Sequence record: MZ475892.1 | Length of the DNA: 64,000 nt | Reading direction: 5' to 3' (one strand) | Part shown: piece after piece, positions 1-64,000 of the stretch | Layout of the letters: the number at the start of each line of letters is the position of its first letter | How positions within the stretch are numbered: the first letter of the stretch is position 1 | Notes under the pieces: generated by a model | The model's input: only the letters and a program-made list of their open reading frames with translations | Database searches by the model: none | What the model was told of the DNA's origin: nothing | Made by a program: the position numbers and the translations under genes

Positions 1-323
1 GCCAGAGAACCTGCAAAGTTTTTAGTGATAGCTGTTGTGCGCACAGAGAGGAAACGAGAAATCTCCTGGCCACCAGCGTAACGCTTGAGCACGTTCATGC
101 CCAAGTCGTATGGGTTGTATGATTGTAGTTGATTAACCCACTTTGCTCGCACTTGGCTATACACGTATAAGCCAGGCTGGTTAGCACCAGACACAGCAGT
201 CAGGTTCCACACGCGGCCGTTAGTCGGGCTAGCAGGGAAAGTTGGGCCAGAAGAATTGGGATCACCTGGGGCGCGAACAATCTGAGAGTTCACACCTGCA
301 AGCTGTAGACCGTAAGATAACAT
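1..323 (-). CDS. Virion structural/fibre-associated protein, truncated by the window edge
   Basis: Translated by hand (not in the ORF track): ATG at 323 with SD TAAGGAG, MLSYGLQLAGVNSQIVRAPGDPNSSGPTFPASPTNGRVWNLT..., open to position 1. Has a P-x-x-P-x-x-G-x-x-W linker typical of phage fibre proteins. Confidence 0.65.
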   Translation of the reverse strand, partial: MLSYGLQLAGVNSQIVRAPGDPNSSGPTFPASPTNGRVWNLTAVSGANQPGLYVYSQVRAKWVNQLQSYNPYDLGMNVLKRYAGGQEISRFLSVRTTAITKNFAGSL

Positions 324-334
324 CAGTATTCTCC

Positions 335-556
335 TTAGGCGATTCGCACTTCACCAGTCACCGCGTACGGGAAGGTAATCTTAACAGTGTCCGAGTCAAC
401 GATGACTACATCCAGCGGCAGCACTTGATGTAACTTACCATCAGGTTGCATAGTGCAAGTAGTCACGGCGACAGGACGCCCGAAGTTGTGCAGAATCGTC
501 CATTCAGAAGCAGGCGTGTCTTGCTTGAAGCTACGCCCCATCGAATAGTTGAGCAT
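335..556 (-). CDS. Small virion protein, single W-x-I-x-HNxG beta module
   Basis: 73 aa; WTILHNFGRP...LPLDVVIVDSDTVKITF matches modules in neighbouring genes. Confidence 0.65.
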   Translation of the reverse strand: MLNYSMGRSFKQDTPASEWTILHNFGRPVAVTTCTMQPDGKLHQVLPLDVVIVDSDTVKITFPYAVTGEVRIA

Positions 557-577
557 AAGAGCCTCGCGATTGTGGCG

Positions 578-1174
578 TTAGTACAGGATTACAGTGCCAG
601 ACTCAGGATTGTCGAAGGTAATCGTCAACTGGCTGGTGCTGTCATGCACGATAGACTTAGGCTGTACTTCGTTCGCACCTTGATAGATACGCACCGCAGG
701 GTTATAACCGAGATTATGCACAACAACCCACGTAGCCAGATTCTCATAAGATGCAGTGAATGCAACGGTAGGAGTAGGCAGACCTGACTCAACGCCAGAC
801 AACAGTACAGCAGTACCGGCCACGGCAGAAGGGAAGAGGACAACGATGTTGTTAGCATCATCAGCGTGAATTGAAGATGGCTGCACCACGTCACCATTCT
901 CATCGTAGCACTGTACGATAGGCGTAGCGGTATTCATCTTGTGGTTAATCTCCCAACGAGACGAGGCAGTAGGTTGCGAGTAGCGAACCATAGTCATCTG
1001 TTGAGTTAATGGAACCCAGACAGGAACATCTTCGATAGACACGCAGAACATCAGACGCTTGTCCATGAAGATAGCCATACCAGGCTTAGGGTTAAGAGGC
1101 CAGTCAGTCGCTACGTCAAACGCGAAGTTAGCAAGTGAGCCAAACTCTAAATCAAGAGTCCCTAGGACTTTCAT
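578..1174 (-). CDS. Virion protein with two HNxG-type modules
   Basis: 198 aa, SD AGGAG; tandem repeats RWEINHKMN... and TWVVVHNLG... Confidence 0.7.
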   Translation of the reverse strand: MKVLGTLDLEFGSLANFAFDVATDWPLNPKPGMAIFMDKRLMFCVSIEDVPVWVPLTQQMTMVRYSQPTASSRWEINHKMNTATPIVQCYDENGDVVQPSSIHADDANNIVVLFPSAVAGTAVLLSGVESGLPTPTVAFTASYENLATWVVVHNLGYNPAVRIYQGANEVQPKSIVHDSTSQLTITFDNPESGTVILY

Positions 1175-1194
1175 AAATCTTTCTCCTGAGAGGT

Positions 1195-1224
1195 AAAAGG
1201 GGCAGGCAGAAGCCCACCCCTTTT
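1195..1224 (-). terminator. Rho-independent terminator
   Basis: - strand GGGGTGGGC-TTCT-GCCTGCCCC-TTTT just after the stop at 1238. Confidence 0.75.
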
Positions 1225-1237
1225 GTTTGTGTCGTTA

Positions 1238-2857
1238 TTACTCAGCCGGAGTATAAGCGTTCGCACCAGTAACGAATGCGATTGCCACTTTCTTCTCGGT
1301 GGTCAGTTCAACACGCAGCGTGTTAGCGTCAACAAACACGACCTCATCAGGGATGATCTGATAGCCGGTATCATCAACGACGGTAACGGTACCGTATTTG
1401 ACGCCTGCATTGTGTGCGAAGGTGTGAGTGGTATTAGCCACGTCACCGCTTGCAGTTTTGTCGTACTGGTACAGCTTAGCAGCAGAACCGCTTGAGCCAG
1501 CAGCAATCGCATCGTCAACATATTTCTTGCTGACAACAGACTCATCAACCAGCGCTTCGGTGCCGGTCAGAGTAAGGGCTTCGACAGCGCCGCCTTCACC
1601 AGCGATGAAACCAGCGCTTTTTAAGGCGTCTTGGTCCACGATGATTTTGCTGTTGGTAGTGTCCTGTTTCAGGCCAGTACCCAGAGCAGCACCTGCGATC
1701 TGCGCATAACCAACGCCACCGTCAGTGATTGCCAGACCATCAGCAGTACGTGACAGAGTAGCGCCGTCCAGCTTAACGCGAGTAGCACCAGCGTTATCCT
1801 CCAGGCCACCAGCAGCGTCCAGCTTAGCAGTAACAGCGTTGCCTGTAATTTCGATACCAGCACCAGTAACCACGTTAACGACGTTAGCAGCTTTCTCCAA
1901 ACCGTTACCGGCGTTGAAGTCAGAAGCGCCGCCGAAGGTAGTCCACTGAGTAGCGTCGAAGCGACGGTATTCTTTGATGCTCTTAACCCACGTTACAGCA
2001 CCACCAGCTTCGCTGTCGGCTGGGTTGAATACAACAACGAACGCAGTGCCATTGTAACGCACGATAGCGTTATCAACCAGGCCGCTGATAGTACCGAAGT
2101 TCGGGTTAACAGTGTCTGCATCGAGGATGATGTACTGCTTACCGTTCTCCAGCACAGGGTCGAGGGTGCCGTCAGTCTGAATGTCATCAGAATCGTGCAG
2201 CCAATCGATACCAGCGATAGCGTTGTCAATGTCGATCTTACGAGCGGCATCGTTCGCGTTTGCAGGCGCGGCCAGGTTGGTGATGGTGTTACCGTCAGCG
2301 TTCAGGTCACCAGTCAGAACACCAGCGCCTGCGTCCAGCTTACCTGCCAGAGCAGTTTCGTTGGCGTCAGATTTGTTCTTGACTGCGGTGATCTGAGTCT
2401 GGATAGAAGAGGTAGCACCCTTCAAATAACCCAGTTCAGTTGCAGTAACATCGCTGGTTTCCAGAGTGCTGTCAGCGCCTGCAAACACAACGGCGTTTTC
2501 AGTCAGGCCAGACAGTTTATCCTGCTTACCACTGATAACGGTTTCAACGTGCTTCTTACTAACAGCAGCGTTATCTTCTGACGCGCTCTGGTCTGGACCA
2601 GACAGCAGCAGATCGGCAGTCATGGCTACGGTACCGTCAGCGAGGATAACACCCTCTACAGAACCACCGCCTTCACCCAGCTCTTTGATTGCCGTACCGT
2701 CGAAGTATTTATACTTCTTGTCTGTGGTGTTATACCACATGCGCCCTTCCTGTGCGGCAACCAAGTCACCTACAGCAGGGTCAGCAGCAAGTTGTTCCGG
2801 ACGGAAGTTCTTGAGCTGGGCACCTAACATCAGTTCAATATTACCAGTACGCATCAT
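1238..2857 (-). CDS. Fibre-like virion structural protein
   Basis: 539 aa, G/A/D/T-rich. Has NDAARKIDID and VSKKYVD knots, AGNGL/AGAGI beta repeats and a C-terminal HNAG module. Confidence 0.7.
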   Translation of the reverse strand: MMRTGNIELMLGAQLKNFRPEQLAADPAVGDLVAAQEGRMWYNTTDKKYKYFDGTAIKELGEGGGSVEGVILADGTVAMTADLLLSGPDQSASEDNAAVSKKHVETVISGKQDKLSGLTENAVVFAGADSTLETSDVTATELGYLKGATSSIQTQITAVKNKSDANETALAGKLDAGAGVLTGDLNADGNTITNLAAPANANDAARKIDIDNAIAGIDWLHDSDDIQTDGTLDPVLENGKQYIILDADTVNPNFGTISGLVDNAIVRYNGTAFVVVFNPADSEAGGAVTWVKSIKEYRRFDATQWTTFGGASDFNAGNGLEKAANVVNVVTGAGIEITGNAVTAKLDAAGGLEDNAGATRVKLDGATLSRTADGLAITDGGVGYAQIAGAALGTGLKQDTTNSKIIVDQDALKSAGFIAGEGGAVEALTLTGTEALVDESVVSKKYVDDAIAAGSSGSAAKLYQYDKTASGDVANTTHTFAHNAGVKYGTVTVVDDTGYQIIPDEVVFVDANTLRVELTTEKKVAIAFVTGANAYTPAE

Positions 2858-2878
2858 GTTCTCCTAGTGCGTGGGGGA

Positions 2879-3622
2879 TTAGAAAAACTGACCGTCACAT
2901 TCACCAAGACTGCAACGCAGTTCCTGGTATGCAGCGATCCGTTGTTCAATTACATTAATAAACTTGTCATCAATATCATACTTCACACGAAGCGGAGCAT
3001 CATATCCTTCTAAGAGGCCGTGACGTCGATACGCATCTGCACGGAGCAGCGGTGCGCTAACGTGAGCACGTTCCATAATGCTTAAATCTATCTTATCGGC
3101 ATAGATGAACGGCCGCTCTCGTTTACACAGAAGGTAATCGATCTCGTGTAAATTAAAGAGTGTGAAATTCATATAGCCAATAATGAACTCCGCAATCAAA
3201 CGAAAACTATCTGCCATATCTGCACTCAGATTGTGAGCGAGTATGGGTTCTATGTGGGGTTGCAGTTCAGTACGCATGTCGTACCAAGCTTCACACAGAA
3301 CAGCAGGGAAGTCTTCAGGGTGAGCGGCCATAAGACCCATCACCCCTTTCTCCATATCTGCGAATGAGCTTAAAAGATTAGCGGTATCTTCAGGTGTTTC
3401 AATACCGCGACCCGTTGAAATGAACTGGCATTCAATTTCTCTCAACCAAGACTCGGACGCAGATAGGTATTGGAGAAGTGTCTCCCGAGCGCCAGCCGAA
3501 AACTCATGTCGGTCAGACTCAAGAGCCTGGTCCAACAAGAAGGCTTTAGCTTTGTAGAAGTCACTATAGCGCTCAGCGGTAAAGCGGCGGAACGCTATAT
3601 TATTTCTCAAATAGCCTATCAT
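2879..3622 (-). CDS. Hypothetical alpha-helical protein
   Basis: 247 aa; start overlaps the upstream stop by 4 nt. Confidence 0.6.
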   Translation of the reverse strand: MIGYLRNNIAFRRFTAERYSDFYKAKAFLLDQALESDRHEFSAGARETLLQYLSASESWLREIECQFISTGRGIETPEDTANLLSSFADMEKGVMGLMAAHPEDFPAVLCEAWYDMRTELQPHIEPILAHNLSADMADSFRLIAEFIIGYMNFTLFNLHEIDYLLCKRERPFIYADKIDLSIMERAHVSAPLLRADAYRRHGLLEGYDAPLRVKYDIDDKFINVIEQRIAAYQELRCSLGECDGQFF

Positions 3623-4122
3623 CGCAATTTCCTCAGATCATTCGACTCCGAAGCGCCTAAGCCGGGCGGAGCCGTATACAACGAACTGGAGAGGCTCTGC
3701 AATCTTAGCCCTAGCTTCTCTAGCTCATGTTGATTACCATCAAGACGGCCTAACACTTCACGCATTAGGTCAACTGACTCCTGATGGTCACGGGACTGCT
3801 GTGATATAATCCGCTCAAACCGCTGAACTGCTCGAAGAACTGAGTTCAATCCCTCTTTAAGATCTATATTGTCGACCTGCGTGGTTTCCGAAAACTCATT
3901 AAGGGCTTTGAGGACCTGCGCTAGTTCTGCTTCTAGTGACTCACCATCGAGCACTACGGGATTTGCTTCTAACTCGGCTAACTTCTCTTTGACCCGTTCA
4001 TAGTCCTGCATGTCGGGAATGACTTTCCACCAGTAAAAGCCAGCTCCTGCAATGAGAAGAACTACTGACAGGACAGTTGCGAAGTTGGACGCAAGCACTT
4101 GTCCTAGTATTTCAGCCCACAT
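3619..4122 (-). CDS. Membrane protein, N-terminal TM helix plus coiled coil
   Basis: FATVLSVVLLIAGAGFYWW followed by heptad-rich L/E/Q/R sequence. Confidence 0.6.
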   Translation of the reverse strand: MWAEILGQVLASNFATVLSVVLLIAGAGFYWWKVIPDMQDYERVKEKLAELEANPVVLDGESLEAELAQVLKALNEFSETTQVDNIDLKEGLNSVLRAVQRFERIISQQSRDHQESVDLMREVLGRLDGNQHELEKLGLRLQSLSSSLYTAPPGLGASESNDLRKLR

Positions 4123-4127
4123 TTCTT

Positions 4128-4412
4128 CTAACCCTTACAGGCTCGGTCATTGAGTTCGATAATAACTCGCTGTGCGCCTGGTTCGTTTACATCAGTGGTT
4201 TTATACGTGTGCGCCATCTTTGGCTTGAACTCTAAGCAGCTCTGTCCGTATCGTCCGTCAACGACGCAGATAGCAGACAGGCAGCTCACATCTTCCTTGA
4301 GGATTCTCGATTCAGGATCTGGGTTGACACTTCTAACGGCCGTGACAATAAGCGACACAAAGGCCAAGGCAATGCCAACCAAAATCACAATCTTGATTTT
4401 CCCGGCGTTCAT
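4128..4412 (-). CDS. Small membrane-anchored protein with a Cys-containing exported domain
   Basis: KIKIVILVGIALAFVSLIVTAV then a ~65-aa domain with 4 Cys. Confidence 0.6.
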   Translation of the reverse strand: MNAGKIKIVILVGIALAFVSLIVTAVRSVNPDPESRILKEDVSCLSAICVVDGRYGQSCLEFKPKMAHTYKTTDVNEPGAQRVIIELNDRACKG

Positions 4413-4443
4413 TTCGCTCTATCCAGTTGAATTTTGATAGGAG

Positions 4444-4451
4444 AAATTAGC
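4444..4451 (-). promoter_or_regulatory. GCTAATTT putative late promoter
   Basis: Exact motif, intergenic, 32 nt upstream of the ATG at 4412. Confidence 0.55.
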
Positions 4452-4473
4452 GACCGCGCAGATCCTAAACGGG

Positions 4474-5511
4474 TTATTCATCCAATACTCCACTTATATC
4501 TTGGAACATGTTTTTATACACGAGGCTACCTCCAAGTTTGTCCAGTCGTTCAATCGAAACATACATGTGCGGTTCTGTATTCACCTGTGCCCACTTGTTG
4601 TCTGTACTCAGGTTTTCCAAAGAAGGAATAAGAACGATGCTCAAGTTATCAGAAGCCCTAACGAAAGCCACATCGATATGATTCTTATTGATTCGAATGA
4701 TGTATCGGTTGATTGCGTCCAAACCAACCGTGCGATTGAACTCTACATCACTGACTGTATTCACCAAACTAATAAGGAAGCCTTTCGGGCGACTGTTTAT
4801 GTCGAACAGCGAACTCTTCAACTCAGAGAGGGTAGTAGCCGAGAAGTGTTGAACATCATGGCCCTTGCCTCTTAGACACTCACCCAAGATGCGACTCGAT
4901 TCAATGTGCGCGGTGTTGTCATCACGCATGATATAAATCGGTGCACCTCTGTTGTATGTGCGCTCGGTAATCTGCTGTATCAGGTCGCATGTAGGCTCCG
5001 TAACAGTAGACAGGCCTTTATACGCAATAACAAACTTGTCCTTGTACAGGTCGTAAATCTCAGGCGGCATGTACTTCATGTAATCATCATCAAGGCTCAA
5101 AATCAATCGAGGCTTAACGAGAGGAATCACAAGCTGCACAGACCGCAGAGCGTCCTTGTACTCCGTGTCCGATAGCACACGGTTTATAGGTAGGTACTGC
5201 ACAGTCACATACGGGTCAGAGCCTGTATCGACGATAGAGCGAACGGCTGTGCTGCCTACATTAGGACCTGCGGAGAACTGAGTGATAATCATCAAACTGT
5301 TTTGGCCTAAACCACCGCCACCAGCAACTGTAGTAGCACTACCATCTGCATTCTGGACTGTCTTAGAGCGCGTCAGCGTTGGCGCTACTCGGTCGTCTCG
5401 TCCGTTATCGGCATATACATTAACTGCGCAACACCAGAGACAGCTTCCAAGAACGTAAGCAGCAATACGTTGTCGGGATCTGCGTCTGCCGGGTTGACGG
5501 TGTCCGGCCAT
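4474..5511 (-). CDS. Exported protein resembling ABC substrate-binding (type I periplasmic-binding) domains
   Basis: SD AAAGGAG 7 nt before the ATG; signal-peptide-like N-terminus; KPRLILSLDDDYMKY...KFVIAY resembles the KPDxIIxxDDxA motif of ABC_sub_bind-type proteins (recognition by eye). Confidence 0.5.
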   Translation of the reverse strand: MAGHRQPGRRRSRQRIAAYVLGSCLWCCAVNVYADNGRDDRVAPTLTRSKTVQNADGSATTVAGGGGLGQNSLMIITQFSAGPNVGSTAVRSIVDTGSDPYVTVQYLPINRVLSDTEYKDALRSVQLVIPLVKPRLILSLDDDYMKYMPPEIYDLYKDKFVIAYKGLSTVTEPTCDLIQQITERTYNRGAPIYIMRDDNTAHIESSRILGECLRGKGHDVQHFSATTLSELKSSLFDINSRPKGFLISLVNTVSDVEFNRTVGLDAINRYIIRINKNHIDVAFVRASDNLSIVLIPSLENLSTDNKWAQVNTEPHMYVSIERLDKLGGSLVYKNMFQDISGVLDE

Positions 5512-6209
5512 AATACTTCTCCTTTCTCGTCAGTGACATAAGGAATACCGGCGCCTTTACCCAATCCATGACGTAAGGCCCATACGGTGTCGGCATTCTC
5601 TTGAACGAACACAAGACCATGCACCTGTGCTTTATCCCCTGTCTGCTCAAGCGCTGTCACACGACTATCGAGTAACTGCGTTTGCGATTGGAGAGCACGA
5701 ATCGATGCAAGGTTGGAGTTAACACGCGTGTTCATATTGTTGAACATGGTGAAGAAGCTGTTGTTCATCGCAGTACGGACGCTGTCCGTGTACGACTTAG
5801 GAATCAGCTCATTGCTGTCAAACGTTGTTGCGCCCGGTCGAACGAATACCTTACCTTGAAGTGTACCGCCGCTCGCACTGATAATCTGAGGTGCAGGCAG
5901 ATCAGCTGCATCCCAAGTCTGAACAGTGTTCATCACAGTAGCGTAGTCCGTTTCCTCCTGCCACGTATTCTTGTACGGGCTGGTGGCTGTTTTAGACTTG
6001 CGGCGTAACACTTTCTTGTAGCTGGCGTTGGCACCATCAGCAATGATCCAGAGACCGTTCAGAGGGAATGTATGCGTAACAGGTTCAGCAAACGCCAGTA
6101 TGATAATGACGTCCGCTCCTACCTTATACACAATATCATTCGACGCCGAAAGTCCCTGCTGTTGCGCAAGGCTTACGAGCGTGTCCACATAGTTAGTCAA
6201 CTGGCTCAT
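5385..6209 (-). CDS. Virion structural protein with coiled coil and C-terminal HGLG module
   Basis: 274 aa; LIPKSYTD knot, coiled coil, WALRHGLG...WPDTV module. Confidence 0.65.
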   Translation of the reverse strand: MSQLTNYVDTLVSLAQQQGLSASNDIVYKVGADVIIILAFAEPVTHTFPLNGLWIIADGANASYKKVLRRKSKTATSPYKNTWQEETDYATVMNTVQTWDAADLPAPQIISASGGTLQGKVFVRPGATTFDSNELIPKSYTDSVRTAMNNSFFTMFNNMNTRVNSNLASIRALQSQTQLLDSRVTALEQTGDKAQVHGLVFVQENADTVWALRHGLGKGAGIPYVTDEKGEVLWPDTVNPADADPDNVLLLTFLEAVSGVAQLMYMPITDETTE

Positions 6210-6669
6210 CCGAAACTCCTAAGGTTTTTAGAATTGAAGAACTTCTATCGGAGAAGGCTTTTGCAATTGACTTAGCAGCAGCCTTATCGATAACGATTGT
6301 GCTGATAACGCCTTTGGTGTTGCATACGATTGTTTGAGGAGCGTAGTCAACACAAGCCAAGGCGAATAGCAGATGATTACCGAGTTCACCGCTGATACAA
6401 ACGTCTACGTCGAGGTCAGGCACGTAAACGTTCTGGTTAATCTCAGAAATAAACTGCGCCAGCGCAACGGGATCAAACTTAGGAGGCGCTGTATCGTATT
6501 CCGCAATCAAGTCAATCTGTTTGGTTGCGGGATCGTATTCAAATGCGTTAATGTCCGAGATGATACGACCAAAGAGTTCGTTGCTTACTTCAATGCAATA
6601 CTCATCAGACTTCTCACGGACGCGACCAACTACCTTGTTAGTCGCTGGGTTGATACGAATGATTGGCAT
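6193..6669 (-). CDS. Hypothetical protein, possibly a fibre assembly chaperone
   Basis: 158 aa, directly downstream of a collagen fibre gene; the function is positional inference. Confidence 0.5.
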   Translation of the reverse strand: MPIIRINPATNKVVGRVREKSDEYCIEVSNELFGRIISDINAFEYDPATKQIDLIAEYDTAPPKFDPVALAQFISEINQNVYVPDLDVDVCISGELGNHLLFALACVDYAPQTIVCNTKGVISTIVIDKAAAKSIAKAFSDRSSSILKTLGVSDEPVD

Positions 6670-6671
6670 AA

Positions 6672-7493
6672 TTAGTCGCCCTCTGCACTATACCAGAAGT
6701 CCCAGCCGACAACGTTTGTGCCAGTAGACTTAATGGTGAAGCCACCCAACAGGGCGTTCTCGTTCATCGCACTTGTACCATCCAGATTATATAGCTGGAA
6801 GGTCCGAGATTGATTGGTTGCAGTATTGACGAACGTGATTTGCACAGACACACAGCGGTTGATGAACGGGCTGTTGAAGATAACGTTAATCGTATCAGTA
6901 GTGGATGTATTCACCACACGACCAAAGTTCTTCGTGTAACCAGTGTTCAGATCGCGGTCGCTACCAATCCATGCGTTAGGAATAGGCTGACCTGTGATAG
7001 GGTCAAGCGCTTGTGCTACGAGATACTCATTGATAGCAGCATCGCGTCCTGCATTACCAGTAGGACCAGTTGGGCCTGTAGGACCCACACCCCCTGTGTT
7101 ACCTGTAGCGCCGACAGGCCCTGTGTTACCAGTAGGGCCTTGACGCCCACGCTGACCACGAGGGCCAGGGCAACCGTCTTCACCATCAGCACCATCACGA
7201 CCATCAGCACCAGGCAGACCACGTAGACCGTCTTTACCCTGCTTGCCTTCCTTGCCTGACTTCAACTGGTCGGCAGTAGGCAGACCAGGCACGGTGCTCT
7301 GACTACCGTCTGGCCATACAATAGTAAGCGTACCACTCACTGGGTCGAACTGTACGCCTTGTGATCCCGGAATGTTAGCTGCCTCTGTCGGGTCAATAAA
7401 CGCAACAGAGTTCAGCGTTTGTTTGCCGAGAACTTTACCGACAGGAAATGCACCGCCATCGATTAGTCCCGGACTTATTTTCTGCAAAGACAT
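6672..7493 (-). CDS. Collagen-like fibre protein 1
   Basis: 24 G-X-Y triplets (about 7041-7256) plus a C-terminal beta domain (INVIFNSPFINRCVSVQIT). Confidence 0.85.
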   Translation of the reverse strand: MSLQKISPGLIDGGAFPVGKVLGKQTLNSVAFIDPTEAANIPGSQGVQFDPVSGTLTIVWPDGSQSTVPGLPTADQLKSGKEGKQGKDGLRGLPGADGRDGADGEDGCPGPRGQRGRQGPTGNTGPVGATGNTGGVGPTGPTGPTGNAGRDAAINEYLVAQALDPITGQPIPNAWIGSDRDLNTGYTKNFGRVVNTSTTDTINVIFNSPFINRCVSVQITFVNTATNQSRTFQLYNLDGTSAMNENALLGGFTIKSTGTNVVGWDFWYSAEGD

Positions 7494-7503
7494 GGGCTAG
7501 CTC

Positions 7504-7707
7504 CTAACCAGTCAGTGTTGTCCAATCAGGTTGGCCTGATTGACCCGCTTCGGGATTCTTAACTTTCGTGTTGTTGATTGTCATACGAATCCAACGCACA
7601 GTACCGTCAGAATCCTGCCAGCGAATCTTCGTTCCACCGTATGCTAAATTAGCTACCCATCTGTCTCTGCTAGGGTCTTTGAAAGCAAGACGTGCATAAG
7701 CAGGCAT
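7504..7707 (-). CDS. Small hypothetical virion protein
   Basis: 67 aa, SD AGGAG; Trp-rich, similar in style to the N-terminus of 10634-12655. Confidence 0.55.
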   Translation of the reverse strand: MPAYARLAFKDPSRDRWVANLAYGGTKIRWQDSDGTVRWIRMTINNTKVKNPEAGQSGQPDWTTLTG

Positions 7708-7716
7708 AAGTTCTCC

Positions 7717-10590
7717 TTAGATTTCGTCAGGTTCCCAACACAGAATAGGACGGCGATACACTTGGAATACGCCAGTAGGTGCGTAGCTTGAGCTAAGGTA
7801 TTCTTTAGCGTTTGTACTGAGGCTACGTTCTGACGTAAGCAACTGTTGCCTGTTGTGCGTCCACTGACAACGACCACAAGACTCTGCTTCGATACCTGCA
7901 TCTGAATCCCAACCAGGCACGTCGAATGTTTTGTTCCATCCGTTGAAGTGGTGAGTAGACACCGCTCCGTTGCCTGTTGCACACAGCACCATATACTGGT
8001 AGTCAGACTCGAAGTAGATAGGCACGTTACGGCCTGTAGGGATAGAAGGACCGTTAGCGTTATACGTCAACTGCCAACCAGTACGGTCTGCTGAGCCTGT
8101 AGACATGAACAACGGTCTACGGATAATCATCATGATACCGTTCTGCGTTCCGTTGTCGCTAGTCTTGGTGCAGTACGCATTGCAGCGCAGCGCACGGTCA
8201 ACAGTGAACAACGTACTGTTGGAGAAGTCAGCATTGTACAGGTTAGCCGCCCACTGAGGTAAGTTAGCAGCTTCTGGTACAATGAAGTGACGCTCTGCCA
8301 GTTCCAGATCACCGTAGCGGTCATAAGCAAACACGATATACTCGTAGCCTGCATCGATCTGAATGTTATGTCCTTGAGAACCCACGCCAGTCCACTTCCA
8401 AACAATCTGCCAGTCGTTAGTATCACGTCCAGGCGTATCGTTTATCAGGCCGTACTTGCGTTCGTATATCTGCCATACTCGGGAGCCACCAGTTGCAGCA
8501 AAGTACAAGCTGCCTGGATTAGAGCGGTCACCACCACAACGAGTAAGGTGGTCAGGGCCTGCTTCGTTGTAAGCACTGGCTCCGCCTACACCGTCAAACA
8601 TTTCCCAGTTCATCATCAAGTGAGAGGTGCACAACTCATTTGGTCCGCTATCATCCGTTGTCGTAACAAGATATTCGTACTGGTCAGCAAACGGATAGTA
8701 GACAGTCTCTGTTCCTGCCATAGCAACACGACGAACCCAATCGTGTGACTGCACTTTAGGTACAGGGAAGCAAGGGTTAGTCACAGACACGACGAAACTT
8801 TTAGTCTCGTACATCGGCAGCTTTTTGAAGCGGTTATCACGAATCGTTACCGTGTGCTTCATGCCGTAAGTCTGTGCACCGTCCATACCGCCTAGCACTT
8901 TGTAGTAGCTGAGATGCGCACTCTTGGTGCTCTCGTATAGCCCCGTGATGCCAAGCGACATGGCGCTGTTACGGTCAGTACCACAGCAATACTGATTGCC
9001 GTAGCTGTCATACGCGAAGCCCACAGAGAAGTAGCTATCAGGGTCAGACGACTGAGATCCGTAGTACATCTCAGTAGGCGCATTGCCCTCACCAACACCA
9101 GGCAGGCCAAAGCAGCAATAGCAACCGCGATACTGATACTGTCCGCCTTCGTACACGCGACGAGAAGCACCTATGCGATACATAGCACCAGCAAGTCCGC
9201 CTTGAGTACGGTTAACGTTCGCCGTGTCATAGGAAACGACATAAACAAAGTGGTCGGCGCCAATCGAGTTCAGGAACGCAGCCATGTTAGCAGCATTCGT
9301 TGTTCCTGGTGCAGTACCTTCGGCCGAAACGTGAATGTCATACGCTCTGCGATCTACGAGCACTTGGTCGGACTTGCGAATCTTGTACACGTTGAAGCCG
9401 CGAGAATCTCGGTAGTACACGCCATTCACATACGTGTAACCAACATCGCCTGTGTCAAGCGTGCGCTGATAACCTACGATGTGGCTGAACACGCTACTAC
9501 GCGCTTGCAGACTCGCACCGTTATCGTTCGACCAGTTGACAGATACATCACCAGCAGCCATACGCGCAGCCCAATCATCAGGCTTGTATGGGTAAGTGGT
9601 CACGTCAAAGTTAACGCCATACGCACTGCCTATTTCTACGCAGCACGGGTCACGATAGATGATCTCTGGGTCAAGAATAACATCGTCAGGAATATCGACT
9701 TGACCACAGTACATCTGACGCCACACACCAGCTTGACCGCCGATAGAACCCGGGCCAGCAGCACCTGCGCCAGAGTTGAACTGGTAAGCAGCAGACGCAC
9801 GGTAGTTCTTTTGGTTGCTTAACTGTGGAACGTTCAGCCAGCCTACGTGGTCACCAAAAGCATTGATGGACTTAGAACGCGCAGCCTGAGTAGCGACAAC
9901 GTTAGCAGCACCATTGCTTGTGATACCAAGCGGACTAAAGATAGCGTTGAAGTTAACGTTACCCTCGTACGGACCTTTCTGGAGTACAATCAAGCTGACG
10001 CCGTTACGGTGTGCTTCACGCAAGGCATTAAGCATCGCAGTAGGCATCGACTGACCGCTAGACGACAGCAGCAACATAACGCAGGACCATTGCTGGAAAT
10101 ACTTGTAGGTTCCGTCGTAACCGTAAGCACCAGCATTGATTTCATCCCACGTATGAGACAGCATATCAAGAGGCATACGCTCAAGATAGTGAACAAGCTG
10201 TCCCCATGACTCCATTGCAGATTCATCATCCACAGAAGCGCCATCACTAATGACCAGCATCGTCGAGCCAGCAGTGATGTTAGAGTTATATGCACGCTCG
10301 GTCAGGAACTGGCGCAGCGCACCCATGTTGTTAATTGTGGTATTGCGATAGTTACCCATCCAGCCGTAGCCTTCAGTAACCATTGGACTATCACTGCGAA
10401 TGAAGCTACCGTTCATATACACAGAACCGTAACCGCAAACATACGCGAGAGCATGACCATCAACAACAAAGGATGTGTAGCGATTGCTATCAACACCCAT
10501 CGCATCAACAGCAGCTACGGAGCCATCACCCACACCGCCAGTAAAGACAGGAGTAATGCCTCGTGCATACAAGCAACTTTGTTGCAGCAT
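7717..10590 (-). CDS. Large fibre/receptor-binding protein with ILEI/PANDER-like (GG-type lectin) domain
   Basis: 957 aa; AAFLNSIGADHFVYVVSYD...LAGAMYRIGA...YRGCYCCFG resembles the ILEI pattern; aromatic-rich C-terminal repeats. Confidence 0.65.
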   Translation of the reverse strand: MLQQSCLYARGITPVFTGGVGDGSVAAVDAMGVDSNRYTSFVVDGHALAYVCGYGSVYMNGSFIRSDSPMVTEGYGWMGNYRNTTINNMGALRQFLTERAYNSNITAGSTMLVISDGASVDDESAMESWGQLVHYLERMPLDMLSHTWDEINAGAYGYDGTYKYFQQWSCVMLLLSSSGQSMPTAMLNALREAHRNGVSLIVLQKGPYEGNVNFNAIFSPLGITSNGAANVVATQAARSKSINAFGDHVGWLNVPQLSNQKNYRASAAYQFNSGAGAAGPGSIGGQAGVWRQMYCGQVDIPDDVILDPEIIYRDPCCVEIGSAYGVNFDVTTYPYKPDDWAARMAAGDVSVNWSNDNGASLQARSSVFSHIVGYQRTLDTGDVGYTYVNGVYYRDSRGFNVYKIRKSDQVLVDRRAYDIHVSAEGTAPGTTNAANMAAFLNSIGADHFVYVVSYDTANVNRTQGGLAGAMYRIGASRRVYEGGQYQYRGCYCCFGLPGVGEGNAPTEMYYGSQSSDPDSYFSVGFAYDSYGNQYCCGTDRNSAMSLGITGLYESTKSAHLSYYKVLGGMDGAQTYGMKHTVTIRDNRFKKLPMYETKSFVVSVTNPCFPVPKVQSHDWVRRVAMAGTETVYYPFADQYEYLVTTTDDSGPNELCTSHLMMNWEMFDGVGGASAYNEAGPDHLTRCGGDRSNPGSLYFAATGGSRVWQIYERKYGLINDTPGRDTNDWQIVWKWTGVGSQGHNIQIDAGYEYIVFAYDRYGDLELAERHFIVPEAANLPQWAANLYNADFSNSTLFTVDRALRCNAYCTKTSDNGTQNGIMMIIRRPLFMSTGSADRTGWQLTYNANGPSIPTGRNVPIYFESDYQYMVLCATGNGAVSTHHFNGWNKTFDVPGWDSDAGIEAESCGRCQWTHNRQQLLTSERSLSTNAKEYLSSSYAPTGVFQVYRRPILCWEPDEI

Positions 10591-10611
10591 ATTATGTCCT
10601 TAGATCGGCAA

Positions 10612-10630
10612 GAGGGGCCGAAGCCCCTTC
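10612..10630 (-). terminator. UUCG-capped hairpin (weak terminator or stabiliser)
   Basis: - strand AGGGGC-TTCG-GCCCCT in the intergenic gap; the U-tract is short. Confidence 0.5.
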
Positions 10631-10633
10631 CTG

Positions 10634-12655
10634 TTAGCCAAATACAATCTCAGTGATTGCAAGATACGTCACATCGTTTGAGTCACCACGGTCACCAGAA
10701 CCGTATGCCATCAACCAAATCTCTTCACCTGCAGGGATGTTAGTGTCGAATGTGATACGTTGCAGAACGTTAGCACTTGAGTAAACACGCTGCGCTGCAC
10801 CAGCACCTGCATAACGTTCGTAGATGGACATGTCGTGCCAGCTACCGTTATTGCCATCAAACACCCAATCAAATGTGATTCGCTTGATAGGTCGAGTGAA
10901 GAAGTTATTCCACTTGAACCAACCATTCGAGCCACCCCAGAAGTTCATATAGCTGCCGTCCCAAACCTTCAGGTTCTCAATGCCCCCGCTGACTGTACGA
11001 CCGCCAGTTTGTGTGAATGCATAGCAGTACCATGGGAATGGATCTGAATCAGGCGGCTGTGAGTTACCACCAGCAACGGTGATGCAGCGATACGGAACTG
11101 TGAAGTCTCTGACGTTAATGTGCGGAGGCTGAATCGGACAGTACACATAGTAAGACCAGTCACACCCGATAGGGCCTGTAACGCGCACTGTGATTTCAGA
11201 ACGCAGGACATGCTCAGGGTATTTCCAGAACTCAAGTGTACCGACGGCGCCTGCTACGACAATAGACGTATCAAGCAGATTCATATCACGGTCAAATACC
11301 TCGAACTTGGTGTCGAATGAGTTAGCAACGCATACGACCAGCTCGGCTCGGATATCTGTCTGTGTGCCTAACGCAAAATTATCTTCTGTGGTTGGATGAC
11401 CGGCAGAGTAAACGCTGTAGCTTTGGCACGGATGCATGAACTCACGCGCACCACGCTCCGAAGGACAATAAAGGCTGTAGAAGAAGCTGTCAAGGGACTC
11501 AGCGTTTCCAAAGTCTTTAGATACCACGCGCACCATAATGTCACACGCGATGTTCTTAGGGTCAAAGTAGAAATACAGATAACCCTCAAGTGTCTTCGCA
11601 TCAAGCGTTGTTGCAATACGTCTACCGTTTTGATACACCTCAATGAAGTCGAGCGTTTCCCATGAGGTATAATCGAGGTACATCCAGCCTGCTGTCCAGC
11701 CCACAAAGTGATAATACTCGAACGCGTTAGCATTCTGAATACGCTCTGCAATAGGCCATACTGAGGCATGACACGGAGCTGGGAAGACTGGCGTGCCGAT
11801 ATAGTCAGGATTGATAACGTCAGGGTAGTTGATAACGTCATACGCAGCTTGACTATCAAGCGCTAACCCACCACGGTCAGAAGGTGCAGAAAGCAGAGGA
11901 GGATAAACCATCATGCTCCAGCCGTAACCTTGGGTTGTGCGCACACGTATCATGATACGCATATCGGCCGCGTCAGGGTCAAACTGGAACTTGATGCGAG
12001 AGCGTCCTGTTACTTTACCGCAAGATGAAGCTACGCGCACGCCCATGTGATAGACGTCAATGCTTGCACCAGCAGGCGCATACGAAGCAAAGTTAACTTC
12101 GACGTAACCTTCAGTTGCAGGCAGCGCATAGATCGTTTCAGTGATAATCGCACCACGACCGTGAGTAGATGCATAAGGCACGTTTGGGTTAGCATACGTA
12201 CCAAGACCTGCTCTCGATGCTACACCTACAGGGTCATAAGACTCAAGCGTCTTAATGCCTGGACGATTGATACTGCGACCAGTTGGCGGTGCTGACGAGT
12301 TGACGACACCGAAGCCTGTACGACCCGCATCAGGCAAGTCGAAACCTATTGGATAGCCACCAAGAATCGTATAGCTCTCACGACCACCACTGCCTATACC
12401 GTTACCGGAGCCTTTGGTTGTTGACGTAGGGCCACCGCCACATGCACCTGTTTCAAGATTCGAACAGGGATCATCATATGTAGGGTCAAACGTGTCATCG
12501 ATTAAATGCCAACGCTTGCCCCACTGATTACGCACGCTGAACTTCTCAGGTGTTAGAGGAGTCCAGTCACCTTCCTTGGTGCGAACGTACATGGGCGTAT
12601 CGACACAATCAAGCCAACCGTTATTCGCAGCATTACGAACGCGAAAACGTGACAT
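10634..12655 (-). CDS. Virion protein with three ~85-aa beta-sandwich repeats
   Basis: 673 aa; three repeats with ...VY/VF...F...P...IxVRV...W/F...YxP. Confidence 0.7.
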   Translation of the reverse strand: MSRFRVRNAANNGWLDCVDTPMYVRTKEGDWTPLTPEKFSVRNQWGKRWHLIDDTFDPTYDDPCSNLETGACGGGPTSTTKGSGNGIGSGGRESYTILGGYPIGFDLPDAGRTGFGVVNSSAPPTGRSINRPGIKTLESYDPVGVASRAGLGTYANPNVPYASTHGRGAIITETIYALPATEGYVEVNFASYAPAGASIDVYHMGVRVASSCGKVTGRSRIKFQFDPDAADMRIMIRVRTTQGYGWSMMVYPPLLSAPSDRGGLALDSQAAYDVINYPDVINPDYIGTPVFPAPCHASVWPIAERIQNANAFEYYHFVGWTAGWMYLDYTSWETLDFIEVYQNGRRIATTLDAKTLEGYLYFYFDPKNIACDIMVRVVSKDFGNAESLDSFFYSLYCPSERGAREFMHPCQSYSVYSAGHPTTEDNFALGTQTDIRAELVVCVANSFDTKFEVFDRDMNLLDTSIVVAGAVGTLEFWKYPEHVLRSEITVRVTGPIGCDWSYYVYCPIQPPHINVRDFTVPYRCITVAGGNSQPPDSDPFPWYCYAFTQTGGRTVSGGIENLKVWDGSYMNFWGGSNGWFKWNNFFTRPIKRITFDWVFDGNNGSWHDMSIYERYAGAGAAQRVYSSANVLQRITFDTNIPAGEEIWLMAYGSGDRGDSNDVTYLAITEIVFG

Positions 12656-12666
12656 GTACTATCTCC

Positions 12667-13158
12667 TTACGGTCTGACCCAGATAGCGCCTGCTGGAACT
12701 TCTTGATCTTGAGCAGGATCGGTATCTTGTACGAAGACAGCTACCACGCCTGGGTTTCCAGGAGCACCAGTCGGGCCTGTAGCGCCAGTAGGACCTGCTG
12801 GACCACGAATACCCACATAGCCTTGCTTGCCCGGCAGGCCATCGATACCACGAGGACCAACACAGCCGTCAGTACCGCGTTTACCGTCAGAACCCATCAG
12901 GCCGTCGATACCATCACGTCCAGAAGCACCAACACCACCTTCAGGACCGTAGCCGATGCTGTAGATAGTAGGCAGGCCAGAGATAGCGAGCTTTCCGATA
13001 CTCGGAATATTGATAGACAGCACACCTGTCAGTTGATCGAAGGCGCCTTGTAGCGTTGTTTCGTCTTCGGCAACATCAACAGACACACCGCCTTGAGTTG
13101 CTACTACTTTACCAGATGCATTAGTCTTGAGTAGCGATATATCAACCTTTTCTACCAC
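12667..13158 (-). CDS. Collagen-like fibre protein 2
   Basis: 23 G-X-Y triplets (about 12742-12948); ends PAGAIWVRP. Confidence 0.85.
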   Translation of the reverse strand: MVEKVDISLLKTNASGKVVATQGGVSVDVAEDETTLQGAFDQLTGVLSINIPSIGKLAISGLPTIYSIGYGPEGGVGASGRDGIDGLMGSDGKRGTDGCVGPRGIDGLPGKQGYVGIRGPAGPTGATGPTGAPGNPGVVAVFVQDTDPAQDQEVPAGAIWVRP

Positions 13159-13167
13159 GAGAACTCC

Positions 13168-13800
13168 TTATGGCCATGTGGTGCCTTGATCTTTAGTAGG
13201 GTCCACCCAGAGCGTACCTGCGGCTACAGCTCCCGGCTGGGTAGCGCTAACGATAATTGCAAGACGACCGGAAGGACCTGCAGGACCAGTTGGGCCAGTA
13301 GGACCAGTACCACCAGTAGAGCCAGTAGGACCAGTACCACCGCGAGGGCCAGTAGGTCCAGTCGGTCCCATAGGCCCTTCACGACCTTCTCTGCCCGTAG
13401 GCCCAACATTACCGTCACGGCCATCACGACCGTCCGGGCCTGGTATGCCTTGCTCACCATCAGGGCCCACAGGGCCTGTACAGCCTGGACCGCCCGTTGC
13501 ACCATCACGACCATCACGACCATCTTTTCCGTCTGCACCTGTTTCACCTTTCTGACCTGTACGACCTGCTGGAATATCAGACGCAGTTGGGAAACCTGAG
13601 ACTTTGAGACTACTGCCGTTAGCAAAGCGCAGAGTTAACACGCCCGCAGTAGCGTCATACGAGGAATCTGACGTGACTTCTGATGGAGCTTCGGACTCAG
13701 CGCTGTTAACGACAAGTGTGCCGCCAGATGCTCGGACAGGTGTTGCAACAGAGCTTACGCCCGCAGCGATTAAACTTGTTTTTACCTTTATCAAACTCAT
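13168..13800 (-). CDS. Collagen-like fibre protein 3
   Basis: 34 G-X-Y triplets (about 13261-13566), GPT-rich; ends AAGTLWVDP... Confidence 0.85.
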
Positions 13801-15236
13801 TACGTCTTCTCCGCCTGAGCAGTCATATCCGTGTTATGAGCCAGAACATCACCAACGAAATAGCAGTCGAAAGGTTCAACGTCTATGTCTACGGTATTAA
13901 CGAGTTGGTCTATACGACGACATTCGTATACAGACACAGGACCTTTGCGCCCTCTGACTTGCATTCCTTGCTTAACTTCACGAGCAGGAACATAGCGCCA
14001 TTGCTTATCATCATAGATCAGCACAGGATGTTCGTGCGTAAACTTCTGTCCATTAATGACGAAGTAGTGATCTTCCTGACCATACTTGAGTGCGCGCACA
14101 GCAGCATAGACATTCTTACCTTTCAGACTTGGTGAGGACCATTTACGGAACTCTTTAGGCTGATTGGAGAACGATGCAAGCATATCGCCTACAGACAAAC
14201 GTTCAACAGGCACAGAGCCAGCGATTGTATGCACAGTAGAGCCGAACACGATACAGCCAGATGTTTTACTCACAGGGTTACGTGCCACTACGGTCAAAGC
14301 AGATTTCACAGTGACTGTAGGACGAGACGGTTGCCCCATGTCTGTTACTAAACAACTGATGGTGCCTCTGATAGTACGGTCAGCACCGAGACCAAGACGC
14401 AGATAGAAGTTAACTATGCATGTGTTAGTCTCTATGGCGTCAAGGTTAACGCCCTCAGTTGTTGTGATTGTCCACTTGTACTTGTATGGACCCACACCGC
14501 CACGCGCATTGACAGGCAGATAAGCAAGCGAGGTGAATACGTCAGACCCTTGTACTGTGCGCGTGCCTACCATGTACAGACTAGACACAGAAGCAACAAG
14601 TGGGCTGATAGTAGGAAGAGGAGGTGCTGGCGATACGTTAGCAGTCGGGTACAGCCACACGAACACGTTAGATGCAGTGGGTTGCACATTAGACAGCACA
14701 GCAGTTTCGATAGGTGCAGGACCTGTAGGACCCGTTGCACCTGCGATACAGCTTGGACCGTCATTGCCTCGTGGGCCGAGTATGCCAGTAGGACCCGTTG
14801 GACCGATTGGCCCTGTAGGTCCGTCTTTACCGTCAGGACCCGTGTCACCGTCAGGGCCAGTAGCGCCATCACGGCCAGGCTCACCCGCAGTGCCATTAAG
14901 ACCTCTAGCACCAGGGAGACCACCACAGCCGTCAGCACCAGTAGAGCCATCACGACCGTCACGACCGTCACGACCAGCAGCGCCTGGCGCACCTCTCTTA
15001 CCTTGCTTACCTGAACCAAACATTGCACTCGTAGGCAGGCCGGGGATATTAACTAAATCCCCATTCTGTTTGATGAGTACGAGCACGCCGTTCTTACTGT
15101 CAAACTTTACGCTTGCGATCTGTGTCGTTGTCAACACATCGGAGGATTCGAATTGAATACCACCAGCAACAGCAACAACGGATTTACCTTCATCGTTGCC
15201 TGTTGTCTCGATTTGCGAAAGTTTTAAGTCTGTCAT
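13800..15236 (-). CDS. Collagen-like fibre protein 4 with Ig-like domain and C-terminal Hint domain
   Basis: About 33 triplets (14715-15011), a [10 protein letters not shown] Ig-like domain, then C...TxxH...HN/T. Confidence 0.85.
13833..14255 (-). other. Hint (mini-intein/BIL-like) domain, 141 aa
   Basis: Starts CIVFGS (Cys1), block B FTHEHP, ends [10 protein letters not shown] followed by Thr; no endonuclease insert. Confidence 0.8.
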
Positions 15237-17572
15237 TTAGGCTCGACCTTAATGCACAAGTTACCAATCAGCTTCGAACCGTAGCTCGTGATCTGGGCAT
15301 TACTGATACGCACCTTAGCGACAATATCAATAAAGCCTTGAGGTTGGTTCTCGGCTAACACGACAAGCATCTGGGTGATACTGACATTTGAATACGCGAT
15401 GATCTCAGTCAGGTTTTCTGTAGAATCAACAACGTTGAAACCACTGCTACCCGTACCTTTTAGACCACGACCGTATTCAGCCTCGGCAAGGCCAGGCGTC
15501 TTGTACGATAGAACGTACTCGATATGCTCTTTGCCGCTGGTGGCCTTAAAGCCAGGACCCAATTGACACTGGAAGTCTGCAACGCAGGTGAGCATGACAC
15601 CTTTCTTGAACTCGATGCGCTGCGTAATCGTCAGCTCCTCTGAGTCCTCAACATCTTGGTGGATGTTGTACATGTTCTTAGGGTCAGCTTCTTCTGCAAG
15701 CGCCTGCGTGTTGCTAATAGTGATGTTAGGCCACTCACCGCTGATCTTAATGCCTTCACCCTGAATGATTTCAGGAACGAACATAGGCACATCAATCGGC
15801 GAGAGTCCCTGACGCTTGAACATGAAGCCTGTTGGCGTAGGGATAACATCAATGATAACGCCATCAACAGAACTGTCTTTCGAGCCTACAGCCATCACGT
15901 TTTCGAAGATGGTGATTTCCACCAGCGTGTCTGCTGGGATAGGCGATACAGTCTGCAACGAGTTACCAACGACGGTGAAGTCAGAAGGATGAATCGTCAG
16001 ACCACCCATCGTTGCAACAACGTGCGCTTTGTTCAGTGGGCTAGTCGGAAGAATGTATGTATCAGCATCATAAGGAAGACGATACTGAGAAACACGCATA
16101 CGAGTAGACCAGTTGGCGCGTTCTTCATAGCGGGCAACATAGAAAGAATACTTCTGGCCAGAAGGAATTGCCTGCGTTAACGTAATCTTATTGCCGTTGT
16201 TGATCTTGTAGACTGTGGAGGGCTGCCACGTTGAGCCTACAACACAGAAGACCATATCGGCGCTTTCGATTACTTGACTACCCAGAGAGAACTGAGTTGT
16301 CTGACCGTCACCTACACCTTCGTACAGCTCAAACAGAACGACATGGCCTTGAGATGGTTCGATACGGAACTGTCTCAGGTCAAGCAGCATCTGTTGTTCA
16401 GGGTAGGATGAAAGCAGCAACTGATCTTCCTGAACGGAGTATGCAGTGCGCGGCTGGAGAACGCCTGACGTGCCTACAAATAAATCAGTAGAGCTATCAA
16501 GAATCTCGGTCAGTTGGTAACGCAGAGCATCAGGAGTAGCTGTGGTCACAACAGAACTAAACAGCATCTTGCCTGGTGGTACAAACAGGCTTGCAGTCGT
16601 CTGACGTGAGCCACCAACAGGACCCCAATACGGTTCGTTGTCTGCACCACGCATCAATCCCCATGTGCTCGGCACATCGTTGTTAGCAGGCCACGGGATG
16701 CCAGCGCTCGGCGTAGTTGGGTTAGTGATTCGACGCCACACAGCGATAGACGTTTGCGCAGACACGAATGGGATAGCGCTGTCCAAGTTGACAAGCTGCT
16801 GGTTGGTGTATTTGAAGTGACGACAAGCGCCTGCACCAGTACCTGCAATAGTCTGCACGAGGACGGTCTCACCTTCTTTGAGAGAAGTAAGACTTGGAAT
16901 CTTAAACGTGTTAGCGTTAATGAAACCAGTAGAGGTAATCTGGCCGCTGAACACACGGTCGTGCTCGCTGAAAGCCCAATAGTAAGAGCCTGCACCGTAG
17001 CGCGAAGCCTGACCAGGAGATTTAGAGCCATCGCTGTTGATATGCATGTCCAGCACAGACACAACGTTGAACACGTTATCGTTCAGGCTAGGCAGATTCT
17101 CCAGCGTTGCTACACTCGGGATAGACGTGTAATCTGCCATCTCAACAGCAAGAATCTTCTGGACGTCCTGCGTCAAATGGATGAGCAAGCTAACGCGAGA
17201 CACAGAGTTTGGAACTGCAATGATAGGCTCTTGCAGAACAACGTGACCGAAAGGACGGTTGTCTTTGAGCATGATCATCAACTCACCCACACGCTTCAAT
17301 TGCTCACCAGCAGCGTAGGTCAGTTTTATATCAAAGATAAAGCGTGCGCTATTCTCAGAGAGAACCTGTACATAGGACAGAGCACCGGAAGCAAGCTCGT
17401 TGCCAAGTAACTGCTCTGGAACCTCAGATGGGTTAGAGCCGATATAGTCACCTGCTTTGAACGAAACTGGCTGCACAGCAATGCCGCCTGCGTTAGCGTT
17501 CGCAACGGCCTGTTCTCCCTGAGGCGTTAAACGCAGAGCGTCAACGTAGATAGATTCATCAGCGGCCATCAA
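15233..17572 (-). CDS. Tail fibre/baseplate protein with tail-collar-like N-terminus
   Basis: 779 aa; [12 protein letters not shown]...FKAGD N-terminus, then repeated GVLQP..Y / STWQP..Y / LTIHP..F beta modules. Confidence 0.65.
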
Positions 17573-17599
17573 AAGAACTCCTTGAATATTTACGTTCTT

Positions 17600-17607
17600 A
17601 AATTAGC
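17600..17607 (-). promoter_or_regulatory. GCTAATTT putative late promoter
   Basis: Exact motif directly after a terminator and 28 nt before the ATG at 17572. Confidence 0.6.
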
Positions 17608-17614
17608 AATAAAC

Positions 17615-17653
17615 AAAAAGGGAGCCAGGAACACGCAGCTCCAAGCTCCCTTT
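17615..17653 (-). terminator. Rho-independent terminator
   Basis: - strand AAAGGGAGC...GCTCCCTTTTTGTTT after the stop at 17659. Confidence 0.7.
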
Positions 17654-17658
17654 ATTTT

Positions 17659-20600
17659 CTACTGGTATCTGACGGTCAGCACAGAACTGCCGAAAGCACG
17701 CGCATTGGTACGATAGATACAGACAACATCTGTCAGGTTATCGTAGACTCTGCGCCCAACAATCGGTCCTGTTTTACCATCTGATCCCGTTACTGGCCAC
17801 TGAGCACCATCAAAGCCTAACCACGCACGATTCACGTTACCCGTAGCATCAGCAGCAGCGCTGAACACAGGCGTACCGTAATCTTGGCGCACAACAAAGT
17901 AACCATATTCCTCTGTCTTAGTTGACAGTACGAACTGGCCACCTGTGTTAGAACGCAAGCGCGTAGGCAGTTGATCGAGTGCAATGCTTATCGTTGTCAA
18001 ACCGAATGGCGCAACACCGAAACGAGGATAGGATGAATACGCTGTCATGAAGTGGGTCTGCGTCAAACGCTGTTGCCCTTCAATGTACAGTGCTTTCACA
18101 CCAAACTTGGTATCGTTGAGCAACGTACCGATAACCAGCTTACCTGTCTGAGCGTTAATGCTGATACCTTGCACGTCTACAACGTCACCCTTCTCGTTTG
18201 TTATTTGCCACAAACATTTGGCGCTAACATCTTCCTTGTCAAACGTACCAGTACGACCGAGCAATGCGCTGATCTGCATCGCGCTATCATCGCGCACGTT
18301 AGTGTAACCACCCACAGATAAATCTTGAGGGAAGCCAACGCCTGGACAAACGATTGTCTGTGTCAGGCTTATCGTGGTGCGCTGTTCCGTAATGATACAT
18401 TCCACTTGAACAGTCTGTGGGTCCTTCGAAGCAGCAAAACTAAACGTACCGTCTTGTGCTAAGGTGAATCCAGTAGAAGACTTAACAACGTTCCATTGGA
18501 AGGACACAGAGTTAGCATCAGGCAGAACAGACGAGCCTGTCGCACCAGAACGGCGTTCATAGTATGCGATAAACTTGTAGTCTTTGTTCGGCTCAATGTT
18601 TGAAGCAGGGTTCTCGATGGCACCACTAAGGATAGTGTTCAACGTTTGCAGATTAACAGTACGACTACTGGTAATCGTTTCGTCCACCAGCGAGTACGGG
18701 TTCTGCTTGGTAAACGTGGCGTTGATTGTAATCAGGCCATCAGACAACTGAGACTGACCGATATACAGATGACCGTTAAGCTGATCAATCGATACACCAT
18801 CAACGTTGGTGCTTTCCCCAATAGACCACAATGCGTCTGTTGTTGTCAGCTCATCATCAGGGTCGATAATGATACGCAGCGAGAACGGAACGAACCAGCG
18901 GCCATTCTCATACCCAACATCAGGGTTACGATCAGACACGTCCCACACAATATCAGGACCAACGATACCCATTTGACGCAGATACGTGTTAGCCTGTACG
19001 AGGAACACCGTAAGTGTCTTCTCAATCTGATATTGGTCACAGGTATAACGCGCACGCAACGTCACAGCACCATTAACGTTCTGGTTAGGCGTGATGTTAC
19101 CTTCATCGTCAATCACTGCGATTATATCATCGGTCGGCACAAGCACTGTCGTATTATTCGGACCTGCCTGTGTGTAATACTGACCAATGATAGCCCACTC
19201 GGCATACTGCTCAAGTTCGAACGTGGTAGGCTTCTCTTCCAGATATGAACCATCAATCGTTCGCGCTACGCCGCCTGTTTGGTATGTGAGTACGAGCGCA
19301 TAAGACTCGGACAGCACGCCAGCAGAAATCTGAGTAGCACCTTCAATGCGACTGTTGATCACATTGTTGATACTCTCTTTAGGCTTAGGCGAAACGATCA
19401 AATCAATCTTGTTGCTCACACGGAAGAACGAAGCAATCACCTGAGTATACGTCGGATAGAGACACTTGCCCGCTTGCAGTATCGCACCATCGTAGAACGT
19501 ATTCTCCAAATCAGTCAGACTCGCAATGGAGTTGAACATAGGCAACTTGGAGACTTTCATCGCACGGAAGTCTTTGTACGACGCAGGCGTTGAGCCTTCT
19601 ACGATTTCAACAACAGCCATACCACTATAACGACCAGGCGAGAACTGTAGGACTTTGTAATCATCTGTGTCTTTATCCGGCCAGTTGCCAGACCACTGTG
19701 CGGCAGTAACGTATTCCTGAGTACCATCTGCATAGGTTGCGAGCAAACGCACAAAGGTACGTGTATTCGAATACAGGGTGTCAGGACATTCGATAGTGAT
19801 TGAATCCACCAGCGCACGTAACGGGATAAGCTGAATGTCTCGGTAGTTTACCAGCTCAGTGCCTTCGTACTCATAGTGCATCGTAATGCGTGCAGCACCA
19901 TGCAAGTCACCTTGGAAGTAAAGCGAGTATTCATCAAACTGACGTTCCATAATAGGATCATACACGCTGTTGGACGAGGCCGATACGTTCAGCGTTACCC
20001 AGCGAGCATATTCAGGATTATCTGGGTCATACTGCGTTGGGTCCTGACCTTGCTCGACAGCTTCCTGTTGCAGCTTGATGGTACGCTCACGCGCTTCTTC
20101 CTTGGCGCTCGCACTCGGCACGTACTCAACGCTAACAGACGCAGCAGCCGCATACACTTGACCGTCGTTCCACAAACACACAGTCGGCAGCATCAACGTG
20201 TTACCGTTACCGATAGATGAGGAGCTACGCAGATCCACCTGCTTAGGAATCATGATAGTATCATTGATCAAGAACAGGTTTTGGTATGTCTGTGTTGTAC
20301 CTTCTGTGTAAGCAAAGCACAGAGCATATCGCACAGCATCACCATCAACCAGAGGCGCAGTAAACTCACCGCTCTTCGGGTCAACATACGTGAGGGCGTG
20401 TGTATCGGTCGCTGTGTCTGCACGACTGAACCAAACGCCTTGAACCTCTGTGTAAGCTACCACGATCGAGGGGTCACGCGCAGCAATTTGCTCAGGCGTT
20501 GCAGCAGCTAACACATACAGTGCCATAGCCTTAGGACGAATGATTGTGCGCTCAACGATGGTATCAGGAATAACAAGGTCAACAGTCGCAAGCGCAATCT

Positions 20601-22185
20601 CAGGCGCCTTCATCTTAATCTGACGCACAGCCTGAATAGGAGTGACGTCACCAAACTCAGCATACAGCGAGGTCATGTAATCCTGACGCATCACCTTAGA
20701 CTTGAGCGTGGACTCTACAATGTCAGTCCATTCAGAGGTAGAGCGGCACTGCGCAGAGGAGACCTTAGACGTACCATCGTTGTATGTAACGACATATTTG
20801 ATCGCTTGGTCCTGCCCTTGAGCAATCTCGTCATCAACGAGAATCTCCAGATTAACAGGCACAAGGTCTTTGACGCTGCGATTGACAGCAAACTCTTTCG
20901 TCTGCGTCATATCAAACTGACCCTGGAAGTCTACCGTGATATCCAGAGTGGTGTCAGCATCAACACTAGGCAGTACCAGAGTCGAACCGTTGAACGTACC
21001 CAGAGTAGAACTCAATTTGACCATGCCGCTATCAGTCAGGTCTTTTGTCTGGCCAGTAGTTTTATACAGACCGTACACTTTGACCTTAGCGCTTGAGTTA
21101 CCGTACAGGCTAGACGTTTCAATTGTTAGCTCGTCTGGGTCAGGCTCAACGCCGATAGGATAGATGCGACTCTCCAGCACTTGGCTTGTGGTGTTATAGC
21201 GCAAAGTAAGGCTAATCGATGTGATAGCAAGAGGCTCATTGAAACGCACAGCATTACCGTCACGCTCTGCAATCCATGAACTGTCTTCTACCCACACTTC
21301 GACTGTTTGTTCTGTGTTGTCACTGTAACTGATAACAGCACCGAACGTCATCCACTCACCACCACGAATGAACTCAGGCTGAATGAATGAGATAGCAGAC
21401 TGCAAAGGACTGCCTACAGTGAATCGGCGGATAGGCTCTACCACTGTATGTGCACCGATATAAATCTGCGCTGTCATGTTGATTGCAGCGTACACGCCTT
21501 CGAGAACTTCTTCGATAGGCGCCCACTGATAGAACAGCTCGGAGATGCGACGATAGAACATTGCACTACGCGCCGTGTATTGCTCAACATCGTTGTTCAC
21601 AGGGTCAAAGCCAATGTGGTTGTTGAACCAGTCTTCGGCTTCTGTCTGCGTCAACCCTACTTGCTGTAGCGCATTCACAACATCGGTCTGCGCGTCTTTT
21701 GTGATCGTCAGGTCAAGGCCACCGTCAATCAGATGTGCATCGACTTCAAGATTAACCTTGTTCGTCTTATACCACTGGCCACCATCTTGAATCAAAGCAC
21801 CAAGAGGCGTAGGCAGGAATGTCTGATAGTCCGCTGTGTACAGGCGGTTAGTATCAAACTGGCCACCTAGCAACAGACCAACAAACTTGTTCCACTGTGT
21901 TGTTCCACTGACTTGCTGCCAATCAGGCAAGCAATCGATAACACGCTTTAACGTAGGCAGACGCGCGCTCATCAGGTCACGCGTCAAGTTGATGCCTAAC
22001 TGGCGAATGGATGCAGCCGCCAGTTCATCGTTAGAGTCAGCATTGATGCGACGAAGGTCTAACAGTTGTTGAATAGCTGTCAGGTTTTGTTCGTCGTTGT
22101 GATCATCAAAGATTTGGAACAACTCAGCCCACGCTTCATTCGACTCAACAAAGTCGATGTTAAAGGCTATTGAGTTAGTCTTCAC
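17659..22185 (-). CDS. Large baseplate wedge protein (gp7-like position) with Ig-like repeats
   Basis: 1508 aa, immediately after the gp6-like gene; LRQLG..L-type N-terminus; many beta-rich repeats. Confidence 0.6.
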   Translation of the reverse strand: MKTNSIAFNIDFVESNEAWAELFQIFDDHNDEQNLTAIQQLLDLRRINADSNDELAAASIRQLGINLTRDLMSARLPTLKRVIDCLPDWQQVSGTTQWNKFVGLLLGGQFDTNRLYTADYQTFLPTPLGALIQDGGQWYKTNKVNLEVDAHLIDGGLDLTITKDAQTDVVNALQQVGLTQTEAEDWFNNHIGFDPVNNDVEQYTARSAMFYRRISELFYQWAPIEEVLEGVYAAINMTAQIYIGAHTVVEPIRRFTVGSPLQSAISFIQPEFIRGGEWMTFGAVISYSDNTEQTVEVWVEDSSWIAERDGNAVRFNEPLAITSISLTLRYNTTSQVLESRIYPIGVEPDPDELTIETSSLYGNSSAKVKVYGLYKTTGQTKDLTDSGMVKLSSTLGTFNGSTLVLPSVDADTTLDITVDFQGQFDMTQTKEFAVNRSVKDLVPVNLEILVDDEIAQGQDQAIKYVVTYNDGTSKVSSAQCRSTSEWTDIVESTLKSKVMRQDYMTSLYAEFGDVTPIQAVRQIKMKAPEIALATVDLVIPDTIVERTIIRPKAMALYVLAAATPEQIAARDPSIVVAYTEVQGVWFSRADTATDTHALTYVDPKSGEFTAPLVDGDAVRYALCFAYTEGTTQTYQNLFLINDTIMIPKQVDLRSSSSIGNGNTLMLPTVCLWNDGQVYAAAASVSVEYVPSASAKEEARERTIKLQQEAVEQGQDPTQYDPDNPEYARWVTLNVSASSNSVYDPIMERQFDEYSLYFQGDLHGAARITMHYEYEGTELVNYRDIQLIPLRALVDSITIECPDTLYSNTRTFVRLLATYADGTQEYVTAAQWSGNWPDKDTDDYKVLQFSPGRYSGMAVVEIVEGSTPASYKDFRAMKVSKLPMFNSIASLTDLENTFYDGAILQAGKCLYPTYTQVIASFFRVSNKIDLIVSPKPKESINNVINSRIEGATQISAGVLSESYALVLTYQTGGVARTIDGSYLEEKPTTFELEQYAEWAIIGQYYTQAGPNNTTVLVPTDDIIAVIDDEGNITPNQNVNGAVTLRARYTCDQYQIEKTLTVFLVQANTYLRQMGIVGPDIVWDVSDRNPDVGYENGRWFVPFSLRIIIDPDDELTTTDALWSIGESTNVDGVSIDQLNGHLYIGQSQLSDGLITINATFTKQNPYSLVDETITSSRTVNLQTLNTILSGAIENPASNIEPNKDYKFIAYYERRSGATGSSVLPDANSVSFQWNVVKSSTGFTLAQDGTFSFAASKDPQTVQVECIITEQRTTISLTQTIVCPGVGFPQDLSVGGYTNVRDDSAMQISALLGRTGTFDKEDVSAKCLWQITNEKGDVVDVQGISINAQTGKLVIGTLLNDTKFGVKALYIEGQQRLTQTHFMTAYSSYPRFGVAPFGLTTISIALDQLPTRLRSNTGGQFVLSTKTEEYGYFVVRQDYGTPVFSAAADATGNVNRAWLGFDGAQWPVTGSDGKTGPIVGRRVYDNLTDVVCIYRTNARAFGSSVLTVRYQ

Positions 22186-23645
22186 TGATTCATCTTCCTT
22201 TCGCTATAAAGGATATTGACTCGCAGGTTACGCAGCGCAACATACTCAAGCACGGTGTTAGGAATGATATCCTGAACAGGACTTGGGATATTGCAGTAGT
22301 CCACTTCTGGGCGGCGCACTGGCTTGTCTGGGTCTGTCCAATCGTACAGCACACGGTCAGTAATGTCAGACAGCGCAAGACGTTTACCCAACATGCCCGG
22401 TCGGCGCTCAAACAACTTGAGGACAGACGCTTCCAGCACAGACTGATTCGACTCACGCGTACCTGGTGCATCAGCGTAAAGCGACACATCCAGTACACAG
22501 TCGATCTGCAACTTGTCAGGGTTCCATGATTGAATATCGAGTGGGCTGCTGTACTGTGAAAGCCAGTTGAGGAACTTAGTCCACTGTGCCGACGAAGGGT
22601 TCGGGTTGATGCCGCCCCACGAGCTGGTGTTACGAGGCAGCACACAGATGCGTACAACGCCTTGCCACTCTTTGTCGTTAGGTGCTATCTCTGCTTGCCC
22701 CTGAACAACAACGTCAGCAACGTCTGGATAGAGCGCACACGCCGCCTTCCATTCATCACGACGAATCAGTTTCTTGCGGCTACGACCAACAATCGGGCTG
22801 TAGTTGCGATAATACTCAGGAGGAGTTTCATCAGAACCACCAAGCGCGGCAGTAGTAGTCTTGCCTTGAAGCTGAGGGTTATCTAAGCACTGCACTTTCA
22901 GGCCCATGCTGTCAGTATTACCAGCAGCGCCTACCGCCTTGATGCCCTGAACTTTCATTGTATAGCCAGCTGGTGGTTTGATTCCCCACTGCTCACCACC
23001 GAACTGAATCTCAACGTCACCGCTATCTGTCGTCACATCTAGGAAGATCTGTTGTCCAGCATACGCTTCAAACAAACACTTCTCATAGCGCTGATACTCA
23101 GTCTTAGTACCAGTAGGATGTTCGAACCAGACACGCAGGTCAGACGTAAGCTCAAAGTTCTCGGTACCTAAAGCAACAGTCATGTAATCATACGGGTTAG
23201 TGATCACTTGGCTGAACGTGAACATGCTACCGATAATCAAATCAACTGTCTTGACTTCGCCTGGTGCCCATTGAGTTACTTCGGACAGGAGAGCATTACT
23301 ATCGCCTACAGTGAATGCCGTGTACTTGTCATAACTGACTTTCACAGCGCTCAGGTTAGCGATGGTGGCACTAACAGTAGACGTTGACTTGCGTCCAATG
23401 TCCACACCAAGATAGCGGGCGTTAGCGAGGAGGCTTGTGTTACGACGAGCAAGACGGCTGAACGCTTCACGCGCTGCAATCAGTGTAGCCCACGAGTTAG
23501 ATACACCGATATCGCCAAGAGCATCGGCAAGGAGTGCAGTCAATGAACTGACTTGACTATCAGTCCAGTAAGAAGATTCGTTGATACGCTTGAGGAAGTC
23601 TTGGGCAAACTCCTCGTGCGTAGTGTACGTGTTAAGCATGGACAT
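22182..23645 (-). CDS. Baseplate wedge protein (T4 gp6 / baseplate J-like)
   Basis: EIQFGGEQWGIKP, GAAGN, LGGSDETP..., LIRRDEW, YPDVADVVV motifs. Confidence 0.8.
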   Translation of the reverse strand: MSMLNTYTTHEEFAQDFLKRINESSYWTDSQVSSLTALLADALGDIGVSNSWATLIAAREAFSRLARRNTSLLANARYLGVDIGRKSTSTVSATIANLSAVKVSYDKYTAFTVGDSNALLSEVTQWAPGEVKTVDLIIGSMFTFSQVITNPYDYMTVALGTENFELTSDLRVWFEHPTGTKTEYQRYEKCLFEAYAGQQIFLDVTTDSGDVEIQFGGEQWGIKPPAGYTMKVQGIKAVGAAGNTDSMGLKVQCLDNPQLQGKTTTAALGGSDETPPEYYRNYSPIVGRSRKKLIRRDEWKAACALYPDVADVVVQGQAEIAPNDKEWQGVVRICVLPRNTSSWGGINPNPSSAQWTKFLNWLSQYSSPLDIQSWNPDKLQIDCVLDVSLYADAPGTRESNQSVLEASVLKLFERRPGMLGKRLALSDITDRVLYDWTDPDKPVRRPEVDYCNIPSPVQDIIPNTVLEYVALRNLRVNILYSERKMNQ

Positions 23646-24064
23646 TATTGGGCCCTCATGGCAAACGTAACTGACTGCGTGTTTTCCAGTTTAGGACAAC
23701 GCCAGTTGATGGTACACACATAGGTCTGATCGTACTGAGCGCTCATACCACACGTTGTCCGTACATCGGTAACGTCATCAGTCAACCCGTTCGCTGGGTC
23801 TTCTAGTGCGATACGCATGTAGGTTGCAATCCACTGTGCGGTCTTATCATCAAACGGTTCGAACAGGTATTGATAGACGTCAGCACCAAACGCTTCACGC
23901 CATTTACGTGAACGCTTTCTCGTACCAACAACCATCAGAATCTTTTGGACGATGCTGTCCATGTTCTGAACGTTATCGCGAGGCTCAAGATGAATCCACA
24001 CGTTAACGTCACAGTAAACACGCTCGGAGACAGGCACGTCAATCAAACGAATAGCGATAGCCAT
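23645..24064 (-). CDS. Baseplate gp25-like protein
   Basis: 139 aa; GTRKRS...FGADVYQYLFEP motif, between PAAR and gp6. Confidence 0.8.
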   Translation of the reverse strand: MAIAIRLIDVPVSERVYCDVNVWIHLEPRDNVQNMDSIVQKILMVVGTRKRSRKWREAFGADVYQYLFEPFDDKTAQWIATYMRIALEDPANGLTDDVTDVRTTCGMSAQYDQTYVCTINWRCPKLENTQSVTFAMRAQ

Positions 24065-24354
24065 TAGCCAAATCTCACGTTGTTGCTGCCATTGGATGCG
24101 GTGTCATTGCACGTATTAGGGTCACCATTGCGCTGAGCAGGCTTACCGTTAACACGCACAGTCGAACTGGAAATAGCGTAGCCCACATGCGGTGGTTTCT
24201 TAGGAGCTGAGTGCGGTTGATACGCATCTCCATGACGCACGCTCCCCTTACCATTGATCATGACATTAGCTGAGGCTTGTACTGCGACAACAGGGTAGAA
24301 CCCGTTGTGTCCTGTGGACAGGTCTGCGCCTAACCGAATTGCTTTCTGGCCCAT
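24064..24354 (-). CDS. PAAR-like spike tip protein (T4 gp5.4-like)
   Basis: AIRLGAD...GH...VMINGKGSVRHGD...H...VRVNGKPAQRNGD...C...GSNNV. Confidence 0.9.
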   Translation of the reverse strand: MGQKAIRLGADLSTGHNGFYPVVAVQASANVMINGKGSVRHGDAYQPHSAPKKPPHVGYAISSSTVRVNGKPAQRNGDPNTCNDTASNGSNNVRFG

Positions 24355-24377
24355 TGTTATTCTCCTCTGTTAGGCAC

Positions 24378-24385
24378 AAATTAGC
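24378..24385 (-). promoter_or_regulatory. GCTAATTT putative late promoter
   Basis: Exact motif between a terminator and the PAAR ATG (24 nt upstream). Confidence 0.6.
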
Positions 24386-24403
24386 TTTATACGCGACAGA
24401 AAC

Positions 24404-24430
24404 AAAAACGGGCAGCCTAATGGCCACCCG
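24404..24430 (-). terminator. Rho-independent terminator
   Basis: - strand CGGGTGGCC-ATTA-GGCTGCCCG-TTTTTGTTT. Confidence 0.75.
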
Positions 24431-24453
24431 GTTCTTGCGCTTGGATTTTGTCG

Positions 24454-24615
24454 CTATTCCCACATCCCTCGAACGTGTGCCACTGTGCCCTCAAGCACGT
24501 AGCCGGAATGAATAGAGGAAGGATAGACTGCCTGAGGTCCTTCCTGTAACGATAACAACCGACCAAGCATTGCGATTGCTATCAGCGACAATATGAGCAG
24601 TACAATCGTCATCAT
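24454..24615 (-). CDS. Putative 53-aa single-pass membrane peptide
   Basis: Translated by hand: MMTIVLLILSLIAIAMLGRLLSLQEGPQAVYPSSIHSGYVLEGTVAHVRGMWE*. Ends just before the terminator; the SD is weak. Confidence 0.4.
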   Translation of the reverse strand: MMTIVLLILSLIAIAMLGRLLSLQEGPQAVYPSSIHSGYVLEGTVAHVRGMWE

Positions 24616-24714
24616 ATCGTCGTTACTCTTCTTTTGGCCGAACGGTATTGCATGGTTTGATCAGATTACTCCGCTGCCTATCGTCCACGATCACTTAGGT
24701 TTCAGTTTCTTCAT

Positions 24715-25580
24715 CTCTTTACCGCCTGCGCTGCGGTCAAGCCGCACACCCTGCACACGAATCTAACACAAAGGGGCGGAAGAACCTTTATGCTCGAAAC
24801 ATGCACCTGGCGAAGGAGGCCACGCATCGGTGATCTGCTGGTGTTAACACACTTTTAAGGCCTTTCTTTTGTGCACCATTCAAGAGACAGGGCCACCAGC
24901 TAGTGATCTCTTTAAGGTATCGCACTGACTTGTGAACAAGTCACGGGTTGAAAACTATACACTTCCATATGCGCATCGGGAGAAACGCATAAGGCTGATG
25001 CACAGCTTTGACTAAGAAGGATTGCGCCCGTCGCCCGACTTCACTTGGGTATCGACAATCGTTCTCTCTTACTCCCTTGAGTACAGCGCAAGGAACACTG
25101 AGTCAATGAGTAGTCTGCGGGTGTTACTCACTAGAGGGTGAAAGCCTTTTAGATTCTTTATTCTGCGCAGCACCTTAATGGACTTGAATCGCCCGCTGGA
25201 GTATCCAATAAGGCCCTCTCGGTTAGGCACCTTGCTGCACAGAAAACCCGGGGAGTACGTTACCATATAAAACGACTCTCCCCAATGCATACCAGAGCGA
25301 CTTGATATGCATCAGGCAGTGAACGTTTGCAGAAGTTCAACTGCTTTGCTTCCCGCAGAACTAGAGCCACACCGTTGAGTATACGGTCCACAGTAGTTAC
25401 ATGCCTAGAGGATATTGCCTTGGAGTTTATGTCCTATGGAATAACCGGGCTCGTCGCGTCGGTGCCACAGCAATATTCTATCATGTGGTGCTGGGGTTGT
25501 TCCCCACATTATGCGATTGCTCGCAACCAGCTGGAGGTCTGCGTCCGATGAAAAGAATAACTAAGACGCAGATGAGCTTT
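24715..25580 (+). ncRNA. Candidate large structured non-coding RNA (~0.87 kb), family unknown
   Basis: No credible ORF; about 20 adjacent or nested hairpins; most non-canonical pairs read as G-U on +; GAAA and GGGA tetraloops on +. Boundaries are approximate. Confidence 0.6.
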
Positions 25581-25672
25581 TCAGAAAAAACAGCACACCA
25601 AGAAAATTGGCTAAACTCAGTGTGCGTATAGATATTACTATCTACAATTTTTATTTACAGATTTTTCTGAGA

Positions 25673-27436
25673 TTAGAATGCCTTACGTTCAACATTCGAA
25701 TAATACGTTTCGTACGGCTCAGAATACAACTCAGGACCGCGCTGCGCACGCACAGTAACATAGCCTGTATGGCGATTCACTGCGGTGATTTCGATAGTAG
25801 GCTGTTTAGGCTTAATCGTGCCGTAGATAGGCGCGTTCATCGTTGGTGGGTCTGTCTGAATCTTGTTTACAGATTGCAGTGCAGCACCAGACAGCGTAGG
25901 GAACTTAAAGCGCAATTCAGCACGCGTGCGCCCTGTAGCGATCTTGATACTACCCGCAGGCAGTTCAACGCCGCTCTGTTTCAAGTAAGCTGCGATGCGA
26001 CGACCGATACCCGCCAATTGGTTCTTAGCGACAGGGTCCATCAGACCATCGAAGCTAATGGCTGATTGCGGTTGATTCACTGACAGATGCATACCAGTGT
26101 TGAAGTAGCCTTCTGCGAGGAAGCGATACAACTGACGAACAATCTCAGGAGTGTTCTGTGCGATCACAGGCGTCAACAACTCAGGTGGGTTGGTCTTCAT
26201 TGGGTCGCGGTATTCAACCTGACCTTGCGAGTAACCCATGCTGATATGCTTAACACGAGGATAAGCAGACTGCAACGAACCAGTAGAGCGAATCAGGATA
26301 GAGCCAGACTTCGCTTGATCATACAGCTCATCGCTGGTGGTTGTTGAGAACAGGAAGTAGTCGGTAGGCACAGCCATACGACCGATAGCTTCGATTGCTT
26401 TCGTCTGTACTTCTTTGATCGTCGAGCCGAACACTACACGACTGCGATTAGGCTGAGCGGTAGACACAGCAAAGAATGCACCGTACACCACCTTCTGGTC
26501 TTTGACGATAGGCGAAGCAGACTTAACCTTTTGACCGCCTGGCAGTGGAGGTAGCTTAACGCCCACCAGCTTGCCTTTAGTGATTGCTTTGTTAGCAACA
26601 ACAGGCTTCAAGGAAGACAGCAATTTGTTCAACTCAGACCCGTCAAGAATCTTCTCCAGCGGAACAACGAGGTTCTGCGGCAGATAGTGTTTCTTGCGCA
26701 ACGTATAGATAACGGTGTCTTTCTTGATCTGTAACGGAGTAGCCATGTTACGACCAGCTTGACCAACAGGCTGGAACGTATTCGCTTTGTCCTGACCAAC
26801 AGAGCCGAACTCTTTGTCAAACACAGACTGACCGATGATGTTCGCTGCACGCAGATGACCACGCACGTTGAACACAATCTTAGGTTCATCTTTCATGCGC
26901 AACTCATAGCGGTCACGCGTCAGATAGACCATACTGAACTTGTCGCCTTTCTCCAGCTCAAGGTCATACTCATCGTTAGCGTCATCGATAACAACTTTCT
27001 TACCCTGATAGGTAGCGTACACGCGAGCGGCAGCAGACTCCGAAGCAATCTTCAACGCTACGCCACAGTTAGACAGCGCGGTAGCATAGTTGGTTGCGTG
27101 GAACAGCGCGTCGTTCGATTCCGTGATAGCGACTTCTTTACCGCGTACGCCCAGAGCGAGGTGGATAGCGCTAGAGCTGGACATGAACACAGTGTGACCT
27201 GTATCTTCATGCTTACCAGCAAAGGACATACCACTAACACGCGACACAGACAGCGCATTCAGGTGCGGAGTAGTGAACGTATCACCCGCAGCAAAGTCAA
27301 AGATTTCACCTTGACGCCACGCGTAACCGATGTTGTTTGAACTCAAGCCAACAAACGCATCACCCACCTGTCGAATCGTAGTAGGGATAATGCTGAGATC
27401 GCGGACGATCTGATTTTGTTTCTGAATGATGGTCAT
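25673..27436 (-). CDS. Hypothetical protein, probable internal head protein
   Basis: 587 aa; contains ASESA and a copy of the domain shared with 40130, 48729 and 55962. Confidence 0.6.
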   Translation of the reverse strand: MTIIQKQNQIVRDLSIIPTTIRQVGDAFVGLSSNNIGYAWRQGEIFDFAAGDTFTTPHLNALSVSRVSGMSFAGKHEDTGHTVFMSSSSAIHLALGVRGKEVAITESNDALFHATNYATALSNCGVALKIASESAAARVYATYQGKKVVIDDANDEYDLELEKGDKFSMVYLTRDRYELRMKDEPKIVFNVRGHLRAANIIGQSVFDKEFGSVGQDKANTFQPVGQAGRNMATPLQIKKDTVIYTLRKKHYLPQNLVVPLEKILDGSELNKLLSSLKPVVANKAITKGKLVGVKLPPLPGGQKVKSASPIVKDQKVVYGAFFAVSTAQPNRSRVVFGSTIKEVQTKAIEAIGRMAVPTDYFLFSTTTSDELYDQAKSGSILIRSTGSLQSAYPRVKHISMGYSQGQVEYRDPMKTNPPELLTPVIAQNTPEIVRQLYRFLAEGYFNTGMHLSVNQPQSAISFDGLMDPVAKNQLAGIGRRIAAYLKQSGVELPAGSIKIATGRTRAELRFKFPTLSGAALQSVNKIQTDPPTMNAPIYGTIKPKQPTIEITAVNRHTGYVTVRAQRGPELYSEPYETYYSNVERKAF

Positions 27437-27444
27437 ATTGATCC

Positions 27445-27879
27445 CTAATACGAAACAAGGCGGAAGGCATTCTTCTTGAGAAGATTCAAATTGCCTAACA
27501 TGAGACTGTAGGCCATTGTGCCGTGCTCTTTAATAAGCTCGTCAGGCACAAGTGAACCGAAATAAATTGAGCGGTCAGGACGTGAGTTAATCTCTACGCC
27601 ACTGGACTTCATTACATTCGGTACGATGAAGCACCAAGGCTCTGCAACGTACTTACCTTTCACATACTGAACTCTATAGCCAACGGCAACGCGCTGGCCT
27701 TTCGGCGGGCTGTATGAAAAGACATCCGTCTGCAATTCGAGGGCTTTCGACACGGAGAAAAGCGCCATAGTCAGAAAGCGTTGCTCGAATTGTGGAATGA
27801 ATGCGTTGTCTTCGCATATCTTTTTCAGTACAGCCTCTTGCCGTGCTCGTGGGAACGAAGCGAAGAGGCTCAGGTTCAT
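27445..27879 (-). CDS. Hypothetical protein
   Basis: 144 aa; start overlaps the tmk stop by 4 nt. Confidence 0.6.
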   Translation of the reverse strand: MNLSLFASFPRARQEAVLKKICEDNAFIPQFEQRFLTMALFSVSKALELQTDVFSYSPPKGQRVAVGYRVQYVKGKYVAEPWCFIVPNVMKSSGVEINSRPDRSIYFGSLVPDELIKEHGTMAYSLMLGNLNLLKKNAFRLVSY

Positions 27880-28490
27880 CCGAGACGCGCCAGAATCTGT
27901 CGAACAACCTCAGACACAGATGCCGTTTCAGTATCAATAACAAGATCGAAACCACCAGGCACTTGCTTGTAGCGTTCGCTGTACTGCTCGAACACTTCTT
28001 TGGTCTGACGTTGTTCTATGCGGTCTTCACCACCAACGCGATGTTTACGGCGCTCTACCGAAGTCTCGTAAGAAACATTCAGCAGCACAGTAAGACGCTT
28101 CTCAGGTGCGAGCACTTCCCACGTATGACGATAGATGCGATCATTGATATCCGAATCACCCGCTTGATAAACGAAGGTGGACGGGTAACCACGGTCAGCA
28201 ATAATCATCGTGTTCGGTTCGTTAGCGAGAATACGCTCGTAGGAATTCATGGTCGATGAACGCGCAGCCAAGAACAGCAGCATTTCGGTGCGACTGTCCA
28301 TATCTGTTGCGAGGCCGCCTCTGTCGTTAAGCAGAATATCACGCAGATGTTCTGACAAAGGAGTACCACCAGGCTCGCGCAGTCTCAGGACCTGAGAACC
28401 ACGTTGTTGCAAAATTTCGGAGATTGCTGTGCAAACGGTAGATTTGCCAGAACCTTCGGGACCTTCTACTAAAAGATAAACAGAGTTCAT
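27876..28490 (-). CDS. tmk: Thymidylate (dTMP) kinase
   Basis: P-loop EGPEGSGKST, REPGGT, EMLLFLAAR, DRGYPS. Confidence 0.92.
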   Translation of the reverse strand: MNSVYLLVEGPEGSGKSTVCTAISEILQQRGSQVLRLREPGGTPLSEHLRDILLNDRGGLATDMDSRTEMLLFLAARSSTMNSYERILANEPNTMIIADRGYPSTFVYQAGDSDINDRIYRHTWEVLAPEKRLTVLLNVSYETSVERRKHRVGGEDRIEQRQTKEVFEQYSERYKQVPGGFDLVIDTETASVSEVVRQILARLG

Positions 28491-28499
28491 AGGGATTCC

Positions 28500-28991
28500 T
28501 TAGGCAAATCGCCCACCACGCCATGCGGCCTTGATGAGCAACTTAGCCACGATTTCGTTCTTCATTGTCTTTCGCTTTGCATTGCTACGGACAAATGCAG
28601 AGCCGAACTTATTCACGACAATCAAACCAACACCGCTCACGCGTATGCGTTCAATTATTCTATCGCCGTGAGATTCAAACAGAGCCTCGTCTATGGCAAA
28701 GTACATACGCATACAAAACGGTAGATACTTGTGCCACTTCTTATCAGTATTGAAATCAGCCCAGCAACTCTTAACCTCAGTGATAATCATATCGCATTTG
28801 GTATTAAGGCAGAACACGTCTGCTCTTAGGTTGCCGTGCTTAATCAAACCCAGCTCAACATGACAGGAATAACGTTTGTCAATCCAATAACGCTGAGCTG
28901 CCTCAGTGATAAACATAGTCCTATCAGGACGACTCATTGAGGTAAAGACTGCCTGTGTTTGACGTTCAGCTTTGCGGCGCTTAAAGGCCAT
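28500..28991 (-). CDS. MmcB-family PD-(D/E)xK nuclease-like protein
   Basis: LRADV...ITEVKSCWADFNTDKKWHKYLPFC..MYFA matches the MmcB pattern. Confidence 0.75.
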   Translation of the reverse strand: MAFKRRKAERQTQAVFTSMSRPDRTMFITEAAQRYWIDKRYSCHVELGLIKHGNLRADVFCLNTKCDMIITEVKSCWADFNTDKKWHKYLPFCMRMYFAIDEALFESHGDRIIERIRVSGVGLIVVNKFGSAFVRSNAKRKTMKNEIVAKLLIKAAWRGGRFA

Positions 28992-29436
28992 ACGAGTCGA
29001 TAATGTCCAGCGCCTGAGCTAAAATTGGGCGGAGTTTCTTGTCCACCTTCTTTAGAGCTTTATCAGCACTGAACCACTTACGCTCACGCATGCCTGCTTC
29101 ATCATATTCAGTCAGTTCCTGCTTGACCTTCATGATGAACCATTCAACGTTCTGGGCGCGGCCGGTCTTGCCTTTAACATACTTCATAATGTCGATGAAG
29201 TCTTTAGGCTTACCGAGAATGCCGCCTTCTTCCATGGCTTCTTTAAGCGCGGAATCCAGTGGCGTCATACCTTTCTCAACGCCACCTTTAGGGAATCCCC
29301 AATTGTTTCCGTGTGTGGTGCGAATCAACAAGATCTGCACTTCACCTTTTTTCTTTTTGTATGGGACAACGCCTGACTGCTTACGCGCTTTCTTTTCCGA
29401 AGGCAGCTTAGCAGAGAGTGACACATTCAGCATCAT
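28981..29436 (-). CDS. NUDIX hydrolase
   Basis: WGFPKGGVEKGMTPLDSALKEAMEEGG Nudix box. Confidence 0.92.
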   Translation of the reverse strand: MMLNVSLSAKLPSEKKARKQSGVVPYKKKKGEVQILLIRTTHGNNWGFPKGGVEKGMTPLDSALKEAMEEGGILGKPKDFIDIMKYVKGKTGRAQNVEWFIMKVKQELTEYDEAGMRERKWFSADKALKKVDKKLRPILAQALDIIDSYGL

Positions 29437-29933
29437 AGATAATCACTTCCACGAGGCATGTTCACTTCCCAGCGTCCAGAGTTGTCTACCCACAGACCGT
29501 TATCCTGCAGGCGCTTGTACGCATCATACAGAGAGCATGAGGCGAGCACTTGCAGTTCAGTGCCGAAATCCGACATTGAATAGCTGTAGATAGATTCAGG
29601 CAGGTACGACAGGCGCTGGCCTTCATACGAGTCGTGAACAATACAACCATCAGCGTCAGTGACAACGGCGTGAGATGCAGCAATGGTAGGCCCCAGAACA
29701 ACGATACGATAGTCTGGGTGCTTGTTGTAGTTGCGCTGAATGAACAACGCAGCTTCTGCAAACGGACGTGCGACTTGCGCAGCGCGTGTGCAGTTTTGCT
29801 CAAACGCAGATTCAGACAAAGAGCGTGCACCAGTCAAATTCATGGCCGATGCAAAAATCATTGTTGTCAGATCGTTTGGTGCGATAGCTGTGGGGAAGAA
29901 CTTCGTGCCCCACGCTTGATCTAAAGAAAGCAT
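29433..29933 (-). CDS. Hypothetical protein, possible papain/transglutaminase-like Cys-His-Asp enzyme
   Basis: QNCTRAA...SHAVV...VHDSY order and spacing. Confidence 0.4.
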   Translation of the reverse strand: MLSLDQAWGTKFFPTAIAPNDLTTMIFASAMNLTGARSLSESAFEQNCTRAAQVARPFAEAALFIQRNYNKHPDYRIVVLGPTIAASHAVVTDADGCIVHDSYEGQRLSYLPESIYSYSMSDFGTELQVLASCSLYDAYKRLQDNGLWVDNSGRWEVNMPRGSDYL

Positions 29934-29963
29934 GGACCGTCTCCTTATTCGATAGTCTAAACT

Positions 29964-29971
29964 AAATTAGC
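29964..29971 (-). promoter_or_regulatory. GCTAATTT putative late promoter
   Basis: Exact motif 31 nt upstream of the ATG at 29933. Confidence 0.6.
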
Positions 29972-29972
29972 G

Positions 29973-30263
29973 TTAATCAGCAGGACAGATAAGGACTTGT
30001 CTGCGATTCTGCATAAAAGACTTTGGAGCAGGGCCACCTATCACGATAGCGTATTTTAACAGGAAGCCGGGCTTCTTTGTCGCTACGTTACAGCCACCGT
30101 GTGAAAGAGCTGCTAGTGCTTGACTGCGAAAAGGACCGGTCAAGCACAGCGTATGAGCGAAGAAGGGTTTGCTCACCTTCTTCATTGTTCTGCTCATCAG
30201 AGCGCGGATAGCTTCGCATTGTTCCGCAGTAGGTTCAGCACCGCAATAAACATCGAAATGCAT
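29973..30263 (-). CDS. Hypothetical protein, weak BRCT-like pattern
   Basis: LCLTGPFRSQALAALSHGGCNV...KYAIVIG; translationally coupled to the upstream gene. Confidence 0.45.
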   Translation of the reverse strand: MHFDVYCGAEPTAEQCEAIRALMSRTMKKVSKPFFAHTLCLTGPFRSQALAALSHGGCNVATKKPGFLLKYAIVIGGPAPKSFMQNRRQVLICPAD

Positions 30264-30964
30264 TATGCGCCCTTAATAGTCATCAGGCTCTTGTACAGGC
30301 CGAACTTCTTCGAGAAGTCAGCAAGCGCATAGCCAGCCATATCTGCGGAATCAATCTGCTTAGTGATCAGCTTGCAGTTGGATGCGCTCAGGTTGTTTGT
30401 CTTGTCTTCATACAGGACAAGGGTGTGGCCATCATAGCGCTTATCGTCCGTAAAGAACACACCAAACTCTTTCCACGAGCGAGTGCCGTACTCAAGGACG
30501 AACACCGATGCTTCATAGAAGCCAGTGCCCATCTCCTGACTGTTGTCGTTAAGGAAGTGCTGGTCAATGTGGTCAGCAGCAACAACGTCAATCGTAATAA
30601 ACTCACACACCTCAGGACAGTTGCGCAACCACGCACGCATACTGCGGTCAAAATACGCAGCCAGTGCGCAGCAGATGCAGCTACGATTGTTCGGGTCTTT
30701 ATCGACGCGAGGGATAGCTGTCAGCAAACGATCATACACAGCCCACGAGATGAAATCTGTGTCCAGACGTCCATCCGAGTACTCGTATTCTTCGTCGTTG
30801 ATAACGAACAGATTGTGGCGCTGCATGTTGATGTTGCCTAACACATGCTTAACGCGGTTCATCTGCCCGTAAGGGAATTGGAATAGAACCTCGGTATTGA
30901 TAACACGAGGTACGCCATTTTCTAAGTAGGCAAACTCCATAGGGTGCCGTAATACAGAACGCAT
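30263..30964 (-). CDS. Hypothetical protein
   Basis: 233 aa ORF with SD AAAGGA; no recognisable motif. Confidence 0.6.
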   Translation of the reverse strand: MRSVLRHPMEFAYLENGVPRVINTEVLFQFPYGQMNRVKHVLGNINMQRHNLFVINDEEYEYSDGRLDTDFISWAVYDRLLTAIPRVDKDPNNRSCICCALAAYFDRSMRAWLRNCPEVCEFITIDVVAADHIDQHFLNDNSQEMGTGFYEASVFVLEYGTRSWKEFGVFFTDDKRYDGHTLVLYEDKTNNLSASNCKLITKQIDSADMAGYALADFSKKFGLYKSLMTIKGA

Positions 30965-30974
30965 TGTCTTTCCT

Positions 30975-31763
30975 TTAGTTCAGGTGAATTATCTGGCCAT
31001 TAGCTGTAATGTCTTGGCCTGCTTCGATTCCGACGCGGCCTTTGACGTCCAGAGTATCATCGCCCTTTATTGTGGTCTTGCGATTACCTTCAATCACAAC
31101 TGTCTGATTGCCTGTAATCTTCGTGTACTGATTACCACCATCACCTTTCGCTACACCAGCAAACTTGATGCGCTTCTTAGGGTCAGGCTTGAGAGCTTTA
31201 GGCGTCATTGTCGGGTCATTCAAGATATAATCAGGAATGTCGTTCTTGCTGCCTGTGACGATAAGCTGTTGGTTGCCTACGATTGTCTGATTCACGTCAC
31301 CCATGATCGTCATGTTGAAATCACCAGACGTCACAAGGAAGTGTTCGTTAGTCAGACGGTCAATAATCAACTGCGTGCCTGTAGACAGACGAACGCCCAC
31401 GCGATGCGGATAGTTGATCAAGAACTCAGGCAGCTTATCAGCTTCTGTCATGCGCACGTTGGTGCTGTATACGCCTTCATGCAACTGACCAGTAGGGAAT
31501 CTGACAGATACCTTAGCGCCCATCATAGGAACGAACTGTGCCCCGAATACAGTTCCAGTAGAGCCACCTTTGAGTCCTTCAAGATGACCGATGCCAGGAC
31601 GAATCCACGGAATCATTTCATCAGGAATATCATCGGTAAGGCCCATGATGCGTGCGCGTATCATCTGAATCTTCTTGGGGTCGGAGCTATCGATAACAAT
31701 AGCTTCGTACTCCATTTGCGGGTCAATCCCTTTCTTTGAGTTTACAGCATTTAGAGGAATCAT
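30975..31763 (-). CDS. Baseplate central spike (gp5/VgrG-like)
   Basis: N-terminal OB-fold YEAIVIDSSDP...IRARI...IPW; C-terminal VxGN/GD beta-helix repeats. Confidence 0.85.
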   Translation of the reverse strand: MIPLNAVNSKKGIDPQMEYEAIVIDSSDPKKIQMIRARIMGLTDDIPDEMIPWIRPGIGHLEGLKGGSTGTVFGAQFVPMMGAKVSVRFPTGQLHEGVYSTNVRMTEADKLPEFLINYPHRVGVRLSTGTQLIIDRLTNEHFLVTSGDFNMTIMGDVNQTIVGNQQLIVTGSKNDIPDYILNDPTMTPKALKPDPKKRIKFAGVAKGDGGNQYTKITGNQTVVIEGNRKTTIKGDDTLDVKGRVGIEAGQDITANGQIIHLN

Positions 31764-33658
31764 TGTTTTACTCGCGGTAGGTACATCTCAAGTTTCTCAC
31801 CGTCTGGCGTACCTGTTTTATTAGAGCCATCAACAGTGCCGTCACCGAGAGAACACAGGAAGTTACGCAGGTCTTCTTCTGCCTGTCTGATCAACTGGCT
31901 CAAGTTAGTGCTCGGACCCATCAGCTTACTGATAGAAGAAGCATCAAGGCACTTGTCAGGCAGAGAGTTGTCCAGCATCTTCTGCATATCATCAAGTTTG
32001 TTTGAGACGCAACGCTGGTTAATCTGAGGACCATCAAGATACTCAGCAGGGATATCACCGTTAGCGATAAGGCCGTTAATATCGCCGGTCATACCGCCAA
32101 GCATATTCTCCATGCTATCCAGACGACCAGCAAGTCCATCGAGTATGCCTGTCTTATAGTTGATGGACAGGTCAACACTCATCTTCTGGAGTTTGTTGAG
32201 CGCAGCACACATACCCGTAAGCAGCTTAGCTAGGCTAAACTCCTGCATAAGACTGTTCAGGTAGTCAGCACCTTCACCATACTTAGCAGCCAGCTCTGGG
32301 AACTTGAACGCTTCGCTGTCTACTTGGAACTGGTTGAGCATCACATCGAGTTTAAGGCTGTGTTGCTGTGCAATCCAATCGAGTGGGCTGGCACCATCAA
32401 GCGCCTGTTTGATGTTCGCGTTAATCTGCATAGGGCGCAGAATGTTAGCGACAGTATCGAGAGGGGTAAGGATGATGTTCTTACCACCACCGATATTCGA
32501 TGTGCCTTCAACAGGAGTGAAGTTACGGGCCAACAGGAATGCTTCGCTGTACATGTGCCCTGAGTAAACGCGAGTACGCCCGATGATAATCCACTTGCCT
32601 GATAGCTTCTCATCGAGAATCAGTTCACGGTTAGAAGACACCATACCGGCAGTCACTTCGACAATATCAAACAGGTCAACCTCAGGACAGCCGCCCATGA
32701 TTAGTGCGCGTGCAGTCTCGGTATACGTCATTGCCTGACGCTTGTTTGAGTAGAACGCCTGCATGTATTTATCGTGCAGGTTAATATCGTTCGACGGTCG
32801 GGCATAGGCTTTACGTGCACCAACAATATCACCACGCGTATCGCTGTTGATATTGAGAGGGTCACGGCCTTTAACTGTCACTGTGGACATTTCGTTGACA
32901 GCACCTTTGCTATCAGCCCACAGCAGCTTGTCACCATAGTTCGACATACCGTTGAAGATGCCGCTAAGCGATTTCGGGCGGAACTCATGCACGTTGTACT
33001 CAGGACTACGACCTGTTGGCGTGTGGTTAAACGTCCAGTAAGCTACAGGGTCTTTGTCGAACTGCGCATTGAGGTCACGCACTATCATGCGCTTGTCTGC
33101 GCTGATAATCATCTTAGGTGCAGCCTCTTCCGATATCCAGATGTGCTGCTCAATCTCCGACGCAAACTTCTTAGGCGAACACGCAGCAGACACCCAGCTC
33201 ATAATGTCTTTGGTCTGCATATCACCTGCATCAAGCGTAAGCCCACACGACTGTGCGACTGTGCGTAGCGCCTCAAGGCTGGTGGATCGCATTGCATACG
33301 AGCGGGAGTCAAAGAGGAACTTGGGTGCGTCGATAGCACACAGCACGTTCATCATATGGAAGCCACCCTCGTCGTACTCACGCACGGCAAACACACTAAA
33401 CGTCAGTGTCGTAGACCTGTCAATCGATGGTCCCGTGGTTATCGTGATCTTTGTACCATCAACGATAGCGTGAGAGCTACGCAGGATATTCGTGCGGTCA
33501 GCTAATACGAGAAGACAGGCAGGAACAGCGAAGGTGTTTTCATACGTGTGAACGTTGCGAACAAGATTCGGTGCATCCGGAGGAGCTTTACCGTCAAGCA
33601 ACAGACCAAAGTAGCCCTGATTCTTGACGCCACCAGCGGAAGGATTTTCCATCGCCAT
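31760..33658 (-). CDS. Baseplate hub protein (gp27-like position)
   Basis: 632 aa directly upstream of the spike; LSGKWIIIG..RV-type end of the hub fold, plus a helical extension. Confidence 0.6.
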   Translation of the reverse strand: MAMENPSAGGVKNQGYFGLLLDGKAPPDAPNLVRNVHTYENTFAVPACLLVLADRTNILRSSHAIVDGTKITITTGPSIDRSTTLTFSVFAVREYDEGGFHMMNVLCAIDAPKFLFDSRSYAMRSTSLEALRTVAQSCGLTLDAGDMQTKDIMSWVSAACSPKKFASEIEQHIWISEEAAPKMIISADKRMIVRDLNAQFDKDPVAYWTFNHTPTGRSPEYNVHEFRPKSLSGIFNGMSNYGDKLLWADSKGAVNEMSTVTVKGRDPLNINSDTRGDIVGARKAYARPSNDINLHDKYMQAFYSNKRQAMTYTETARALIMGGCPEVDLFDIVEVTAGMVSSNRELILDEKLSGKWIIIGRTRVYSGHMYSEAFLLARNFTPVEGTSNIGGGKNIILTPLDTVANILRPMQINANIKQALDGASPLDWIAQQHSLKLDVMLNQFQVDSEAFKFPELAAKYGEGADYLNSLMQEFSLAKLLTGMCAALNKLQKMSVDLSINYKTGILDGLAGRLDSMENMLGGMTGDINGLIANGDIPAEYLDGPQINQRCVSNKLDDMQKMLDNSLPDKCLDASSISKLMGPSTNLSQLIRQAEEDLRNFLCSLGDGTVDGSNKTGTPDGEKLEMYLPRVKQ

Positions 33659-33661
33659 ATT

Positions 33662-33874
33662 TTACTCCAGAATGCGAAAAGGCCCGCTAACAAAGCGGAT
33701 AGCTATGTTACTCAGGCCATGTTGTTTCAACAGTTTTGCACAGCAGTTGCAGCAAAGTCTTTTGTCAGTTGGATTGATTACGGACGAGGCGTATTCGCTT
33801 ATCACGTAATTGTCGTACGGTTCATCGCAGAACTGACACAGCTCCTGCTTTTCGAGTGATACTCGGATGCGCAT
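33662..33874 (-). CDS. Small zinc-finger protein
   Basis: CQFC...CCNC, 70 aa. Confidence 0.55.
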   Translation of the reverse strand: MRIRVSLEKQELCQFCDEPYDNYVISEYASSVINPTDKRLCCNCCAKLLKQHGLSNIAIRFVSGPFRILE

Positions 33875-33876
33875 GG

Positions 33877-34299
33877 TTAGCCCTCGGCGTCAAGCTCCAG
33901 CGCAATGGCTTTCAGTTTCGCAGCAAGCAACTTAATCTCAGAAGACTTGGCTTGCATGTTAAAGCCACCACGCCCTGGTTTTATTTCAGAGTCTTTCTTC
34001 GTGTTGTACCACTTGCGCACTTCTACGACACGGTTACCGGCATCATCGTTAGCGAGATCAACAGACAGGAAGGTGTTAGGGCCGATAGCGATGCGAAACA
34101 GTTCAGGTGCAGAAGTCTCTTTGCGAGTCTTCTTTGCTTTCTCTTTCACAGGCTCAGACTTTTTAGACTTCTTAGCAGTCTTCGCTAACTCTCCCTTAGC
34201 AGGCTTCTCTGCCTCACGTTCAACAGGCTTAACCTTGCTCAGGGTCTTCTTGATCTTCTTCGCTTTCGCGCCAACGATTTTGCCGTTAACCATTGCCAT
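33877..34299 (-). CDS. PC4-like ssDNA-binding protein with Lys-rich N-tail
   Basis: VEVRKWYNTKKDSEIKPGRGGFNM resembles the PC4/YdbC motif; the first ~60 aa are K/A/E-rich. Confidence 0.6.
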   Translation of the reverse strand: MAMVNGKIVGAKAKKIKKTLSKVKPVEREAEKPAKGELAKTAKKSKKSEPVKEKAKKTRKETSAPELFRIAIGPNTFLSVDLANDDAGNRVVEVRKWYNTKKDSEIKPGRGGFNMQAKSSEIKLLAAKLKAIALELDAEG

Positions 34300-34589
34300 T
34301 AGATTTGCGTCCTCTTAACTTGCTTTATTGCAGCACTAGGACGAGGCTGGGGAATAGCAACGAGTGCGCCTGCCAGCATCTCGGATGAGTGAACCCATCC
34401 GTTAGCTATCAGAATATTCCGCCAGTATGCGTTAGTGCTGAGTTCTTTGTACGACAGCAACTGAGGATTTCCCTCCATAGATGCGTCGATACGTTTGGTC
34501 GTGAACAACGATCTGTCCACGTCATCGAATACAGAAACAGACAGCGGGTCAATTCCCCACTTGTCTATGTTAGCGATAGTTTCAGCCAT
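34299..34589 (-). CDS. LysM-like baseplate protein (gp53/tail X-like)
   Basis: LLSYKEL...YWRNILIANG...GALVAIP. Confidence 0.7.
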   Translation of the reverse strand: MAETIANIDKWGIDPLSVSVFDDVDRSLFTTKRIDASMEGNPQLLSYKELSTNAYWRNILIANGWVHSSEMLAGALVAIPQPRPSAAIKQVKRTQI

Positions 34590-35308
34590 TTTTTCAGATC
34601 CTCACGAGTCACGGCAAAGTAACTGCTTACCTGCAGGACGAAGTCAACGGAGATTGGATTCCCTGTACCATCTTCCCACACGTTGTCGAAGTTAGCACTG
34701 ACACTATCAACAACGCAAGGTGTCATAGAGAAGAAATTACCAATATCAACTGAGAACGCCTCGTCATCAGAAAACTCTATGTTCTGTCCCGCTTGAGCAG
34801 CAGCCGCATTAGCGATTGCTTTAGCAGGGCTTGGGCCAGGTGCAACAAGTATCCCGCCTACCTCAGACGGAGCGCACAGGCTCAACAGATTATAGGTTGT
34901 CTCGACGACTTCGCTGCGCGTATCATCGTAAGCATCAACGAAGATAGGGAGGTCAAGCGTAAAGTAACTTGGTCCTCCCCACATCTTGAAGCTGGCCAAC
35001 TTGTGAATGGAGCTGGCACCACCGAGCTTTAATGCAGAGTCAGCAGTGCCTGCGAGTCTACCCAACATACCGCCAGACCTATCAGAGATTCCCTGACCGA
35101 TTGAAGTGTCCCCGAAAGGAGCACTCCAACCGCTTGACAGAGAGAACGTAAAGTCAGGTGGCACAAATCCGGTAAACTTGATGGTACCGCTTTTGTTGTA
35201 GATCTGAACACGGTACATGTTATCGACGCTTATCACGTCACCACGTTGTCGTGCAGTACCCACAGCAGTGGCGGTATTACCATCAGCAGGAATCAGATAG
35301 TTAGCCAC
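34565..35308 (-). CDS. Baseplate tail-tube initiator/cap (gp48-like)
   Basis: Tube-like fold features (WGGPSYFTL..., CVVDSVSANF, PISVDFVLQ) and gene position. Confidence 0.55.
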   Translation of the reverse strand: MANYLIPADGNTATAVGTARQRGDVISVDNMYRVQIYNKSGTIKFTGFVPPDFTFSLSSGWSAPFGDTSIGQGISDRSGGMLGRLAGTADSALKLGGASSIHKLASFKMWGGPSYFTLDLPIFVDAYDDTRSEVVETTYNLLSLCAPSEVGGILVAPGPSPAKAIANAAAAQAGQNIEFSDDEAFSVDIGNFFSMTPCVVDSVSANFDNVWEDGTGNPISVDFVLQVSSYFAVTREDLKKWLKLSLT

Positions 35309-35319
35309 AGATAGTCCTC

Positions 35320-38085
35320 TTACATATAATCCATAGTAATCATGTTCGTCATAGGGTCGTTCATGAATACTGGGATACCGTCTAATGAATGTGCATTGCC
35401 TGGGCGACCTTGAGCTGGAACAGGACCTTGCTGAGGAGTAGCAGCACCTGTAACTTTAGCCGTATCTGTCGGAGCAGGAGGCGGCGCTACAGGCTCAGGC
35501 ACTTCGGTGCGAGCAACATCCCCTACAGACACTAGAGGCTGGTGATCGACTTCTGGCTGAGGTTGCTGTTTAGGCTCAATGCGTGATACTTGGTCCTGTA
35601 CTTCTTTAGGCTGTAGCCCACCAGCTTGCTCATCGTTGACACGCTTACGCGCAGCAGGCAGCTCTTTGCCTTGACCAGAAGCAACAAGATCTTGCATCTT
35701 ACGGTCGTAGTCTGCTTGAGACTGCTTAGGCGTGACAGCACCCTTACCAGTCAAGTCTGGGACGTTTTTGTTTGCGTCCACTTGCGTGTTCGCATAGTCC
35801 TCAGGCTTGCCCGTGCCTTTCTGCAACTCAGGGAACTTCTCGGCAATGCGACGATCTTCATCGGACATCTCTGTCAGCTTAGGCATCTTTACAGACTTAT
35901 TTAGGTCTGCCTCAGATACTTTGAGTAACACGTCCTTTTCGTTTTGAGCACGGTTCGCTACTGATTGTTGCGTCTGTGCTGAACTCGATTTGAAGTAACG
36001 ATCGGTTGTCGCAGCTTTGTAGTCCTGAATGGTCTTAATCATATCCGCATCGGACATGGAGTTAACGTCTTTGCCTTTGAGAGCATTGGCGATAACGCTA
36101 GTACCAGCACCATACTGAACTGCCGTACTGTACATTAGTTCCTTAACACCAGCACCACGCTTCGTCAAGTCCACACCAACATCGTTCTGCACTTTAGCAG
36201 CAAGCGGTGCGTAGTGAGTACGCGTAATGTAATCGCCCTGTGCTTTATCGAACTCTTCTCCTTGAGTGTTAGCAACGTCCTTATACACGGAGTTGAACTG
36301 TGCAGTACCTGGAGCGAGGCCGCCGAAACGAGCAAGGAAGGGTTTGCCTTCAGGACTGTTCAGGAAGTTAGTCATACTGCCTGTGTTGGTAGCAAGCTGG
36401 TGCTTACCGTAGCTTACACCGCCAGCATCACCTGCGCCCGTAGACACAGTACCAACACCACGACCGCCTGATTCGAATTGCTCTGACACTGAACCAAGAC
36501 CGCCCTCAGCAATAGCCTTGTTAGCGATATCGGTTACTTGCTTGCTATCCATACGACGAGAAGGCTGTGCACGGAACGGGCCTTGATACTGACCAGCGCC
36601 AGAGCCAGGCATACCACCAGCAAGAGCGCCTAAGTTAAACGGTACAACAACAGGTGCAGGAGTCTTAGACTTGTCCAAGTTCTCAAGCGTTGTGTCGTTG
36701 TATTCATCCATCTTCTCTTGGCGATCTTTCTCACCATCAGCAATCATCTTGTCAGAGGTATCGGTAATCTTGTCAGACACGTACTCACCAACAGAGCTAC
36801 CGAAGTAGTCACCTAGGATGCCGCCAATAGTAGCACCGAGAGCAGCGCCAGCAGCAGTTCCCGCTACAGGTACGACAGACCCCAATATGCCACCAATCCA
36901 ACCGCCAGCCACTGCGCCGATAGAGCCACCAGCAGTGCCACCAATGGCCGAGCCAGCAGCCTTCTTTTTAGCTCCAGCTTTCTCAGCATCTGTCATGTCC
37001 TGATCAGCATCGATGTGTTGAACATCGTTTGCGTATGAAAGGCCATTACCTAACGCTGGACCGATTACAGGGATGCGCTTAGAAGCACCCATAAGCAGTG
37101 CGCTGGTTCCCGCAACTGCAACATCCTGAACAGCGGAAGGTGCAGTCGGTGTCTTAGCAGCGATAGTCTGTGCAGCACTATCGTCAGCTTGTGTTGTGTC
37201 TTGTTGTGCAACGGATGGATTAACCGCAGCAGGAACAATGTCAGGCTTACCTGCACCTTCGTTGCTTGCGTTGTCATCAACAGAATCCGTGTCAGTCTTA
37301 TCCTTGAGCCAGTTACCTACACCCAGACCAGCAGCGGCAGTAAGAGCAACAGCAGCAAACGATCCCCACTTACCAAGCTTACCCAAACGAGGGAAGCGCT
37401 CACGTAGAGGTCTGCGACGATTAGGCAGATCACGACCAGGACCACGACGTTCACCACGATTGCGTCCATAGCGGCGGCCACGTCTGCGGCCTCTTCTGCG
37501 ATCTGTGTCATCAAGGTCTATGCCGGGACCGTCATCAGCTGGTGGTGGGCCATCGTCATTAGCAGACTTACCGCCTTCACCATTCTGTTGTCCATACGGG
37601 TCAGACTTGGCTTTGTTCTTAGCGCGGAATGCTTCTGACTTCTCCCACGCTAACCATTCTTCCAGTGCTTTCTGCGTCTTCTGATTGACTAACGTACCGT
37701 CACGAATAGCATCAACGATTTCATCACTGGAGCGCTCGCCTGAGATGAACAGGTCTTCAAGCGCAGACTCAACCTGTTTAGGATTCGGCACGGTAGCACG
37801 CGGCGATGGGTCCTGACTCAGATTGATATTGATTGCACGTTCTTTCTCACGGGCAGCTTTACGCTCACGCACAGCACGGTTCTTAGCACGCGAACCTGGG
37901 CCAACATAATACTCGTCTTCATCATCCACGAGATCATCGTCGTGCATGTTAAACGAGAAGTCAGGACCTTTCTTCCGCGCTTTGCGTCCTTTAGGCATAC
38001 CCGCTACAAAGGAGCCTAAGCCATCAGCGTGCTCGATCATTAGTTCGAGTGCAGACAGCTCTTTCTCTTGAGGCTTAGCCATCAT
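35320..38085 (-). CDS. Tape-measure/hub-like protein with VgrG3-type muramidase domain
   Basis: 921 aa; G/A-rich hydrophobic stretch; LGSVSEQFESGGRG...GD.GGVSYGKHQL lysozyme-like motif. Confidence 0.7.
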   Translation of the reverse strand: MMAKPQEKELSALELMIEHADGLGSFVAGMPKGRKARKKGPDFSFNMHDDDLVDDEDEYYVGPGSRAKNRAVRERKAAREKERAININLSQDPSPRATVPNPKQVESALEDLFISGERSSDEIVDAIRDGTLVNQKTQKALEEWLAWEKSEAFRAKNKAKSDPYGQQNGEGGKSANDDGPPPADDGPGIDLDDTDRRRGRRRGRRYGRNRGERRGPGRDLPNRRRPLRERFPRLGKLGKWGSFAAVALTAAAGLGVGNWLKDKTDTDSVDDNASNEGAGKPDIVPAAVNPSVAQQDTTQADDSAAQTIAAKTPTAPSAVQDVAVAGTSALLMGASKRIPVIGPALGNGLSYANDVQHIDADQDMTDAEKAGAKKKAAGSAIGGTAGGSIGAVAGGWIGGILGSVVPVAGTAAGAALGATIGGILGDYFGSSVGEYVSDKITDTSDKMIADGEKDRQEKMDEYNDTTLENLDKSKTPAPVVVPFNLGALAGGMPGSGAGQYQGPFRAQPSRRMDSKQVTDIANKAIAEGGLGSVSEQFESGGRGVGTVSTGAGDAGGVSYGKHQLATNTGSMTNFLNSPEGKPFLARFGGLAPGTAQFNSVYKDVANTQGEEFDKAQGDYITRTHYAPLAAKVQNDVGVDLTKRGAGVKELMYSTAVQYGAGTSVIANALKGKDVNSMSDADMIKTIQDYKAATTDRYFKSSSAQTQQSVANRAQNEKDVLLKVSEADLNKSVKMPKLTEMSDEDRRIAEKFPELQKGTGKPEDYANTQVDANKNVPDLTGKGAVTPKQSQADYDRKMQDLVASGQGKELPAARKRVNDEQAGGLQPKEVQDQVSRIEPKQQPQPEVDHQPLVSVGDVARTEVPEPVAPPPAPTDTAKVTGAATPQQGPVPAQGRPGNAHSLDGIPVFMNDPMTNMITMDYM

Positions 38086-38921
38086 TTACTCCTATTGCGC
38101 TTCGATTTCTCCAGCGCTCGGGCTTCTTCTGCTTTGTTCTTATCGTGAACGTAAGCACTATGCCAGTAGAGCAGTTTGTTTATATTGATGTTGTCTGGCA
38201 CGTAAATGTTCTTGGCCGAGGCAAGGTCCAACGTCATGTTGTTCATTGACGTATCGGAGTACACACGCAAGTAACCCAAGATATTGATAGGGCTTTTGTG
38301 TTTGTACGTGCGGAAGCAGCGGTTACACTTGTGGGTTGTTTCCAACTCGCAGCTAATGTACTCGTAGCTTCCTGCATTAAGCAGCTCGGCAGGATCCGTG
38401 TACAGGATGGTATCTTCCAGTGACAAGTCGCTGTCCACGTAAAGCGCATTCATTACCTGTGTGCGTTCATACGTCTCTGCCAACAACTCGGCTTCAATCC
38501 AACGCTGCACTGTAGGGTGACGAACACCAGCAGGTACATCATACCACTTGTGCTCGATGATGCGTTGCTTACTCACTTCCTCTGTGTTAAGCATATCACA
38601 AGGCACTTCAACAAACTTGCGGCCACGTGGTCTATCGTAATGACGTTCACCACGCATATCAACAAAGAACGATTGCACACAGCGCCACTCATACAGACGG
38701 TGGGACTGAGGCCAACTGTTTCTGTCGAACATCGCAAGCATATAGCGGAAGTCTTCCAAATACATATCGCGGACACGCACGTTGGTGAAACGTTGCAGCG
38801 TATCGACAAAGAGGTCAGGCAGTTTATACTTCTGCGCGTTGTACAGGCTAGACATAGCATCAGCCGTCACCTGTTGAATACGCACATCGGTCCTGCCTGA
38901 GGGCAGATATATCTCTAACAT
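38082..38921 (-). CDS. Baseplate/tail assembly chaperone (gp26/gp51-like) A
   Basis: Starts LPSG; has CNRC; paralogue of the adjacent gene. Confidence 0.5.
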   Translation of the reverse strand: MLEIYLPSGRTDVRIQQVTADAMSSLYNAQKYKLPDLFVDTLQRFTNVRVRDMYLEDFRYMLAMFDRNSWPQSHRLYEWRCVQSFFVDMRGERHYDRPRGRKFVEVPCDMLNTEEVSKQRIIEHKWYDVPAGVRHPTVQRWIEAELLAETYERTQVMNALYVDSDLSLEDTILYTDPAELLNAGSYEYISCELETTHKCNRCFRTYKHKSPINILGYLRVYSDTSMNNMTLDLASAKNIYVPDNININKLLYWHSAYVHDKNKAEEARALEKSKRNRSK

Positions 38922-39604
38922 TAGCTGATAAAGATCTGAGGTGTCATTTCCCAGCGACGAGTCGAGTGACGGCCACAGGAAGGACAGAGCAGTTCAATAT
39001 CATTTAGCACACCATGACGAGAAGCAAGCACCCACTCAGACAATTCAGTCCACAGCTTGAGGTCTTGTTGATCTTCTAAGCGTGCCATGTTGCGATCAAA
39101 GTTAGGACCAAGATGCGCTACGTGCCAGTTGAAAATATCTTCTGACGCGCGTTCGTAATCGCGCATACGAGGCAGGTCGAAGTGTTCATGCTCAGCAGTC
39201 AGCACCGCGATTGTCATAGACGAATCGTCGATGATACCAACGTTACGGCTGGCGCACGGGAAGGTGTTGATAACGCCTGCGTCCGTACGTAATTCGTTGA
39301 CGATGCCATCAGAATATTCAAACAGAGGTTTCTTACACTGCCAGTATGTGCGCAGCGGCACAACAGGCGACATGAACATGCGTTGCTGGAATACAAGTGC
39401 GTGCGCATCAGGTATTGTCAGCTCATCCAGACTGACGTTCAGGCAAGGAGCCAAAGCATCAAGCAGGATGTAGCGCATATCTTTTGTTTCAACTGCTTTA
39501 GCGATAGCACGGTTCTGTCTGCCGCTAAAGTGTGTCATCTCAAACGACTCAGGCAGACTAGCCTTGTAGCCGCGTGATGGTAAGCTCGCTGTTTGAATTT
39601 CCAT
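38921..39604 (-). CDS. Baseplate/tail assembly chaperone (gp26-like) B
   Basis: Probable start MEIQTASLPSRGY at 39604 (the longer ORF-track start overlaps the tube paralogue); CPSCG near the end. Confidence 0.55.
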   Translation of the reverse strand: MEIQTASLPSRGYKASLPESFEMTHFSGRQNRAIAKAVETKDMRYILLDALAPCLNVSLDELTIPDAHALVFQQRMFMSPVVPLRTYWQCKKPLFEYSDGIVNELRTDAGVINTFPCASRNVGIIDDSSMTIAVLTAEHEHFDLPRMRDYERASEDIFNWHVAHLGPNFDRNMARLEDQQDLKLWTELSEWVLASRHGVLNDIELLCPSCGRHSTRRWEMTPQIFIS

Positions 39605-39611
39605 AATGATC

Positions 39612-40127
39612 TCAACTAAATTCAGGGATTTGGGCATCAAGTTGCATTTGCACTGACCATACACCACGGCCGCCGGTGCCGTTAAGTTGTATGCCTTGCC
39701 CACCCACTGGCCAACAGTTACGAAGCTGCATAGCGGCAACCATTTTTCCTTGGTTGTCGTACAGTTCAATGAACATATTCTTTTTATAGGCGGAAGGTAA
39801 ACGCATACCGCCAGTGTACGGATTCTGAATCAGGTTCTGCCACGCTGTGAAATACTTCATTACAGCAAGACGTTGGTCGATACCGAACATCAGATTGAAT
39901 CCGTCAATGCTGGAACCATGTGGCCAGTTGATTGCTACTGAGGCCACTTCTTTTGATTTAGACTGAAAGACAGAGAACGGCAAATCGACTTCTTCACACG
40001 CAAAAGGACTGAGTGACACACCGCCCATTGTAGGGAACTCACGGATGCGCCACTTGTCCAGCATGAAGGGATCGTCTAAGCCAGGTGCAGATGTGTCTTG
40101 CAGGTCAGCAAGCGTCGGCAGCGGCAT
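39612..40127 (-). CDS. Tail tube paralogue (gp19/gp54-like)
   Basis: YFTAWQNLIQNP...YKK...IELYD...LRNCWP tube signature. Confidence 0.75.
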   Translation of the reverse strand: MPLPTLADLQDTSAPGLDDPFMLDKWRIREFPTMGGVSLSPFACEEVDLPFSVFQSKSKEVASVAINWPHGSSIDGFNLMFGIDQRLAVMKYFTAWQNLIQNPYTGGMRLPSAYKKNMFIELYDNQGKMVAAMQLRNCWPVGGQGIQLNGTGGRGVWSVQMQLDAQIPEFS

Positions 40128-40129
40128 GA

Positions 40130-40807
40130 TCAGTCCTCTACAATAATAAGCACAGGTCTAACAGCATCATCGAACTTGATGAACGCAGCGCCAACAAGAT
40201 AGCCACCCTTCTCTACTTGTTTCACGACAGCCTTTTCAAGATCTGTTTCCCACTTATCGCGCTGTGCGGGTTTGTAAGAAGCAAACGTCTCAGAAGCATC
40301 GTAGTAGTTATAGGTACCACCAGTAGGCATTGGGATACGTGCAAGGAACTCTAAGCGACTACAGTTCTTGAACGGGGTCTTGCGTAGCTCTTGCGTCAGC
40401 TTGGTGTTCTCTGATTTAGAGCCAGGCACAGCGGTGAATACTTTCTTAGGCTGAGGCTCACGAGGAGCAGCAGGCATCTTCTCACGCGCTGGCGTATTCT
40501 TGTCGCTGGCTTTCTTAACACGAATACCAGAAACAGTCCCTGTGAATGGACGACTGCGACCAAGCAACGAACGTGCGGCCGTAGCGTCAACAACAAACAC
40601 AACAGACGGGTCATCACGGTGCAGCACATAGAACTTGTTACGTGCAGCGGCCTTGATACCGAATACGTCTTTGTCCTCAATATCCGCTTCGTGTTCTTTG
40701 TTCTCGATACTGACCTTGCGCTTACCTTCAAAGCGATACCAGTCGCAGTCATTGATAGACACGATAGGTGTTTTGCGTGAAGCACTCTCGCTCAGAAAAA
40801 TAAGCAT
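40130..40807 (-). CDS. Hypothetical protein, probable head-internal protein
   Basis: Starts MLIFLSESAS; carries the shared WxxFxG...DxFG domain. Confidence 0.6.
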   Translation of the reverse strand: MLIFLSESASRKTPIVSINDCDWYRFEGKRKVSIENKEHEADIEDKDVFGIKAAARNKFYVLHRDDPSVVFVVDATAARSLLGRSRPFTGTVSGIRVKKASDKNTPAREKMPAAPREPQPKKVFTAVPGSKSENTKLTQELRKTPFKNCSRLEFLARIPMPTGGTYNYYDASETFASYKPAQRDKWETDLEKAVVKQVEKGGYLVGAAFIKFDDAVRPVLIIVED

Positions 40808-40826
40808 GGTATCTCCAGGAAACGAG

Positions 40827-40850
40827 AAAGGGCCAAAACATCTGGCCCTT
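40827..40850 (-). terminator. Terminator after tail tube
   Basis: - strand AAGGGCCA-GATGTTT-TGGCCCTT-TC. Confidence 0.6.
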
Positions 40851-40855
40851 AGTTA

Positions 40856-41368
40856 TTACGATGCGAGTTCAACGTAGTCGAAGGACCATTCGATTGAGAT
40901 CGGTACAGCCTGTGCAGCACCAGAGAAGCTCAGGTCAGGAACCTGCTTAGGCCACACACCGAACACGTTGTATTCTGCAACCACAGAACCATCCATATCA
41001 AAGATACGGAAGATAGCTTTGGTTGAGTAGTCCGCTTTCTTCGCACCCAACTGAGTCTGCGTAGCACGAACAAGTTCATGCCATGCTTCCAGTTGTTTGT
41101 ACACAGCCATCTCTGAGTTCTCATTGTACTCAGTGGAGATTGTGTGCGAGAAGGTTTTACGACCCGCGTAGTTAAGCTGGTGACCGAACGCTTCTTTCAA
41201 TACTTCTTCCAGCGTTGAACCAGGCTTAACGCCAGTCTTACAGAAGATACGCAGAGTACGCGCATAGTCTGTACCACCAACTGGCGGGTTCGGAATCAGG
41301 AACTCGAAGTTGTCATCGAGTAACGGATCGAGCGTAGACGAAAATTCGTCAAGAGTTACCTTTGGCAT
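40856..41368 (-). CDS. Tail tube protein (T4 gp19-like)
   Basis: YAGRKTF...VYKQLEAWHE...YNVFGVWPKQV...IEWSFDY. Confidence 0.88.
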   Translation of the reverse strand: MPKVTLDEFSSTLDPLLDDNFEFLIPNPPVGGTDYARTLRIFCKTGVKPGSTLEEVLKEAFGHQLNYAGRKTFSHTISTEYNENSEMAVYKQLEAWHELVRATQTQLGAKKADYSTKAIFRIFDMDGSVVAEYNVFGVWPKQVPDLSFSGAAQAVPISIEWSFDYVELAS

Positions 41369-41378
41369 CTAAAGCTCC

Positions 41379-43064
41379 TTAGATTGCGCCAGACTGGATG
41401 AGTTGCAGCGCGTACTGGATATCGCCAACAGGTGGCACGATAGCAGTTACGTGAATGCGTTTAGTATAGCGAGTCGGGTCAAGGAAAATATCGATGATCA
41501 GATCGCCACGCGCTTCGTCTTCTGCGGTGTTGTTGGTATAGTCACAAGTAACTGCATACCAACGCAGGCCACGACCGGTCTTAATCGGTTCGAGGATTGC
41601 TTCCATCGCAGACTTCTGGCGCTGCTTCAGGATGTCATCGTTCGGCTCAAACACGGCGCTAAGGTTGTTAGCACGCGCAGATGCATGAAGCATCGCAAGC
41701 AGACGACGTACACCGATATCCTGAAGAGGAGACTTCGTGGTGTAAGTGGTATCAGCACCCCACATGAAGATGCCTTCACCTTCGAAGATAGCAATCGGGT
41801 TGATTTGGTTCTCAACCAGAATATCGCGATCACCGAGTTTGAAGCGATAGCGCACATCAGTAGCGAAGTCCAGTTTACCACGTTGCAGACCGCCAGGAGC
41901 AAGCCATGAAGCAACTTGGTCAGCAGTCAACATGCAGTAAGCAGAACACACAGACGCAGGCACATAGAAGTCGCGTGCGTTGTCGTTGTCGCGTGCTTTA
42001 ACATCGGAGTTAGCCAGAGAAGACCAAGAACCCGTGATAGAGAACTCAGCGTTCTGGTACTCTTTATTACCACGACGATACGCAACAGCGTTGTCACGAC
42101 CTTGCAGCAGCACAGGAATACCGTGCGTTGCAATACAGTCCATGCGAGACTCTGCCAGGGTGTCAATCTTGTTGGCAATCACTGGATGCTCAAGACCACC
42201 AGAGCACAGGATGCCAGCTTGAATGTCTTCCCAATCGCGGTAGTTATCCCACGCACTGACGACAGCGCTCAGACTCTGGTTCGCTATAGTTGCATCGGAG
42301 TGATCGACGTCAATAACAGCACCATCAGAACCGCCAGTAAACTGACCGTTAACTGCATCAGGGTCCGTAGGATCAGCTGGCCCACCACCGATAGCATTGA
42401 TGACCACATAGTTTGGGTCCTCCAGCAATTTGTAGTGATTGGTATTCAGCTTGACACGGATATATTTGGACGCTGTGTTGATAACGTCTTCAATATAGAA
42501 CTGGTTGCCAGCTTCGTCTTTGTAGTAACGCGTAGTCACCACGTGAGTTTCGAGCGCTGTCAGGTAGCCTGTCTGATACACTTTGATGATGGACTTAATG
42601 CCCAGCGCATCAGTCACGTCAGGTTCAAACGTGATGTACAGGTTGTTCGCCGCTGCATACTGTGACAGAGAATAAATCAGGCAAATATCGCGGGTAGAGA
42701 AAGCGACTTGCTCTGGGTCATCTAATCCAGCATCACCCAGAGGGCGGCAGGTGGCGAAGTTGTTATAAGTTGTGAGGAACACACCTGCGTACTTGACAGA
42801 GAGAGCGACACGCGTAATGTTCAGCTTGGTCGCCTTCGTCATCAGAATCTTAGCGATCTGAACGTTGTTGGCATACTGACCGGTCGCTGGACCAAACAGG
42901 GCATCAATCTCGTCTTTGCTTGTCACAGTTGTGTTAACGCCAACAGGACCTCGTGGGAACGGCAGCACAAGAGTACACATGCCAAAAGTGACAAGTGACG
43001 CTTGGTTACTGCGGTCGTTCTCCATCGAGTAAACCCCAGGAGAGGGGTGATTCGGAATTAACAT
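41379..43064 (-). CDS. Tail sheath protein
   Basis: SPGVYSME N-terminus, FTGGSDG, WLAPGG..RG, INPI, WGADT, IGVRRLL, FEPND. Confidence 0.95.
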   Translation of the reverse strand: MLIPNHPSPGVYSMENDRSNQASLVTFGMCTLVLPFPRGPVGVNTTVTSKDEIDALFGPATGQYANNVQIAKILMTKATKLNITRVALSVKYAGVFLTTYNNFATCRPLGDAGLDDPEQVAFSTRDICLIYSLSQYAAANNLYITFEPDVTDALGIKSIIKVYQTGYLTALETHVVTTRYYKDEAGNQFYIEDVINTASKYIRVKLNTNHYKLLEDPNYVVINAIGGGPADPTDPDAVNGQFTGGSDGAVIDVDHSDATIANQSLSAVVSAWDNYRDWEDIQAGILCSGGLEHPVIANKIDTLAESRMDCIATHGIPVLLQGRDNAVAYRRGNKEYQNAEFSITGSWSSLANSDVKARDNDNARDFYVPASVCSAYCMLTADQVASWLAPGGLQRGKLDFATDVRYRFKLGDRDILVENQINPIAIFEGEGIFMWGADTTYTTKSPLQDIGVRRLLAMLHASARANNLSAVFEPNDDILKQRQKSAMEAILEPIKTGRGLRWYAVTCDYTNNTAEDEARGDLIIDIFLDPTRYTKRIHVTAIVPPVGDIQYALQLIQSGAI

Positions 43065-43106
43065 CGTGAATCTCCATAAGAGAGGGTATCGTGCAACGAC
43101 TGGTGT

Positions 43107-43114
43107 AAATTAGC
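43107..43114 (-). promoter_or_regulatory. GCTAATTT putative late promoter
   Basis: Exact motif 43 nt upstream of the sheath ATG. Confidence 0.6.
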
Positions 43115-43120
43115 GTGTTG

Positions 43121-43465
43121 TCAGTAGCAAATCACATTAACACGCTGATCAACGTCACTTACCAGAACACTTTTATCCATAGAGCCAGTAAGAGTAAACT
43201 GACCTTCGATAATCATCTGGCCACCAGCGAATTGCAGAATAATAGGCTCGGCAGTATCGATATACAACAGACCTACGATAGCAGGCAGTTGATATCCAGT
43301 AGGTCCTACGATAACAGACTGCATCTGATACAGGCCGTCAAGAGGTACGCCCACGGCATGAGACTGACGCTTGAGCACTTCGTTTTGATTAGAAGTAACT
43401 GAACGCACACGGCTGTCAATGACAAGCGTACGGTCGAGCTTACGATACTTTTGGCGCGTATACAT
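43121..43465 (-). CDS. Hypothetical virion protein
   Basis: 114 aa, coupled to the upstream gene (TAATG). Confidence 0.55.
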   Translation of the reverse strand: MYTRQKYRKLDRTLVIDSRVRSVTSNQNEVLKRQSHAVGVPLDGLYQMQSVIVGPTGYQLPAIVGLLYIDTAEPIILQFAGGQMIIEGQFTLTGSMDKSVLVSDVDQRVNVICY

Positions 43466-44136
43466 TACTCTTCCTCTTCGTCGTCAGGCAGCCCCAAGTC
43501 CATATCGATCTCAACGTTCTCGGAGACTTCACCGTAGTTGTTGATTTTCGCTTGTTCGAGGTTAAAGCCAATCTTTGTTTTAATCGAGAACGGGATTTCA
43601 AGTTCAAAGCTGCCAGGCGTTGAGCCTTCATCAAGGTTATCGATAGCAGGCATTGGGATGCTGTCGCCGTCAAGCAACACACGCACAGTCCAGGCGGACG
43701 TAGGCATCTCAATCTTAAAGCTGAGCAGTTCCGTGATAGACGCAATCAACAGTTGCTGCGTGAACAACAGCGCTTGGTCGATATCCATGAACTTGATGAA
43801 GAAGCTACCACTCATCGTTACAGGGAAGTAGTAGTTGGTGACGACAATAGCGTTGGTGTCGTCTTTGCCCATCGCCCAGCCAGAACCAAAGCGAGCAACA
43901 TTCTTAGGGTTGCCCAGCAGTTCGCGGTCGAATGCGATAGTGGACAACTTGAACCAACCGTAAGGATATTCTGTGCTCTGATTGTTATTGGCACGAATAC
44001 CTTGCTTAGGGTTGTTGTGTACAGACCACACAAAGCGCTTTAGACCAAAGCCTCGGCATAGTTGTCGCTGTACTCCGAAAATCGAGGTGCGCAATGAAGT
44101 AGAGTTCTTCATCAGACCTGTAATGTTTACCGTCAT
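43465..44136 (-). CDS. Putative neck/tail-completion protein
   Basis: 223 aa between capsid and sheath genes; function is positional inference. Confidence 0.45.
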   Translation of the reverse strand: MTVNITGLMKNSTSLRTSIFGVQRQLCRGFGLKRFVWSVHNNPKQGIRANNNQSTEYPYGWFKLSTIAFDRELLGNPKNVARFGSGWAMGKDDTNAIVVTNYYFPVTMSGSFFIKFMDIDQALLFTQQLLIASITELLSFKIEMPTSAWTVRVLLDGDSIPMPAIDNLDEGSTPGSFELEIPFSIKTKIGFNLEQAKINNYGEVSENVEIDMDLGLPDDEEEE

Positions 44137-44155
44137 TTGTGGTACCCCAGATACG

Positions 44156-44182
44156 AAAAAGGGCAGCCGAAGCCACCCTTTT
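44156..44182 (-). terminator. Rho-independent terminator
   Basis: - strand AAAGGGTGGC-TTCG-GCTGCCC-TTTTT. Confidence 0.85.
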
Positions 44183-44201
44183 GGTTACCCGTAATCGGGT
44201 G

Positions 44202-44606
44202 CTAGTCGAGACGCAAGCGAATCAGCGAGCTAGACTCAGAATCAACAACGGTAACGTCATCTTCATCGTCCAGGTCTTCTTCGTCTTCAACATCATCCGC
44301 AGAATCATCTTCGGAGGTATTGAGACTAACTACTTCATCGTCATACAACGACTCGGCTCTTTCTTCCTCGGCAGTAAGCGCTAAGGCCGCAGACAGAGCA
44401 GTAACCGAATCAGCCATGCTTGATGCACTACTCACGGAGTTAACGAGGCAATTAGCTTCGAAGTTATCAGTGAGTTCGCATTCAAGGAACTGATCAGCAT
44501 CTGGCGCAACCGCAGCTTGAGTTAACAAGCGAGCTACGTCCAACCACTGTCCGTCACGCGCGGCGACAATTGCCAGTGCAGCTAAGGAACCAGATAAGGT
44601 CTTCAT
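44202..44606 (-). CDS. Small acidic prohead-associated protein
   Basis: 134 aa after the MCP; acidic tail, DSESSS, ends LIRLRLD. Confidence 0.6.
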   Translation of the reverse strand: MKTLSGSLAALAIVAARDGQWLDVARLLTQAAVAPDADQFLECELTDNFEANCLVNSVSSASSMADSVTALSAALALTAEEERAESLYDDEVVSLNTSEDDSADDVEDEEDLDDEDDVTVVDSESSSLIRLRLD

Positions 44607-44661
44607 GTTTGGTCCTCAGTGAAGAGGGCAGCAAAGCGCTACCCTCATTGCAAAGTCAATC

Positions 44662-45762
44662 CTAGCCTCGCACTGCCTTCGCCACAGAACGCACGTTCGC
44701 CAGAGTGAAGGAGAAGGTGCTTGACAGCAACCAGCCGCGGTCAGTGTTACCCTGGTTAGCACCAGAGGTAGGAGTAGACTGCGTACCGCCACGGGTAGTA
44801 TATACCGCATGGTAGTCCTGGTCAGCCAGAACATACAACTCGCCCTGTTTCAGAACGATGTGCTCTGGAGCACGCATACCATCAGTCACCAGCTCCATAC
44901 CCAGCAGGGTACCCAGACGACCGGTGATCAGCAAATCATACTTAGACACTGGGTCCAGAGCAGAAGAGAACTGATCGTTACCGATAATGTCGTTCCAGTA
45001 GTCCCACGCCATCACGGCGGTAGAGGTCGGCAGCGGCCATGAAGCAACGCTGTTTTTCAGGGTAGACAGCAGACGCGGAGTCAGGTCACCGTGAACGTAG
45101 GTGATCGGGTTAGCGATACCAACAGCTTCGTCACACGCTTGTTTCCACAGACGGTCTTCTGCAACCATGATAGAAGACAGGCCATCTTGCTGCGCACGGT
45201 CCAGCAGGTCGCCGTTGATCTGGTCCAGATCCATTTTGCTTACGCGGATGTTGGATTTCAGTTCGAACTCAGCCGGCTGGTAGGTACGGCCGCGGAACTG
45301 GCGGTAACCGAAATCGGTAGGACCAGTTGCGATGATTGCTTCTGCCTGGTGAATTTTCAGTTCGATACGAGCAATGTCGCCCTGACGAACGGTAGCACCC
45401 TTACAGACTTTACGCAGCAGACCAGCACGCTCAGCACGGTCTTCGATAGATGCAACGATAGAAGCACCAAGCGAGTCCCACTTAGCGCCAGAGGTATCAG
45501 CAGCAGCTTCGGCAAACAGTTCAATCTTCTCAGCTTCTGACAGACCGTTAGAAGCGTTAGACTGTGAATGAACCAGCTCACCATTTTGGAACGCGTTAGC
45601 CAGACGGCTGATCTGAGAGATCAGGTCTTTCTGGCTTGATGCGTTAATCTCACCAGTGCTTTGGCTCAGAGCTAATTCATTGCTCTTGCCGAAACGCAGG
45701 TCTTCAATCGGGGCGCCATTACGCAGAGTTACTTTCGCGCCGCGCATTAAGGAATTAGTCAT
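44662..45762 (-). CDS. Major capsid protein (HK97 fold)
   Basis: 366 aa, strongly biased codon use; follows protease/scaffold/decoration; DLLDRAQQDGLSSIMVAEDRLW spine-helix-like motif. Confidence 0.85.
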   Translation of the reverse strand: MTNSLMRGAKVTLRNGAPIEDLRFGKSNELALSQSTGEINASSQKDLISQISRLANAFQNGELVHSQSNASNGLSEAEKIELFAEAAADTSGAKWDSLGASIVASIEDRAERAGLLRKVCKGATVRQGDIARIELKIHQAEAIIATGPTDFGYRQFRGRTYQPAEFELKSNIRVSKMDLDQINGDLLDRAQQDGLSSIMVAEDRLWKQACDEAVGIANPITYVHGDLTPRLLSTLKNSVASWPLPTSTAVMAWDYWNDIIGNDQFSSALDPVSKYDLLITGRLGTLLGMELVTDGMRAPEHIVLKQGELYVLADQDYHAVYTTRGGTQSTPTSGANQGNTDRGWLLSSTFSFTLANVRSVAKAVRG

Positions 45763-45825
45763 TGCTTTGCTCCTGAGATTTTAATCTCGTAGTTTCAGTT
45801 TCTAACAGTTACGGTGCGCGACGAA

Positions 45826-46533
45826 TTAGGCGCCGTAAGAGGAAGACATTTCGATGATCAGGTAACCTTTATCAGAGGTCGGCGAGTGCTTGATGATGCA
45901 GCCAGTCAGCTCAGTGCCGGTACCGCCGATAGTCAGCATACCGTTCGGGCCCAGGGTAGGATGCAGCACATTGTCAGCAGACCAGTCAACAGACGGGTCG
46001 AACATTGACGTTGCGATGTTACCCAGCTTGATGTAGCCGATACGGCCAACAACGTTTGATGCCAGACCACCGATAGGAGCATCAGCAGTATAAGAACGCG
46101 CTTCGGTAACGGTCAGCTCGTATGCGTACTGAACGTATACGGTTTTGCCAACGTCATCAGCGTGGAAGTACAGGTCAGCGCCATCAACACCAACTTTACC
46201 TACAGCAGACGCTTCGGTATCAGCTTCCTGGTCAGCTTTTTTGCCGTCGATTTTAACGAACAGGCGGCCAGCATCAGGTACGCGAGAAGCGGTGAACTTT
46301 TTGGTAGCGTCGATGGTGAAGGTTTCAACGCGGTTCATGTGCGCAGGCGGCATGTTACGAGCCAGAGCGAAACCAGCGAACACTTCGTTAGCAGCGCCAG
46401 TAGACAGACGCAGGAATGATTGACCGTTTTCACGGGCCCATACCAGCGCAACGCCTTCTTCGTGGATTACTTCGCCCGGCAGCAGGTCAGCTTCCTGGGT
46501 CTGTACAATGTCAGTAGCATTCTGATACAACAT
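45826..46533 (-). CDS. Head decoration/cement-like structural protein
   Basis: Start MLYQ at 46533 (SD GGAG); highly expressed codon style; located between scaffold and MCP. Confidence 0.55.
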   Translation of the reverse strand: MLYQNATDIVQTQEADLLPGEVIHEEGVALVWARENGQSFLRLSTGAANEVFAGFALARNMPPAHMNRVETFTIDATKKFTASRVPDAGRLFVKIDGKKADQEADTEASAVGKVGVDGADLYFHADDVGKTVYVQYAYELTVTEARSYTADAPIGGLASNVVGRIGYIKLGNIATSMFDPSVDWSADNVLHPTLGPNGMLTIGGTGTELTGCIIKHSPTSDKGYLIIEMSSSYGA

Positions 46534-46583
46534 AATTGGAATCTCCAATAAGAGAGTAAAGTTTAACTAGCGTAAGGCCGCTC

Positions 46584-48650
46584 TTATGAGCAGCGCAGAC
46601 GGGCCAGTTTATCTTCGAACGAGTCAGTGGAAGCTGAACTCTGTGATTGAATAGGTGCACTATCTTCGTCACCCAGAAGCTGCGCTGCAACGCTTGGTTG
46701 CTGCGGCTTAACAGGTGCGGTGACCTGCTGTTGAACTACAGGCTGAGCCTGCTGCACGGTACCGGCTGCGGCTTCGATTGACTGTGCAACTTCGTTCTGT
46801 GCAGTTTCAGACATAGACATAAGAGCCTGTGCTTTTGCCAGAGAAGTTGTCAGGAAATCTTTACCATGCGCGATAAACGCGTTTTGAATCAGCGCGTTCG
46901 GGTCTTTGATGCCTGCGGCAGACAGAGAGCGAACGAGAGAATCAACGATCGGGTTACGCACTTCACCCCAGTAGTTTTTGGTGATACCCAGCTGAGCAGA
47001 AGACAGGGCAGCAATCAAACGTTCCTGATGGGAAGCAACAGTGTCGTTGATAGTAGACGATACGCTGGTGGTAGCTTCGTTGATGCGAGCATCAGATTCA
47101 GCAACCAGCAATTTGTCTACAGGCATTTCGATTTGATACGGCATAAAGCCATACGCTTCGACTGTACCTACAACACCGCTTTGAACCAGGCTGTGTGAAA
47201 CGGCACGGATGAAATTATCAGTTGCGAAAGATTTACGCGCAACTTCTTCACCAACAACGTTAGACACAGAGTTGAACGTGGCGCGAGCAACTGGCTGGCC
47301 GTCGTAGTACATGTGTACCGATTCGACTTTACCGCCGTTAGAACGGCTGAGGCTTACCAGGGTCGGGTCCAGTTCGCCGTACTGAGCTTGTACGGTAGAC
47401 AGGCTGTCGAAGGTGCGATTAACGACTTTAGATTCGGAATCGAAGTCTTCGTCGTCGAGGTCGAGATCATCTTCTTCCAGATCTTCGTCATCGTCGAGGT
47501 CTTCGTCTTCATCATCAGCGCCAGACTCAGAATCGAAATCTTCGTCTTCGTCGTCTTCGCCATCCAGATCGTCTTCATCCAGATCTTCGTCGTCGCCTGC
47601 ACCAGATTCGGAGTCGAAATCTTCGTCTTCCAAATCTTCGTCATCTTCGAGGTCTTCGTCGTCTTCGTCGTCCAGATCATCTTCATCCAGATCTTCGTCG
47701 TCGAGGTCATCCTCTTCGTCTTCGTCGAAGTCATCTTCATCGAAGTCGTCTTCATCTTCATCACCATCAGATGATTCAGAATCAAAGTCGTCGTCAGAAT
47801 CTTCGTCTTCGTCGTCGAGGTCCAGATCGTCTTCGTCCAGGATATCAATGTCGCTGTCGCTATCATCGTCACCGGAGTTAGATTCAATCGGCTCGTCGAC
47901 CAGTGCCGCAGAGCAATGCGCACAGAAGACAGGCTCTTCATCGGAGCTTACAGTAAACGGCTGTTCGCATTTAGCGGAGCAGCTATAGATGTGAGCTTCG
48001 ACGGTACCGTCAGCGGCAGCAGAAGACAGAGCAGTAACAGCTTCAGGAGCGTCCTGAGCATCACAGCTATCAACAGCCTGGCCGGTGTACGGGTCGAATT
48101 TGGCAACAGTAGCAGCGTTGAAGCTACCAGTGTTGGACAGCGCTGTGAACGTTTGAGCACCAGACAGGGCCTGCGCGAAGTTGCGTTGAGCTTCTTCGGC
48201 AGTCTCGCCAGTAGCGATCAGGCTCGCGTGTTCAATCTGTTCATCAGCGTTTGCGCTCTCAGCAAGGAACTGTGATACGCGTTCATCAGTGATTTCTGAC
48301 AGGTCAGCAGAGCACGACGGGCAGCAGCCCTGAACGAGCGAAGCACTGTCGCTGATAACGTGGCTACCACAACCATCCAGACAGATAGTGTAATGCGCCT
48401 TCACGTCACCAGCAGAAGACTGAGACTGAACTTCGGCTTTCTCAACCAAATCAGGATGCTCATCCAGCAGTTCGTTACCGCCGGTTGGGTTGTAGAGGTC
48501 AGCGCCACTTTGCGAAGCAAAGCCCACACCGTCAGAAGAACCATAAATCATTAAGTTCTGGCCTAACGCAGTGCGACGAAAGTTCTCTACTGCCTGATTA
48601 TGGTTTTTACCGACACACAGGATACCCGCGAGTTGGGTAATCTTTGGCAT
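46584..48650 (-). CDS. Prohead scaffold/core protein with two Zn-ribbon motifs and a long acidic tract
   Basis: Start MPKITQ at 48650 (SD GAGG); CLDGC..CPSC and CSAKC..CAHC; D/E tract. Confidence 0.65.
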   Translation of the reverse strand: MPKITQLAGILCVGKNHNQAVENFRRTALGQNLMIYGSSDGVGFASQSGADLYNPTGGNELLDEHPDLVEKAEVQSQSSAGDVKAHYTICLDGCGSHVISDSASLVQGCCPSCSADLSEITDERVSQFLAESANADEQIEHASLIATGETAEEAQRNFAQALSGAQTFTALSNTGSFNAATVAKFDPYTGQAVDSCDAQDAPEAVTALSSAAADGTVEAHIYSCSAKCEQPFTVSSDEEPVFCAHCSAALVDEPIESNSGDDDSDSDIDILDEDDLDLDDEDEDSDDDFDSESSDGDEDEDDFDEDDFDEDEEDDLDDEDLDEDDLDDEDDEDLEDDEDLEDEDFDSESGAGDDEDLDEDDLDGEDDEDEDFDSESGADDEDEDLDDDEDLEEDDLDLDDEDFDSESKVVNRTFDSLSTVQAQYGELDPTLVSLSRSNGGKVESVHMYYDGQPVARATFNSVSNVVGEEVARKSFATDNFIRAVSHSLVQSGVVGTVEAYGFMPYQIEMPVDKLLVAESDARINEATTSVSSTINDTVASHQERLIAALSSAQLGITKNYWGEVRNPIVDSLVRSLSAAGIKDPNALIQNAFIAHGKDFLTTSLAKAQALMSMSETAQNEVAQSIEAAAGTVQQAQPVVQQQVTAPVKPQQPSVAAQLLGDEDSAPIQSQSSASTDSFEDKLARLRCS
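47428..47873 (-). repeat. Asp/Glu low-complexity tract punctuated by four DFDSES motifs
   Basis: About 150 aa almost entirely D/E/L/F. Confidence 0.9.
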
Positions 48651-48695
48651 GGTTAAAACCCTCATAAGGAATGAAGTCGTTGAATCGACAGGTTG

Positions 48696-48703
48696 AAATT
48701 AAC
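48696..48703 (-). promoter_or_regulatory. GTTAATTT, variant of the late promoter
   Basis: One mismatch to GCTAATTT, intergenic, 46 nt upstream of the scaffold ATG. Confidence 0.45.
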
Positions 48704-48728
48704 GAAAGCAGAAAAATTTAAGGTATTT

Positions 48729-49859
48729 TTAGACTTTTCTGCTATCAATATCTGACTGAGGAATATAGCGATTTTCGAAGTATTTATTCACTACTTCGAC
48801 ACCGTTTAGCGTATAAACGTTACGCAAACTATCTCCCCATACCATTAGTTCTGCCAGCGTTGCAAAGTGCTCCGTAGGCACGGATTTAATGGTCAGTGCA
48901 TTGTTCGAATCAGGATGGATTCGCTTACCACGAATGGCCTGATCAAACTTCATACGGTCTACGTTACGCAGCATAGTATGGTCCACAAAGTGAGCCAATT
49001 CATGCGTCATAACGTGGGCCATACTTTTGCTGTTATATCCACCCAGCAGACGAACAAGCTGTTGTGGACTAATAGCGATAACACCGTACATAAAGCCACG
49101 AATCATGTACGTGCTAATGTGAGAACCACCTACATCGTTACCTTCCTGCCCGCCCAGAATAGAAACGTACAGACGCTTAAACGGCAGATTAACGTTCAGC
49201 CCTACAGCAGGCATTACGTTGTCCTGGATATCCTTTAGCACGAATGCTGGTGGGCTAACACCGTTGACTGAGATGTTTAGGCCAGGGATATTCAGCTCAT
49301 CTGCACCACGCACTTCGAGATGTACCGTACCACATTTAGGCAGTGGTTGAATTGCGTAGTTGTTTGGAGTACCACCAGCATAAGCAATATCAGAGTATTG
49401 CAGAGGCGTGAATTTACCGAACTGAGGCCTGTCAAGTTCTCGACGTTGACGCGCTTCTTTGGACGCACGATCATCATCGATAGGAGTATCAACAGGAGGT
49501 TTTGGCTCAGGTTCAGGCGGTGGGATTGGCACTTCGGCAGCGGCAGGTTTTGGAACTTTCGCAGGCTTAGGCACTTTGACAGGCTTAGGCTTAACAGACT
49601 TCTCCTCGAGTGGAGTAAAGTCAAAGCTATCAAACAACGCATCAGGCTGAGCAGCAAAAGGCCTGCTATTAGCCAGTATCATTCCAGCGCTCTCCCCGCT
49701 GATTGCAACAGCTTGAGGGTACTTAGGGTGAGCGATGTAATAGAGGTCATCGTTAACTTGATGGAGACCTACGACCTCGCGTGGCTGCATACGCACACCA
49801 TTTGAAATCATAGTATCTCCACCTAAGTAACGGACGAATTTGTAGTCCGTTACATCCAT
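48729..49859 (-). CDS. HExxH zinc-metalloprotease-like protein
   Basis: Start MDVTDY at 49859 (TAATG coupling); VMTHELAHFVDH...EHFA; Pro-rich linker. Confidence 0.65.
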   Translation of the reverse strand: MDVTDYKFVRYLGGDTMISNGVRMQPREVVGLHQVNDDLYYIAHPKYPQAVAISGESAGMILANSRPFAAQPDALFDSFDFTPLEEKSVKPKPVKVPKPAKVPKPAAAEVPIPPPEPEPKPPVDTPIDDDRASKEARQRRELDRPQFGKFTPLQYSDIAYAGGTPNNYAIQPLPKCGTVHLEVRGADELNIPGLNISVNGVSPPAFVLKDIQDNVMPAVGLNVNLPFKRLYVSILGGQEGNDVGGSHISTYMIRGFMYGVIAISPQQLVRLLGGYNSKSMAHVMTHELAHFVDHTMLRNVDRMKFDQAIRGKRIHPDSNNALTIKSVPTEHFATLAELMVWGDSLRNVYTLNGVEVVNKYFENRYIPQSDIDSRKV

Positions 49860-50638
49860 TAACGCATCCGCAGCAGGTGTTCTTTGTACGTTGCAGCACA
49901 AGCAAATGCTGGGTCATCCACAGAGCTACACTCGAAACCAGTGAGACCCTTACAGTCACGATACACCAGGCGGCCTGTACGTGCATCCAAATACGTAGGC
50001 TTGTTGAACGCTGTGTGCGAACAGAAGTTACGATTCTTCGGCGTTACCATCTGACCACAGATACTGCATTTATAAGCACGGTAGGTTGTGCCCTTGCTGT
50101 ACGTGTTCAGTTCACCGCTGAGAATACGGTCACAACGTTCCTTACAGCGCGTGCGGTCAAACGCCAGCAACAGAGTCAGACGCGCATGATTGCCACGGAA
50201 GTTTTTCAGCTTAGACAGGTTCGAGTCAAAGATCATGCCCATTGCTTGACGATAGTCTTTGTTGTTGTGCTCGATAAACGTCGGCTTACCAATGAACGTC
50301 TGATATGCAAGGCGTCCTTGATCAGGGTTAAACGTCAACCATTCCTGTAAGCTGAATGCATCACCGTTAGTGTTCGGCAACTCCGTGATGTTTACCACAA
50401 CAGGCGCAATGATATAGTCACGGATATCACGCGAGGTGTTGTACATCTCAGCAGCTTTAGGCAGCCACACGTTAACGTCGAGGTTAAAAGATCCCGTCTC
50501 AATACCGAAACGCGAAGCATCAACACGAATAGACTTAGCGTTTCGGCTAACATCTTCTTTGTGCATATCAATCGCGTTCAGTCCGACGAGGCCCATGTCT
50601 GAGGTATCAAACGACTCAGACTTGATGAGCTGGGTCAT
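49859..50638 (-). CDS. Prohead maturation protease
   Basis: NTNGDAF...TFIGKPTFIEH...YSKG plus CSICG..CSH, resembling phage capsid maturation proteases; upstream of scaffold and MCP. Confidence 0.75.
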   Translation of the reverse strand: MTQLIKSESFDTSDMGLVGLNAIDMHKEDVSRNAKSIRVDASRFGIETGSFNLDVNVWLPKAAEMYNTSRDIRDYIIAPVVVNITELPNTNGDAFSLQEWLTFNPDQGRLAYQTFIGKPTFIEHNNKDYRQAMGMIFDSNLSKLKNFRGNHARLTLLLAFDRTRCKERCDRILSGELNTYSKGTTYRAYKCSICGQMVTPKNRNFCSHTAFNKPTYLDARTGRLVYRDCKGLTGFECSSVDDPAFACAATYKEHLLRMR

Positions 50639-50648
50639 CGTGTTCTCC

Positions 50649-51065
50649 CTATTGGAAATTGTTTATGTTATCAAGGCCGCAATTGGCTAGACGCACATGC
50701 GACTCAGGCACCTCGAAGATTTGAGAGCAACCCAAGTCGGTCAGTTGATATATCAATCGTCCATTAGAAATTATTGCGTTTTCAACATAGGCAGCAACTT
50801 CTGTACCATCTTCTTGCTTGACCATAACTTCAACGCCAGGATAGAATACGTCGAAACTCTTGGAGCTAAAGATAGGTCGAACAATGTCGGTCTCTGCAAC
50901 AGGATGCTGGGCATAGCGCGTTTGAATCATATACAGCGCACAGTCACCGCTGATCAGGATAGTATTGATTGTGCCACGCAGATTGTACGGAGCACCCTGA
51001 GCAGTAGTGCCAGCAACGAACGTGACAATATCACCGATGTTATACGCAAACGAGAACTGAGCCAT
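50649..51065 (-). CDS. Hypothetical protein with two small SH3/Tudor-like repeats
   Basis: Start MAQFSF at 51065; YNIGDIV... and FYPGVEV... halves. Confidence 0.5.
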   Translation of the reverse strand: MAQFSFAYNIGDIVTFVAGTTAQGAPYNLRGTINTILISGDCALYMIQTRYAQHPVAETDIVRPIFSSKSFDVFYPGVEVMVKQEDGTEVAAYVENAIISNGRLIYQLTDLGCSQIFEVPESHVRLANCGLDNINNFQ

Positions 51066-51066
51066 G

Positions 51067-51921
51067 TTAACCTCGAAGTGCACCACGCGCCCAAGACTTA
51101 GCGAGAGCCAGAGTCATACGGCTAGGGTTCTGGAGTTTGACTTCACCCCGATGAACAGCAGTGAACGGTTCATTAGGGTTCTCGCTGCGTCCAGAACGAT
51201 ACGCAGATTCATTGAAGCCATCAAACAAAGTAACCAGCCAGCCAGTTGACTTGTCCGAGCATTCGCCGCACTTGTTGTCCCAGCTAATCTTACCGCATGT
51301 ACGGCCACCAGCATTGATAGCGTATGACACACGGTCTTTGTCTGAGTAAACGTCCTTAGCACGAATGGTCTTGAACGTCACACGAGACGAGGACTCGGAG
51401 CGTGGCATCATGCGTGCTTTAATCGCTTCTGTATCAATAGAGGACCAGAATGATTCAAACAGCATACCCAGCTTCTGATCGATAGGCAGCTTGAGTCCAT
51501 TGATTTGCGCAATGGTACTGGAGCTGTCATTGATAACGCGATTCAGGAAGTAGCCACCAATGATTATCGGCAGCTGTGTTCCCTGTGAGCCTACAGTGAT
51601 ACCAGATTGCTTGCAGTAGATCTCAGACAGACCGACAGCGAGACGCGCAAGAACCTTGAACGTCTCTTTCTCTGTCGTGTTTGCGATTTCAGTATACAGA
51701 CGCGCGGCAATGTTCGGCACGACTGTACGCTTGGCAACGCTGGCAATATCTTCGGCTGTGATAGTCTGACCAAGTTTCTTCTTGGCCGCTAACGCAAAGG
51801 CGTTATACAGGCTGGCTTTGTTCTCCGACGTCAGGGCCTCGTTCAGCTTGCTGATCGTCGTCTCCGCGCTGCTTTTCAGACTCGGAGTTTGAACTGTTTT
51901 GAGTCTCGCAACTTTCGGCAT
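51067..51921 (-). CDS. Hypothetical protein
   Basis: 284 aa; SD AGGAG lies inside the end of the GT gene. Confidence 0.6.
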   Translation of the reverse strand: MPKVARLKTVQTPSLKSSAETTISKLNEALTSENKASLYNAFALAAKKKLGQTITAEDIASVAKRTVVPNIAARLYTEIANTTEKETFKVLARLAVGLSEIYCKQSGITVGSQGTQLPIIIGGYFLNRVINDSSSTIAQINGLKLPIDQKLGMLFESFWSSIDTEAIKARMMPRSESSSRVTFKTIRAKDVYSDKDRVSYAINAGGRTCGKISWDNKCGECSDKSTGWLVTLFDGFNESAYRSGRSENPNEPFTAVHRGEVKLQNPSRMTLALAKSWARGALRG

Positions 51922-53035
51922 TGGAGTTTTTCTCCTGGTTGAGGGCTTGCTTCGCTAAAATCCCAAGCAGGCCAGAGGCTTTGATTTCTGTCTCAACGTC
52001 AAGCCCACGATGCAGACTGAGTTGAGCTAAATAGTTCAATGCAGGTTCGACCATATTAAGATTACGACAACCCCAATAGGCGCATTCGTAACATAAGTCT
52101 AAATTAACAGAGGTCTGGTCAAACAAGAAACTTTTTGGATTCTGTTGCGCAACAGACAGTCCCTGTATAGCCATGCCCACAGAGTTGATCATATCGTCAC
52201 GGCGATAGAAAATATCAGACAGCATCGCGTAGCACTCAATACGATCAGAGCGGGCTGCAATAGCACGGTAGCAGCAGTTAACGGCTTCCTGAATAAAGCC
52301 CTGCTTGAACGTTGCTTTTGACAGTTCCAGATTAGCCACAGCAACATAGTCAGACCACGTTGCGAGTTTGGTGAGACGTGCCACTTCGGCGCGTGCATCA
52401 TCAAGCAGGTCAGCACGGTCATAGTATGCAACCGAGTAGCACAGCTCACGCGCATAATAGAACGAGCAGCGCTGGTCACGAGGCCAATCGCCCGCATCAC
52501 GCGCCAGCTCCATGAGATAACCACGAGGCTTAGTGTGATCTGGGAAATGGTCAGTAGCGAACTCAGCACGCACAGTATGCGGTGGGTTACCTTCACGAAT
52601 ACGCATCAACACTTCATGCGCACGGTAACGCCACGTATATGCTCGACTCTTGTATGCTTTCATCTGGTCATACTGGCTATCGCCGTTACGCATCAGAATC
52701 CAAACACCATCAGCCTGTTCAATGTCAGGCATCTGACGTAACTTCTCAACCCAATCTGGATCGTCGAAGCGTTCATCAATGTCCAGCCAAACGATTAAAT
52801 CATCTTCATGGAATGGCGCAGCGGCCAGGTCGCGACTAGCACCCAGATTGCGTTCTTCGGAGATGTCCGTAGAGTGATACAGCGCTGGGTGCGCGAACTC
52901 GGAAACAATCTGAGTCGTTGCATCAATGCTGCCTGTGTCCACGATACTGATAGCATCAGCAGCAGACACATGCTTCAACCACTCGGCCATATTCTTTTCT
53001 TCATCACGGCAGATAGCCGCTACGCAAATTCTCAT
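51803..53035 (-). CDS. GT2-family glycosyltransferase with TPR-like C-terminal region
   Basis: ICVAAICRDEEKNM...IVDTGSIDAT, WLDIDE, WRYRAHE, FYYARE, helical repeats. Confidence 0.85.
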   Translation of the reverse strand: MRICVAAICRDEEKNMAEWLKHVSAADAISIVDTGSIDATTQIVSEFAHPALYHSTDISEERNLGASRDLAAAPFHEDDLIVWLDIDERFDDPDWVEKLRQMPDIEQADGVWILMRNGDSQYDQMKAYKSRAYTWRYRAHEVLMRIREGNPPHTVRAEFATDHFPDHTKPRGYLMELARDAGDWPRDQRCSFYYARELCYSVAYYDRADLLDDARAEVARLTKLATWSDYVAVANLELSKATFKQGFIQEAVNCCYRAIAARSDRIECYAMLSDIFYRRDDMINSVGMAIQGLSVAQQNPKSFLFDQTSVNLDLCYECAYWGCRNLNMVEPALNYLAQLSLHRGLDVETEIKASGLLGILAKQALNQEKNSNAESCETQNSSNSESEKQRGDDDQQAERGPDVGEQSQPV

Positions 53036-53046
53036 GAGTGCCTCTT

Positions 53047-53955
53047 TTATACAAGAACGTTACCGCTATCCCACCACTTCTTGCCATAGATTTCAGACAG
53101 GCGGTAGTCAAGCACGATTGGTTGGTCAAGATCGACCTGAAGGATATCGCGACCTAGTGCAGCGCTATAAACTGTTTTCTCCTCAGTGTATACGCGTATC
53201 TCTAGTTCCATGTCGCCTTGCGAATACTTGGGAACGAACGGCACATTCAGATCGCCGTTGAACCCCTGACCGAGCGTATCGTCAAAGTAAGTAGACATAC
53301 GAATCTCGGTACCCTGATTGATAATGGTGGGTGCATACACCATGCGATTGTTATACGCCGTGTAGTCGGCCACCGTGGACTGTTGAATCAGGCGGCGCTT
53401 ATAGATGCGCGTTACGCCTTTGTCATCCACTACCGTACGATACTGATTGTAGAACCAGTTGATCTCATAGAACTTAACTGGCTTGAGGCCAGCAGATGAA
53501 ACCAACGAGGCAGTCATACGGTGATAGGTCTTCTCCGTATTCAGACGATAGAGCAGAATCTTAAACGCGTACCATTGGTAAACGTCTAACGTGATTGAGC
53601 CTGCATCTGATTGCTGAGTACCGTTGGTGAGGATATACGAGAAGCAATCGCCACCAACATAACCACTACGGGGATCGTAAATGAACGCATCACTAAAGCT
53701 ATTCAGTTCGACAGTACCCAACAGTGGGTCGCTCACTTTGATTGCAGCAAGGCGCCAACCACGCTGGGCTGGAACCTTGTCGAGAACGCCTTCTGTGGGA
53801 CTGTGACCTGTTAACTCGTCGCGTGCGCCTTGCAGAATCTGATCGATAGTGATTTCAGTTTTACCTGAGTTCTTCACACGTATCGTTCTGTTTGGTGCTA
53901 TTGGCTTATAGTTGCGCCAGTAGTCAAACGTACAAGGCAAAGAGAGCATAGTCAC
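53047..53955 (-). CDS. Virion protein with Ig/cadherin-like (Big_9-type) domain
   Basis: GTVELNSFSDAFIYDPRSGYVGGDCFSYILTNG. Confidence 0.65.
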   Translation of the reverse strand: MTMLSLPCTFDYWRNYKPIAPNRTIRVKNSGKTEITIDQILQGARDELTGHSPTEGVLDKVPAQRGWRLAAIKVSDPLLGTVELNSFSDAFIYDPRSGYVGGDCFSYILTNGTQQSDAGSITLDVYQWYAFKILLYRLNTEKTYHRMTASLVSSAGLKPVKFYEINWFYNQYRTVVDDKGVTRIYKRRLIQQSTVADYTAYNNRMVYAPTIINQGTEIRMSTYFDDTLGQGFNGDLNVPFVPKYSQGDMELEIRVYTEEKTVYSAALGRDILQVDLDQPIVLDYRLSEIYGKKWWDSGNVLV

Positions 53956-55922
53956 TCCAACTTATATTTACGTCGGAACTCTGCTAGACCCATGACAGGA
54001 ATGCCTTTGTCCATGGCCTTCTGGAGTTTCGCAGAACCCGAGCCTGGGTCTTTGGCGATAAGAATGGTTGTATCTGCTTTCATGCTATCTGAGGCAGTAC
54101 CACCAAGCTCAACGATACGCTGCATCAGTTCACGATCACGAATACCTGTGAATGCAACGTTAACGCCTTTCAGCTTAGAACTCTTCACCTGAACACGTTT
54201 CGGTGCAACCAGCTTAACACCGATTTCATTCGCAAGCTGATACGCAGAGACACACGCAAGAGCAATGTCAGGCGATTTTGTTTTGATGCCGTGAATATCC
54301 GAGATAGCTTTAGCGAGCGCCAGAGGATTCTGTTTGCGCACTAGCTTGTCAAGGTCAGGCACGCTATCGACCACTTTATCAAACGTAGTGTTAGCGCCAC
54401 GCATGAAGTACGGCGAGCACGCTTTAAGCCACGTATTGACAGCAACGCCTGAGCGTAATGCTTTGAGGTCTTTCGCAAGCTGAGCACCACGCGAGTCACC
54501 AACCACTTCACGCAGCACACCGATAGTTGCAGCGAACAAACGGGCAGGTGTATCAATGCCAGACTCTACGAGCAGCTTCGACGTACTCGGTCCTGTGTTA
54601 GCAACGTCCAATCCTTTGAGGAATGAACTGAGCAGTCGAGTAGTGCCTACCTCAGTCTTGGTATTGATAACGAACTCAACGCCATTGACTTTGTAAGGCA
54701 CATCAGGCAGCTTTGGCTTCTTCGCAGGCTTGAGAATCTCCATGATGTATGGGATTACCTTACCGCTACGAATCAGCTTGACCGTAGCACCTGGGCCAAG
54801 AGGCTTCTTAGCATGAGGCGCAGTCGCTTTGCCTTTAGGTTTGAGGTAGCCGTGCTCAACATAGAATCCATTGTGACCATTAGCACGCTGTACAGTGACG
54901 CCGCCAGTCATCAGCGTTGGTGGGAAGATGATAACAGGCTGCAAGATACCGTACTTGGTCTCTTGGTAGATAACATCTTCTACCTTAACGATCACTGTGT
55001 CAGCTTCTGCATTCATTTTGAACTTGAATGCGTGCTTTGGATTAGATGCAGTCGCTTTAGGGCTGGGTACATCTTCCGTGAGTACAACACCATCCAGCTC
55101 GTAGATAGCTTTAGACAGACGGCGCTCCAAGAACGCAATCAACTCGTCTTCTGAGTTGAAGCGCTTTGGTGGCGTATGCCTAACGACTTCGAATCCCCAG
55201 CGCTCCAGCAGGGCGAACTGCTTAGACTGCTTGAGCGTAGCACCGTCACCGCCGATGATAGAGAAGCACACCATGCGGACGTACTTGAACTCGGACGCTG
55301 TTTCAAAGTTACGCACAAGTCCAGACGCAGCGTTACGAGCGGCCTTGAAGCGACCACCAGCAGACTCATGCATCTTAGCCATGAATGTCTTTTGAGGAAT
55401 GAGTGCCTCAAAGCGCAACACCGTCTGACCTCTGACTGGAATCTTTTTAGGGATTTTCATCGCAGGGATATGATGGGATACGTCTTTACCGTGAGTAGCA
55501 TCACCACGGGTATAAGCCTTTACAGGCACACCGTCTTGATACACAATCTCAAGGCTCAAGCCATCGAGCTTGTCGGTTGCAACGTAGTCCACATCTTTCG
55601 ACAGTGCTTTGGCAATCTGCTTCGAGCCTGCCTGAAACTGATTGAGACTTGCCATAGGTACAGGCAGCTTAACATCAGCATCATCACGCTGACCAATCTT
55701 ACGAGCCAGCTTCGACTTAGGCCATTTAGCGTCGATGTAGTTACGGATTGAATCGTACACTGCATCGCTCACCAGACCTTCATCATCCGTATGATATGCG
55801 TTGTCCAGAGCGGTTATTAAGTTACGCACTTGCGTCTGGTTCAAGGTGTCCAAGACCTTTTGAGGGTTCTTGGACAGTTGCTTGAGACTAACAGAGGCAG
55901 AAATAGAAAGCCTTACTTTCAT
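53952..55922 (-). CDS. ligA: NAD+-dependent DNA ligase
   Basis: YH...VSDAVYD, KLDGLS, TRGD, ELDGVV, AFKFK, LIRSGKVIP, and C-terminal BRCT (VAFTG..GG). Confidence 0.95.
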   Translation of the reverse strand: MKVRLSISASVSLKQLSKNPQKVLDTLNQTQVRNLITALDNAYHTDDEGLVSDAVYDSIRNYIDAKWPKSKLARKIGQRDDADVKLPVPMASLNQFQAGSKQIAKALSKDVDYVATDKLDGLSLEIVYQDGVPVKAYTRGDATHGKDVSHHIPAMKIPKKIPVRGQTVLRFEALIPQKTFMAKMHESAGGRFKAARNAASGLVRNFETASEFKYVRMVCFSIIGGDGATLKQSKQFALLERWGFEVVRHTPPKRFNSEDELIAFLERRLSKAIYELDGVVLTEDVPSPKATASNPKHAFKFKMNAEADTVIVKVEDVIYQETKYGILQPVIIFPPTLMTGGVTVQRANGHNGFYVEHGYLKPKGKATAPHAKKPLGPGATVKLIRSGKVIPYIMEILKPAKKPKLPDVPYKVNGVEFVINTKTEVGTTRLLSSFLKGLDVANTGPSTSKLLVESGIDTPARLFAATIGVLREVVGDSRGAQLAKDLKALRSGVAVNTWLKACSPYFMRGANTTFDKVVDSVPDLDKLVRKQNPLALAKAISDIHGIKTKSPDIALACVSAYQLANEIGVKLVAPKRVQVKSSKLKGVNVAFTGIRDRELMQRIVELGGTASDSMKADTTILIAKDPGSGSAKLQKAMDKGIPVMGLAEFRRKYKLE

Positions 55923-55961
55923 GCTTTTCTCCGATCGACATTAACACTCTTGTTTACAGTG

Positions 55962-57908
55962 TTATGATGCGATAGGGTCCTTGTTGACCTCGTAATCTTC
56001 CGCCATGTCGTACACGCGATTGAACAGCTTAGGCGCCATATCTTTCACATGCTCGGCATAGTCAAACAGGTTCTGCTTACGCGCACGATTGACACGCACC
56101 TGACGTACTTCGTCTGGGCTATTCGTAATGTCGTACAGCGTATACACAACGATGTTATCGGAGGAGTTATGAGTGCTTACCTTGAGGACTACCCAATCGC
56201 GTTGCAGTTTAGCATCAGCCTTGAAGCGGAGGACGTCGCCCTCTTCGGCCTCATCTGCACGCGCATCAGGAGTAGACTTGTTAGTTGCGGCAATCTTCTT
56301 CGCAGTCTCGGCAGCTTCTTTCTCTGCCTCAGCCACATCAGAATCTTGGTCTTCATCCGCTTCTGTTTCGTCTACGGCGTCAGAGGTATCGTCATCGGAG
56401 TCGTCGGCTTCTTCGTCGTCATCTCCAGACGTATCTTCCTCGTCATCTCCTCCGTCGTCGGCATCATCAGATTCCACATCGGAGTCGTCATCTGAATCGT
56501 CGGAGCTATCATCCCCATCCTCATCATCAGACTCTGAATCGCTATCGTCAGCATCTTCTTCTGCATCTGGATCGTCCTCTTCCGTTTCGTCGTCTGGGTC
56601 AACGTCACCGCCTTCAGGGTCATCCTCTTCCAGCTCGGAGTCGTCGTCGAGGTTATCCTCTTCTGAGTCGTCTGGCTCATCATCCTTGGTTGAGTTCTTA
56701 GCAGAGCCGCCTTTCTTGCGTACCTTAGACTTAGGAGCAACTTCCTCTTCGTCATCATCTGGTTCATCAATGTCAGACAGGTCAAGCTCGGAATCGACTT
56801 CGTTGTCTGCGCTATCATCACCGCCGAACATAGAGCTAACGGTATCCTCCAGACTGAACACATCACCTGCAAACGGGCTGCGTTGAAGAATGTCTTCAAG
56901 GCGCTGCTCATCTAGGTCCTGCTCAAGGTCCAGATGTTCTTCGATAGCATCATCGAGGTTTTCATGCTCAATGACTTTAGGCAGACGACGACGATCATTC
57001 AGGCCAGGGTCGTCAGAGTAGATGGTACGCTGTGGTCCTGTAGGCGCTTCAATCTCACCGTCACGCACTTTGCGTCTGAGGTCACGCATCTCTGCGCTAC
57101 GCTCACGCGCTTTCTTACGTGCTTCCTGTGCGAGTTCCTTGCGCTGTTGTTTACGCTCAAGGGAAGATGCCTCACGACCTAAACGTTCAGCTTCCTCAAG
57201 TTCACGGCCTTCGCGATGGCGAGCGCGACGAACCATACGACGATACTGTTTGATAGTATCAACATCAACACTACCAACAGGCCAGTCATTAAGAGGCAGA
57301 ATGTTTGTGTCATGCACAATCAGATCGTACTGAGCATCATCAACCTTCAGGAACAGGCCTTCTGTGTTGATAACGATACCGCCTTTGCCTTGACGCAAGA
57401 AACGCACGCCAATCATATCGTTGCGGTACATCTTATAAATACCCTTGGTAGTCTTCACAGGATATTCATTGCCTGGCACCATGCGCCATTGATAGTTGGC
57501 AAAGTCAACGCCGTACACAGCTTCTGACTTAACCGATTTCGGCATAAAGCGAGGAGCATCAAACAGGGTGCGATTGATCTTACGCTCAAGGCTCTTAGCG
57601 CCAGCAACGCGTGCAGTAGTACCAGCCTCACGTTTAACCACAGCTGGTGGCTTACGCAACTTAGAGCTACGTTCAATGAGGAACAGACCTGTCGTTTTGT
57701 CGAGAGGGAAATCGACGTGCGGCATGTCTGGGAAAATCAGTGTATAACGACCACCATTCCTGAGTGGCAGAATACCAAAAGTGTCGCCATTACGAATCAT
57801 ACGTTTGTGTGATCGCTGCGTCACCTCTCGTCCACGTGAACCAGTAAACTGCATCCACGCGTACTTCGATACGGCATCTTCATATGATGCGGATTCGGAG
57901 AGTACCAT
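55962..57908 (-). CDS. Acidic/basic block protein, probable head-internal protein
   Basis: 648 aa; starts MVLSESAS; two copies of the shared domain, an R/E coiled coil, and a long D/E tract. Confidence 0.6.
   Translation of the reverse strand: MVLSESASYEDAVSKYAWMQFTGSRGREVTQRSHKRMIRNGDTFGILPLRNGGRYTLIFPDMPHVDFPLDKTTGLFLIERSSKLRKPPAVVKREAGTTARVAGAKSLERKINRTLFDAPRFMPKSVKSEAVYGVDFANYQWRMVPGNEYPVKTTKGIYKMYRNDMIGVRFLRQGKGGIVINTEGLFLKVDDAQYDLIVHDTNILPLNDWPVGSVDVDTIKQYRRMVRRARHREGRELEEAERLGREASSLERKQQRKELAQEARKKARERSAEMRDLRRKVRDGEIEAPTGPQRTIYSDDPGLNDRRRLPKVIEHENLDDAIEEHLDLEQDLDEQRLEDILQRSPFAGDVFSLEDTVSSMFGGDDSADNEVDSELDLSDIDEPDDDEEEVAPKSKVRKKGGSAKNSTKDDEPDDSEEDNLDDDSELEEDDPEGGDVDPDDETEEDDPDAEEDADDSDSESDDEDGDDSSDDSDDDSDVESDDADDGGDDEEDTSGDDDEEADDSDDDTSDAVDETEADEDQDSDVAEAEKEAAETAKKIAATNKSTPDARADEAEEGDVLRFKADAKLQRDWVVLKVSTHNSSDNIVVYTLYDITNSPDEVRQVRVNRARKQNLFDYAEHVKDMAPKLFNRVYDMAEDYEVNKDPIAS
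56335..56823 (-). repeat. Asp/Glu/Ser low-complexity tract
   Basis: About 160 aa dominated by D/E/S. Confidence 0.85.
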
Positions 57909-57941
57909 GTTATTGTCTCTTTGTTATACGAACGCTCATTG

Positions 57942-57949
57942 AAATTAGC
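57942..57949 (-). promoter_or_regulatory. GCTAATTT putative late promoter
   Basis: Exact motif after a terminator and 34 nt upstream of the ATG at 57908. Confidence 0.6.
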
Positions 57950-57959
57950 TTTTTGAGGG

Positions 57960-57981
57960 AAAGCGGGGATTATCCCCCGCT
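57960..57981 (-). terminator. Terminator overlapping the stop of 57970-62163
   Basis: - strand GCGGGG-GATAAT-CCCCGC-TTT. Confidence 0.55.
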
Positions 57982-60900
57982 CATATAACCTCGTGCGGAA
58001 CAAGACATGGAACCACATGCAGAATCACACACGGTTACCTGTGCCCACGTCCATGCACCATTAGGCTGCTCGATAGCGTATACAGCAGACGCATCGAATC
58101 CCCAAACCTGAGTAGCATTTTGCAGCGCCTCCAGCTCAGTAGCGAAGTAACCCTCTTTGAGCGGTTCATCTCGCGTGCCGTGATTAGGAGTTGCAGTCCA
58201 CGTTTCAAACACAGGACCTTTGACACGCACAGCACTGTTGGACGTAGCTTTACGCGCAGTAGGCACTTTAGCACGAACAACAGGACGAGCGGTAGTCTTA
58301 GGCGCACTTACCTTAGCACGAACAGCATTAGCACTCACGACCTTGATAGGTGGTGCTGCTTCTGGATGTCCGATAGCCGCAGTAGGAACGTGTTTGATTC
58401 CCTCGTTTGAAGCCAGATACGCAGGCGCGGTAGCTTTGAACGCAATGCTATGCGGAACTACTGAATCAGCCACCAGCTTCAATTGATAGAACTGAGGACG
58501 TGATGGGTCAATCAGATATTTCTGCGGAGCTTTCTGCCAATCAGACGCAGCAGGACCTACGTGGTAGTATACAGGGTTCGTGTGGAAACGAACGAACGGT
58601 ATCTCAGGCATAAAGATTACTGCCGGATGATATACCGGGTCCACATACTTACCGACGACAGCCTTGACCTGATACGTCACTACCGAAGGCATCCACTGAG
58701 GACGTGCTGGGTCGATGTGATACGTTGTCGATGTAGACACATACACAGGCAATGCAGTATCAGCAGCATACAGTCCAGGCTGTTTGACATACTGAGGTCG
58801 TGCACCTTCAACGACGACATAAGAGTGATCGACTTTGCGCCCAGGCGCAGCAGGAACATGATGCAGGCCAGGCTCAGGACGATACTTACCTTCTGTCTTA
58901 GGTGCTACAGCCAGAGTCTGCTTAACGTAACGCGGAGCAGCAATCTCGAATGAATCCCATGCAGCTTCCAAACTAAAGTGCGCATCGAACTCAGGAACAA
59001 ACGCATCAGCTACTGCCTTACTGCCTTGCGTCATCTCAAACAGCGGGAACTCTGCAACAGAGTCCTTTTGTCCGAGTGTTGCTTCGAACAGGGGCATGTC
59101 CGTGACTGTGTGTTCTGTGCCTTGCGTCAGTTCGAATAGCGGCATGTCCGTTACTGCGTGCTCGGTGCCCTGAGTCATTTCAAACAGATCGAACTCAGTT
59201 ACACCATTAGAGCCTACAACTGCTTCAGGTTTCATCAAAGGAGTTGTTTCGACAACATCCTTCTTACCTTCCACCAGCTCAAACAGAGGCATGTCCGTTA
59301 CTGTTTTCTCTGTGCCTTCCATAAGTTCGAACAGGTCGAAATCAGTAACAACAATATCCGAACGAGCAATAAGATCTGCCATGCGGAAGTTATCAACGAA
59401 GTCTTTCTGACCTGTATCAAACGCAGGACCTGCAACAGTTTCCGCATCGAACGCAGGCGCTACGAAGTTGCGAACAAGAGGCTCTGCGAGAGTAACAGAT
59501 GCATCCTCAAACTCAAACAGGTCAATGTAGTTAGCACTGTCTGTCTTAGTCGCGTACTCAACCTCGATCGAGGTAACGTTCTCCGTGTGTGCTGCAATGT
59601 AGTGCTGGTCAACGAACTGCGCTGTCTGCTCTCCCCACTCGTAGGTAGGGTCAACCGTCATATCATATAACCAAGGCAGTGGTGCATTGCCAAGCATCAG
59701 CGTATGTGGTTGATCGTGCGACGGCAGGCCGTAGATTTTCAGCATCGTGTCTGCGCATTCGAATGGACCTACAACGAGTCCTTGATTCTTATACACACCA
59801 CGTACGTCCAGCTCTTGGACAACACGATTGCCGTCAACATCAAGCAGCAAACCTGCAGGCACTGTGATATACGTCCAGAAGTTATCTGGGATGTTATCAA
59901 AGAAAATGTCACCGCTATCTGCCATGACGTAACGTTCGGCACGTTTTGTCTGAGGCACATCACCTAGCCACACCTTATCAGCCCACACGTACCATTCATA
60001 GTTGTGCTGCTCTGTGCTGAACTTGACAGTGTATTGAATATTCTCTGTAGGCGTGAACTCAATCTGAGCCGTACCATTAGCAGGAACAGTTACTGTCTTT
60101 CCTCCTGACACAAACTTAGCATCGGTGTCAGTGATTGTCAGGACAAGAGCACTGGTGCCTGTGTTGCGAATAACATCAGAACGTACAGGCTTACCAATAG
60201 GTGCGTATGCCCAGTGACGTCCTACATTCAGCACAGGTTCGACGATGGTATACACACCAAACGAGGAGCTTGTCTTGCCTACTTCAACGCTGATCTTTGT
60301 CGTGTTGTTTTGTTGCAGCACTTCGAAACCAAGCGTCTGTCCGTTACGAATAACAGCAGGCTGGGCAGTCTCTACACCATCAACAAAGATCTTAACACGT
60401 TCATCAGTTGCTTCTTCACCATCCACCAACACTGTGATAGGAACGGTAACGTTGATGCCGCTGATTGTCACATCTTCGGTACGTGTCCACGTATCGTTCT
60501 CAACACCAACAATGTTCTCCCACTTGAAAGCGTTAGGAGTATCATCGATCTTGGTTTCGAACTGATATACGGTACGACCAATCGCTACAGGGAATGACGT
60601 ACCTGTAATGTACGCATGAGACAGCGTGACAGTAACTTCATCACCGTTAAACACACGCGTTACAGGCTTACCACCAACAGTTGCTGATACAGACACACCT
60701 GCAGGCGCTGAGATAGCGAGAGGTAAGTCTGGGTCTTCTGCCTGAACTGTCAACGTGAAACTAACAGTCGGACCAAGCTCAACATCAGCCAGATTAGGCC
60801 AGACAGTGTTGTAGTTGCGATAGTCAATGTGCTTCAGGTTGTTTGTAGGACGCGCTGCGTAATAGAACAGACGGTCATACTGGTCTGCATCTGTATACGG

Positions 60901-62163
60901 AGCATTGAACAAAGACAGCACAGGCCAGCCGTTACGCGTAGGCGTAGCAACATCAGAGCCACGAAGCGAACTGACAAGAGCATCCGTACCATCAGTACAC
61001 ATACCCTTAGACATATAACCAGCATCAGTCCAAGCACCGTCAGACCAGTAGAACAGTCTGTCACCATTATTGCTGTTACGGCTGCCGGTACCCGCAAACG
61101 ACCAACGTATCTCTAATGCACGGGCACTGTCAGGAAATGACTCCGAGCGTGCAACATCATAACCAAGAACAGCAGTTGAACCAGTAGGGAACTGGAACCA
61201 CAATACATTAGATGGCGGGACATAGCTACCGTTATCTGATACGAACCCGATAAGCTCACCAGAAGCAGTGGCGAGCATGTCTGTACCATCAGAGGCGTTG
61301 ACGTAGAACTTGTCCGTCAGTACCTTAGTCTGGTTGAAAGACGCATCGAGGTAATGGGCAGCACCATCACGGTCAAACACCACATAGCTATCAGCAGTAC
61401 CATTAAGCGCGAAGTTAGCGCGACGATACACAACACGGTTGACCTTATACCCTAGTTGTATAGGGTCTGCCGTAGACGTCAGGGCTTCATCGAGAATATC
61501 GATATGACCATCACGATGAATCAGCACCAGACCTGTGCGCTTACCAGTAGAGTCAAAAGTCACATGGTAGTGTGCAAGGTCAACGTCAGTCAGTGCGCTG
61601 AAGATCTTCGTGTTAACCACAGCACCGTTAGTGTATAAACAGTACAGGGTTTTAGCTTGGCGATCATATACGAACGACACACGCTTGGTAAGGTCAAACG
61701 GTGCGTATGCGAGATCACTGATTTTAACTACAGGCGATTGCTGCAATTCAGCCTGAGTAGGATTGCGTACACCACCACCAATAACAAGACCGTTGTACGT
61801 CGGGTTTAGGGACGCACCAAGCGGCATTGCATCAACGCCTTGCGTGAAGAAGCGATAGTCCAGCGTCTTCTTGCGAGGTACGGTGAAGATACGAGAAGCT
61901 GAATGAACCAGCATCCAGTTGTCACCGTCTTTGTAATAGACGACTACAGGCTGGGTTGTTGTCTCATCAACAGTGATAGTTGCCTTGAGCGATACTGCAT
62001 ACACAGAACCCGTTGGCGTAATGTCCATCTGAGATGTGTTATTGCTAAACGTACCACCAGCAACACGAAACGTCAGGACGTCGGTATGACCAGAAATCGT
62101 TACGCTATCTGACCACGTAACTGGACCGCTGGCCTGCTCGACTACAGGAATCAATTCAGCCAT
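57970..62163 (-). CDS. Large repeat-rich virion fibre-like protein
   Basis: 1397 aa; DDTPNAFKW-type beta modules, 16-aa repeats, Cys-containing C-terminus. Confidence 0.65.
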   Translation of the reverse strand: MAELIPVVEQASGPVTWSDSVTISGHTDVLTFRVAGGTFSNNTSQMDITPTGSVYAVSLKATITVDETTTQPVVVYYKDGDNWMLVHSASRIFTVPRKKTLDYRFFTQGVDAMPLGASLNPTYNGLVIGGGVRNPTQAELQQSPVVKISDLAYAPFDLTKRVSFVYDRQAKTLYCLYTNGAVVNTKIFSALTDVDLAHYHVTFDSTGKRTGLVLIHRDGHIDILDEALTSTADPIQLGYKVNRVVYRRANFALNGTADSYVVFDRDGAAHYLDASFNQTKVLTDKFYVNASDGTDMLATASGELIGFVSDNGSYVPPSNVLWFQFPTGSTAVLGYDVARSESFPDSARALEIRWSFAGTGSRNSNNGDRLFYWSDGAWTDAGYMSKGMCTDGTDALVSSLRGSDVATPTRNGWPVLSLFNAPYTDADQYDRLFYYAARPTNNLKHIDYRNYNTVWPNLADVELGPTVSFTLTVQAEDPDLPLAISAPAGVSVSATVGGKPVTRVFNGDEVTVTLSHAYITGTSFPVAIGRTVYQFETKIDDTPNAFKWENIVGVENDTWTRTEDVTISGINVTVPITVLVDGEEATDERVKIFVDGVETAQPAVIRNGQTLGFEVLQQNNTTKISVEVGKTSSSFGVYTIVEPVLNVGRHWAYAPIGKPVRSDVIRNTGTSALVLTITDTDAKFVSGGKTVTVPANGTAQIEFTPTENIQYTVKFSTEQHNYEWYVWADKVWLGDVPQTKRAERYVMADSGDIFFDNIPDNFWTYITVPAGLLLDVDGNRVVQELDVRGVYKNQGLVVGPFECADTMLKIYGLPSHDQPHTLMLGNAPLPWLYDMTVDPTYEWGEQTAQFVDQHYIAAHTENVTSIEVEYATKTDSANYIDLFEFEDASVTLAEPLVRNFVAPAFDAETVAGPAFDTGQKDFVDNFRMADLIARSDIVVTDFDLFELMEGTEKTVTDMPLFELVEGKKDVVETTPLMKPEAVVGSNGVTEFDLFEMTQGTEHAVTDMPLFELTQGTEHTVTDMPLFEATLGQKDSVAEFPLFEMTQGSKAVADAFVPEFDAHFSLEAAWDSFEIAAPRYVKQTLAVAPKTEGKYRPEPGLHHVPAAPGRKVDHSYVVVEGARPQYVKQPGLYAADTALPVYVSTSTTYHIDPARPQWMPSVVTYQVKAVVGKYVDPVYHPAVIFMPEIPFVRFHTNPVYYHVGPAASDWQKAPQKYLIDPSRPQFYQLKLVADSVVPHSIAFKATAPAYLASNEGIKHVPTAAIGHPEAAPPIKVVSANAVRAKVSAPKTTARPVVRAKVPTARKATSNSAVRVKGPVFETWTATPNHGTRDEPLKEGYFATELEALQNATQVWGFDASAVYAIEQPNGAWTWAQVTVCDSACGSMSCSARGYMSGG
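59005..59352 (-). repeat. Seven 16-aa (48-bp) tandem repeats VTDMPLFELTQGTEHT-like
   Basis: Six clear units plus one degenerate unit. Confidence 0.85.
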
Positions 62164-62188
62164 TGCTTTTCCTCACGATGTAGAAACT

Positions 62189-62212
62189 AAAAAGGGCGGC
62201 CGAAGCCACCCT
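62189..62212 (-). terminator. Rho-independent terminator
   Basis: - strand AGGGTGGC-TTCG-GCCGCCC-TTTTT. Confidence 0.85.
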
Positions 62213-62225
62213 GTGAGGAATAGGC

Positions 62226-63398
62226 TTAGGCGCCTGAAGTTGGAGCTGGGTCTGCCGCTTTGTAGCCACGCAGGAAGAAGACACGCATACCGGTGTTGTT
62301 CGGACTGTTAGCAGTCAGAGCTTTATAGGTACGCTTCTTCGGCGTAGTGCCATCGCTTTCCATCTCGTTGTACACCTGCACGTCGAGGTCGGTACCGTTC
62401 GATACAACGTCAGCAGACGCGTAACCAACAATATCCATCTCGTACGGGTAGCTGTAGCGCTGCGTGTTGAAGCCAGCAGGCAGACGGAAGTCGAAGTGGT
62501 TATCCTCAGAGAATGGAACCATCTGATATGGGTTGATAACCGCTGAGCAGTCAGCACTGTGCAGATGCGCAGGAGCTGGAGCAGTCGGCGCATTCACATC
62601 AGATTCACGCACGGTAAAGCGCATGAGCTGGTACGAACCTGGGCTGTACGTGATAGGACGCACTTCGGTGTTGTTATCCGCAGCGCCGCCACCGTTAACG
62701 GTGAACATACAGAACAGAGGAGCTTTACCATCGACAACCACAGTACCATCGCTGTTGATAGCACGCTGAACAACGAACCACGCAGCACGGCAGCCATCAG
62801 AGTCATGGCCTTCTGCCTGAATGTGAACAGCGAAGCCGTGCTCAGTCAGAGAGATGTGGTAAGTGAACGGCGTAGCTTCTGGGTCAGCGAAGATCAGACT
62901 GTCTGGGTTAGTCTGAGTTGGCGTGGTAACGTTCTGTGGGAACGCCATAGTGCCGCTGTAGTACACGCTGTTTTGGTTAGCACCAGCAATACCACGATGC
63001 CAGAAGCATACTTCGGTATCACCAGTTGCACCCTGAGTACCAGTGAAGCGAGCACCAATCTGACCTGAATACTCAGGCATAGAGTTGGAGGTGGTACCAG
63101 TAGTGCCTGTCTTAGACACAGTGCCCGTGTCAGAGATCTGCGTAGGCGAAGCAACATAAAGCTGCGTGCGCTTATCAGTTCCCTTCATGGCCACACGCCA
63201 TTTCTGCGTAGCAGCCAGCGGATCAATGGTATCAGTCGCTTCGATTACGAAGGACGACAGGTCGGTAGAAGGCACAGTGGTTGCTGCCGTACCGTTGAAG
63301 CTGATCAGCTTAAAGCCATTAGCCAACAAATCATTCAGAATGTCTTTCCACATCTTCAGGTTGTTGGTGTAGCCTGATTTAACAATCAGTTTGTTCAT
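62226..63398 (-). CDS. Abundant virion structural protein (paralogue family)
   Basis: 390 aa, highly expressed codon bias; paralogous to the next gene. Confidence 0.7.
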   Translation of the reverse strand: MNKLIVKSGYTNNLKMWKDILNDLLANGFKLISFNGTAATTVPSTDLSSFVIEATDTIDPLAATQKWRVAMKGTDKRTQLYVASPTQISDTGTVSKTGTTGTTSNSMPEYSGQIGARFTGTQGATGDTEVCFWHRGIAGANQNSVYYSGTMAFPQNVTTPTQTNPDSLIFADPEATPFTYHISLTEHGFAVHIQAEGHDSDGCRAAWFVVQRAINSDGTVVVDGKAPLFCMFTVNGGGAADNNTEVRPITYSPGSYQLMRFTVRESDVNAPTAPAPAHLHSADCSAVINPYQMVPFSEDNHFDFRLPAGFNTQRYSYPYEMDIVGYASADVVSNGTDLDVQVYNEMESDGTTPKKRTYKALTANSPNNTGMRVFFLRGYKAADPAPTSGA

Positions 63399-63416
63399 GT
63401 TTCAAATCCCCTAAGA

Positions 63417-64000
63417 TTAAGCTGAATCGCCGGCAGCAACAGGAAGCATCAGACGCATACCACGGTTGTCTTTACCGTTAGCGTTCATACCCTGATACAC
63501 GGTCTTATCAGCAGCTTTCAGCGGGTTCAGTTGCACCTGAGAGCCAGAAGACAGCACGTCGGCAGAGGTGTAGCCCAGCATGTCCAGTGTAGCGAAGTAC
63601 ACGTAACGCTGAGTGTTAATCATCTGCGGGAACAGCACGATAGCGCGGTTACCTTCGGCAATCATAACCTGTTGCATTGGGTTGATGATTGGGCCGCAGT
63701 CAGCGCTTGCCTGTACAGCAGACACAGGAACGGTAGCAGCATAGATGCCGTTCTCGATAACAACGTAGCGCTGAATCGATTCAGGCTTCAATGTATCAGG
63801 GTCGCCTGCCAGACCACCGCCACATGAGAACACAGCGAACAACGGACTCTGGTCACCAGGCTTAGTGTCGCCTTCCTGAACGCCGCGCTGAACAACGAAC
63901 CACGAGAACGCAGTACCGGTGTTGTCGAAGCCTTCTGCATTCACATGCAGTGCTACGCCGTGGTCAGTAACAACCAGATCGTAGGTCAGTGGGTAAGCGG
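63417..64000 (-). CDS. Virion structural protein paralogue, N-terminus outside the window
   Basis: The frame stays open to the edge (AYPLTYDLVVTDHGVALHVNAEG...); aligns with PFTYHISLTEHGFAVHIQAEG of 62226-63398. Confidence 0.7.
   Translation of the reverse strand, partial: AYPLTYDLVVTDHGVALHVNAEGFDNTGTAFSWFVVQRGVQEGDTKPGDQSPLFAVFSCGGGLAGDPDTLKPESIQRYVVIENGIYAATVPVSAVQASADCGPIINPMQQVMIAEGNRAIVLFPQMINTQRYVYFATLDMLGYTSADVLSSGSQVQLNPLKAADKTVYQGMNANGKDNRGMRLMLPVAAGDSA

Follow-up and report, generated by a model that had tools for sequence, protein, structure and literature searches.

A collagen-like fibre protein of 478 aa, encoded on the minus strand at 13800..15236 of the 64,000-nt stretch of DNA analysed here (the window), carries at its C-terminal end a BIL-type Hint domain which, on balance, we think excises itself and probably joins the C-terminal Gly of the fibre to the short tail that follows. 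Structural modelling confirms residues 328-468 as a HINT superfamily domain, whose closest relatives by profile and structure are bacterial intein-like (BIL) domains rather than mobile inteins; its chemistry and its biological role are what we infer from these comparisons. The DNA is 100% identical to that of Erwinia phage pEa_SNUABM_34 (MZ475892).

Architecture and genomic context of the fibre protein

That the gene encodes a collagen-like fibre protein ending in a Hint domain is supported by the open reading frame list, by synteny and by a match to phrog_38766 spanning the entire protein (1-478/478). Its stop codon occupies 13800-13802, all features described below lie on the same minus strand, and its orthologues include Y3_110, AD1_108, Alexandra_114 and MPK74_gp117. 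The N-terminal domain (residues 1-74; 15015..15236), in which the AlphaFold2 model places three short strands, is common to the 478-aa protein and to two shorter collagen paralogues encoded downstream, with the phrog_8745 and phrog_38766 matches beginning at the N-termini of all three. It is followed by a collagen Gly-X-Y repeat (residues about 75-175; 14712..15014; Pfam Collagen PF01391, E 1e-13), every third Gly of which is invariant among 19 homologues, and by an Ig/PKD-like beta-sandwich (residues 207-321; 14274..14618; pLDDT 74-90), which matches PKD, PapD-like, Big_2 and cadherin domains with VIA Z scores of 8.3-9.4 and probably forms the distal domain once the fibre has matured. The linker PVSKTS-G (residues 322-327; 14256..14273), ending at Gly327 (position -1), is the least conserved segment of the protein (mean pairwise identity 0.42) and is replaced by poly-Gly in distant orthologues; G327 is nevertheless invariant. 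Next come the BIL-type HINT domain itself (C328..N468; 13833..14255; 141 aa, 16.1 kDa), supported by fold, profile, invariant residues and dN/dS, and a tail of 10 residues (13803..13832), known from the translated reading frame and matching a family-wide tail pattern. The sequence reads SKTSG before CIVFGS at one junction and VLAHN before Thr469 at the other.

The gene sits within a fibre/baseplate module. Downstream, and overlapping the 478-aa gene as TAATG, lies the gene for a 210-aa collagen-like paralogue (13168..13800), followed by a second, 163-aa paralogue (12667..13158); both were identified from the open reading frame list, Pfam and PHROG, and neither has a Hint domain. Upstream, a 779-aa protein of the same module (15233..17572) shows a weak N-terminal match to Phage_tail_fib. 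The order of a Hint-bearing gene and then a shorter collagen paralogue is kept in all relatives examined, and synteny of the Hint-bearing gene extends across jumbo phages to identities as low as ~30% (L013, L014 and L017), where the gene is preceded by orthologues (about 784-790 aa) of the 779-aa protein. The Hint domain of the 478-aa protein is the sole one within the window. In RefSeq and PHROG the fibre protein is labelled only "virion structural protein", and the GenBank record of Y3 carries the remark "contains intein domain". The proteins that make up the "hairs" of this jumbo-phage group are unknown (PMC6143709), and the Hint-bearing gene is a candidate for one of them.

HINT fold and catalytic residues

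Across residues 328-468 the AlphaFold2 model reaches a pLDDT of 85-92, and VIA comparison of this range (328..468) returned Z scores of 17.8 for Hedgehog (1at0), 17.6 for the Mtu RecA intein and 17.5 for the BIL domain 2lwy, the HINT matches having an rmsd of 1.4-1.9 A over 123-133 residues. The best Foldseek match was 2lwy (E 3.8e-7, TM 0.80, probability 1.00). Searched against the PDB, a profile of 12 relatives likewise ranked 2lwy at the top (E 8.5e-14), ahead of BUBL BIL2 (~1e-9) and the best intein (3.9e-8), and a search with the single sequence also gave 2lwy as its best match (E 0.015). Family models respond more weakly: in Pfam, the 478-aa protein scores 21.3 bits with Hint_2 (below the 28.4 cut-off) and, end to end, 16.7 bits with PT-HINT (PF07591; below the 27.7 cut-off), a family that 28/58 relatives match; P0002, the closest homologue, reaches 27.0 bits with it. 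NCBIfam had no Hint or intein model that matched the domain.

The catalytic residues of the superfamily are all in place. Cys328 (14253..14255), the block A nucleophile, aligns with residue 1 of inteins and BILs in the VIA superposition; block B contributes T400-H-E-H403 (TxxH; 14028..14039), and block G the penultimate His and terminal Asn, H467-N468 (13833..13838). In the 478-aa reading frame, Cys1, THEH, HN and a Thr at +1 occupy exactly the positions that the original prediction had given them. None of 19 homologues (45-77% identity) departs from G327, C328, T400, H403, H467 or N468, and G-1, C1, TxxH and HN are unvaried also in 58 distant homologues, down to ~30% identity. Cys1 and HN are invariant in each of three alignments (A1, A2 and A3); over 141 relatives, HN is found in 140, the block B Thr and His in nearly all, and position 1 is Cys wherever it is aligned. 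A DIDVEP.D block is present as well, and the 141 aa contain no homing endonuclease insert. Selection on the domain is purifying (dN/dS 0.02-0.16, comparable to the other domains of the protein), its identity is 99-100% in nine phages and ~70% between Erwinia and Dickeya phages, and its conservation is similar to that of the Ig domain; surface positions vary while the catalytic residues stay invariant. The residue set, the fold, the profile matches and this invariance take the observation far beyond chance, and fold and invariance together bear out what was proposed: a collagen-like fibre protein ends in a complete Hint domain that has all its catalytic residues and is followed by just 10 more residues.

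Relationship to BIL domains and other self-processing modules

We then compared the domain with known members of the superfamily. As in BIL domains, its sequence affinity is closer to BILs than to inteins, it combines Cys1 with a C-terminal His-Asn, and it occupies a C-terminal site in a fibre protein for which a Hint-less orthologue exists, with no endonuclease. The label "mini-intein" that the domain first received is therefore wrong, since both Foldseek and the profile find its closest relatives among BIL domains, with the Clostridium thermocellum BIL (2lwy) as the best structural and, end to end, the best profile match. A-type BIL domains share with it Cys1, TxxH, the C-terminal His-Asn, a length of ~140 aa, the lack of an endonuclease and a host that is a variable surface or structural protein instead of a conserved enzyme. 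They have no nucleophilic +1 residue (PMC7664689). Most relatives of the phage Hint carry a non-nucleophilic residue at +1. The differences from A-type BILs are the phage-fibre host, the location at the extreme C-terminus before a short Lys stub, and the +1 Thr of the 478-aa protein.

This Thr completes the residue set of a class-1 intein (C328, THEH, HN, T469) in a family without a conserved +1. It is found as predicted in the 478-aa protein, but it turns out to be clade-specific: Thr or Ser occurs in the Erwinia/Dickeya clade, and elsewhere the position is Val (Yersinia phage fHe-Yen9-02), Ala (P0026, L013), Met (Afa-NA1), Leu (L014) or Lys (LR756508, L003). Across the 99 short tails, Ser or Thr accounts for only 11. 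A single mutation turns BIL domains into efficient splicers (PMC7664689); the +1 Thr of the 478-aa protein is a natural occurrence that can be set beside this splicing-enabling change.

Class-1 mini-inteins (gp41-1, Npu DnaE/DnaB, Mtu RecA) resemble the phage domain in fold (VIA Z 16-17.6) and in Cys1, TxxH, HN and the +1 Thr, but the phage Hint interrupts no conserved host protein, its +1 is not conserved, and its sequence affinity to inteins is weaker than to BILs. The idea that splicing would restore a host protein can be examined in Dickeya phage JA11, whose syntenic protein gp096 (324 aa) stops directly after the Ig domain, its end ITARNPK aligning with VVARNPV of the 478-aa protein. At its C-terminus gp096 has neither a Hint domain nor a TD..AEK-like tail. 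A class-1 intein interrupting a host protein was therefore rejected, since the Hint-less allele also lacks the C-extein, and with it goes the suggestion of splicing for that purpose. The comparison of homologues with and without Hint, as had been proposed, thus indicates a resident accessory whose splicing restores no host protein; going by this orthologue, the Hint is a resident, dispensable accessory of the fibre protein.

Among other modules, BUBL BIL2 of Tetrahymena (6tmm/6y75) is the second-best structural and profile match, and its N-extein also ends in Gly. It differs in being eukaryotic, in being flanked by ubiquitin-like domains and in the place of its acceptor Lys, which belongs to a folded domain or to other proteins and not to a stub of 1-20 residues. 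Hedgehog/Hog (1at0), the top VIA match, has a comparable Gly/Cys junction and C-terminal position. The Hedgehog thioester is resolved by a nucleophile from outside the protein backbone. Hedgehog lacks the terminal His-Asn and uses a sterol-recognition extension, whereas the phage domain has an invariant HN with no more than 10 residues behind it, which argues against membership in this group. Pretoxin-HINT (PF07591) aligns end to end and is the family that most relatives match, yet PT-HINT precedes a toxin domain that it releases; the score here is sub-threshold and the tail of 10 residues stands alone, with no toxin domain downstream. Peptidase_S74 fills the same C-terminal slot on phage fibres, and in L016 an S74 fibre is the neighbour of a Hint fibre, but the likeness is functional analogy only: the 478-aa protein has no Pfam match to S74 and its fold is HINT, unrelated to that of S74, which uses a Ser-Lys dyad in place of a Cys thioester and Asn cyclisation. 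PMC7824862 and PMC4690869 describe S74 (endosialidase, T5 pb1) as a C-terminal self-cleaving module of trimeric, often collagen-like fibres that is lost after folding.

The C-terminal tail and its lysine

At most 20 residues follow HN in 99 of the 141 relatives. Counted over related sequences, taken as 50%-identity representatives, Lys is present in 97 of these 99 short tails, against 37.5 +/- 4.6 (maximum 54) in a control of length-matched phage C-termini from only 83 phage proteins. In 56 of the 99 it stands last or second to last; position +2 is Asp or Glu in 35/96 tails, and -1 is Gly in 57/99 short-tail relatives. The tail of the 478-aa protein, with Thr469 at +1, Asp470 at +2 and Lys477 as its penultimate residue, fits this pattern, in which +2 is acidic and a Lys stands at the C-terminus or next to it; its pLDDT in the AlphaFold2 model is 35. 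In tandem poly-Hint proteins, K-G(1-4) is the sole sequence between domains. From the relatives aligned here, the Lys in the short tail after HN is a new finding, and the Hint module at a fibre C-terminus is one that recurs in many other phages.

Part of the tail's conservation has another source. In nine phages the codons GCG GAG AAR are invariant, including their synonymous sites, while adjoining codons vary, and this codon conservation marks a GGAG Shine-Dalgarno site of the downstream 210-aa gene within codons Ala475-Glu476 (13809..13812). Because the conserved AEK codons form the ribosome-binding site of the next gene, conservation of the tail is partly not protein-level in this clade, and we rejected it as proof of a peptide function. 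We also rejected the Lys as a mere by-product of the Shine-Dalgarno site. In Afa-NA1, L013 and L002 that site sits in the spacer instead, and the Lys is kept both with a spacer site (L013, L002) and where no gene follows (L003, and L016, in which a terminator comes next).

Our literature search returned no description of a phage fibre that ends in a Hint or intein-like domain and no report of protein splicing by this fibre Hint, and found neither the Lys-stub rule nor phage-fibre hosts mentioned for BIL domains. Matches for a Hint domain together with a tail fiber concerned terminase and RNR inteins.

Proposed mechanism and alternative explanations

Self-processing by the Hint domain is the sensible reading of this residue pattern. 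Of the options first proposed, which also included a chaperone for the trimer and transfer to another virion protein or a small molecule, attachment of the fibre end to a short peptide is the one that comparison favours best, with HN and the Lys tail kept family-wide. In the route that we propose, an N-to-S acyl shift at Cys328 would convert the Gly327-Cys328 bond into a thioester, and cyclisation of Asn468 would sever the Hint from the 10-residue tail. The tail itself would then resolve the thioester, in the Erwinia/Dickeya clade through Thr469, as in a class-1 intein; relatives without a +1 nucleophile might use an amine, which could belong to the nearly universal Lys in the tail (Lys477 in the 478-aa protein) or be the alpha-amine once it is freed. 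The expected products are a free Hint of 16.1 kDa and, as the mature fibre, residues 1-327 with the tail attached (337 aa, 33,973 Da). The calculated masses of the precursor and of the excised Hint are 50,032 Da and 16,077 Da, the latter about 17 Da lower should it end in a succinimide. Retention of the Asn and the tail makes sense only if the bond between Hint and tail is cut, and the tail-less JA11 fibre indicates that a ligated tail would not be essential to fibre function. As long as it is attached, the Hint probably serves folding and assembly as a removable pro-domain, a role suggested purely by analogy with the unrelated S74.

A broader form of this idea, which we put forward as tentative and open to considerable doubt, is a widespread mode of fibre maturation in which the Gly thioester at the fibre end is transferred to the Lys on a stub of 1-20 residues, a BUBL-like isopeptide splicing that would leave a branched cap. 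BIL2 forms an isopeptide between the epsilon-NH2 of Lys and a C-terminus (PMC8616854), which is the chemistry that the Lys-tail rule suggests. Tandem poly-Hint proteins with their K-G(1-4) spacers would find an explanation in this G|C...HN|K logic as well. Alternatively, the Lys of the stub may substitute for, or compete with, a Lys that a different protein of the virion or the host provides.

Other outcomes of the same chemistry have to be weighed. Were the thioester simply hydrolysed, the fibre would end at Gly327 with a mass of 32,896 Da and the Hint with its tail (17.2 kDa; 17,154 Da) would be discarded, as a self-removing pro-domain or assembly chaperone resembling S74, a B-type BIL or the first step of Hedgehog processing. 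We regard cleavage at the N-terminal junction alone as unlikely, while recognising how much it has in its favour: BIL domains are reported to yield predominantly cleaved rather than spliced products (PMC7664689), its product would be the same as the JA11 protein, which naturally has no Hint, relatives do not conserve the +1 nucleophile, the Shine-Dalgarno site accounts for the conservation of AEK, and in L016 a Peptidase_S74 fibre adjoins the fibre protein with the C-terminal Hint. What it leaves unexplained are the invariant terminal His-Asn and the short Lys tail found family-wide (97/99). Transfer of the Gly327 thioester in trans, for which the acceptor might be a small molecule, a host-surface group or a Lys in a different protein of the virion such as a neighbouring fibre or sheath protein, would attach the fibre tip covalently, in the manner of BUBL conjugation or of Hedgehog cholesteroylation. 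A reactive thioester would follow from Gly at -1 and Cys1, BUBL BIL2 conjugates its N-extein to the Lys of other proteins (PMC8616854), and this phage group bears its unexplained hairs (PMC6143709); yet nothing like a sterol-recognition extension is found in the 10 residues after the Hint, the conserved Lys in cis and HN suggest an intramolecular acceptor, and JA11 makes the same virion type without the module (PMC6143709), so that we hold this transfer to be improbable.

Similarly little weight falls on a non-catalytic Hint, retained unprocessed as a distal structural or receptor-binding knob. Such a role would suit the plain virion structural label and a conservation as high as that of the Ig domain, but invariance at ~30% identity picks out precisely the catalytic residues, one would expect a binding tip to differ between hosts instead of being 99-100% identical in nine phages, and JA11 does without it. 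Hardly credible, finally, is a selfish mini-intein near the 3' end of the gene that persists only through clean splicing, even though no residue of the class-1 set is missing, the +1 Thr included. It would have to be reconciled with the lack of a homing endonuclease, with BILs as the nearest relatives, with the same insertion site in orthologues down to ~30% identity, with a non-nucleophilic +1 in most relatives and with a Hint-less allele that has no C-extein; moreover, a single stop codon could remove a C-terminal Hint, yet purifying selection holds it in place.

Implications for fibre maturation

The present analysis defines a candidate for the hair protein, together with predicted mature masses that can be checked. 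The Lys-stub rule is simple and testable, and touches on how BIL domains resolve the thioester without a +1 nucleophile; Hints of 141 aa could also serve as compact natural tags for C-terminal ligation or cleavage. To our knowledge, the S74 chaperone is the only well-studied self-cleaving C-terminal module that matures phage fibres. If the proposed excision and joining are true, they would constitute a second, thioester-based route of fibre maturation unrelated to S74, and this would alter how mature fibre ends are predicted and engineered, which is relevant where receptor-binding proteins are exchanged in Erwinia and Dickeya biocontrol phages.

Domain anatomy and fold of the fibre protein

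The 478-residue Hint fibre protein is encoded at positions 13800–15236 (−), and no second Hint was found in the 64-kb window. It begins with an N-domain (residues 1–74) present also in two downstream paralogues, followed by a collagen Gly-X-Y repeat (75–175; Pfam E value 1e-13), an Ig/PKD-like sandwich (207–321; Z about 9), a linker that is variable among homologues up to its invariant final Gly (322–327), the 141-residue Hint domain (328–468, from the predicted structure and structure matches) and a tail (469–478, from ORF translation and homologue comparison). Pfam by itself would not suffice to call the Hint, with Hint_2 at 18–21 bits against a cut-off of 28.4 and PT-HINT aligned end to end at 16.7 bits. 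In a structure model built from 19 homologues, residues 328–468 reach a pLDDT of 85–92, while the tail is disordered (pLDDT 35). VIA matched this model to Hedgehog 1at0 (Z 17.8), the Mtu RecA intein (17.6), 2lwy, a BIL (bacterial intein-like) domain from Clostridium thermocellum (17.5), and Tetrahymena BUBL BIL2 (17.0), with superpositions of 1.4–1.9 Å rmsd over 123–133 residues that cover exactly 328–468. Foldseek also returned 2lwy as its best match (E 3.8e-7, TM 0.80), with BUBL BIL2 next, and a 12-sequence profile ranked 2lwy (E 8.5e-14) and BIL2 (E ~1e-9) before every intein. Fold, profile and catalytic residues thus agree with the original prediction of an intact Hint at the fibre C-terminus, and ORF translation places Cys1 (...SKTSG/C328IVFGS), block B (T400-H-E-H403) and the penultimate His and terminal Asn (...VLAH467-N468) where that prediction had put them.

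G327, C328, T400, H403, H467 and N468 are invariant across 19 homologues (45–77% identity), with variability highest in the linker that precedes Cys1 (pairwise identity 0.42). The Hint dN/dS is 0.02–0.16, similar to that of the Ig and collagen parts; these low values, together with the invariant catalytic residues, indicate that selection maintains the domain. In the Erwinia clade the linker is Ser/Thr-rich with one final Gly; in the distant relatives L013–L017 it is a run of four to six Gly (GGGGG/C; L013:9672-9692, L014:9018-9038). The presence of the Hint is not new, since in the GenBank record of phage Y3 the orthologous product is named “putative phage tail protein, contains intein domain” and some homologues already have precomputed PT-HINT and Hint_2 matches. 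In the literature searched, nothing turned up on Hint function, Hints at fibre ends or a Lys-stub rule.

Source phage and gene neighbourhood

Over the 3 kb around the Hint locus, identity is 100% with Erwinia phage pEa_SNUABM_34 (MZ475892, 264 kb), 96.6–98.7% with eight sister phages of the genus Snuvirus and ~74% with Alexandra and other Alexandravirus phages. All are members of the Y3/AD1/JA11/Yoloswag lineage, “hairy” jumbo myoviruses in which the hairs have yet to be assigned to proteins (PMC6143709). The fibre/baseplate block comprises, in order, a ~1500-aa tail protein, a 779-aa protein, the Hint gene, collagen paralogues of 210 aa (13168–13800 (−)) and 163 aa (12667–13158 (−)), and a 673-aa protein (10634–12655 (−)). 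The N-domain and, behind the collagen, a W..P motif are common to the three adjacent collagen-like paralogues, whose order is kept in all relatives, 300-kb metagenomic phages included.

The 673-aa protein has zero Pfam matches, its sole match being a PHROG of unknown function, so the label “putative large intein domain protein” on its shorter homologue in Afa-NA1 (L002:6619-7845, 408 aa) seems unfounded. ‘Alcaligenes phage Afa-NA1’ (PV550095, 78 kb), the one of the following pair whose locus was examined, carries the jumbo-phage fibre module. It and ‘Salmonella phage Sen-NF’ (PV359490, 108 kb), named for unrelated hosts, score alike with the fibre-Hint (34.0%, E 2e-22) and Ig-domain (31.6%, E 6e-14) queries; the two records would seem to be the same sequence, or nearly so, and may be incomplete assemblies of a single jumbo phage.

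The C-terminal tail and its lysines

The expected +1 Thr is in place, T469 being followed by the rest of the ten-residue tail and a stop, but relatives mark it as a feature of its own clade. The orthologue of Yersinia phage fHe-Yen9-02 ends in HN/VDLVSKAEKN (+1 Val), the relative P0026 (55% identity) in HN/ADLVSKAEKN, Afa-NA1 in HN/MDDSGYETKRKY, syntenic orthologues on 311-kb (L013) and 329-kb (L014) metagenomic contigs in HN/AENALVHK and HN/LDAGGPVIKH, and a 484-kb uncultured phage in HN/KH. In Dickeya phage JA11, with identical gene order, gp096 (324 aa) ends in ...ITARNPK, which aligns to ...VVARNPV directly behind the Ig domain in the window; both Hint and tail are missing. The “C-extein” is therefore part of the Hint module, not of the fibre.

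The tail's Ala-Glu-Lys codons read GCG GAG AAR in 9/9 phages compared, synonymous sites included, while adjacent codons vary. Their GGAG lies 8–11 nt 5′ of the ATG of the 210-aa paralogue, which overlaps the stop (TAATG) and couples the two genes translationally; part of the tail coding sequence is thus a ribosome-binding site. In Afa-NA1 and L013 this site sits in the spacer and AEK is absent.

Residues 321–478, searched against 1.84 billion representatives, gave 271 matches at E ≤1e-3, of which the 141 best with the terminal Asn aligned were used for tail counts. HN occurs in 140 of these 141, Cys1 is always Cys wherever aligned, and Gly precedes it in 57 of the 99 with Cys1 aligned. The C-terminus falls within 20 residues past HN in 99/141, the majority of tails being 4–10 residues long. 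Residues at +1 of these 99 short tails are mainly non-nucleophilic (A 22, K 17, V 11, S 9, L 8, N 8, ..., T 2); an acidic residue, Asp or Glu, stands at +2 in 35 of 96. Lys is found in 97 of the 99, which are related sequences, and is last or penultimate in 56; length-matched C-termini from only 83 phage proteins gave 37.5 ± 4.6 tails with Lys (maximum 54, 2000 draws). Lys makes up 14% of the residues in the short tails versus 4% over the full length of the proteins that bear these tails. The window tail, with Asp at +2 and a penultimate Lys, matches this pattern. A ribosome-binding-site by-product was ruled out as the source of Lys, because Lys persists in L013 despite the site lying in the spacer, in L016, where a terminator and a convergent gene follow, and in L003 (LR756508), with a 70-nt spacer.

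Collagen-like fibres account for 12 of 58 scanned Hint host proteins; further ones have Phage_tail_fib, Gp53-like_C, Phage-tail_3, Ig_J, fn3, Ig or Calx-beta domains. Gene contexts examined included three further jumbo-phage fibre modules, a siphovirus-like tail-tip protein next after an NlpC/P60 gene, and a P2-like baseplate block (L016, 56-kb phage contig). In the latter, a tail fibre with a Peptidase_S74 intramolecular chaperone (6541–7971) comes directly before a 362-aa protein that has this Hint at its C-terminal end (8001–9089; tail ADQKD), so that adjacent fibre genes carry two unrelated self-processing modules. Every named family member is annotated “hypothetical protein.”

A proposed excision and ligation of the tail

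N-to-S acyl shift and Asn cyclisation are established intein/BIL chemistry (PMC8616854, PMC7664689), and the invariant Gly−1, Cys1, TxxH and HN are the set needed for both. These residues suggest an acyl shift at Gly327/Cys328 and cyclisation of Asn468. The best reading, which we hold somewhat more probable than all its rivals together, is BIL-type excision with ligation of the tail, the main point being the family-wide conservation of HN and the Lys tail. Cleavage at the N-terminal junction only would agree with the BIL literature and with JA11; being at odds with that same conservation, it seems rather unlikely. The tail would instead be the acceptor of the thioester, because a retained Asn and tail are hard to explain under discard by hydrolysis. 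The products of excision and ligation would be a Hint of 16.1 kDa and a fibre of 33,973 Da, as against 32,896 Da for a hydrolysed fibre. In the window's clade, Thr469 would permit the canonical route; BILs are reported to turn into efficient splicers through a single mutation (PMC7664689). In relatives lacking a +1 nucleophile, an amine would have to take the place of Thr, the near-universal Lys being the obvious candidate. A precedent is BUBL BIL2, which forms an isopeptide from Lys(ε) to a C-terminus (PMC8616854).

Transfer of the thioester to an external nucleophile would likewise be BUBL-like but has no candidate partner, and we regard it as improbable; a Hint retained as an inactive knob is contradicted by the choice of invariant residues and is just as improbable. 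A selfish mini-intein is very hard to credit: since JA11 lacks the tail, its empty allele does not show the contiguous exteins that define an intein. JA11 also shows that the Hint module is dispensable for building a “hairy”-type virion. Purely by analogy with S74 modules, one of which adjoins the Hint fibre in L016, the Hint might before excision act as a removable pro-domain in assembly.

Hints beyond single fibre ends

A few genes downstream of the Hint fibre, L014:14632-17527 encodes a >1300-aa Calx-beta structural protein with a faint PT-HINT match; the use of Hints in some relatives may thus extend beyond a single virion protein. Six further proteins (P0028, P0063, P0098, P0107, P0124 and P0126) are tandem poly-Hint proteins of two to four Hints each, whose sole spacer is Lys plus one to four Gly (...HN/KGGGG/CFL...); N-termini resembling signal peptides and C-terminal regions rich in Gly/Ser occur in several of them. 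If every Hint in them splices, their exteins would be mere K-G(n) peptides.

Follow-up and report, generated by a model that had tools for sequence, protein, structure and literature searches.

A large structured RNA, probably of a new class, in the single large gene-free gap of a jumbo-phage gene cluster

Very large structured non-coding RNAs are rare. Outside the ribosome only a handful are known (GOLLD, ROOL, OLE and a few others), and the discovery of each of these giants opened a new line of RNA biology. OLE RNA is a large ornate RNA from extremophilic Firmicutes that has a membrane partner, OapA. The RNAIII/delta-haemolysin transcript of Staphylococcus is a dual-function RNA, and the type I toxin mRNAs of the hok/sok kind carry a leader of about 0.1-0.2 kb. 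GOLLD and ROOL are giant ornate RNAs of phages and prophages that form RNA-only cages (bioRxiv 10.1101/2024.12.08.627333).

The locus described here lies in a 64-kb stretch of DNA (the window) from the jumbo phage Erwinia phage pEa_SNUABM_34, and its minus strand almost certainly specifies a real, conserved structured RNA of a new family. The whole window gave no match to Rfam 15, which was searched for GOLLD, ROOL, OLE, HEARO, raiA, group I and II introns, RNase P, tmRNA, 6S RNA, riboswitches and others; at E ≤ 10 the gap produced two noise matches only (12-14 bits). Six relatives gave no match at the gathering score, and neither did six relatives from four genera at E ≤ 1. ARAGORN detected no tRNA and no tmRNA anywhere in the 64 kb, which agrees with an earlier note on this DNA, made from the sequence alone, in which no tRNA, tmRNA, RNase P or intron core had been recognized. 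The same note had proposed a possible new class at the scale of GOLLD and ROOL. This is supported by the lack of an Rfam match together with the strong covariation described below, and no description of the RNA was found in the literature; it is therefore probably a previously undescribed RNA without a known family, and a new class of that scale.

The gap and its folded body

The true gene-free gap extends from 24355 to 25672 and is the sole large one in the window, as had been noticed before; all other intergenic spaces measure at most 92 bp. The bounds originally given to the element (24715-25580, ~0.87 kb) were too narrow, since the unit runs from about 25663 to 24399 and is about 1.25 kb long. 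The annotated genes of the window, 60-odd in number, are all on the minus strand. Upstream of the gap lies a gene (25673..27436, minus strand) for a 587-aa protein with a KMPT-N domain (Pfam PF20294, E=8e-20), which in the synteny comparison stands before the RNA in every lineage. It had been called a spike gene, but only Pfam KMPT-N was matched, and searches of PDB sequences, NCBIfam and PHROGs yielded no function. The downstream neighbour (24064..24354, minus strand) encodes a PAAR-motif protein (Pfam PAAR_motif, E=2.5e-8) and is the first gene of the baseplate cluster. Just upstream of it and outside the RNA, GCTAATTT, the general promoter-like motif of this phage, is found at 24378..24385 on the minus strand. 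The window contains seven exact copies of this motif against 1.5 expected; every one is on the minus strand and six are upstream of genes. The copy at the PAAR side appears to mark the beginning of the next transcription unit. Judged from its sequence signals, the gap itself is one minus-strand transcription unit (~25663-24399) that shares its sense with all its neighbours and consists, in this order, of a promoter-like motif, ~1.0 kb of folded non-coding RNA, a 53-codon peptide ORF and an intrinsic terminator.

The multi-domain non-coding body of ~1.0 kb (24620..25640, minus strand) spans the coordinates of the earlier note. RNAalifold on 14 lineages predicted 310 pairs for the minus strand, of which 135 were compensatory, versus 84 for the antisense strand and 37 for a coding control from the same genomes. 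Read from the 5' side, the body includes a 10-bp hairpin (25538..25576, minus strand) in which 9 of the 10 pairs are compensatory across lineages. It is followed by Domain 1 (model R1; 25395..25540, minus strand), which contains an invariant CCUCCAGC...GG core, a hairpin capped by a GNRA/UUCG loop and a three-helix arm. The covariance model R1 scored 110 bits in the window and 117-170 bits in relatives. In its alignment 19 of 35 pairs had changed on both sides (8.1±1.8 after shuffling, a value of 19 being reached in 0 of 500 shuffles) and 97.7% of the cells were paired, compared with 33-43% in slid controls. With default filters R1 missed the distant genera; with the filters off weak syntenic matches appeared in Salmondvirus (E about 0.007). 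The middle helices (25145..25400, minus strand) comprise a conserved hairpin, CCUGAUGCAYA...UGUGCAUUGGG, and a 10-bp hairpin round the invariant CCAGCGGACGA loop region; here the alignment fold predicts 45 pairs, 21 of them compensatory.

Domain 2 (model R2; 24962..25120, minus strand) has a four-way arrangement and, after it, two terminal hairpins. R2 scored 122 bits in the window, and its alignment (93.4% paired) contained 30 of 44 pairs changed on both sides versus 13.3±2.0 in shuffles, none of 500 of which reached this number. The covariation among relatives to which the earlier note had looked for support is thus present in both modelled domains. Syntenic matches to R2 were obtained in all distant genera, for example in JA11 (30.8 bits, E=4e-8), Rivsvirus (E=2e-4) and Yoloswag (E=0.013). 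The next domain (24836..24962, minus strand) is closed by the long-range helix GCUGG/CCAGC, in which 2 of the 5 closing pairs are compensatory; the segment as a whole has 3 compensatory pairs out of 14, covaries weakly, and its 5' half aligned too poorly for modelling. Domain 4 (24655..24836, minus strand) combines two hairpins, one long and bipartite and one small, with a second copy of the AAGUGAUG...GGRCGA module; the alignment fold predicts 43 pairs, 24 of them compensatory. Positions 65-91 of R2 match Domain 4 as a second site in relatives. Beyond R1 and R2 four further segments covary, three of them strongly and 24962-24836 weakly. Even in the closest distinct relative, which is 79% identical, 15 of 24 changed pairs were still canonical (8.1±2.1 in shuffles; 2 of 2000). 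These comparisons indicate that compensatory mutation has preserved at least six helical domains across Erwinia/Dickeya jumbo phages of at least five genera. The MAFFT alignments, at 55-60% identity, are imperfect and leave 26 consensus pairs non-canonical in the window's own row, so the details of the fold will change.

Several of the hairpins first picked out by eye returned in the consensus. The helix at 25537-25573 is real (10 bp, 9 compensatory pairs) when read on the minus strand, model R2 contains those at 24968-24991 and 24991-25009 as its helices 7 and 6, and the long-range pairing GCTGGTG/CACCAGC is kept with compensatory changes. For the proposed helices at 25462-25491 and 25107-25130 the consensus has alternative covarying pairings instead. 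The hairpin at 25131-25152 turned out to be a short insertion limited to the window's own clade; it is a gap in all other lineages aligned, lies outside the conserved structure and carries three A-C mismatches when read on the minus strand. Three further features seen by eye, a pairing of an invariant CCUCC with a Shine-Dalgarno-like sequence, an 11-nt tetraloop receptor and a loop-loop pairing of UGCCCUUAACA, showed too little conservation to be claimed.

The ends of the unit and its distribution among phages

The promoter-like motif AAATCTGTAAATAAAAATTG (25645..25663, minus strand) begins 9 nt past the stop codon of the upstream gene. It is near-invariant in all relatives while its flanks diverge, and CTGTAAATA occurs a single time in the 64 kb. 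In Yoloswag and L232 the motif is located directly 3' of an intrinsic terminator, and in Y3 and SNUABM_3 it is also present elsewhere, 45-60 nt upstream of ordinary genes. Its distance to the start codon is ~1030 nt in the window and 650-790 nt in other genera, versus 45-60 nt for the other copies. Membership of the common promoter class of the phage was ruled out, because the common motif is GCTAATTT; from its sequence and placement the AAATCTGTAAATAAAAATTG motif would represent a second, rarer promoter-like class. A 5' hairpin formed by AUCUGUAA and UUGCAGAU was considered as an RNA element and rejected. Its pairing is lost in L025, and the conservation is therefore better read as a DNA signal. 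The hairpin GAUA-GUAA-UAUC (25631..25642, minus strand), which was read from the sequence and has a GNRA tetraloop, probably lies at the RNA's 5' end or close to it. Most relatives keep it unchanged, and in L025 and L231 it reads GAAU-AGUA-AUUC, with two stem pairs swapped. The predicted transcription start is at ~25640, a few bases past AAATCTGTAAATAAAAATTG, and the predicted end at ~24400, which would give an RNA of ~1.25 kb.

Near the 3' end a 53-codon ORF with an N-terminal transmembrane-like helix is found (24454..24615, minus strand). This record has no annotation for it; those of Yoloswag and Rivsvirus list it as a CDS. In none of the 27 relatives examined is the frame interrupted, its length changes are in-frame, and the peptides have 47-78 residues and one predicted transmembrane helix. 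The entropy at the three codon positions (1.02/0.55/1.00) shows that the genera retain hydrophobic xTx codons even though the letters themselves differ. No family in Pfam, PHROG or NCBIfam was matched by the peptide. Consequently, the statement of the earlier note that the gap is free of ORFs is correct for 24715-25580 and does not extend to the conserved ORF at 24615-24454 in the same gap. Its large structured ncRNA is likewise large and covarying, but because of the membrane-peptide ORF at the 3' end the RNA is not purely non-coding.

The last 0.25 kb of the unit is both peptide-coding and itself tightly folded, as the 3' half of the ORF also forms covarying hairpins. A three-way junction that overlaps the ORF end, together with the intrinsic terminator, occupies 24399..24548 on the minus strand; the alignment fold predicts 41 pairs here, 20 of them compensatory, and the element is kept in all lineages. 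The terminator scan identified the stem-loop at 24430-24409 (9 pairs, 7 of them G-C), followed by TTTTTGTTTC in a U-tract to about 24399. The unit thus has the promoter-like motif and the terminator of an independent RNA gene, both on the strand of the structure and recognized from sequence. It also carries what type I toxin-antitoxin loci have, a small hydrophobic peptide ORF (53 codons with a coding signature) on a structured mRNA.

Homologues occupy the same place in Alexandravirus, Sasquatchvirus, Salmondvirus, Rivsvirus, Yoloswagvirus and metagenomic lineages, and the RNA and the peptide ORF were found together in every lineage examined. A large structured RNA and a membrane-protein gene are thereby kept together as in OLE, in arrangement only. 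Some genera have small accessory genes between the RNA and the peptide gene. In four of six lineages of this kind (Yoloswag, JA11, L032 and L033) the ORF is preceded by its own copy of the rare AAATCTGTAAATAAAAATTG motif, ~50 nt upstream; no exact copy was found before the peptide ORF in Rivsvirus and JA29. Searching IMG/VR with the first conserved motif returned the same clade only. The second motif gave 72 matches, and none of the 59 outside the clade that were checked passed model R2. In some GenBank records ORFs of 40-155 codons are annotated inside the gap; these vary in place and strand among relatives and cross covarying helices. The present analysis corrects the public annotation in that spurious ORFs lie on the RNA in several GenBank records and the peptide gene was missed in most.

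Proposed function and alternative explanations

The folded body may act as an RNA in its own right, more than as the leader of the peptide gene. By analogy with known systems, it could form a compact scaffold, with the invariant loops and the repeated AAGUGAUG...GGRCGA modules as its protein-binding sites, and it might work with the co-regulated membrane peptide as OLE does with OapA. An alternative model for this partnership would be RNAIII, in which a regulatory RNA is combined with a small membrane-active peptide. The proposal as a whole, a ~1.25-kb structured RNA that acts in its own right together with a co-regulated membrane peptide, is judged about evenly balanced between right and wrong. 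Far more tentative, and in our opinion doubtful, is the extended proposal that this is an ornate RNA class larger than GOLLD and restricted to one family of enterobacterial jumbo phages, which forms a ribonucleoprotein with the peptide and serves as a membrane-tethered machine or scaffold during infection, and that the locus is a hot spot for the insertion of accessory genes.

It is conceivable, though on balance rather unlikely, that the folded stretch of 0.65-1.0 kb acts in cis as a giant leader, i.e. the 5' UTR of the small genes behind it, which controls their translation, stability or timing, for instance by a hok-like ribosome-binding site that stays hidden until processing or refolding. 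Such a role would fit the distant genera Salmondvirus, Rivsvirus, Yoloswagvirus, L032 and L033, in which 20-45 nt without a terminator separate the final hairpin of domain 2 from the first accessory gene. It would also fit the window, where the terminator scan found no terminator between the folded body and the peptide ORF, a predicted local hairpin contains the start region of that ORF, and the peptide is small and hydrophobic like a type I toxin. However, the body is retained with or without cassette genes behind it, and in lineages with cassettes a separate promoter copy often precedes the peptide, which thus does not need the leader. The sigma-70/terminator scan of the plus strand, whose model does not cover phage-specific promoters, revealed no conserved promoter or terminator, and hence no signal of an antisense RNA. 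In addition, we know of no bacterial or phage leader that comes near such a size or number of covarying domains. A leader function and an RNA acting in its own right are compatible and do not exclude each other.

It is very unlikely that the region functions as DNA or in priming, either by hairpins in single-stranded DNA or as a structured origin primer RNA such as ColE1 RNA II. With RNA II the unit shares a dedicated promoter (predicted here) and a long, specifically folded non-coding transcript, in this case from the sole large intergenic region. But no repeat arrays, iterons or other origin features were noted, the genes do not switch strand, and the cumulative GC skew shows a shallow local dip only; moreover, a terminator ends the unit, a predicted coding ORF lies inside it, and an RNA is indicated by the UUCG and GNRA loops and the many G-U pairs. 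Equally improbable is that the RNA belongs to the upstream operon (genes 29933-25673) as its 3' untranslated tail, serving as a mere stabilizer against exonucleases. No terminator was found in the window between the 587-aa gene and the AAATCTGTAAATAAAAATTG motif, and read-through from the GCTAATTT motif at 29964-29971 is therefore possible. In Yoloswag and L232, however, a terminator stands between the upstream gene and the RNA and is followed by the promoter-like motif, and one kilobase of multi-domain covarying structure far exceeds what a stabilizer needs.

The structured RNA is the minus strand, and every strand-sensitive test agrees. The consensus energy by RNAalifold was -282.9 kcal/mol for the minus and -161.0 kcal/mol for the plus strand, stable tetraloops numbered 20 versus 5, and the folding z-score of the whole unit was -5.26 versus -1.66. 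All covariance-model matches in distant genera were on the gene-sense strand. The earlier note had instead assigned the function to the plus strand, antisense to the whole late gene cluster, largely on account of G-U pairs. That the region is self-complementary beyond chance holds on either strand, the z-scores inside 24715-25580 being -3.28 (minus) and -1.92 (plus). The plus strand folds somewhat better than shuffles because the helices are largely strand-symmetric; its 84 compensatory pairs also remain, and in the window's own row the bias towards the minus strand is mild (17 G-U versus 10 A-C). The G-U argument nevertheless fails on comparison with relatives, in which a strand-neutral structure built free of G-U pairs and read as minus strand contained 77 G-U versus 22 A-C cells. 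Both boundary signals, the conserved promoter-like motif and the terminator, lie on the minus strand. The sole terminator-like site on the plus strand, at 25131-25152, is confined to the window's own clade, and the best plus-only hairpin is missing from every other aligned lineage. This makes a functional plus-strand RNA extremely improbable.

A decayed or unrecognized coding sequence (a pseudogene, a reassigned stop codon or several small ORFs) can practically be dismissed: one small ORF, that of the membrane peptide, is real and GenBank lists others as noted above, but these are inconsistent and laid across covarying helices, substitutions come in compensating pairs with codon periodicity only in the membrane helix of the peptide, a six-frame check of the gap found no open frame even with any single stop codon reassigned, and reassignment is ruled out because all three kinds of stop, 12-28 in total per frame, occur in all six frames.

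Comparison with known RNAs

Two kinds of known RNA were considered and set aside. A group I or II intron does not apply, as the upstream gene ends in a stop codon of its own, a separate promoter-like motif, ribosome-binding site and start serve the downstream gene, and no intron covariance model was matched. A protein sponge of the CsrB/RsmB type was rejected since GGA occurs 16-21 times per RNA versus 20-24 expected from composition.

The structured RNA resembles the toxin mRNAs of the hok/sok type in that a small hydrophobic peptide is encoded on a highly folded transcript that ends in a terminator and has the start region in a hairpin. It differs from them in that its leader would be about 1 kb long and no antisense RNA gene was detected in the sigma-70/terminator scan. 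With RNAIII it has in common a long RNA of many hairpins and a short membrane-active peptide on the same transcript, here a predicted transmembrane peptide. It is more than twice as long as RNAIII, bears no sequence relation to it, and C-rich or evident target-pairing loops were not identified. Like OLE it is a large ornate RNA with a membrane protein encoded at the same locus, but it is a phage element without an Rfam match, and its one-helix peptide of ~50 residues has no apparent relation to OapA.

GOLLD and ROOL, like the gap RNA, are phage-borne non-coding RNAs of more than 0.5 kb with several domains supported by covariation. Neither of their covariance models matches here, even at E ≤ 10. 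They usually lie near tRNA genes, whereas the gap RNA lies between the KMPT-N and baseplate genes in 64 kb that contain none. It has another host range (enterobacterial jumbo phages), is longer and carries a small ORF at its 3' end. Because it occurs in cultured lytic phages with tractable hosts, its expression, structure and partners can be examined directly, and its constant pairing with a tiny membrane peptide provides a concrete hypothesis. The gap RNA is longer than GOLLD, ROOL and OLE, its covariation is unusually clear and its start and stop signals are recognizable.

A folded RNA conserved in the intergenic gap

The gap region matched Erwinia phage pEa_SNUABM_34 (MZ475892.1) at 100% identity; this jumbo phage of Erwinia amylovora has a genome of 264 kb (a window position is the MZ475892.1 position minus 62000). 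All annotated genes of the 64-kb window are on the minus strand and close-packed, with intergenic spaces of at most 92 bp and one exception, a space of 1318 bp at 24355-25672. The earlier note had correctly described this as the only large gap, and had drawn it too narrowly (24715-25580). It is bounded by the stop codon of a gene that always precedes the RNA and encodes a 587-aa protein (25673-27436, minus), and by the start codon of a PAAR-motif gene (24064-24354, minus). The upstream gene had been taken for a spike gene. Its product has no recognisable spike character: no relative was found in PDB or NCBIfam, and a Pfam KMPT-N domain at residues 139-201 was the only match.

A syntenic gap of 1267-1456 bp was present in every Alexandravirus and Sasquatchvirus genome, and also in IMG/VR and JGI contigs and in Logan assemblies. 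The identity of its DNA between the window and these relatives was only 53-61% (about 70% for the flanking gene), and the power for detecting compensatory change is therefore good. Analysis of 14 lineages (1441 columns) by RNAalifold gave -282.9 kcal/mol for the minus strand, with 135 of 310 pairs changed on both sides. By the same procedure the plus strand gave -161.0 kcal/mol (84 of 227 pairs) and a control of 1441 columns from a neighbouring coding gene of the same genomes -164.8 kcal/mol (37 of 269 pairs).

Covariance models were built for domain 1 (R1, 25540-25395) and domain 2 (R2, 25120-24962). R1 scored 110-170 bits across all relatives, and 97.7% of the cells in its alignment were paired, against 33-43% in slid controls; for R2 this was 93.4%. 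Both sides had changed in 19/35 pairs of R1 (8.1±1.8 in shuffles) and in 30/44 pairs of R2 (13.3±2.0), values reached in 0/500 shuffles each. Consensus folds on the minus strand with compensatory pairs were also obtained at 25400-25145 (21/45 pairs), 24962-24836 (3/14), 24836-24655 (24/43) and 24548-24398 (20/41). In comparison with L230, which at 79% identity is the closest distinct relative, 15 of the 24 changed consensus pairs were still canonical, 10 of these by double changes, and shuffles gave 8.1±2.1 (2/2000). Single-sequence folding of the whole unit yielded z=-5.26 on the minus strand and -1.66 on the plus strand, versus -0.82 and +0.16 for two coding controls. Covariation among relatives and folding against shuffled sequence, both proposed in the earlier note as checks, thus bear out a structured RNA. 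These results show that the minus strand of the gap encodes a conserved RNA folded into several domains. The predicted fold is a draft, because the alignments are sequence-based at low identity.

Strand, coding potential and known families

On the strength of G-U pairs in a single sequence, the earlier note had assigned the RNA to the plus strand. This assignment was reversed once relatives were compared, and a plus-strand RNA is now a minor alternative: the consensus energies and z-scores favour the minus strand, as do two further features. In a strand-neutral structure, predicted with G-U pairs forbidden, 77 cells were G-U and 22 A-C. Consensus hairpins carried 20 tetraloops of the UNCG/GNRA type on the minus strand versus 5 read on the plus strand; one hairpin is GCGA-GCAA-UCGC in the window, AUGC-UUCG-GCAU in the related phage Y3 and GAGY-UUAY-GCUC elsewhere. 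The neatest hairpin of the earlier note (25131-25152) belongs to an insertion of about 19 nt found only in the window's own clade and lies outside the conserved RNA. It is the only plus-strand terminator-like site.

A hidden coding sequence, also a minor alternative, would have to accommodate 12-28 stop codons per frame, of all three kinds and in all six frames, in the window and four relatives. With these stops, neither an overlooked gene nor reassignment of a stop codon accounts for the gap. ORFs are annotated on either strand inside the gap of some relatives in GenBank (L005 3900-4043; L008 2500-2649; L009 2542-3106; L011 2388-2549). They are not conserved, and are probably spurious mis-annotations because their position and strand vary between records and they lie across covarying helices.

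Neither tRNA nor tmRNA was found in the window by ARAGORN, in agreement with the earlier note. The comparison with Rfam that it had suggested (Rfam 15) revealed no family: there were zero matches in the whole window at gathering scores, two noise matches in the gap at E<=10, and 0 matches at E<=1 in six relatives that represent four genera, which rules out membership in any Rfam family. The RNA is not an intron, because both flanking genes are complete. A CsrB/RsmB-type sponge was likewise rejected as its identity, and it is probably not a repeat array. Full-text searches on these phages, on jumbo-phage non-coding RNAs and on new large RNA classes turned up no account of this RNA, and two large-scale RNA discovery papers mentioned neither these phages nor jumbo phages. 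The RNA was therefore rated as a new RNA class.

Boundaries of the unit and the membrane-peptide ORF

At the 5' end a promoter-like motif, AAATCTGTAAATAAAAATTG (25663-25645, minus), is near-invariant across lineages while its flanks diverge; the 64 kb contain a single copy of CTGTAAATA. In Yoloswag, JA11, L032 and L033 there is a further copy of the motif about 50 nt upstream of the small ORF, and elsewhere in the Y3 and SNUABM_3 genomes copies lie 45-60 nt upstream of ordinary genes. We infer that it represents a rare class of phage promoter. In pEa_SNUABM_3 (L166 842-916) two tandem copies, separated by 57 nt and flanking a hairpin, precede a 257-aa gene of PHROG 30618, which has no assigned function. 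A second exact AATCTGTAAA (context AATCTGTAAACAAGATTCAG) lies within the coding sequence of the 587-aa protein at 25866-25875 (minus), which is 200 nt upstream of the motif that precedes the RNA, and could be due to chance or be an additional start signal. That the RNA is the 3' tail of the upstream operon is a minor possibility; the upstream gene of Yoloswag and of L232, a metagenomic lineage, ends in an intrinsic terminator, which the RNA-type motif follows directly.

At the 3' end a strong intrinsic terminator (24430-24409 plus U-tract, minus) is conserved in all lineages. A distinct, common motif, GCTAATTT, has 7 exact copies in the window versus 1.5 expected, all minus (4444-4451, 7646-7653, 17600-17607, 24378-24385, 29964-29971, 43107-43114 and 57942-57949). 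It usually lies 20-40 nt upstream of a start codon, twice directly after a terminator, and looks like the general promoter motif of the phage. From the copy at 24385-24378, which follows the RNA's terminator, the baseplate genes are predicted to be transcribed, and so they form a unit apart from the RNA. Judged by such signals, the unit has its own start and stop.

Just upstream of the terminator a 53-codon ORF (24615-24454, minus), unannotated in MZ475892.1 and annotated in Yoloswag and Rivsvirus records, encodes a predicted single-helix membrane peptide. It was open in 27/27 relatives examined, with length differences in frame, and is conserved in all related genera. The codon-position entropy of the N-terminal helix (1.02/0.55/1.00), with a second position that is T-rich and hydrophobic throughout while the letters vary across genera, is indicative of coding. 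The C-terminal half shows weak protein conservation and sits within covarying hairpins (for instance ACGU/AUGU in the window versus UUGC/GUAA in Alexandra, read off the alignment). The product matched no known family, and among 5.8 billion proteins its single match was from a near-identical phage, with none outside this phage group. A gene for a small membrane peptide always accompanies the RNA and, in several genera, has its own copy of the rare motif.

Distant genera and possible role

The 587-aa protein also matched more remote genera, at 42-52% identity: Yoloswagvirus, Rivsvirus, Salmondvirus and a Yersinia phage, the latter known from the protein match. At the loci examined in these genera the space upstream of the PAAR gene is 1.7-2.4 kb and contains, in order, the motif, 0.6-1.1 kb without genes, 1-6 small accessory genes, the peptide ORF, further folded RNA, the terminator and PAAR. 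With filters off, R2 was found in the gene-free part of each distant genus whose locus was searched: JA11 30.8 bits (E=4e-8), JA29 30.0, L033 21.9, Rivsvirus 18.7, L032 16.1 and Yoloswag 12.7. Both strands were searched and all model matches were on the gene-sense strand. R1 gave weak syntenic matches in Salmondvirus (E ~0.007, weak E-values being rough owing to shortened calibration), where its core helix AGCCGG/CCGGC has become AGCCAG/CUGGC. The conserved core of the RNA is window 25540-24962; 24962-24640, which also covaries in Alexandravirus-like clades, may be an expansion of these. The L232 locus (47% lineage) has no cassette and consists of terminator, motif, about 790 nt free of ORFs, two small membrane-type ORFs and terminator. 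Two motif scans of IMG/VR revealed no homologue outside this phage group.

The accessory genes separate the peptide ORF from the RNA (L048 5985-6775; L049 6031-7099; L050 6019-6477; L032 5476-6547; L033 5874-6280), and the locus resembles a hot spot at which such genes insert. The set is variable, with one recurring family (PHROG 1761/5120, motif AEKSAGLRKLLEAKDC). In several genera a lysine-rich ORF of 40-51 codons (...PAKGPKIP...) sits between terminator and PAAR gene (L002 2617-2739; L003, region 1000-1125; L048 7259-7414; L049 7589-7714; L032 6943-7071); the window lacks this ORF, and its terminator is directly followed by GCTAATTT and PAAR.

Unpaired stretches of the RNA are invariant (CCUCCAGC, GUAAUCGUGAGGA and CCAGCGGACGA), and a loop, UGCCCUUAACA, is common to Alexandravirus and Salmondvirus although the stems beneath it are unrelated. 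The RNA contains two copies of a hairpin module, AAGUGAUG...UGGRCGAYG (in its shorter form AAGUGAUG...GGRCGA), at ~25050-25025 and ~24705-24675 (minus; second R2 matches in L002-L011), and a CCAGCGGACGA stretch related to it at ~25200. The module may have been duplicated within the RNA, or it may be a binding site present in more than one copy. Together these features point to tertiary folding or to sites for proteins.

The main alternative is a giant cis-acting leader of the small downstream genes. The close spacing of domain 2 to the first accessory gene, 20-45 nt at each distant-genus locus, argues for it, and it is compatible with an RNA that has a function of its own; both can be true. 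An origin or primer element is a minor alternative to these. In the favoured reading the body of the RNA (~25640-24620) would itself be functional as RNA, as a compact scaffold or ribonucleoprotein, perhaps working with the membrane peptide. By analogy only, the arrangement of the RNA with a membrane-peptide gene is like that of OLE RNA and OapA, and its arrangement with a peptide is like that of RNAIII and delta-haemolysin.

Follow-up and report, generated by a model that had tools for sequence, protein, structure and literature searches.

The hydrophobic-x-Ser-x-Ser motifs that recur in a 688-aa acidic head protein of the Erwinia jumbo phage pEa_SNUABM_34 are probably recognition sites for the phage's own 259-aa prohead serine protease. 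Those that are conserved are most likely cut sites, at which a head protease of the T4 type would cleave behind a small residue and not behind glutamate. From sequence, structural models and analogy with characterised systems we infer that the motifs are cleaved, which enzyme is responsible and which bond is cut. The window analysed, 64,000 nucleotides of record MZ475892.1, comes from this phage, which is Alexandravirus-like and falls in the Lu11/PaBG group. The protease gene lies within the head module and adjoins the scaffold and major capsid protein (MCP) genes (Table 1). The module order of protease, scaffold-like protein, 240-aa virion protein, MCP and sheath is kept out to phiRSL1.

As part of this explanation, the 688-aa protein would be the head scaffold or core protein of this Alexandravirus-like jumbo phage. 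Its location between protease and MCP is conserved from Alexandra to phiRSL1. The reading frame starts at an ATG common to relatives and the deposited CDS; a longer form of 693 aa starts at 48665 (46584-48665), and it is on this form that motifs were counted. According to the AF2 domain map, the N-terminal half comprises two repeats of a beta-alpha module plus a CxxC...CPxC zinc ribbon. The polyacidic tract (148 aa) comes next, then a C-domain made of helices, and the protein ends with a disordered tail and a terminal helix. Searches of Pfam found no domain, the PDB gave no match by sequence, ESM-Atlas offered no useful neighbour and the model had no Foldseek match among solved structures at E ≤ 0.001. 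The missing structural match to a solved scaffold weighs little because scaffolds are diverse. In PaBG the orthologue, gp82, is not among the 14 Coomassie-stained virion bands, in which gp80, gp81 and gp83 are present. The protein has been labelled a P-loop ATPase (phrog_20988, RefSeq), and the orthologues of Lu11, PaBG and NCTB are annotated 'putative ATPase' and '60S ribosomal-like protein'. We rejected the ATPase label, as a conserved Walker A motif (GxxxxGK[S/T]) was not found: the sole look-alike is G-I-L-C-V-G-K-N, whose Lys is replaced by Gln in Alexandra and by Gly in JA11. Pfam returned no ATPase domain, and a P-loop fold was not seen in the model.

The preliminary description of this DNA reported more than 20 [S/A]-x-S motifs in the scaffold; 30 were counted. 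Shuffling the whole protein gave 16.1 ± 3.3, and shuffling within blocks of 15-50 residues gave 17 ± 3.3 (p ≤ 0.0003). S-x-S occurs 22 times (8.5-8.9 expected from shuffles) and hydrophobic-x-S-x-S 15 times (about 2 expected). Each excess persists when the acidic tract is left out (25 vs 15.3, 17 vs 7.3 and 11 vs 1.9, respectively). This tract, residues 265-412, is 85% D/E/L/F and does hold the four identical DFDSES motifs described before, at residues 293, 349, 376 and 407. Synonymous codon positions differ between the copies, which are therefore not recent DNA duplicates. The comparison with shuffles that had been proposed as a check thus bore out a strong enrichment, which survives even when local composition is preserved. 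The motifs cited from other proteins are likewise all present (ALSQS, 31-35, and HSQS, 65-68, in the MCP; KSESF, 6-10, in the protease; DSESS, 122-126, in the 134-aa protein). Whole-protein enrichment of [S/A]-x-S is absent from the MCP (4 vs 6.4) and the protease (3 vs 2.3), where the motifs stand out by position and conservation, not by number. Proteome-wide motif counts cover 214 of 264 kb and use approximate gene calls.

Ser makes up 11% of the scaffold and Asp plus Glu 25%, and its putative protease has the fold of the Glu-specific gp21 of T4, so that the motif might be a by-product of Ser-rich low complexity, with the real sites being of the Glu type as in T4 and phiKZ. This we consider very improbable. 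Not only does the excess hold in block shuffles, but S-x-S also ranks first among conserved residue pairs at a spacing of two in a scaffold alignment of 12 genomes (12 vs 1.66 expected, Poisson 2e-7). In the same alignment there are 0 conserved [S/A/G]-x-E and 3 conserved [L/I]-x-E pairs. Within the scaffold of this phage [S/A/G]-x-E is not enriched but depleted (11 vs 18 expected from shuffles), and the sole L-x-E near the end of the MCP pro-piece is not conserved in relatives.

Eight of the 12 conserved S-x-S pairs have a variable middle residue. The same arrangement of invariant serines about a variable middle is seen at aligned sites in the scaffold, the MCP pro-piece, the protease N-terminus and the leaders described below. 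The acidic tract of relatives carries three to five [F/I/V/L/M]-[D/E]-S-E-S motifs at shifting positions, and the rest of the tract turns over. In a site logo of 125 distinct instances, numbered with the second Ser as P1, P5 is F/V/I in 78%, P2 is E/Q/L/T/D/N/S/H and P1' is S/G/A. In this phage P3 is rarely Ala, P1' is S/G/A in 76% of instances, and the consensus is hydrophobic(P5)-x-S-x-S followed by S/G/A.

Since P1' is also small, sequence cannot settle in which register the cut falls. The serine protease might read the motif and cut another bond, before the second Ser (X↓S) or after the small P1'. The frequency of S/G/A at P1' would suit such a register, and the A-[T/V]-A-S of sister lineages may be read as A-x-A↓S, which would put Ser at P1', its place in herpesvirus assemblin. 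We nevertheless think it unlikely: a cut before the second Ser would place a highly variable residue (E/Q/L/T/H/K/R and others) at P1, unlike in characterised members of the fold, and the aligned boundaries D-S-E-S↓K in this phage and A-T-A-S↓S in Lu11 have the last Ser in common. Instead, the protease would read Ser at P3 and P1 together with a hydrophobic residue at P5 (in leaders, at P4), cutting behind the second Ser. This reading is based on analogy with [L/I]-x-E in T4, [S/A/G]-x-E in phiKZ, V-x-A↓S in herpesvirus assemblin and A-L-A↓Q in the MCP of phage G.

Table 1. Genes, candidate cleavage sites and related features, with positions in the window. Arrows mark the predicted scissile bond.
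Feature	Position	Strand	Basis or remark
Scaffold-like head protein, 688 aa	46584..48650	-	ORF and orthologues
Conserved F-A-S-Q-S↓G, scaffold residues 51-53	48507..48515	-	12 genomes
Candidate V-Q-S-Q-S↓S, scaffold residues 81-83	48417..48425	-	serines kept in 12 genomes, middle Q/E/T
Candidate I-E-S-N-S↓G, scaffold residues 262-264	47874..47882	-	serines kept, middle N/Q/E/L
Polyacidic tract, scaffold residues 265-412	47430..47873	-	composition
Four F-D-S-E-S (positions of S-E-S)	47772-47780, 47604-47612, 47523-47531, 47430-47438	-	in polyacidic tract
Candidate I-Q-S-Q-S↓S, scaffold residues 674-676	46638..46646	-	kept in 12 genomes
Scaffold C-terminal 17-residue tail with terminal amphipathic helix	46587..46637	-	AF2
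Prohead serine protease, 259 aa	49859..50638	-	phrog_18299 head maturation protease
Protease N-terminal I-K-S-E-S↓F-D	50612-50620	-	motif kept in relatives
KMPT-N/HExxH metallopeptidase, between protease and scaffold	48729..49901	-	PF20294
MCP, 366 aa	44662..45762	-	phrog_2522
MCP site 1, L-S-Q-S↓T, residues 33-35	45658-45666	-	middle Q/S/E across relatives
MCP site 2, V-H-S-Q-S↓N, residues 66-68	45559-45567	-	middle Q/T/E/H/V across relatives
Acidic protein, 134 aa	44202..44606	-	aligned with Alexandra, Yoloswag, JA11
V-D-S-E-S↓S-S in 134-aa protein	44232-44240	-	nine residues from basic, hydrophobic C-terminal tail
284-aa protein	51067..51921	-	aligned with relatives
R-S-E-S↓S, internal, conserved, in 284-aa protein	51391-51399	-	relatives: S-E-S, S-E-S, S-L-S, S-E-S
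Leader L-S-I-S-A-S-V-S, NAD-dependent DNA ligase (gene 53952-55922)	55887..55910	-	
Leader L-S-E-S-A-S, 648-aa protein (gene 55962-57908)	57885..57902	-	
Leader L-S-E-S-A-S, 225-aa protein (gene 40130-40807)	40778..40795	-	

Seven of the eight candidate sites in the scaffold lie in segments with pLDDT below 50, that is, in predicted linkers. V-Q-S-Q-S↓S falls exactly in a six-residue segment of this kind that links the first beta-alpha module to the zinc ribbon, and I-E-S-N-S↓G, disordered in the AF2 model, is at the start of the acidic tract, which is below 50 throughout. I-Q-S-Q-S↓S is found 17 residues from the C-terminus, in the disordered segment right before the terminal helix (679-686 of the 688-aa model), which follows about 50 disordered residues. 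This site aligns with [T/V/A]-A-S in Lu11, PaBG, GR7B, Peetri, RSL1 and Sauron. The basic and hydrophobic C-end beyond it is conserved family-wide and, by analogy, would be a coat-binding tail. The weakest of the eight is F-A-S-Q-S↓G, on the margin of a strand that the model folds with confidence. When all 30 [S/A]-x-S motifs are considered, about 8 are in predicted linkers and about 9 in segments predicted to be disordered, which does not exceed the 29% that area would predict; the remainder are inside folded parts, two of them in the zinc-ribbon motifs CPSCS/YSCSA. Going by the model, motifs in folded parts need not be cut, and linker cleavage leaves the motif excess inside folded domains unexplained.

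That many conserved S-x-S are in folded parts could mean that the motif is kept for a non-proteolytic reason, as a tag for capsid targeting or coat binding that stays in place, or as a phosphorylation or O-glycosylation site. A glycosyltransferase gene (51803-53035) is indeed present in the same module. We rejected glycosylation by its product as the reason for the motif, because PaBG also has the glycosyltransferase yet its scaffold lacks the S-x-S excess. We regard non-proteolytic roles as a whole as improbable: the motif occurs at the protease's own N-terminus, at an MCP pro-piece boundary that fits the mass loss in PaBG and ahead of detachable C-terminal tails, and the virion bands of PaBG do not include the scaffold orthologue.

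Returning to proteolysis, the MCP offers a comparison with masses. The cut at site 2 (residue 68) would remove 18.4% of its mass and a cut at residue 100, which is equivalent to the phage G position, 26.5%; for the PaBG MCP a cut at the equivalent of site 2 predicts a loss of 19%, and about 20% is reported (PMC7412058). The position of the MCP cut is ambiguous, and site 2 is preferred because 18.4% and 19% fit the PaBG value. The MCP is homologous to gp27 of Bacillus phage G (PDB 6WKK, E 2e-7), which N-terminal sequencing showed to be shortened from 282 to 255 residues (PMC5646251). This trimming places the cut after V-A-L-A. The phage G MCP is therefore trimmed at a small-x-small site (A-L-A), and its gp19 protease is homologous to that of this phage (32% identity over 156 aa). 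However, P1 and P3 are both Ala in phage G, its pro-piece is only 27 residues long, and the position aligned with its cut is L-G-A↓S here (residues 98-100), not S-x-S. The 134-aa acidic protein, whose C-end has the same layout as that of the scaffold, is a further putative substrate.

The AF2 model of the protease (pLDDT 84, pTM 0.83) matched T4 gp21 (5JBL) with a Foldseek E of 6e-4, the next match being at 0.1. VIA-align gave Z 11.7 and an rmsd of 3.0 Å for 151 of 166 residues with 5JBL, followed by the herpesvirus proteases of HCMV, KSHV and EBV (Z 5.2-5.4). The model thus has the T4 gp21/assemblin fold. His124 (50267-50269) and Ser181 (50096-50098) are invariant in 49 relatives. A non-significant hhalign alignment (E 0.28) places Ser181 on Ser140 of gp21 and His124 three residues off His85, which we take to be the catalytic residues of gp21. 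Like T4 gp21 (MEROPS S77), with its gp22 core, the enzyme is encoded next to scaffold and MCP genes. Unlike gp21, it has a zinc ribbon (C-x2-C...C-x-H) inserted after the nucleophile and is not detected by Pfam S77 HMMs or PDB sequences. None of the 49 family members matched Pfam S77/S78 models at E ≤ 1, no canonical S77 or S78 was found anywhere in a 98.5%-identical sister genome, and searches of the protease against Pfam, PDB sequences and PDB profiles gave nothing but zinc-finger noise, which came from the inserted ribbon. HMMs do not reach this family; Iyer et al. (2021) filed group 2.2 jumbo phages under S77 (PMC7824862).

The N-terminal motif of the protease reads S-x-S-F-[D/S] in relatives, with E/A/H/Q/K/R/V/L/S/I/T/M in the middle, and [S/A]-x-[S/A] is kept down to about 40% identity. 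In more distant relatives this place is taken by A-P-A-F-D, S-E-A-F-D or Y-[A/S]-x-A. The residues flanking the nucleophile are S-K-G-T-T here and S-M-G-A-[Y/W] elsewhere. A member of this protease family also forms the N-end of Bxz1 gp95, a 1370-aa fusion from which the motif excess is absent.

Another enzyme of the module might cut the S-x-S sites, alone or with the serine protease. The KMPT-N/HExxH metallopeptidase, whose gene lies between those of protease and scaffold, matches PF20294 (E 2.6e-20, with a second weaker copy) and has a HELAH motif. It occurs only in lineages with S-x-S-rich scaffolds (this clade and L041/L042), being absent from Lu11, PaBG, NCTB and RSL1 types, but this co-occurrence may be a single clade event. 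Moreover, phages without it have A-x-A or [T/V]-A-S at homologous positions, where the orthologue of the serine protease must do the work, and the S-x-S-F at the protease N-terminus is found also in PaBG-type phages lacking the metallopeptidase. We therefore give this enzyme little chance of being the one responsible and keep to the serine protease.

Sister lineages have orthologous scaffolds. Those of Lu11, PaBG and NCTB share the domain order and the placing of short motifs at domain boundaries, but differ in using A-[T/V]-A-S or A-x-A, in acidic tracts without internal punctuation and in having no neighbouring metallopeptidase. In scaffolds of this clade S.S reaches z +5 to +6 and [T/V]-A-S is nearly absent, whereas the Lu11/PaBG/NCTB types show A.A at z +2 to +5 and [T/V]-A-S at up to z +6.6, without S.S excess. 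When the scaffold switches between lineages, so do site 2 of the MCP and the leader of the 648-aa protein. PaBG-type proteases, however, keep S-x-S-F at their own N-terminus although their scaffolds use A-x-A, and the two dialects are therefore not strict; the lineage co-variation may amount to only one or two evolutionary events. Because Lu11 and PaBG have A-[T/V]-A-S in place of the S-x-S of this clade, and because the phage G MCP is cut after A-L-A, S-x-S looks, at the sequence level, like this clade's dialect of a small-x-small rule common to the family. It is possible, if somewhat short of probable, that the whole clade (Alexandravirus, Yoloswagvirus, Salmondvirus and metagenomic kin) shifted the P1/P3 preference of its gp21-fold protease from Ala to Ser, with dozens of substrate sites rewritten in step. 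The residues flanking the nucleophile would then be candidate determinants of the switch.

The preliminary description had proposed a new specificity, with cleavage after Ser at [S/A]-x-S. This proposal is partly supported. It gains from the enrichment, the invariant serines with a variable middle, the gp21/assemblin fold and the joint switch of sister-lineage substrates to A-x-A or [T/V]-A-S, and it needs correcting in that Ala at P3 is rare and only about 8 of 30 motifs are placed in predicted linkers. As for novelty, S-x-S is better seen as a dialect of this clade, within a small-x-small preference of the family, than as a unique specificity.

In T4, many cuts in the core proteins produce short acidic peptides, the MCP N-terminus is trimmed and the targeting leaders of internal proteins are removed. 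The outcome predicted here is similar. Inside the prohead the C-terminal helix of the scaffold would be detached 17 residues from the end, the N-terminal modules separated and the polyacidic tract chopped at its F-D-S-E-S motifs into four acidic peptides of 27-56 residues. The MCP pro-piece would be trimmed at residues 35 and 68, giving a mature protein of about 32 kDa, the protease would lose nine residues of its own and short L-S-x-S(-A-S) leaders would be removed from cargo proteins. Unlike in T4, the recurring motif is S-x-S and not [L/I]-x-E, Glu-type motifs being neither enriched nor conserved. Herpesvirus assemblin has the consensus V/L-x-A↓S, with a small P1, and its cut at the M-site, close to the C-terminal end of the scaffold, releases the latter from the coat protein. 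The protease described here resembles it in its related fold, predicted small P1 and candidate site near the scaffold C-terminus. However, this likeness is structural and distant, P1 and P3 would be Ser with a hydrophobic P5, and the scaffold is encoded by a separate gene, not fused to the protease. In the giant myophages phiKZ (gp175) and SPN3US (gp245), many head proteins are processed at P3-x-P1 motifs, with extra sites inside propeptides; both enzymes cut after Glu ([S/A/G]-x-E and A-x-E) and cleave themselves at the C-terminus (PMC5694885, PMC10052503). A P3-x-P1 type motif that recurs in head proteins is thus shared with these giant phages, but here Ser is expected at P1, and the conserved self-site is at the N-terminus.

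Few phages have had the specificity of their prohead protease mapped, and T4, phiKZ, 201phi2-1 and SPN3US, as cited, all cut after Glu. Among the papers searched, none linked S-x-S or A-x-A to a prohead protease, and none gave mass spectrometry or N-terminal data for phages of the clade (Alexandra, Y3, Yoloswag, AD1 and the JA phages); a Dickeya phage paper contained no proteomics and an actinophage capsid paper no cleavage data. A gp21-fold enzyme that reads small-x-small would, if confirmed, mean that P1 specificity within the fold is evolutionarily plastic, and it would connect the enzymes of phages with herpesvirus assemblin, which prefers Ala↓Ser.

About 50 biocontrol phages of Erwinia and Dickeya have little but 'hypothetical protein' in their annotations. 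In these the motif would allow mature termini to be predicted, packaged cargo to be found (ligase, helicase-like and unknown proteins) and the 'ATPase' label of the scaffold to be corrected. Should the clade shift be real, the short hydrophobic-S-x-S(-A-S) leader would be a portable tag meaning 'load into head, cut here'. Leaders of this kind precede three proteins in the window (Table 1). That of the 648-aa protein is conserved in relatives with E/V/A in the middle, and its PaBG-type orthologues have I-A-E-A or A-V-A. The ligase leader is present in this phage, L033/L034 and JA11-type phages, and absent from Alexandra, AD1, Y3 and Yoloswag.

The acidic scaffold-like protein of Erwinia phage pEa_SNUABM_34 contains 30 [S/A]-x-S motifs against approximately 17 expected, agreeing with the preliminary description, which had reported more than 20 and proposed a prohead protease cutting after Ser at this motif; every sequence element cited in that proposal was found upon inspection of the window. 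Enrichment is greater for S-x-S (22 versus ~8.7) and for hydrophobic-x-S-x-S (15 versus ~2), all relative to shuffles within 15-50-residue blocks of the 693-aa form. This excess persists without the acidic tract, and Glu-type motifs are depleted in the scaffold. Elsewhere in the window, hydrophobic-x-S-x-S is just mildly in excess (39 versus 26.5). As had been described, four DFDSES copies punctuate a tract (residues 265-412) that is 85% D/E/L/F. Synonymous codons differ between the copies and Tandem Repeats Finder detected only one diverged 81-nt repeat (1.9 copies); maintenance of the motif is therefore at the protein level. In relatives, 3-5 copies of [F/I/V/L/M]-[D/E]-S-E-S are kept, while tract length and register otherwise drift.

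Features of the head module and adjoining genes (window position = position in MZ475892.1 minus 62,000)
Feature	Position	Strand	Remarks
Protease	49859-50638	-	phrog_18299; 259 aa
Ser181 flank of protease	50084-50098	-	residues 181-185
KMPT-N/HExxH metallopeptidase	48729-49901	-	
Acidic scaffold-like protein	46584-48650/48665	-	688/693 aa
Scaffold N-half	47892-48650	-	internal duplication
240-aa virion protein		-	between scaffold and MCP in head-module order
Major capsid protein (MCP)	44662-45762	-	phrog_2522
134-aa acidic protein	44202-44606	-	after MCP; followed by two small proteins, then tail sheath
Family-2 glycosyltransferase	51803-53035	-	within head module
NAD-dependent DNA ligase	53952-55922	-	

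At 100% identity the window matches pEa_SNUABM_34 (MZ475892.1), a 264-kb jumbo myophage whose near kin are Alexandra, AD1 and Y3, with Yoloswag, the JA phages, Lu11, PaBG, NCTB and phiRSL1 farther removed. The metallopeptidase excepted, head-module gene order is retained as far as phiRSL1 and BcepSauron. Yoloswag, JA11 and PaBG all retain the embedded glycosyltransferase gene. The metallopeptidase, a second peptidase of the module, combines two KMPT-N-like domains with a Pro/Lys-rich linker and a HELAH zincin motif; it is confined to S-x-S-rich lineages and carries, just upstream of HExxH, a conserved N-S-x-S-M whose middle residue is highly variable.

Head-module proteins were aligned from 12 genomes covering three genera and metagenomic relatives. 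In this alignment S-x-S is the most over-represented conserved spacing-2 residue pair of the scaffold (12 versus 1.66 expected, Poisson 2e-7), ahead of A-x-G (3 versus 0.5), and 8 of the 12 pairs have a variable middle residue; no conserved [S/A/G]-x-E pair was found. Fixed serines around a free middle residue recur at MCP residues 33-35 (middle Q/S/E) and 66-68 (Q/T/E/H/V), at protease residues 7-9, within the 284-aa protein, close to the C-terminus of the 134-aa protein and in the N-terminal L-S-x-S-A-S leaders of the 648-aa protein, the 225-aa protein and DNA ligase. The motif is real, selected and placed as a protease site would be. A logo of 125 distinct instances reads F/V/I at P5 (78% hydrophobic), D/E/Q/A at P4, S at P3, chiefly E/Q at P2 (also L/T/D/N/S/H), S at P1 and S/G/A at P1', numbered for a cut after the second Ser; a cut at another bond of the motif is the less probable alternative.

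In the 134-aa protein an acidic C-terminal half is followed by V-D-S-E-S-S-S and then by nine residues of basic, hydrophobic tail (L-I-R-L-R-L-D). The scaffold C-terminus (K-L-A-R-L-R) is laid out in the same way, and the 134-aa protein may represent another small core protein whose coat-binding tail can be cleaved off. The ligase leader (L-S-I-S-A-S-V-S) is present in pEa_SNUABM_34, the related loci L033/L034 and JA11-type phages. Ligases of Alexandra, AD1, Y3 and Yoloswag lack it and have the conserved S-L-K-R-L at their very start; gain or loss of the leader has therefore occurred between close relatives.

Sequence methods assigned the 259-aa protein to no curated protease family. Its AF2 model (49 relatives; pLDDT 84, pTM 0.83) gave T4 gp21 (5JBL) as the sole significant Foldseek match (E 6e-4; next E 0.1). 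VIA-align superposed 151 of 166 residues on 5JBL (Z 11.7, rmsd 3.0 A), with herpesvirus proteases next (Z 5.2-5.4). Neither His124 nor Ser181 varies, and a zinc ribbon (C-x2-C...C-x-H) is inserted after the presumed nucleophile. On this model the enzyme is a serine protease of the gp21 fold. It is the only candidate serine prohead protease, since a sister genome (98.5% identical) contains no canonical S77 or S78 gene. We infer, with the balance leaning somewhat in favour, that the motif sites are cleaved after the second Ser by this enzyme; cutting by the neighbouring metallopeptidase instead seems less probable. Bxz1 gp95 (1370 aa; 4836-8948 of the Mycobacterium phage Bxz1 locus), encoded immediately upstream of the major head protein gene, fuses an N-terminal protease of the same family to a long low-complexity, scaffold-like region.

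A profile from seven proteases retrieved 80 IMG/VR loci. The protease N-terminal small-x-small motif keeps its position down to ~40% identity, reading S-x-S-F-[D/S] in the pEa_SNUABM_34 clade and PaBG-type phages, and A-P-A-F-D, S-E-A-F-D or Y-[A/S]-x-A in more distant kin. Scaffold orthologues split into two motif dialects. In the pEa_SNUABM_34 clade and locus L041, S.S is enriched (22-28 versus 8-11 expected, z +5 to +6), A.A is not consistently enriched and [T/V]-A-S is essentially absent (z +2.0 in L041). Scaffolds of Lu11, PaBG, NCTB, Peetri, Ep032 and several metagenomic phages have no excess of S.S, with A.A at z +2 to +5 and [T/V]-A-S at z up to +6.6. At aligned domain boundaries, D-S-E-S of pEa_SNUABM_34 corresponds to A-T-A-S (Lu11, PaBG) and S-D-S-S (NCTB), and the C-terminal Q-S-Q-S-S to [T/V/A]-A-S of sister lineages. 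MCP site 2 (residues 66-68) shifts likewise (V-A-T-A-S in Lu11, A-L-A-S in locus L073), as does the leader of the 648-aa protein in PaBG-type phages (I-A-E-A or A-V-A). Such joint change of several independent substrates is what co-evolution with one protease would predict, although the switch may go back to no more than one or two events in evolution. Overall, the family appears to recognise small-x-small, Ser-x-Ser being the dialect of the pEa_SNUABM_34 clade. The Ser181 flank is S-K-G-T-T in the S-x-S clade versus S-M-G-A-[Y/W] in other relatives; these residues are candidate specificity determinants, a lead only and one confounded by phylogeny.

The AF2 scaffold model (pLDDT 68) is usable domain by domain only. 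At the N-terminus lie two beta-alpha modules with a zinc ribbon after each; next come the acidic tract, disordered throughout, a helical C-domain, ~50 disordered residues and a terminal helix. Each copy of the duplicated N-half comprises a HicB/UPF0150-like beta-alpha motif (A..G.t.eeA..nF..A) and a CxxC...CPxC ribbon. No PDB match was found, and we are aware of no other phage scaffold that contains such ribbons. The label 'ATPase' was rejected, being based on a pseudo-Walker A whose Lys varies among relatives. Seven of eight candidate sites lie at pLDDT < 50 (81-83, 262-264, the four DFDSES and 674-676), and a short disordered segment (75-80, 688-aa model) coincides exactly with the N-terminal Q-S-Q-S-S site. 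Only 9 of all 30 [S/A]-x-S motifs are in disordered parts, as expected by area, and conserved motifs within folded regions, among them CPSCS and YSCSA in the ribbons, call for an explanation other than linker cleavage. Cutting at the eight sites would release a basic N-terminal peptide of 5.7 kDa, two fragments (3.2 and 18.6 kDa), four acidic peptides (3.0-6.6 kDa), a 28-kDa C-domain and a 1.9-kDa tail bearing the terminal helix.

Prohead proteases of T4, phiKZ, 201phi2-1 and SPN3US cut after Glu (PMC5694885, PMC10052503). Phage G is similar to pEa_SNUABM_34 in its protease (32% identity over 156 aa) and MCP (PDB 6WKK, E 2e-7). N-terminal sequencing showed its MCP to be shortened from 282 to 255 residues (PMC5646251), which on the deposited sequence maps to a cut after V-A-L-A and thus at a small-x-small motif. 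In PaBG virions the MCP is ~20% below its predicted mass, several proteins are processed at multiple points and a helicase-like protein of 221 kDa is present, but the scaffold orthologue is not among the 14 virion bands (PMC7412058). The computed MCP loss for a site-2 cut is 19% at the PaBG equivalent and 18.4% in pEa_SNUABM_34; at the phage G-equivalent position (between L-G-A and S, residue 100) it is ~27%.

Lastly, N-terminal S-x-S occurs in 18/116 late-block versus 8/116 early-block genes (Fisher p 0.03, with approximate gene calls and classes), and five M-E-x-x-[V/I]-S-L-S-type tags were found within 214 kb of the genome. Outside the window, several unrelated proteins start with M-E-[L/M]-x-[V/I]-S-L-S or M-K-I-F-V-S-L-S (record positions 168088, 173514, 174648, 197438 and 206628), two of them on the plus strand in an apparently early region.
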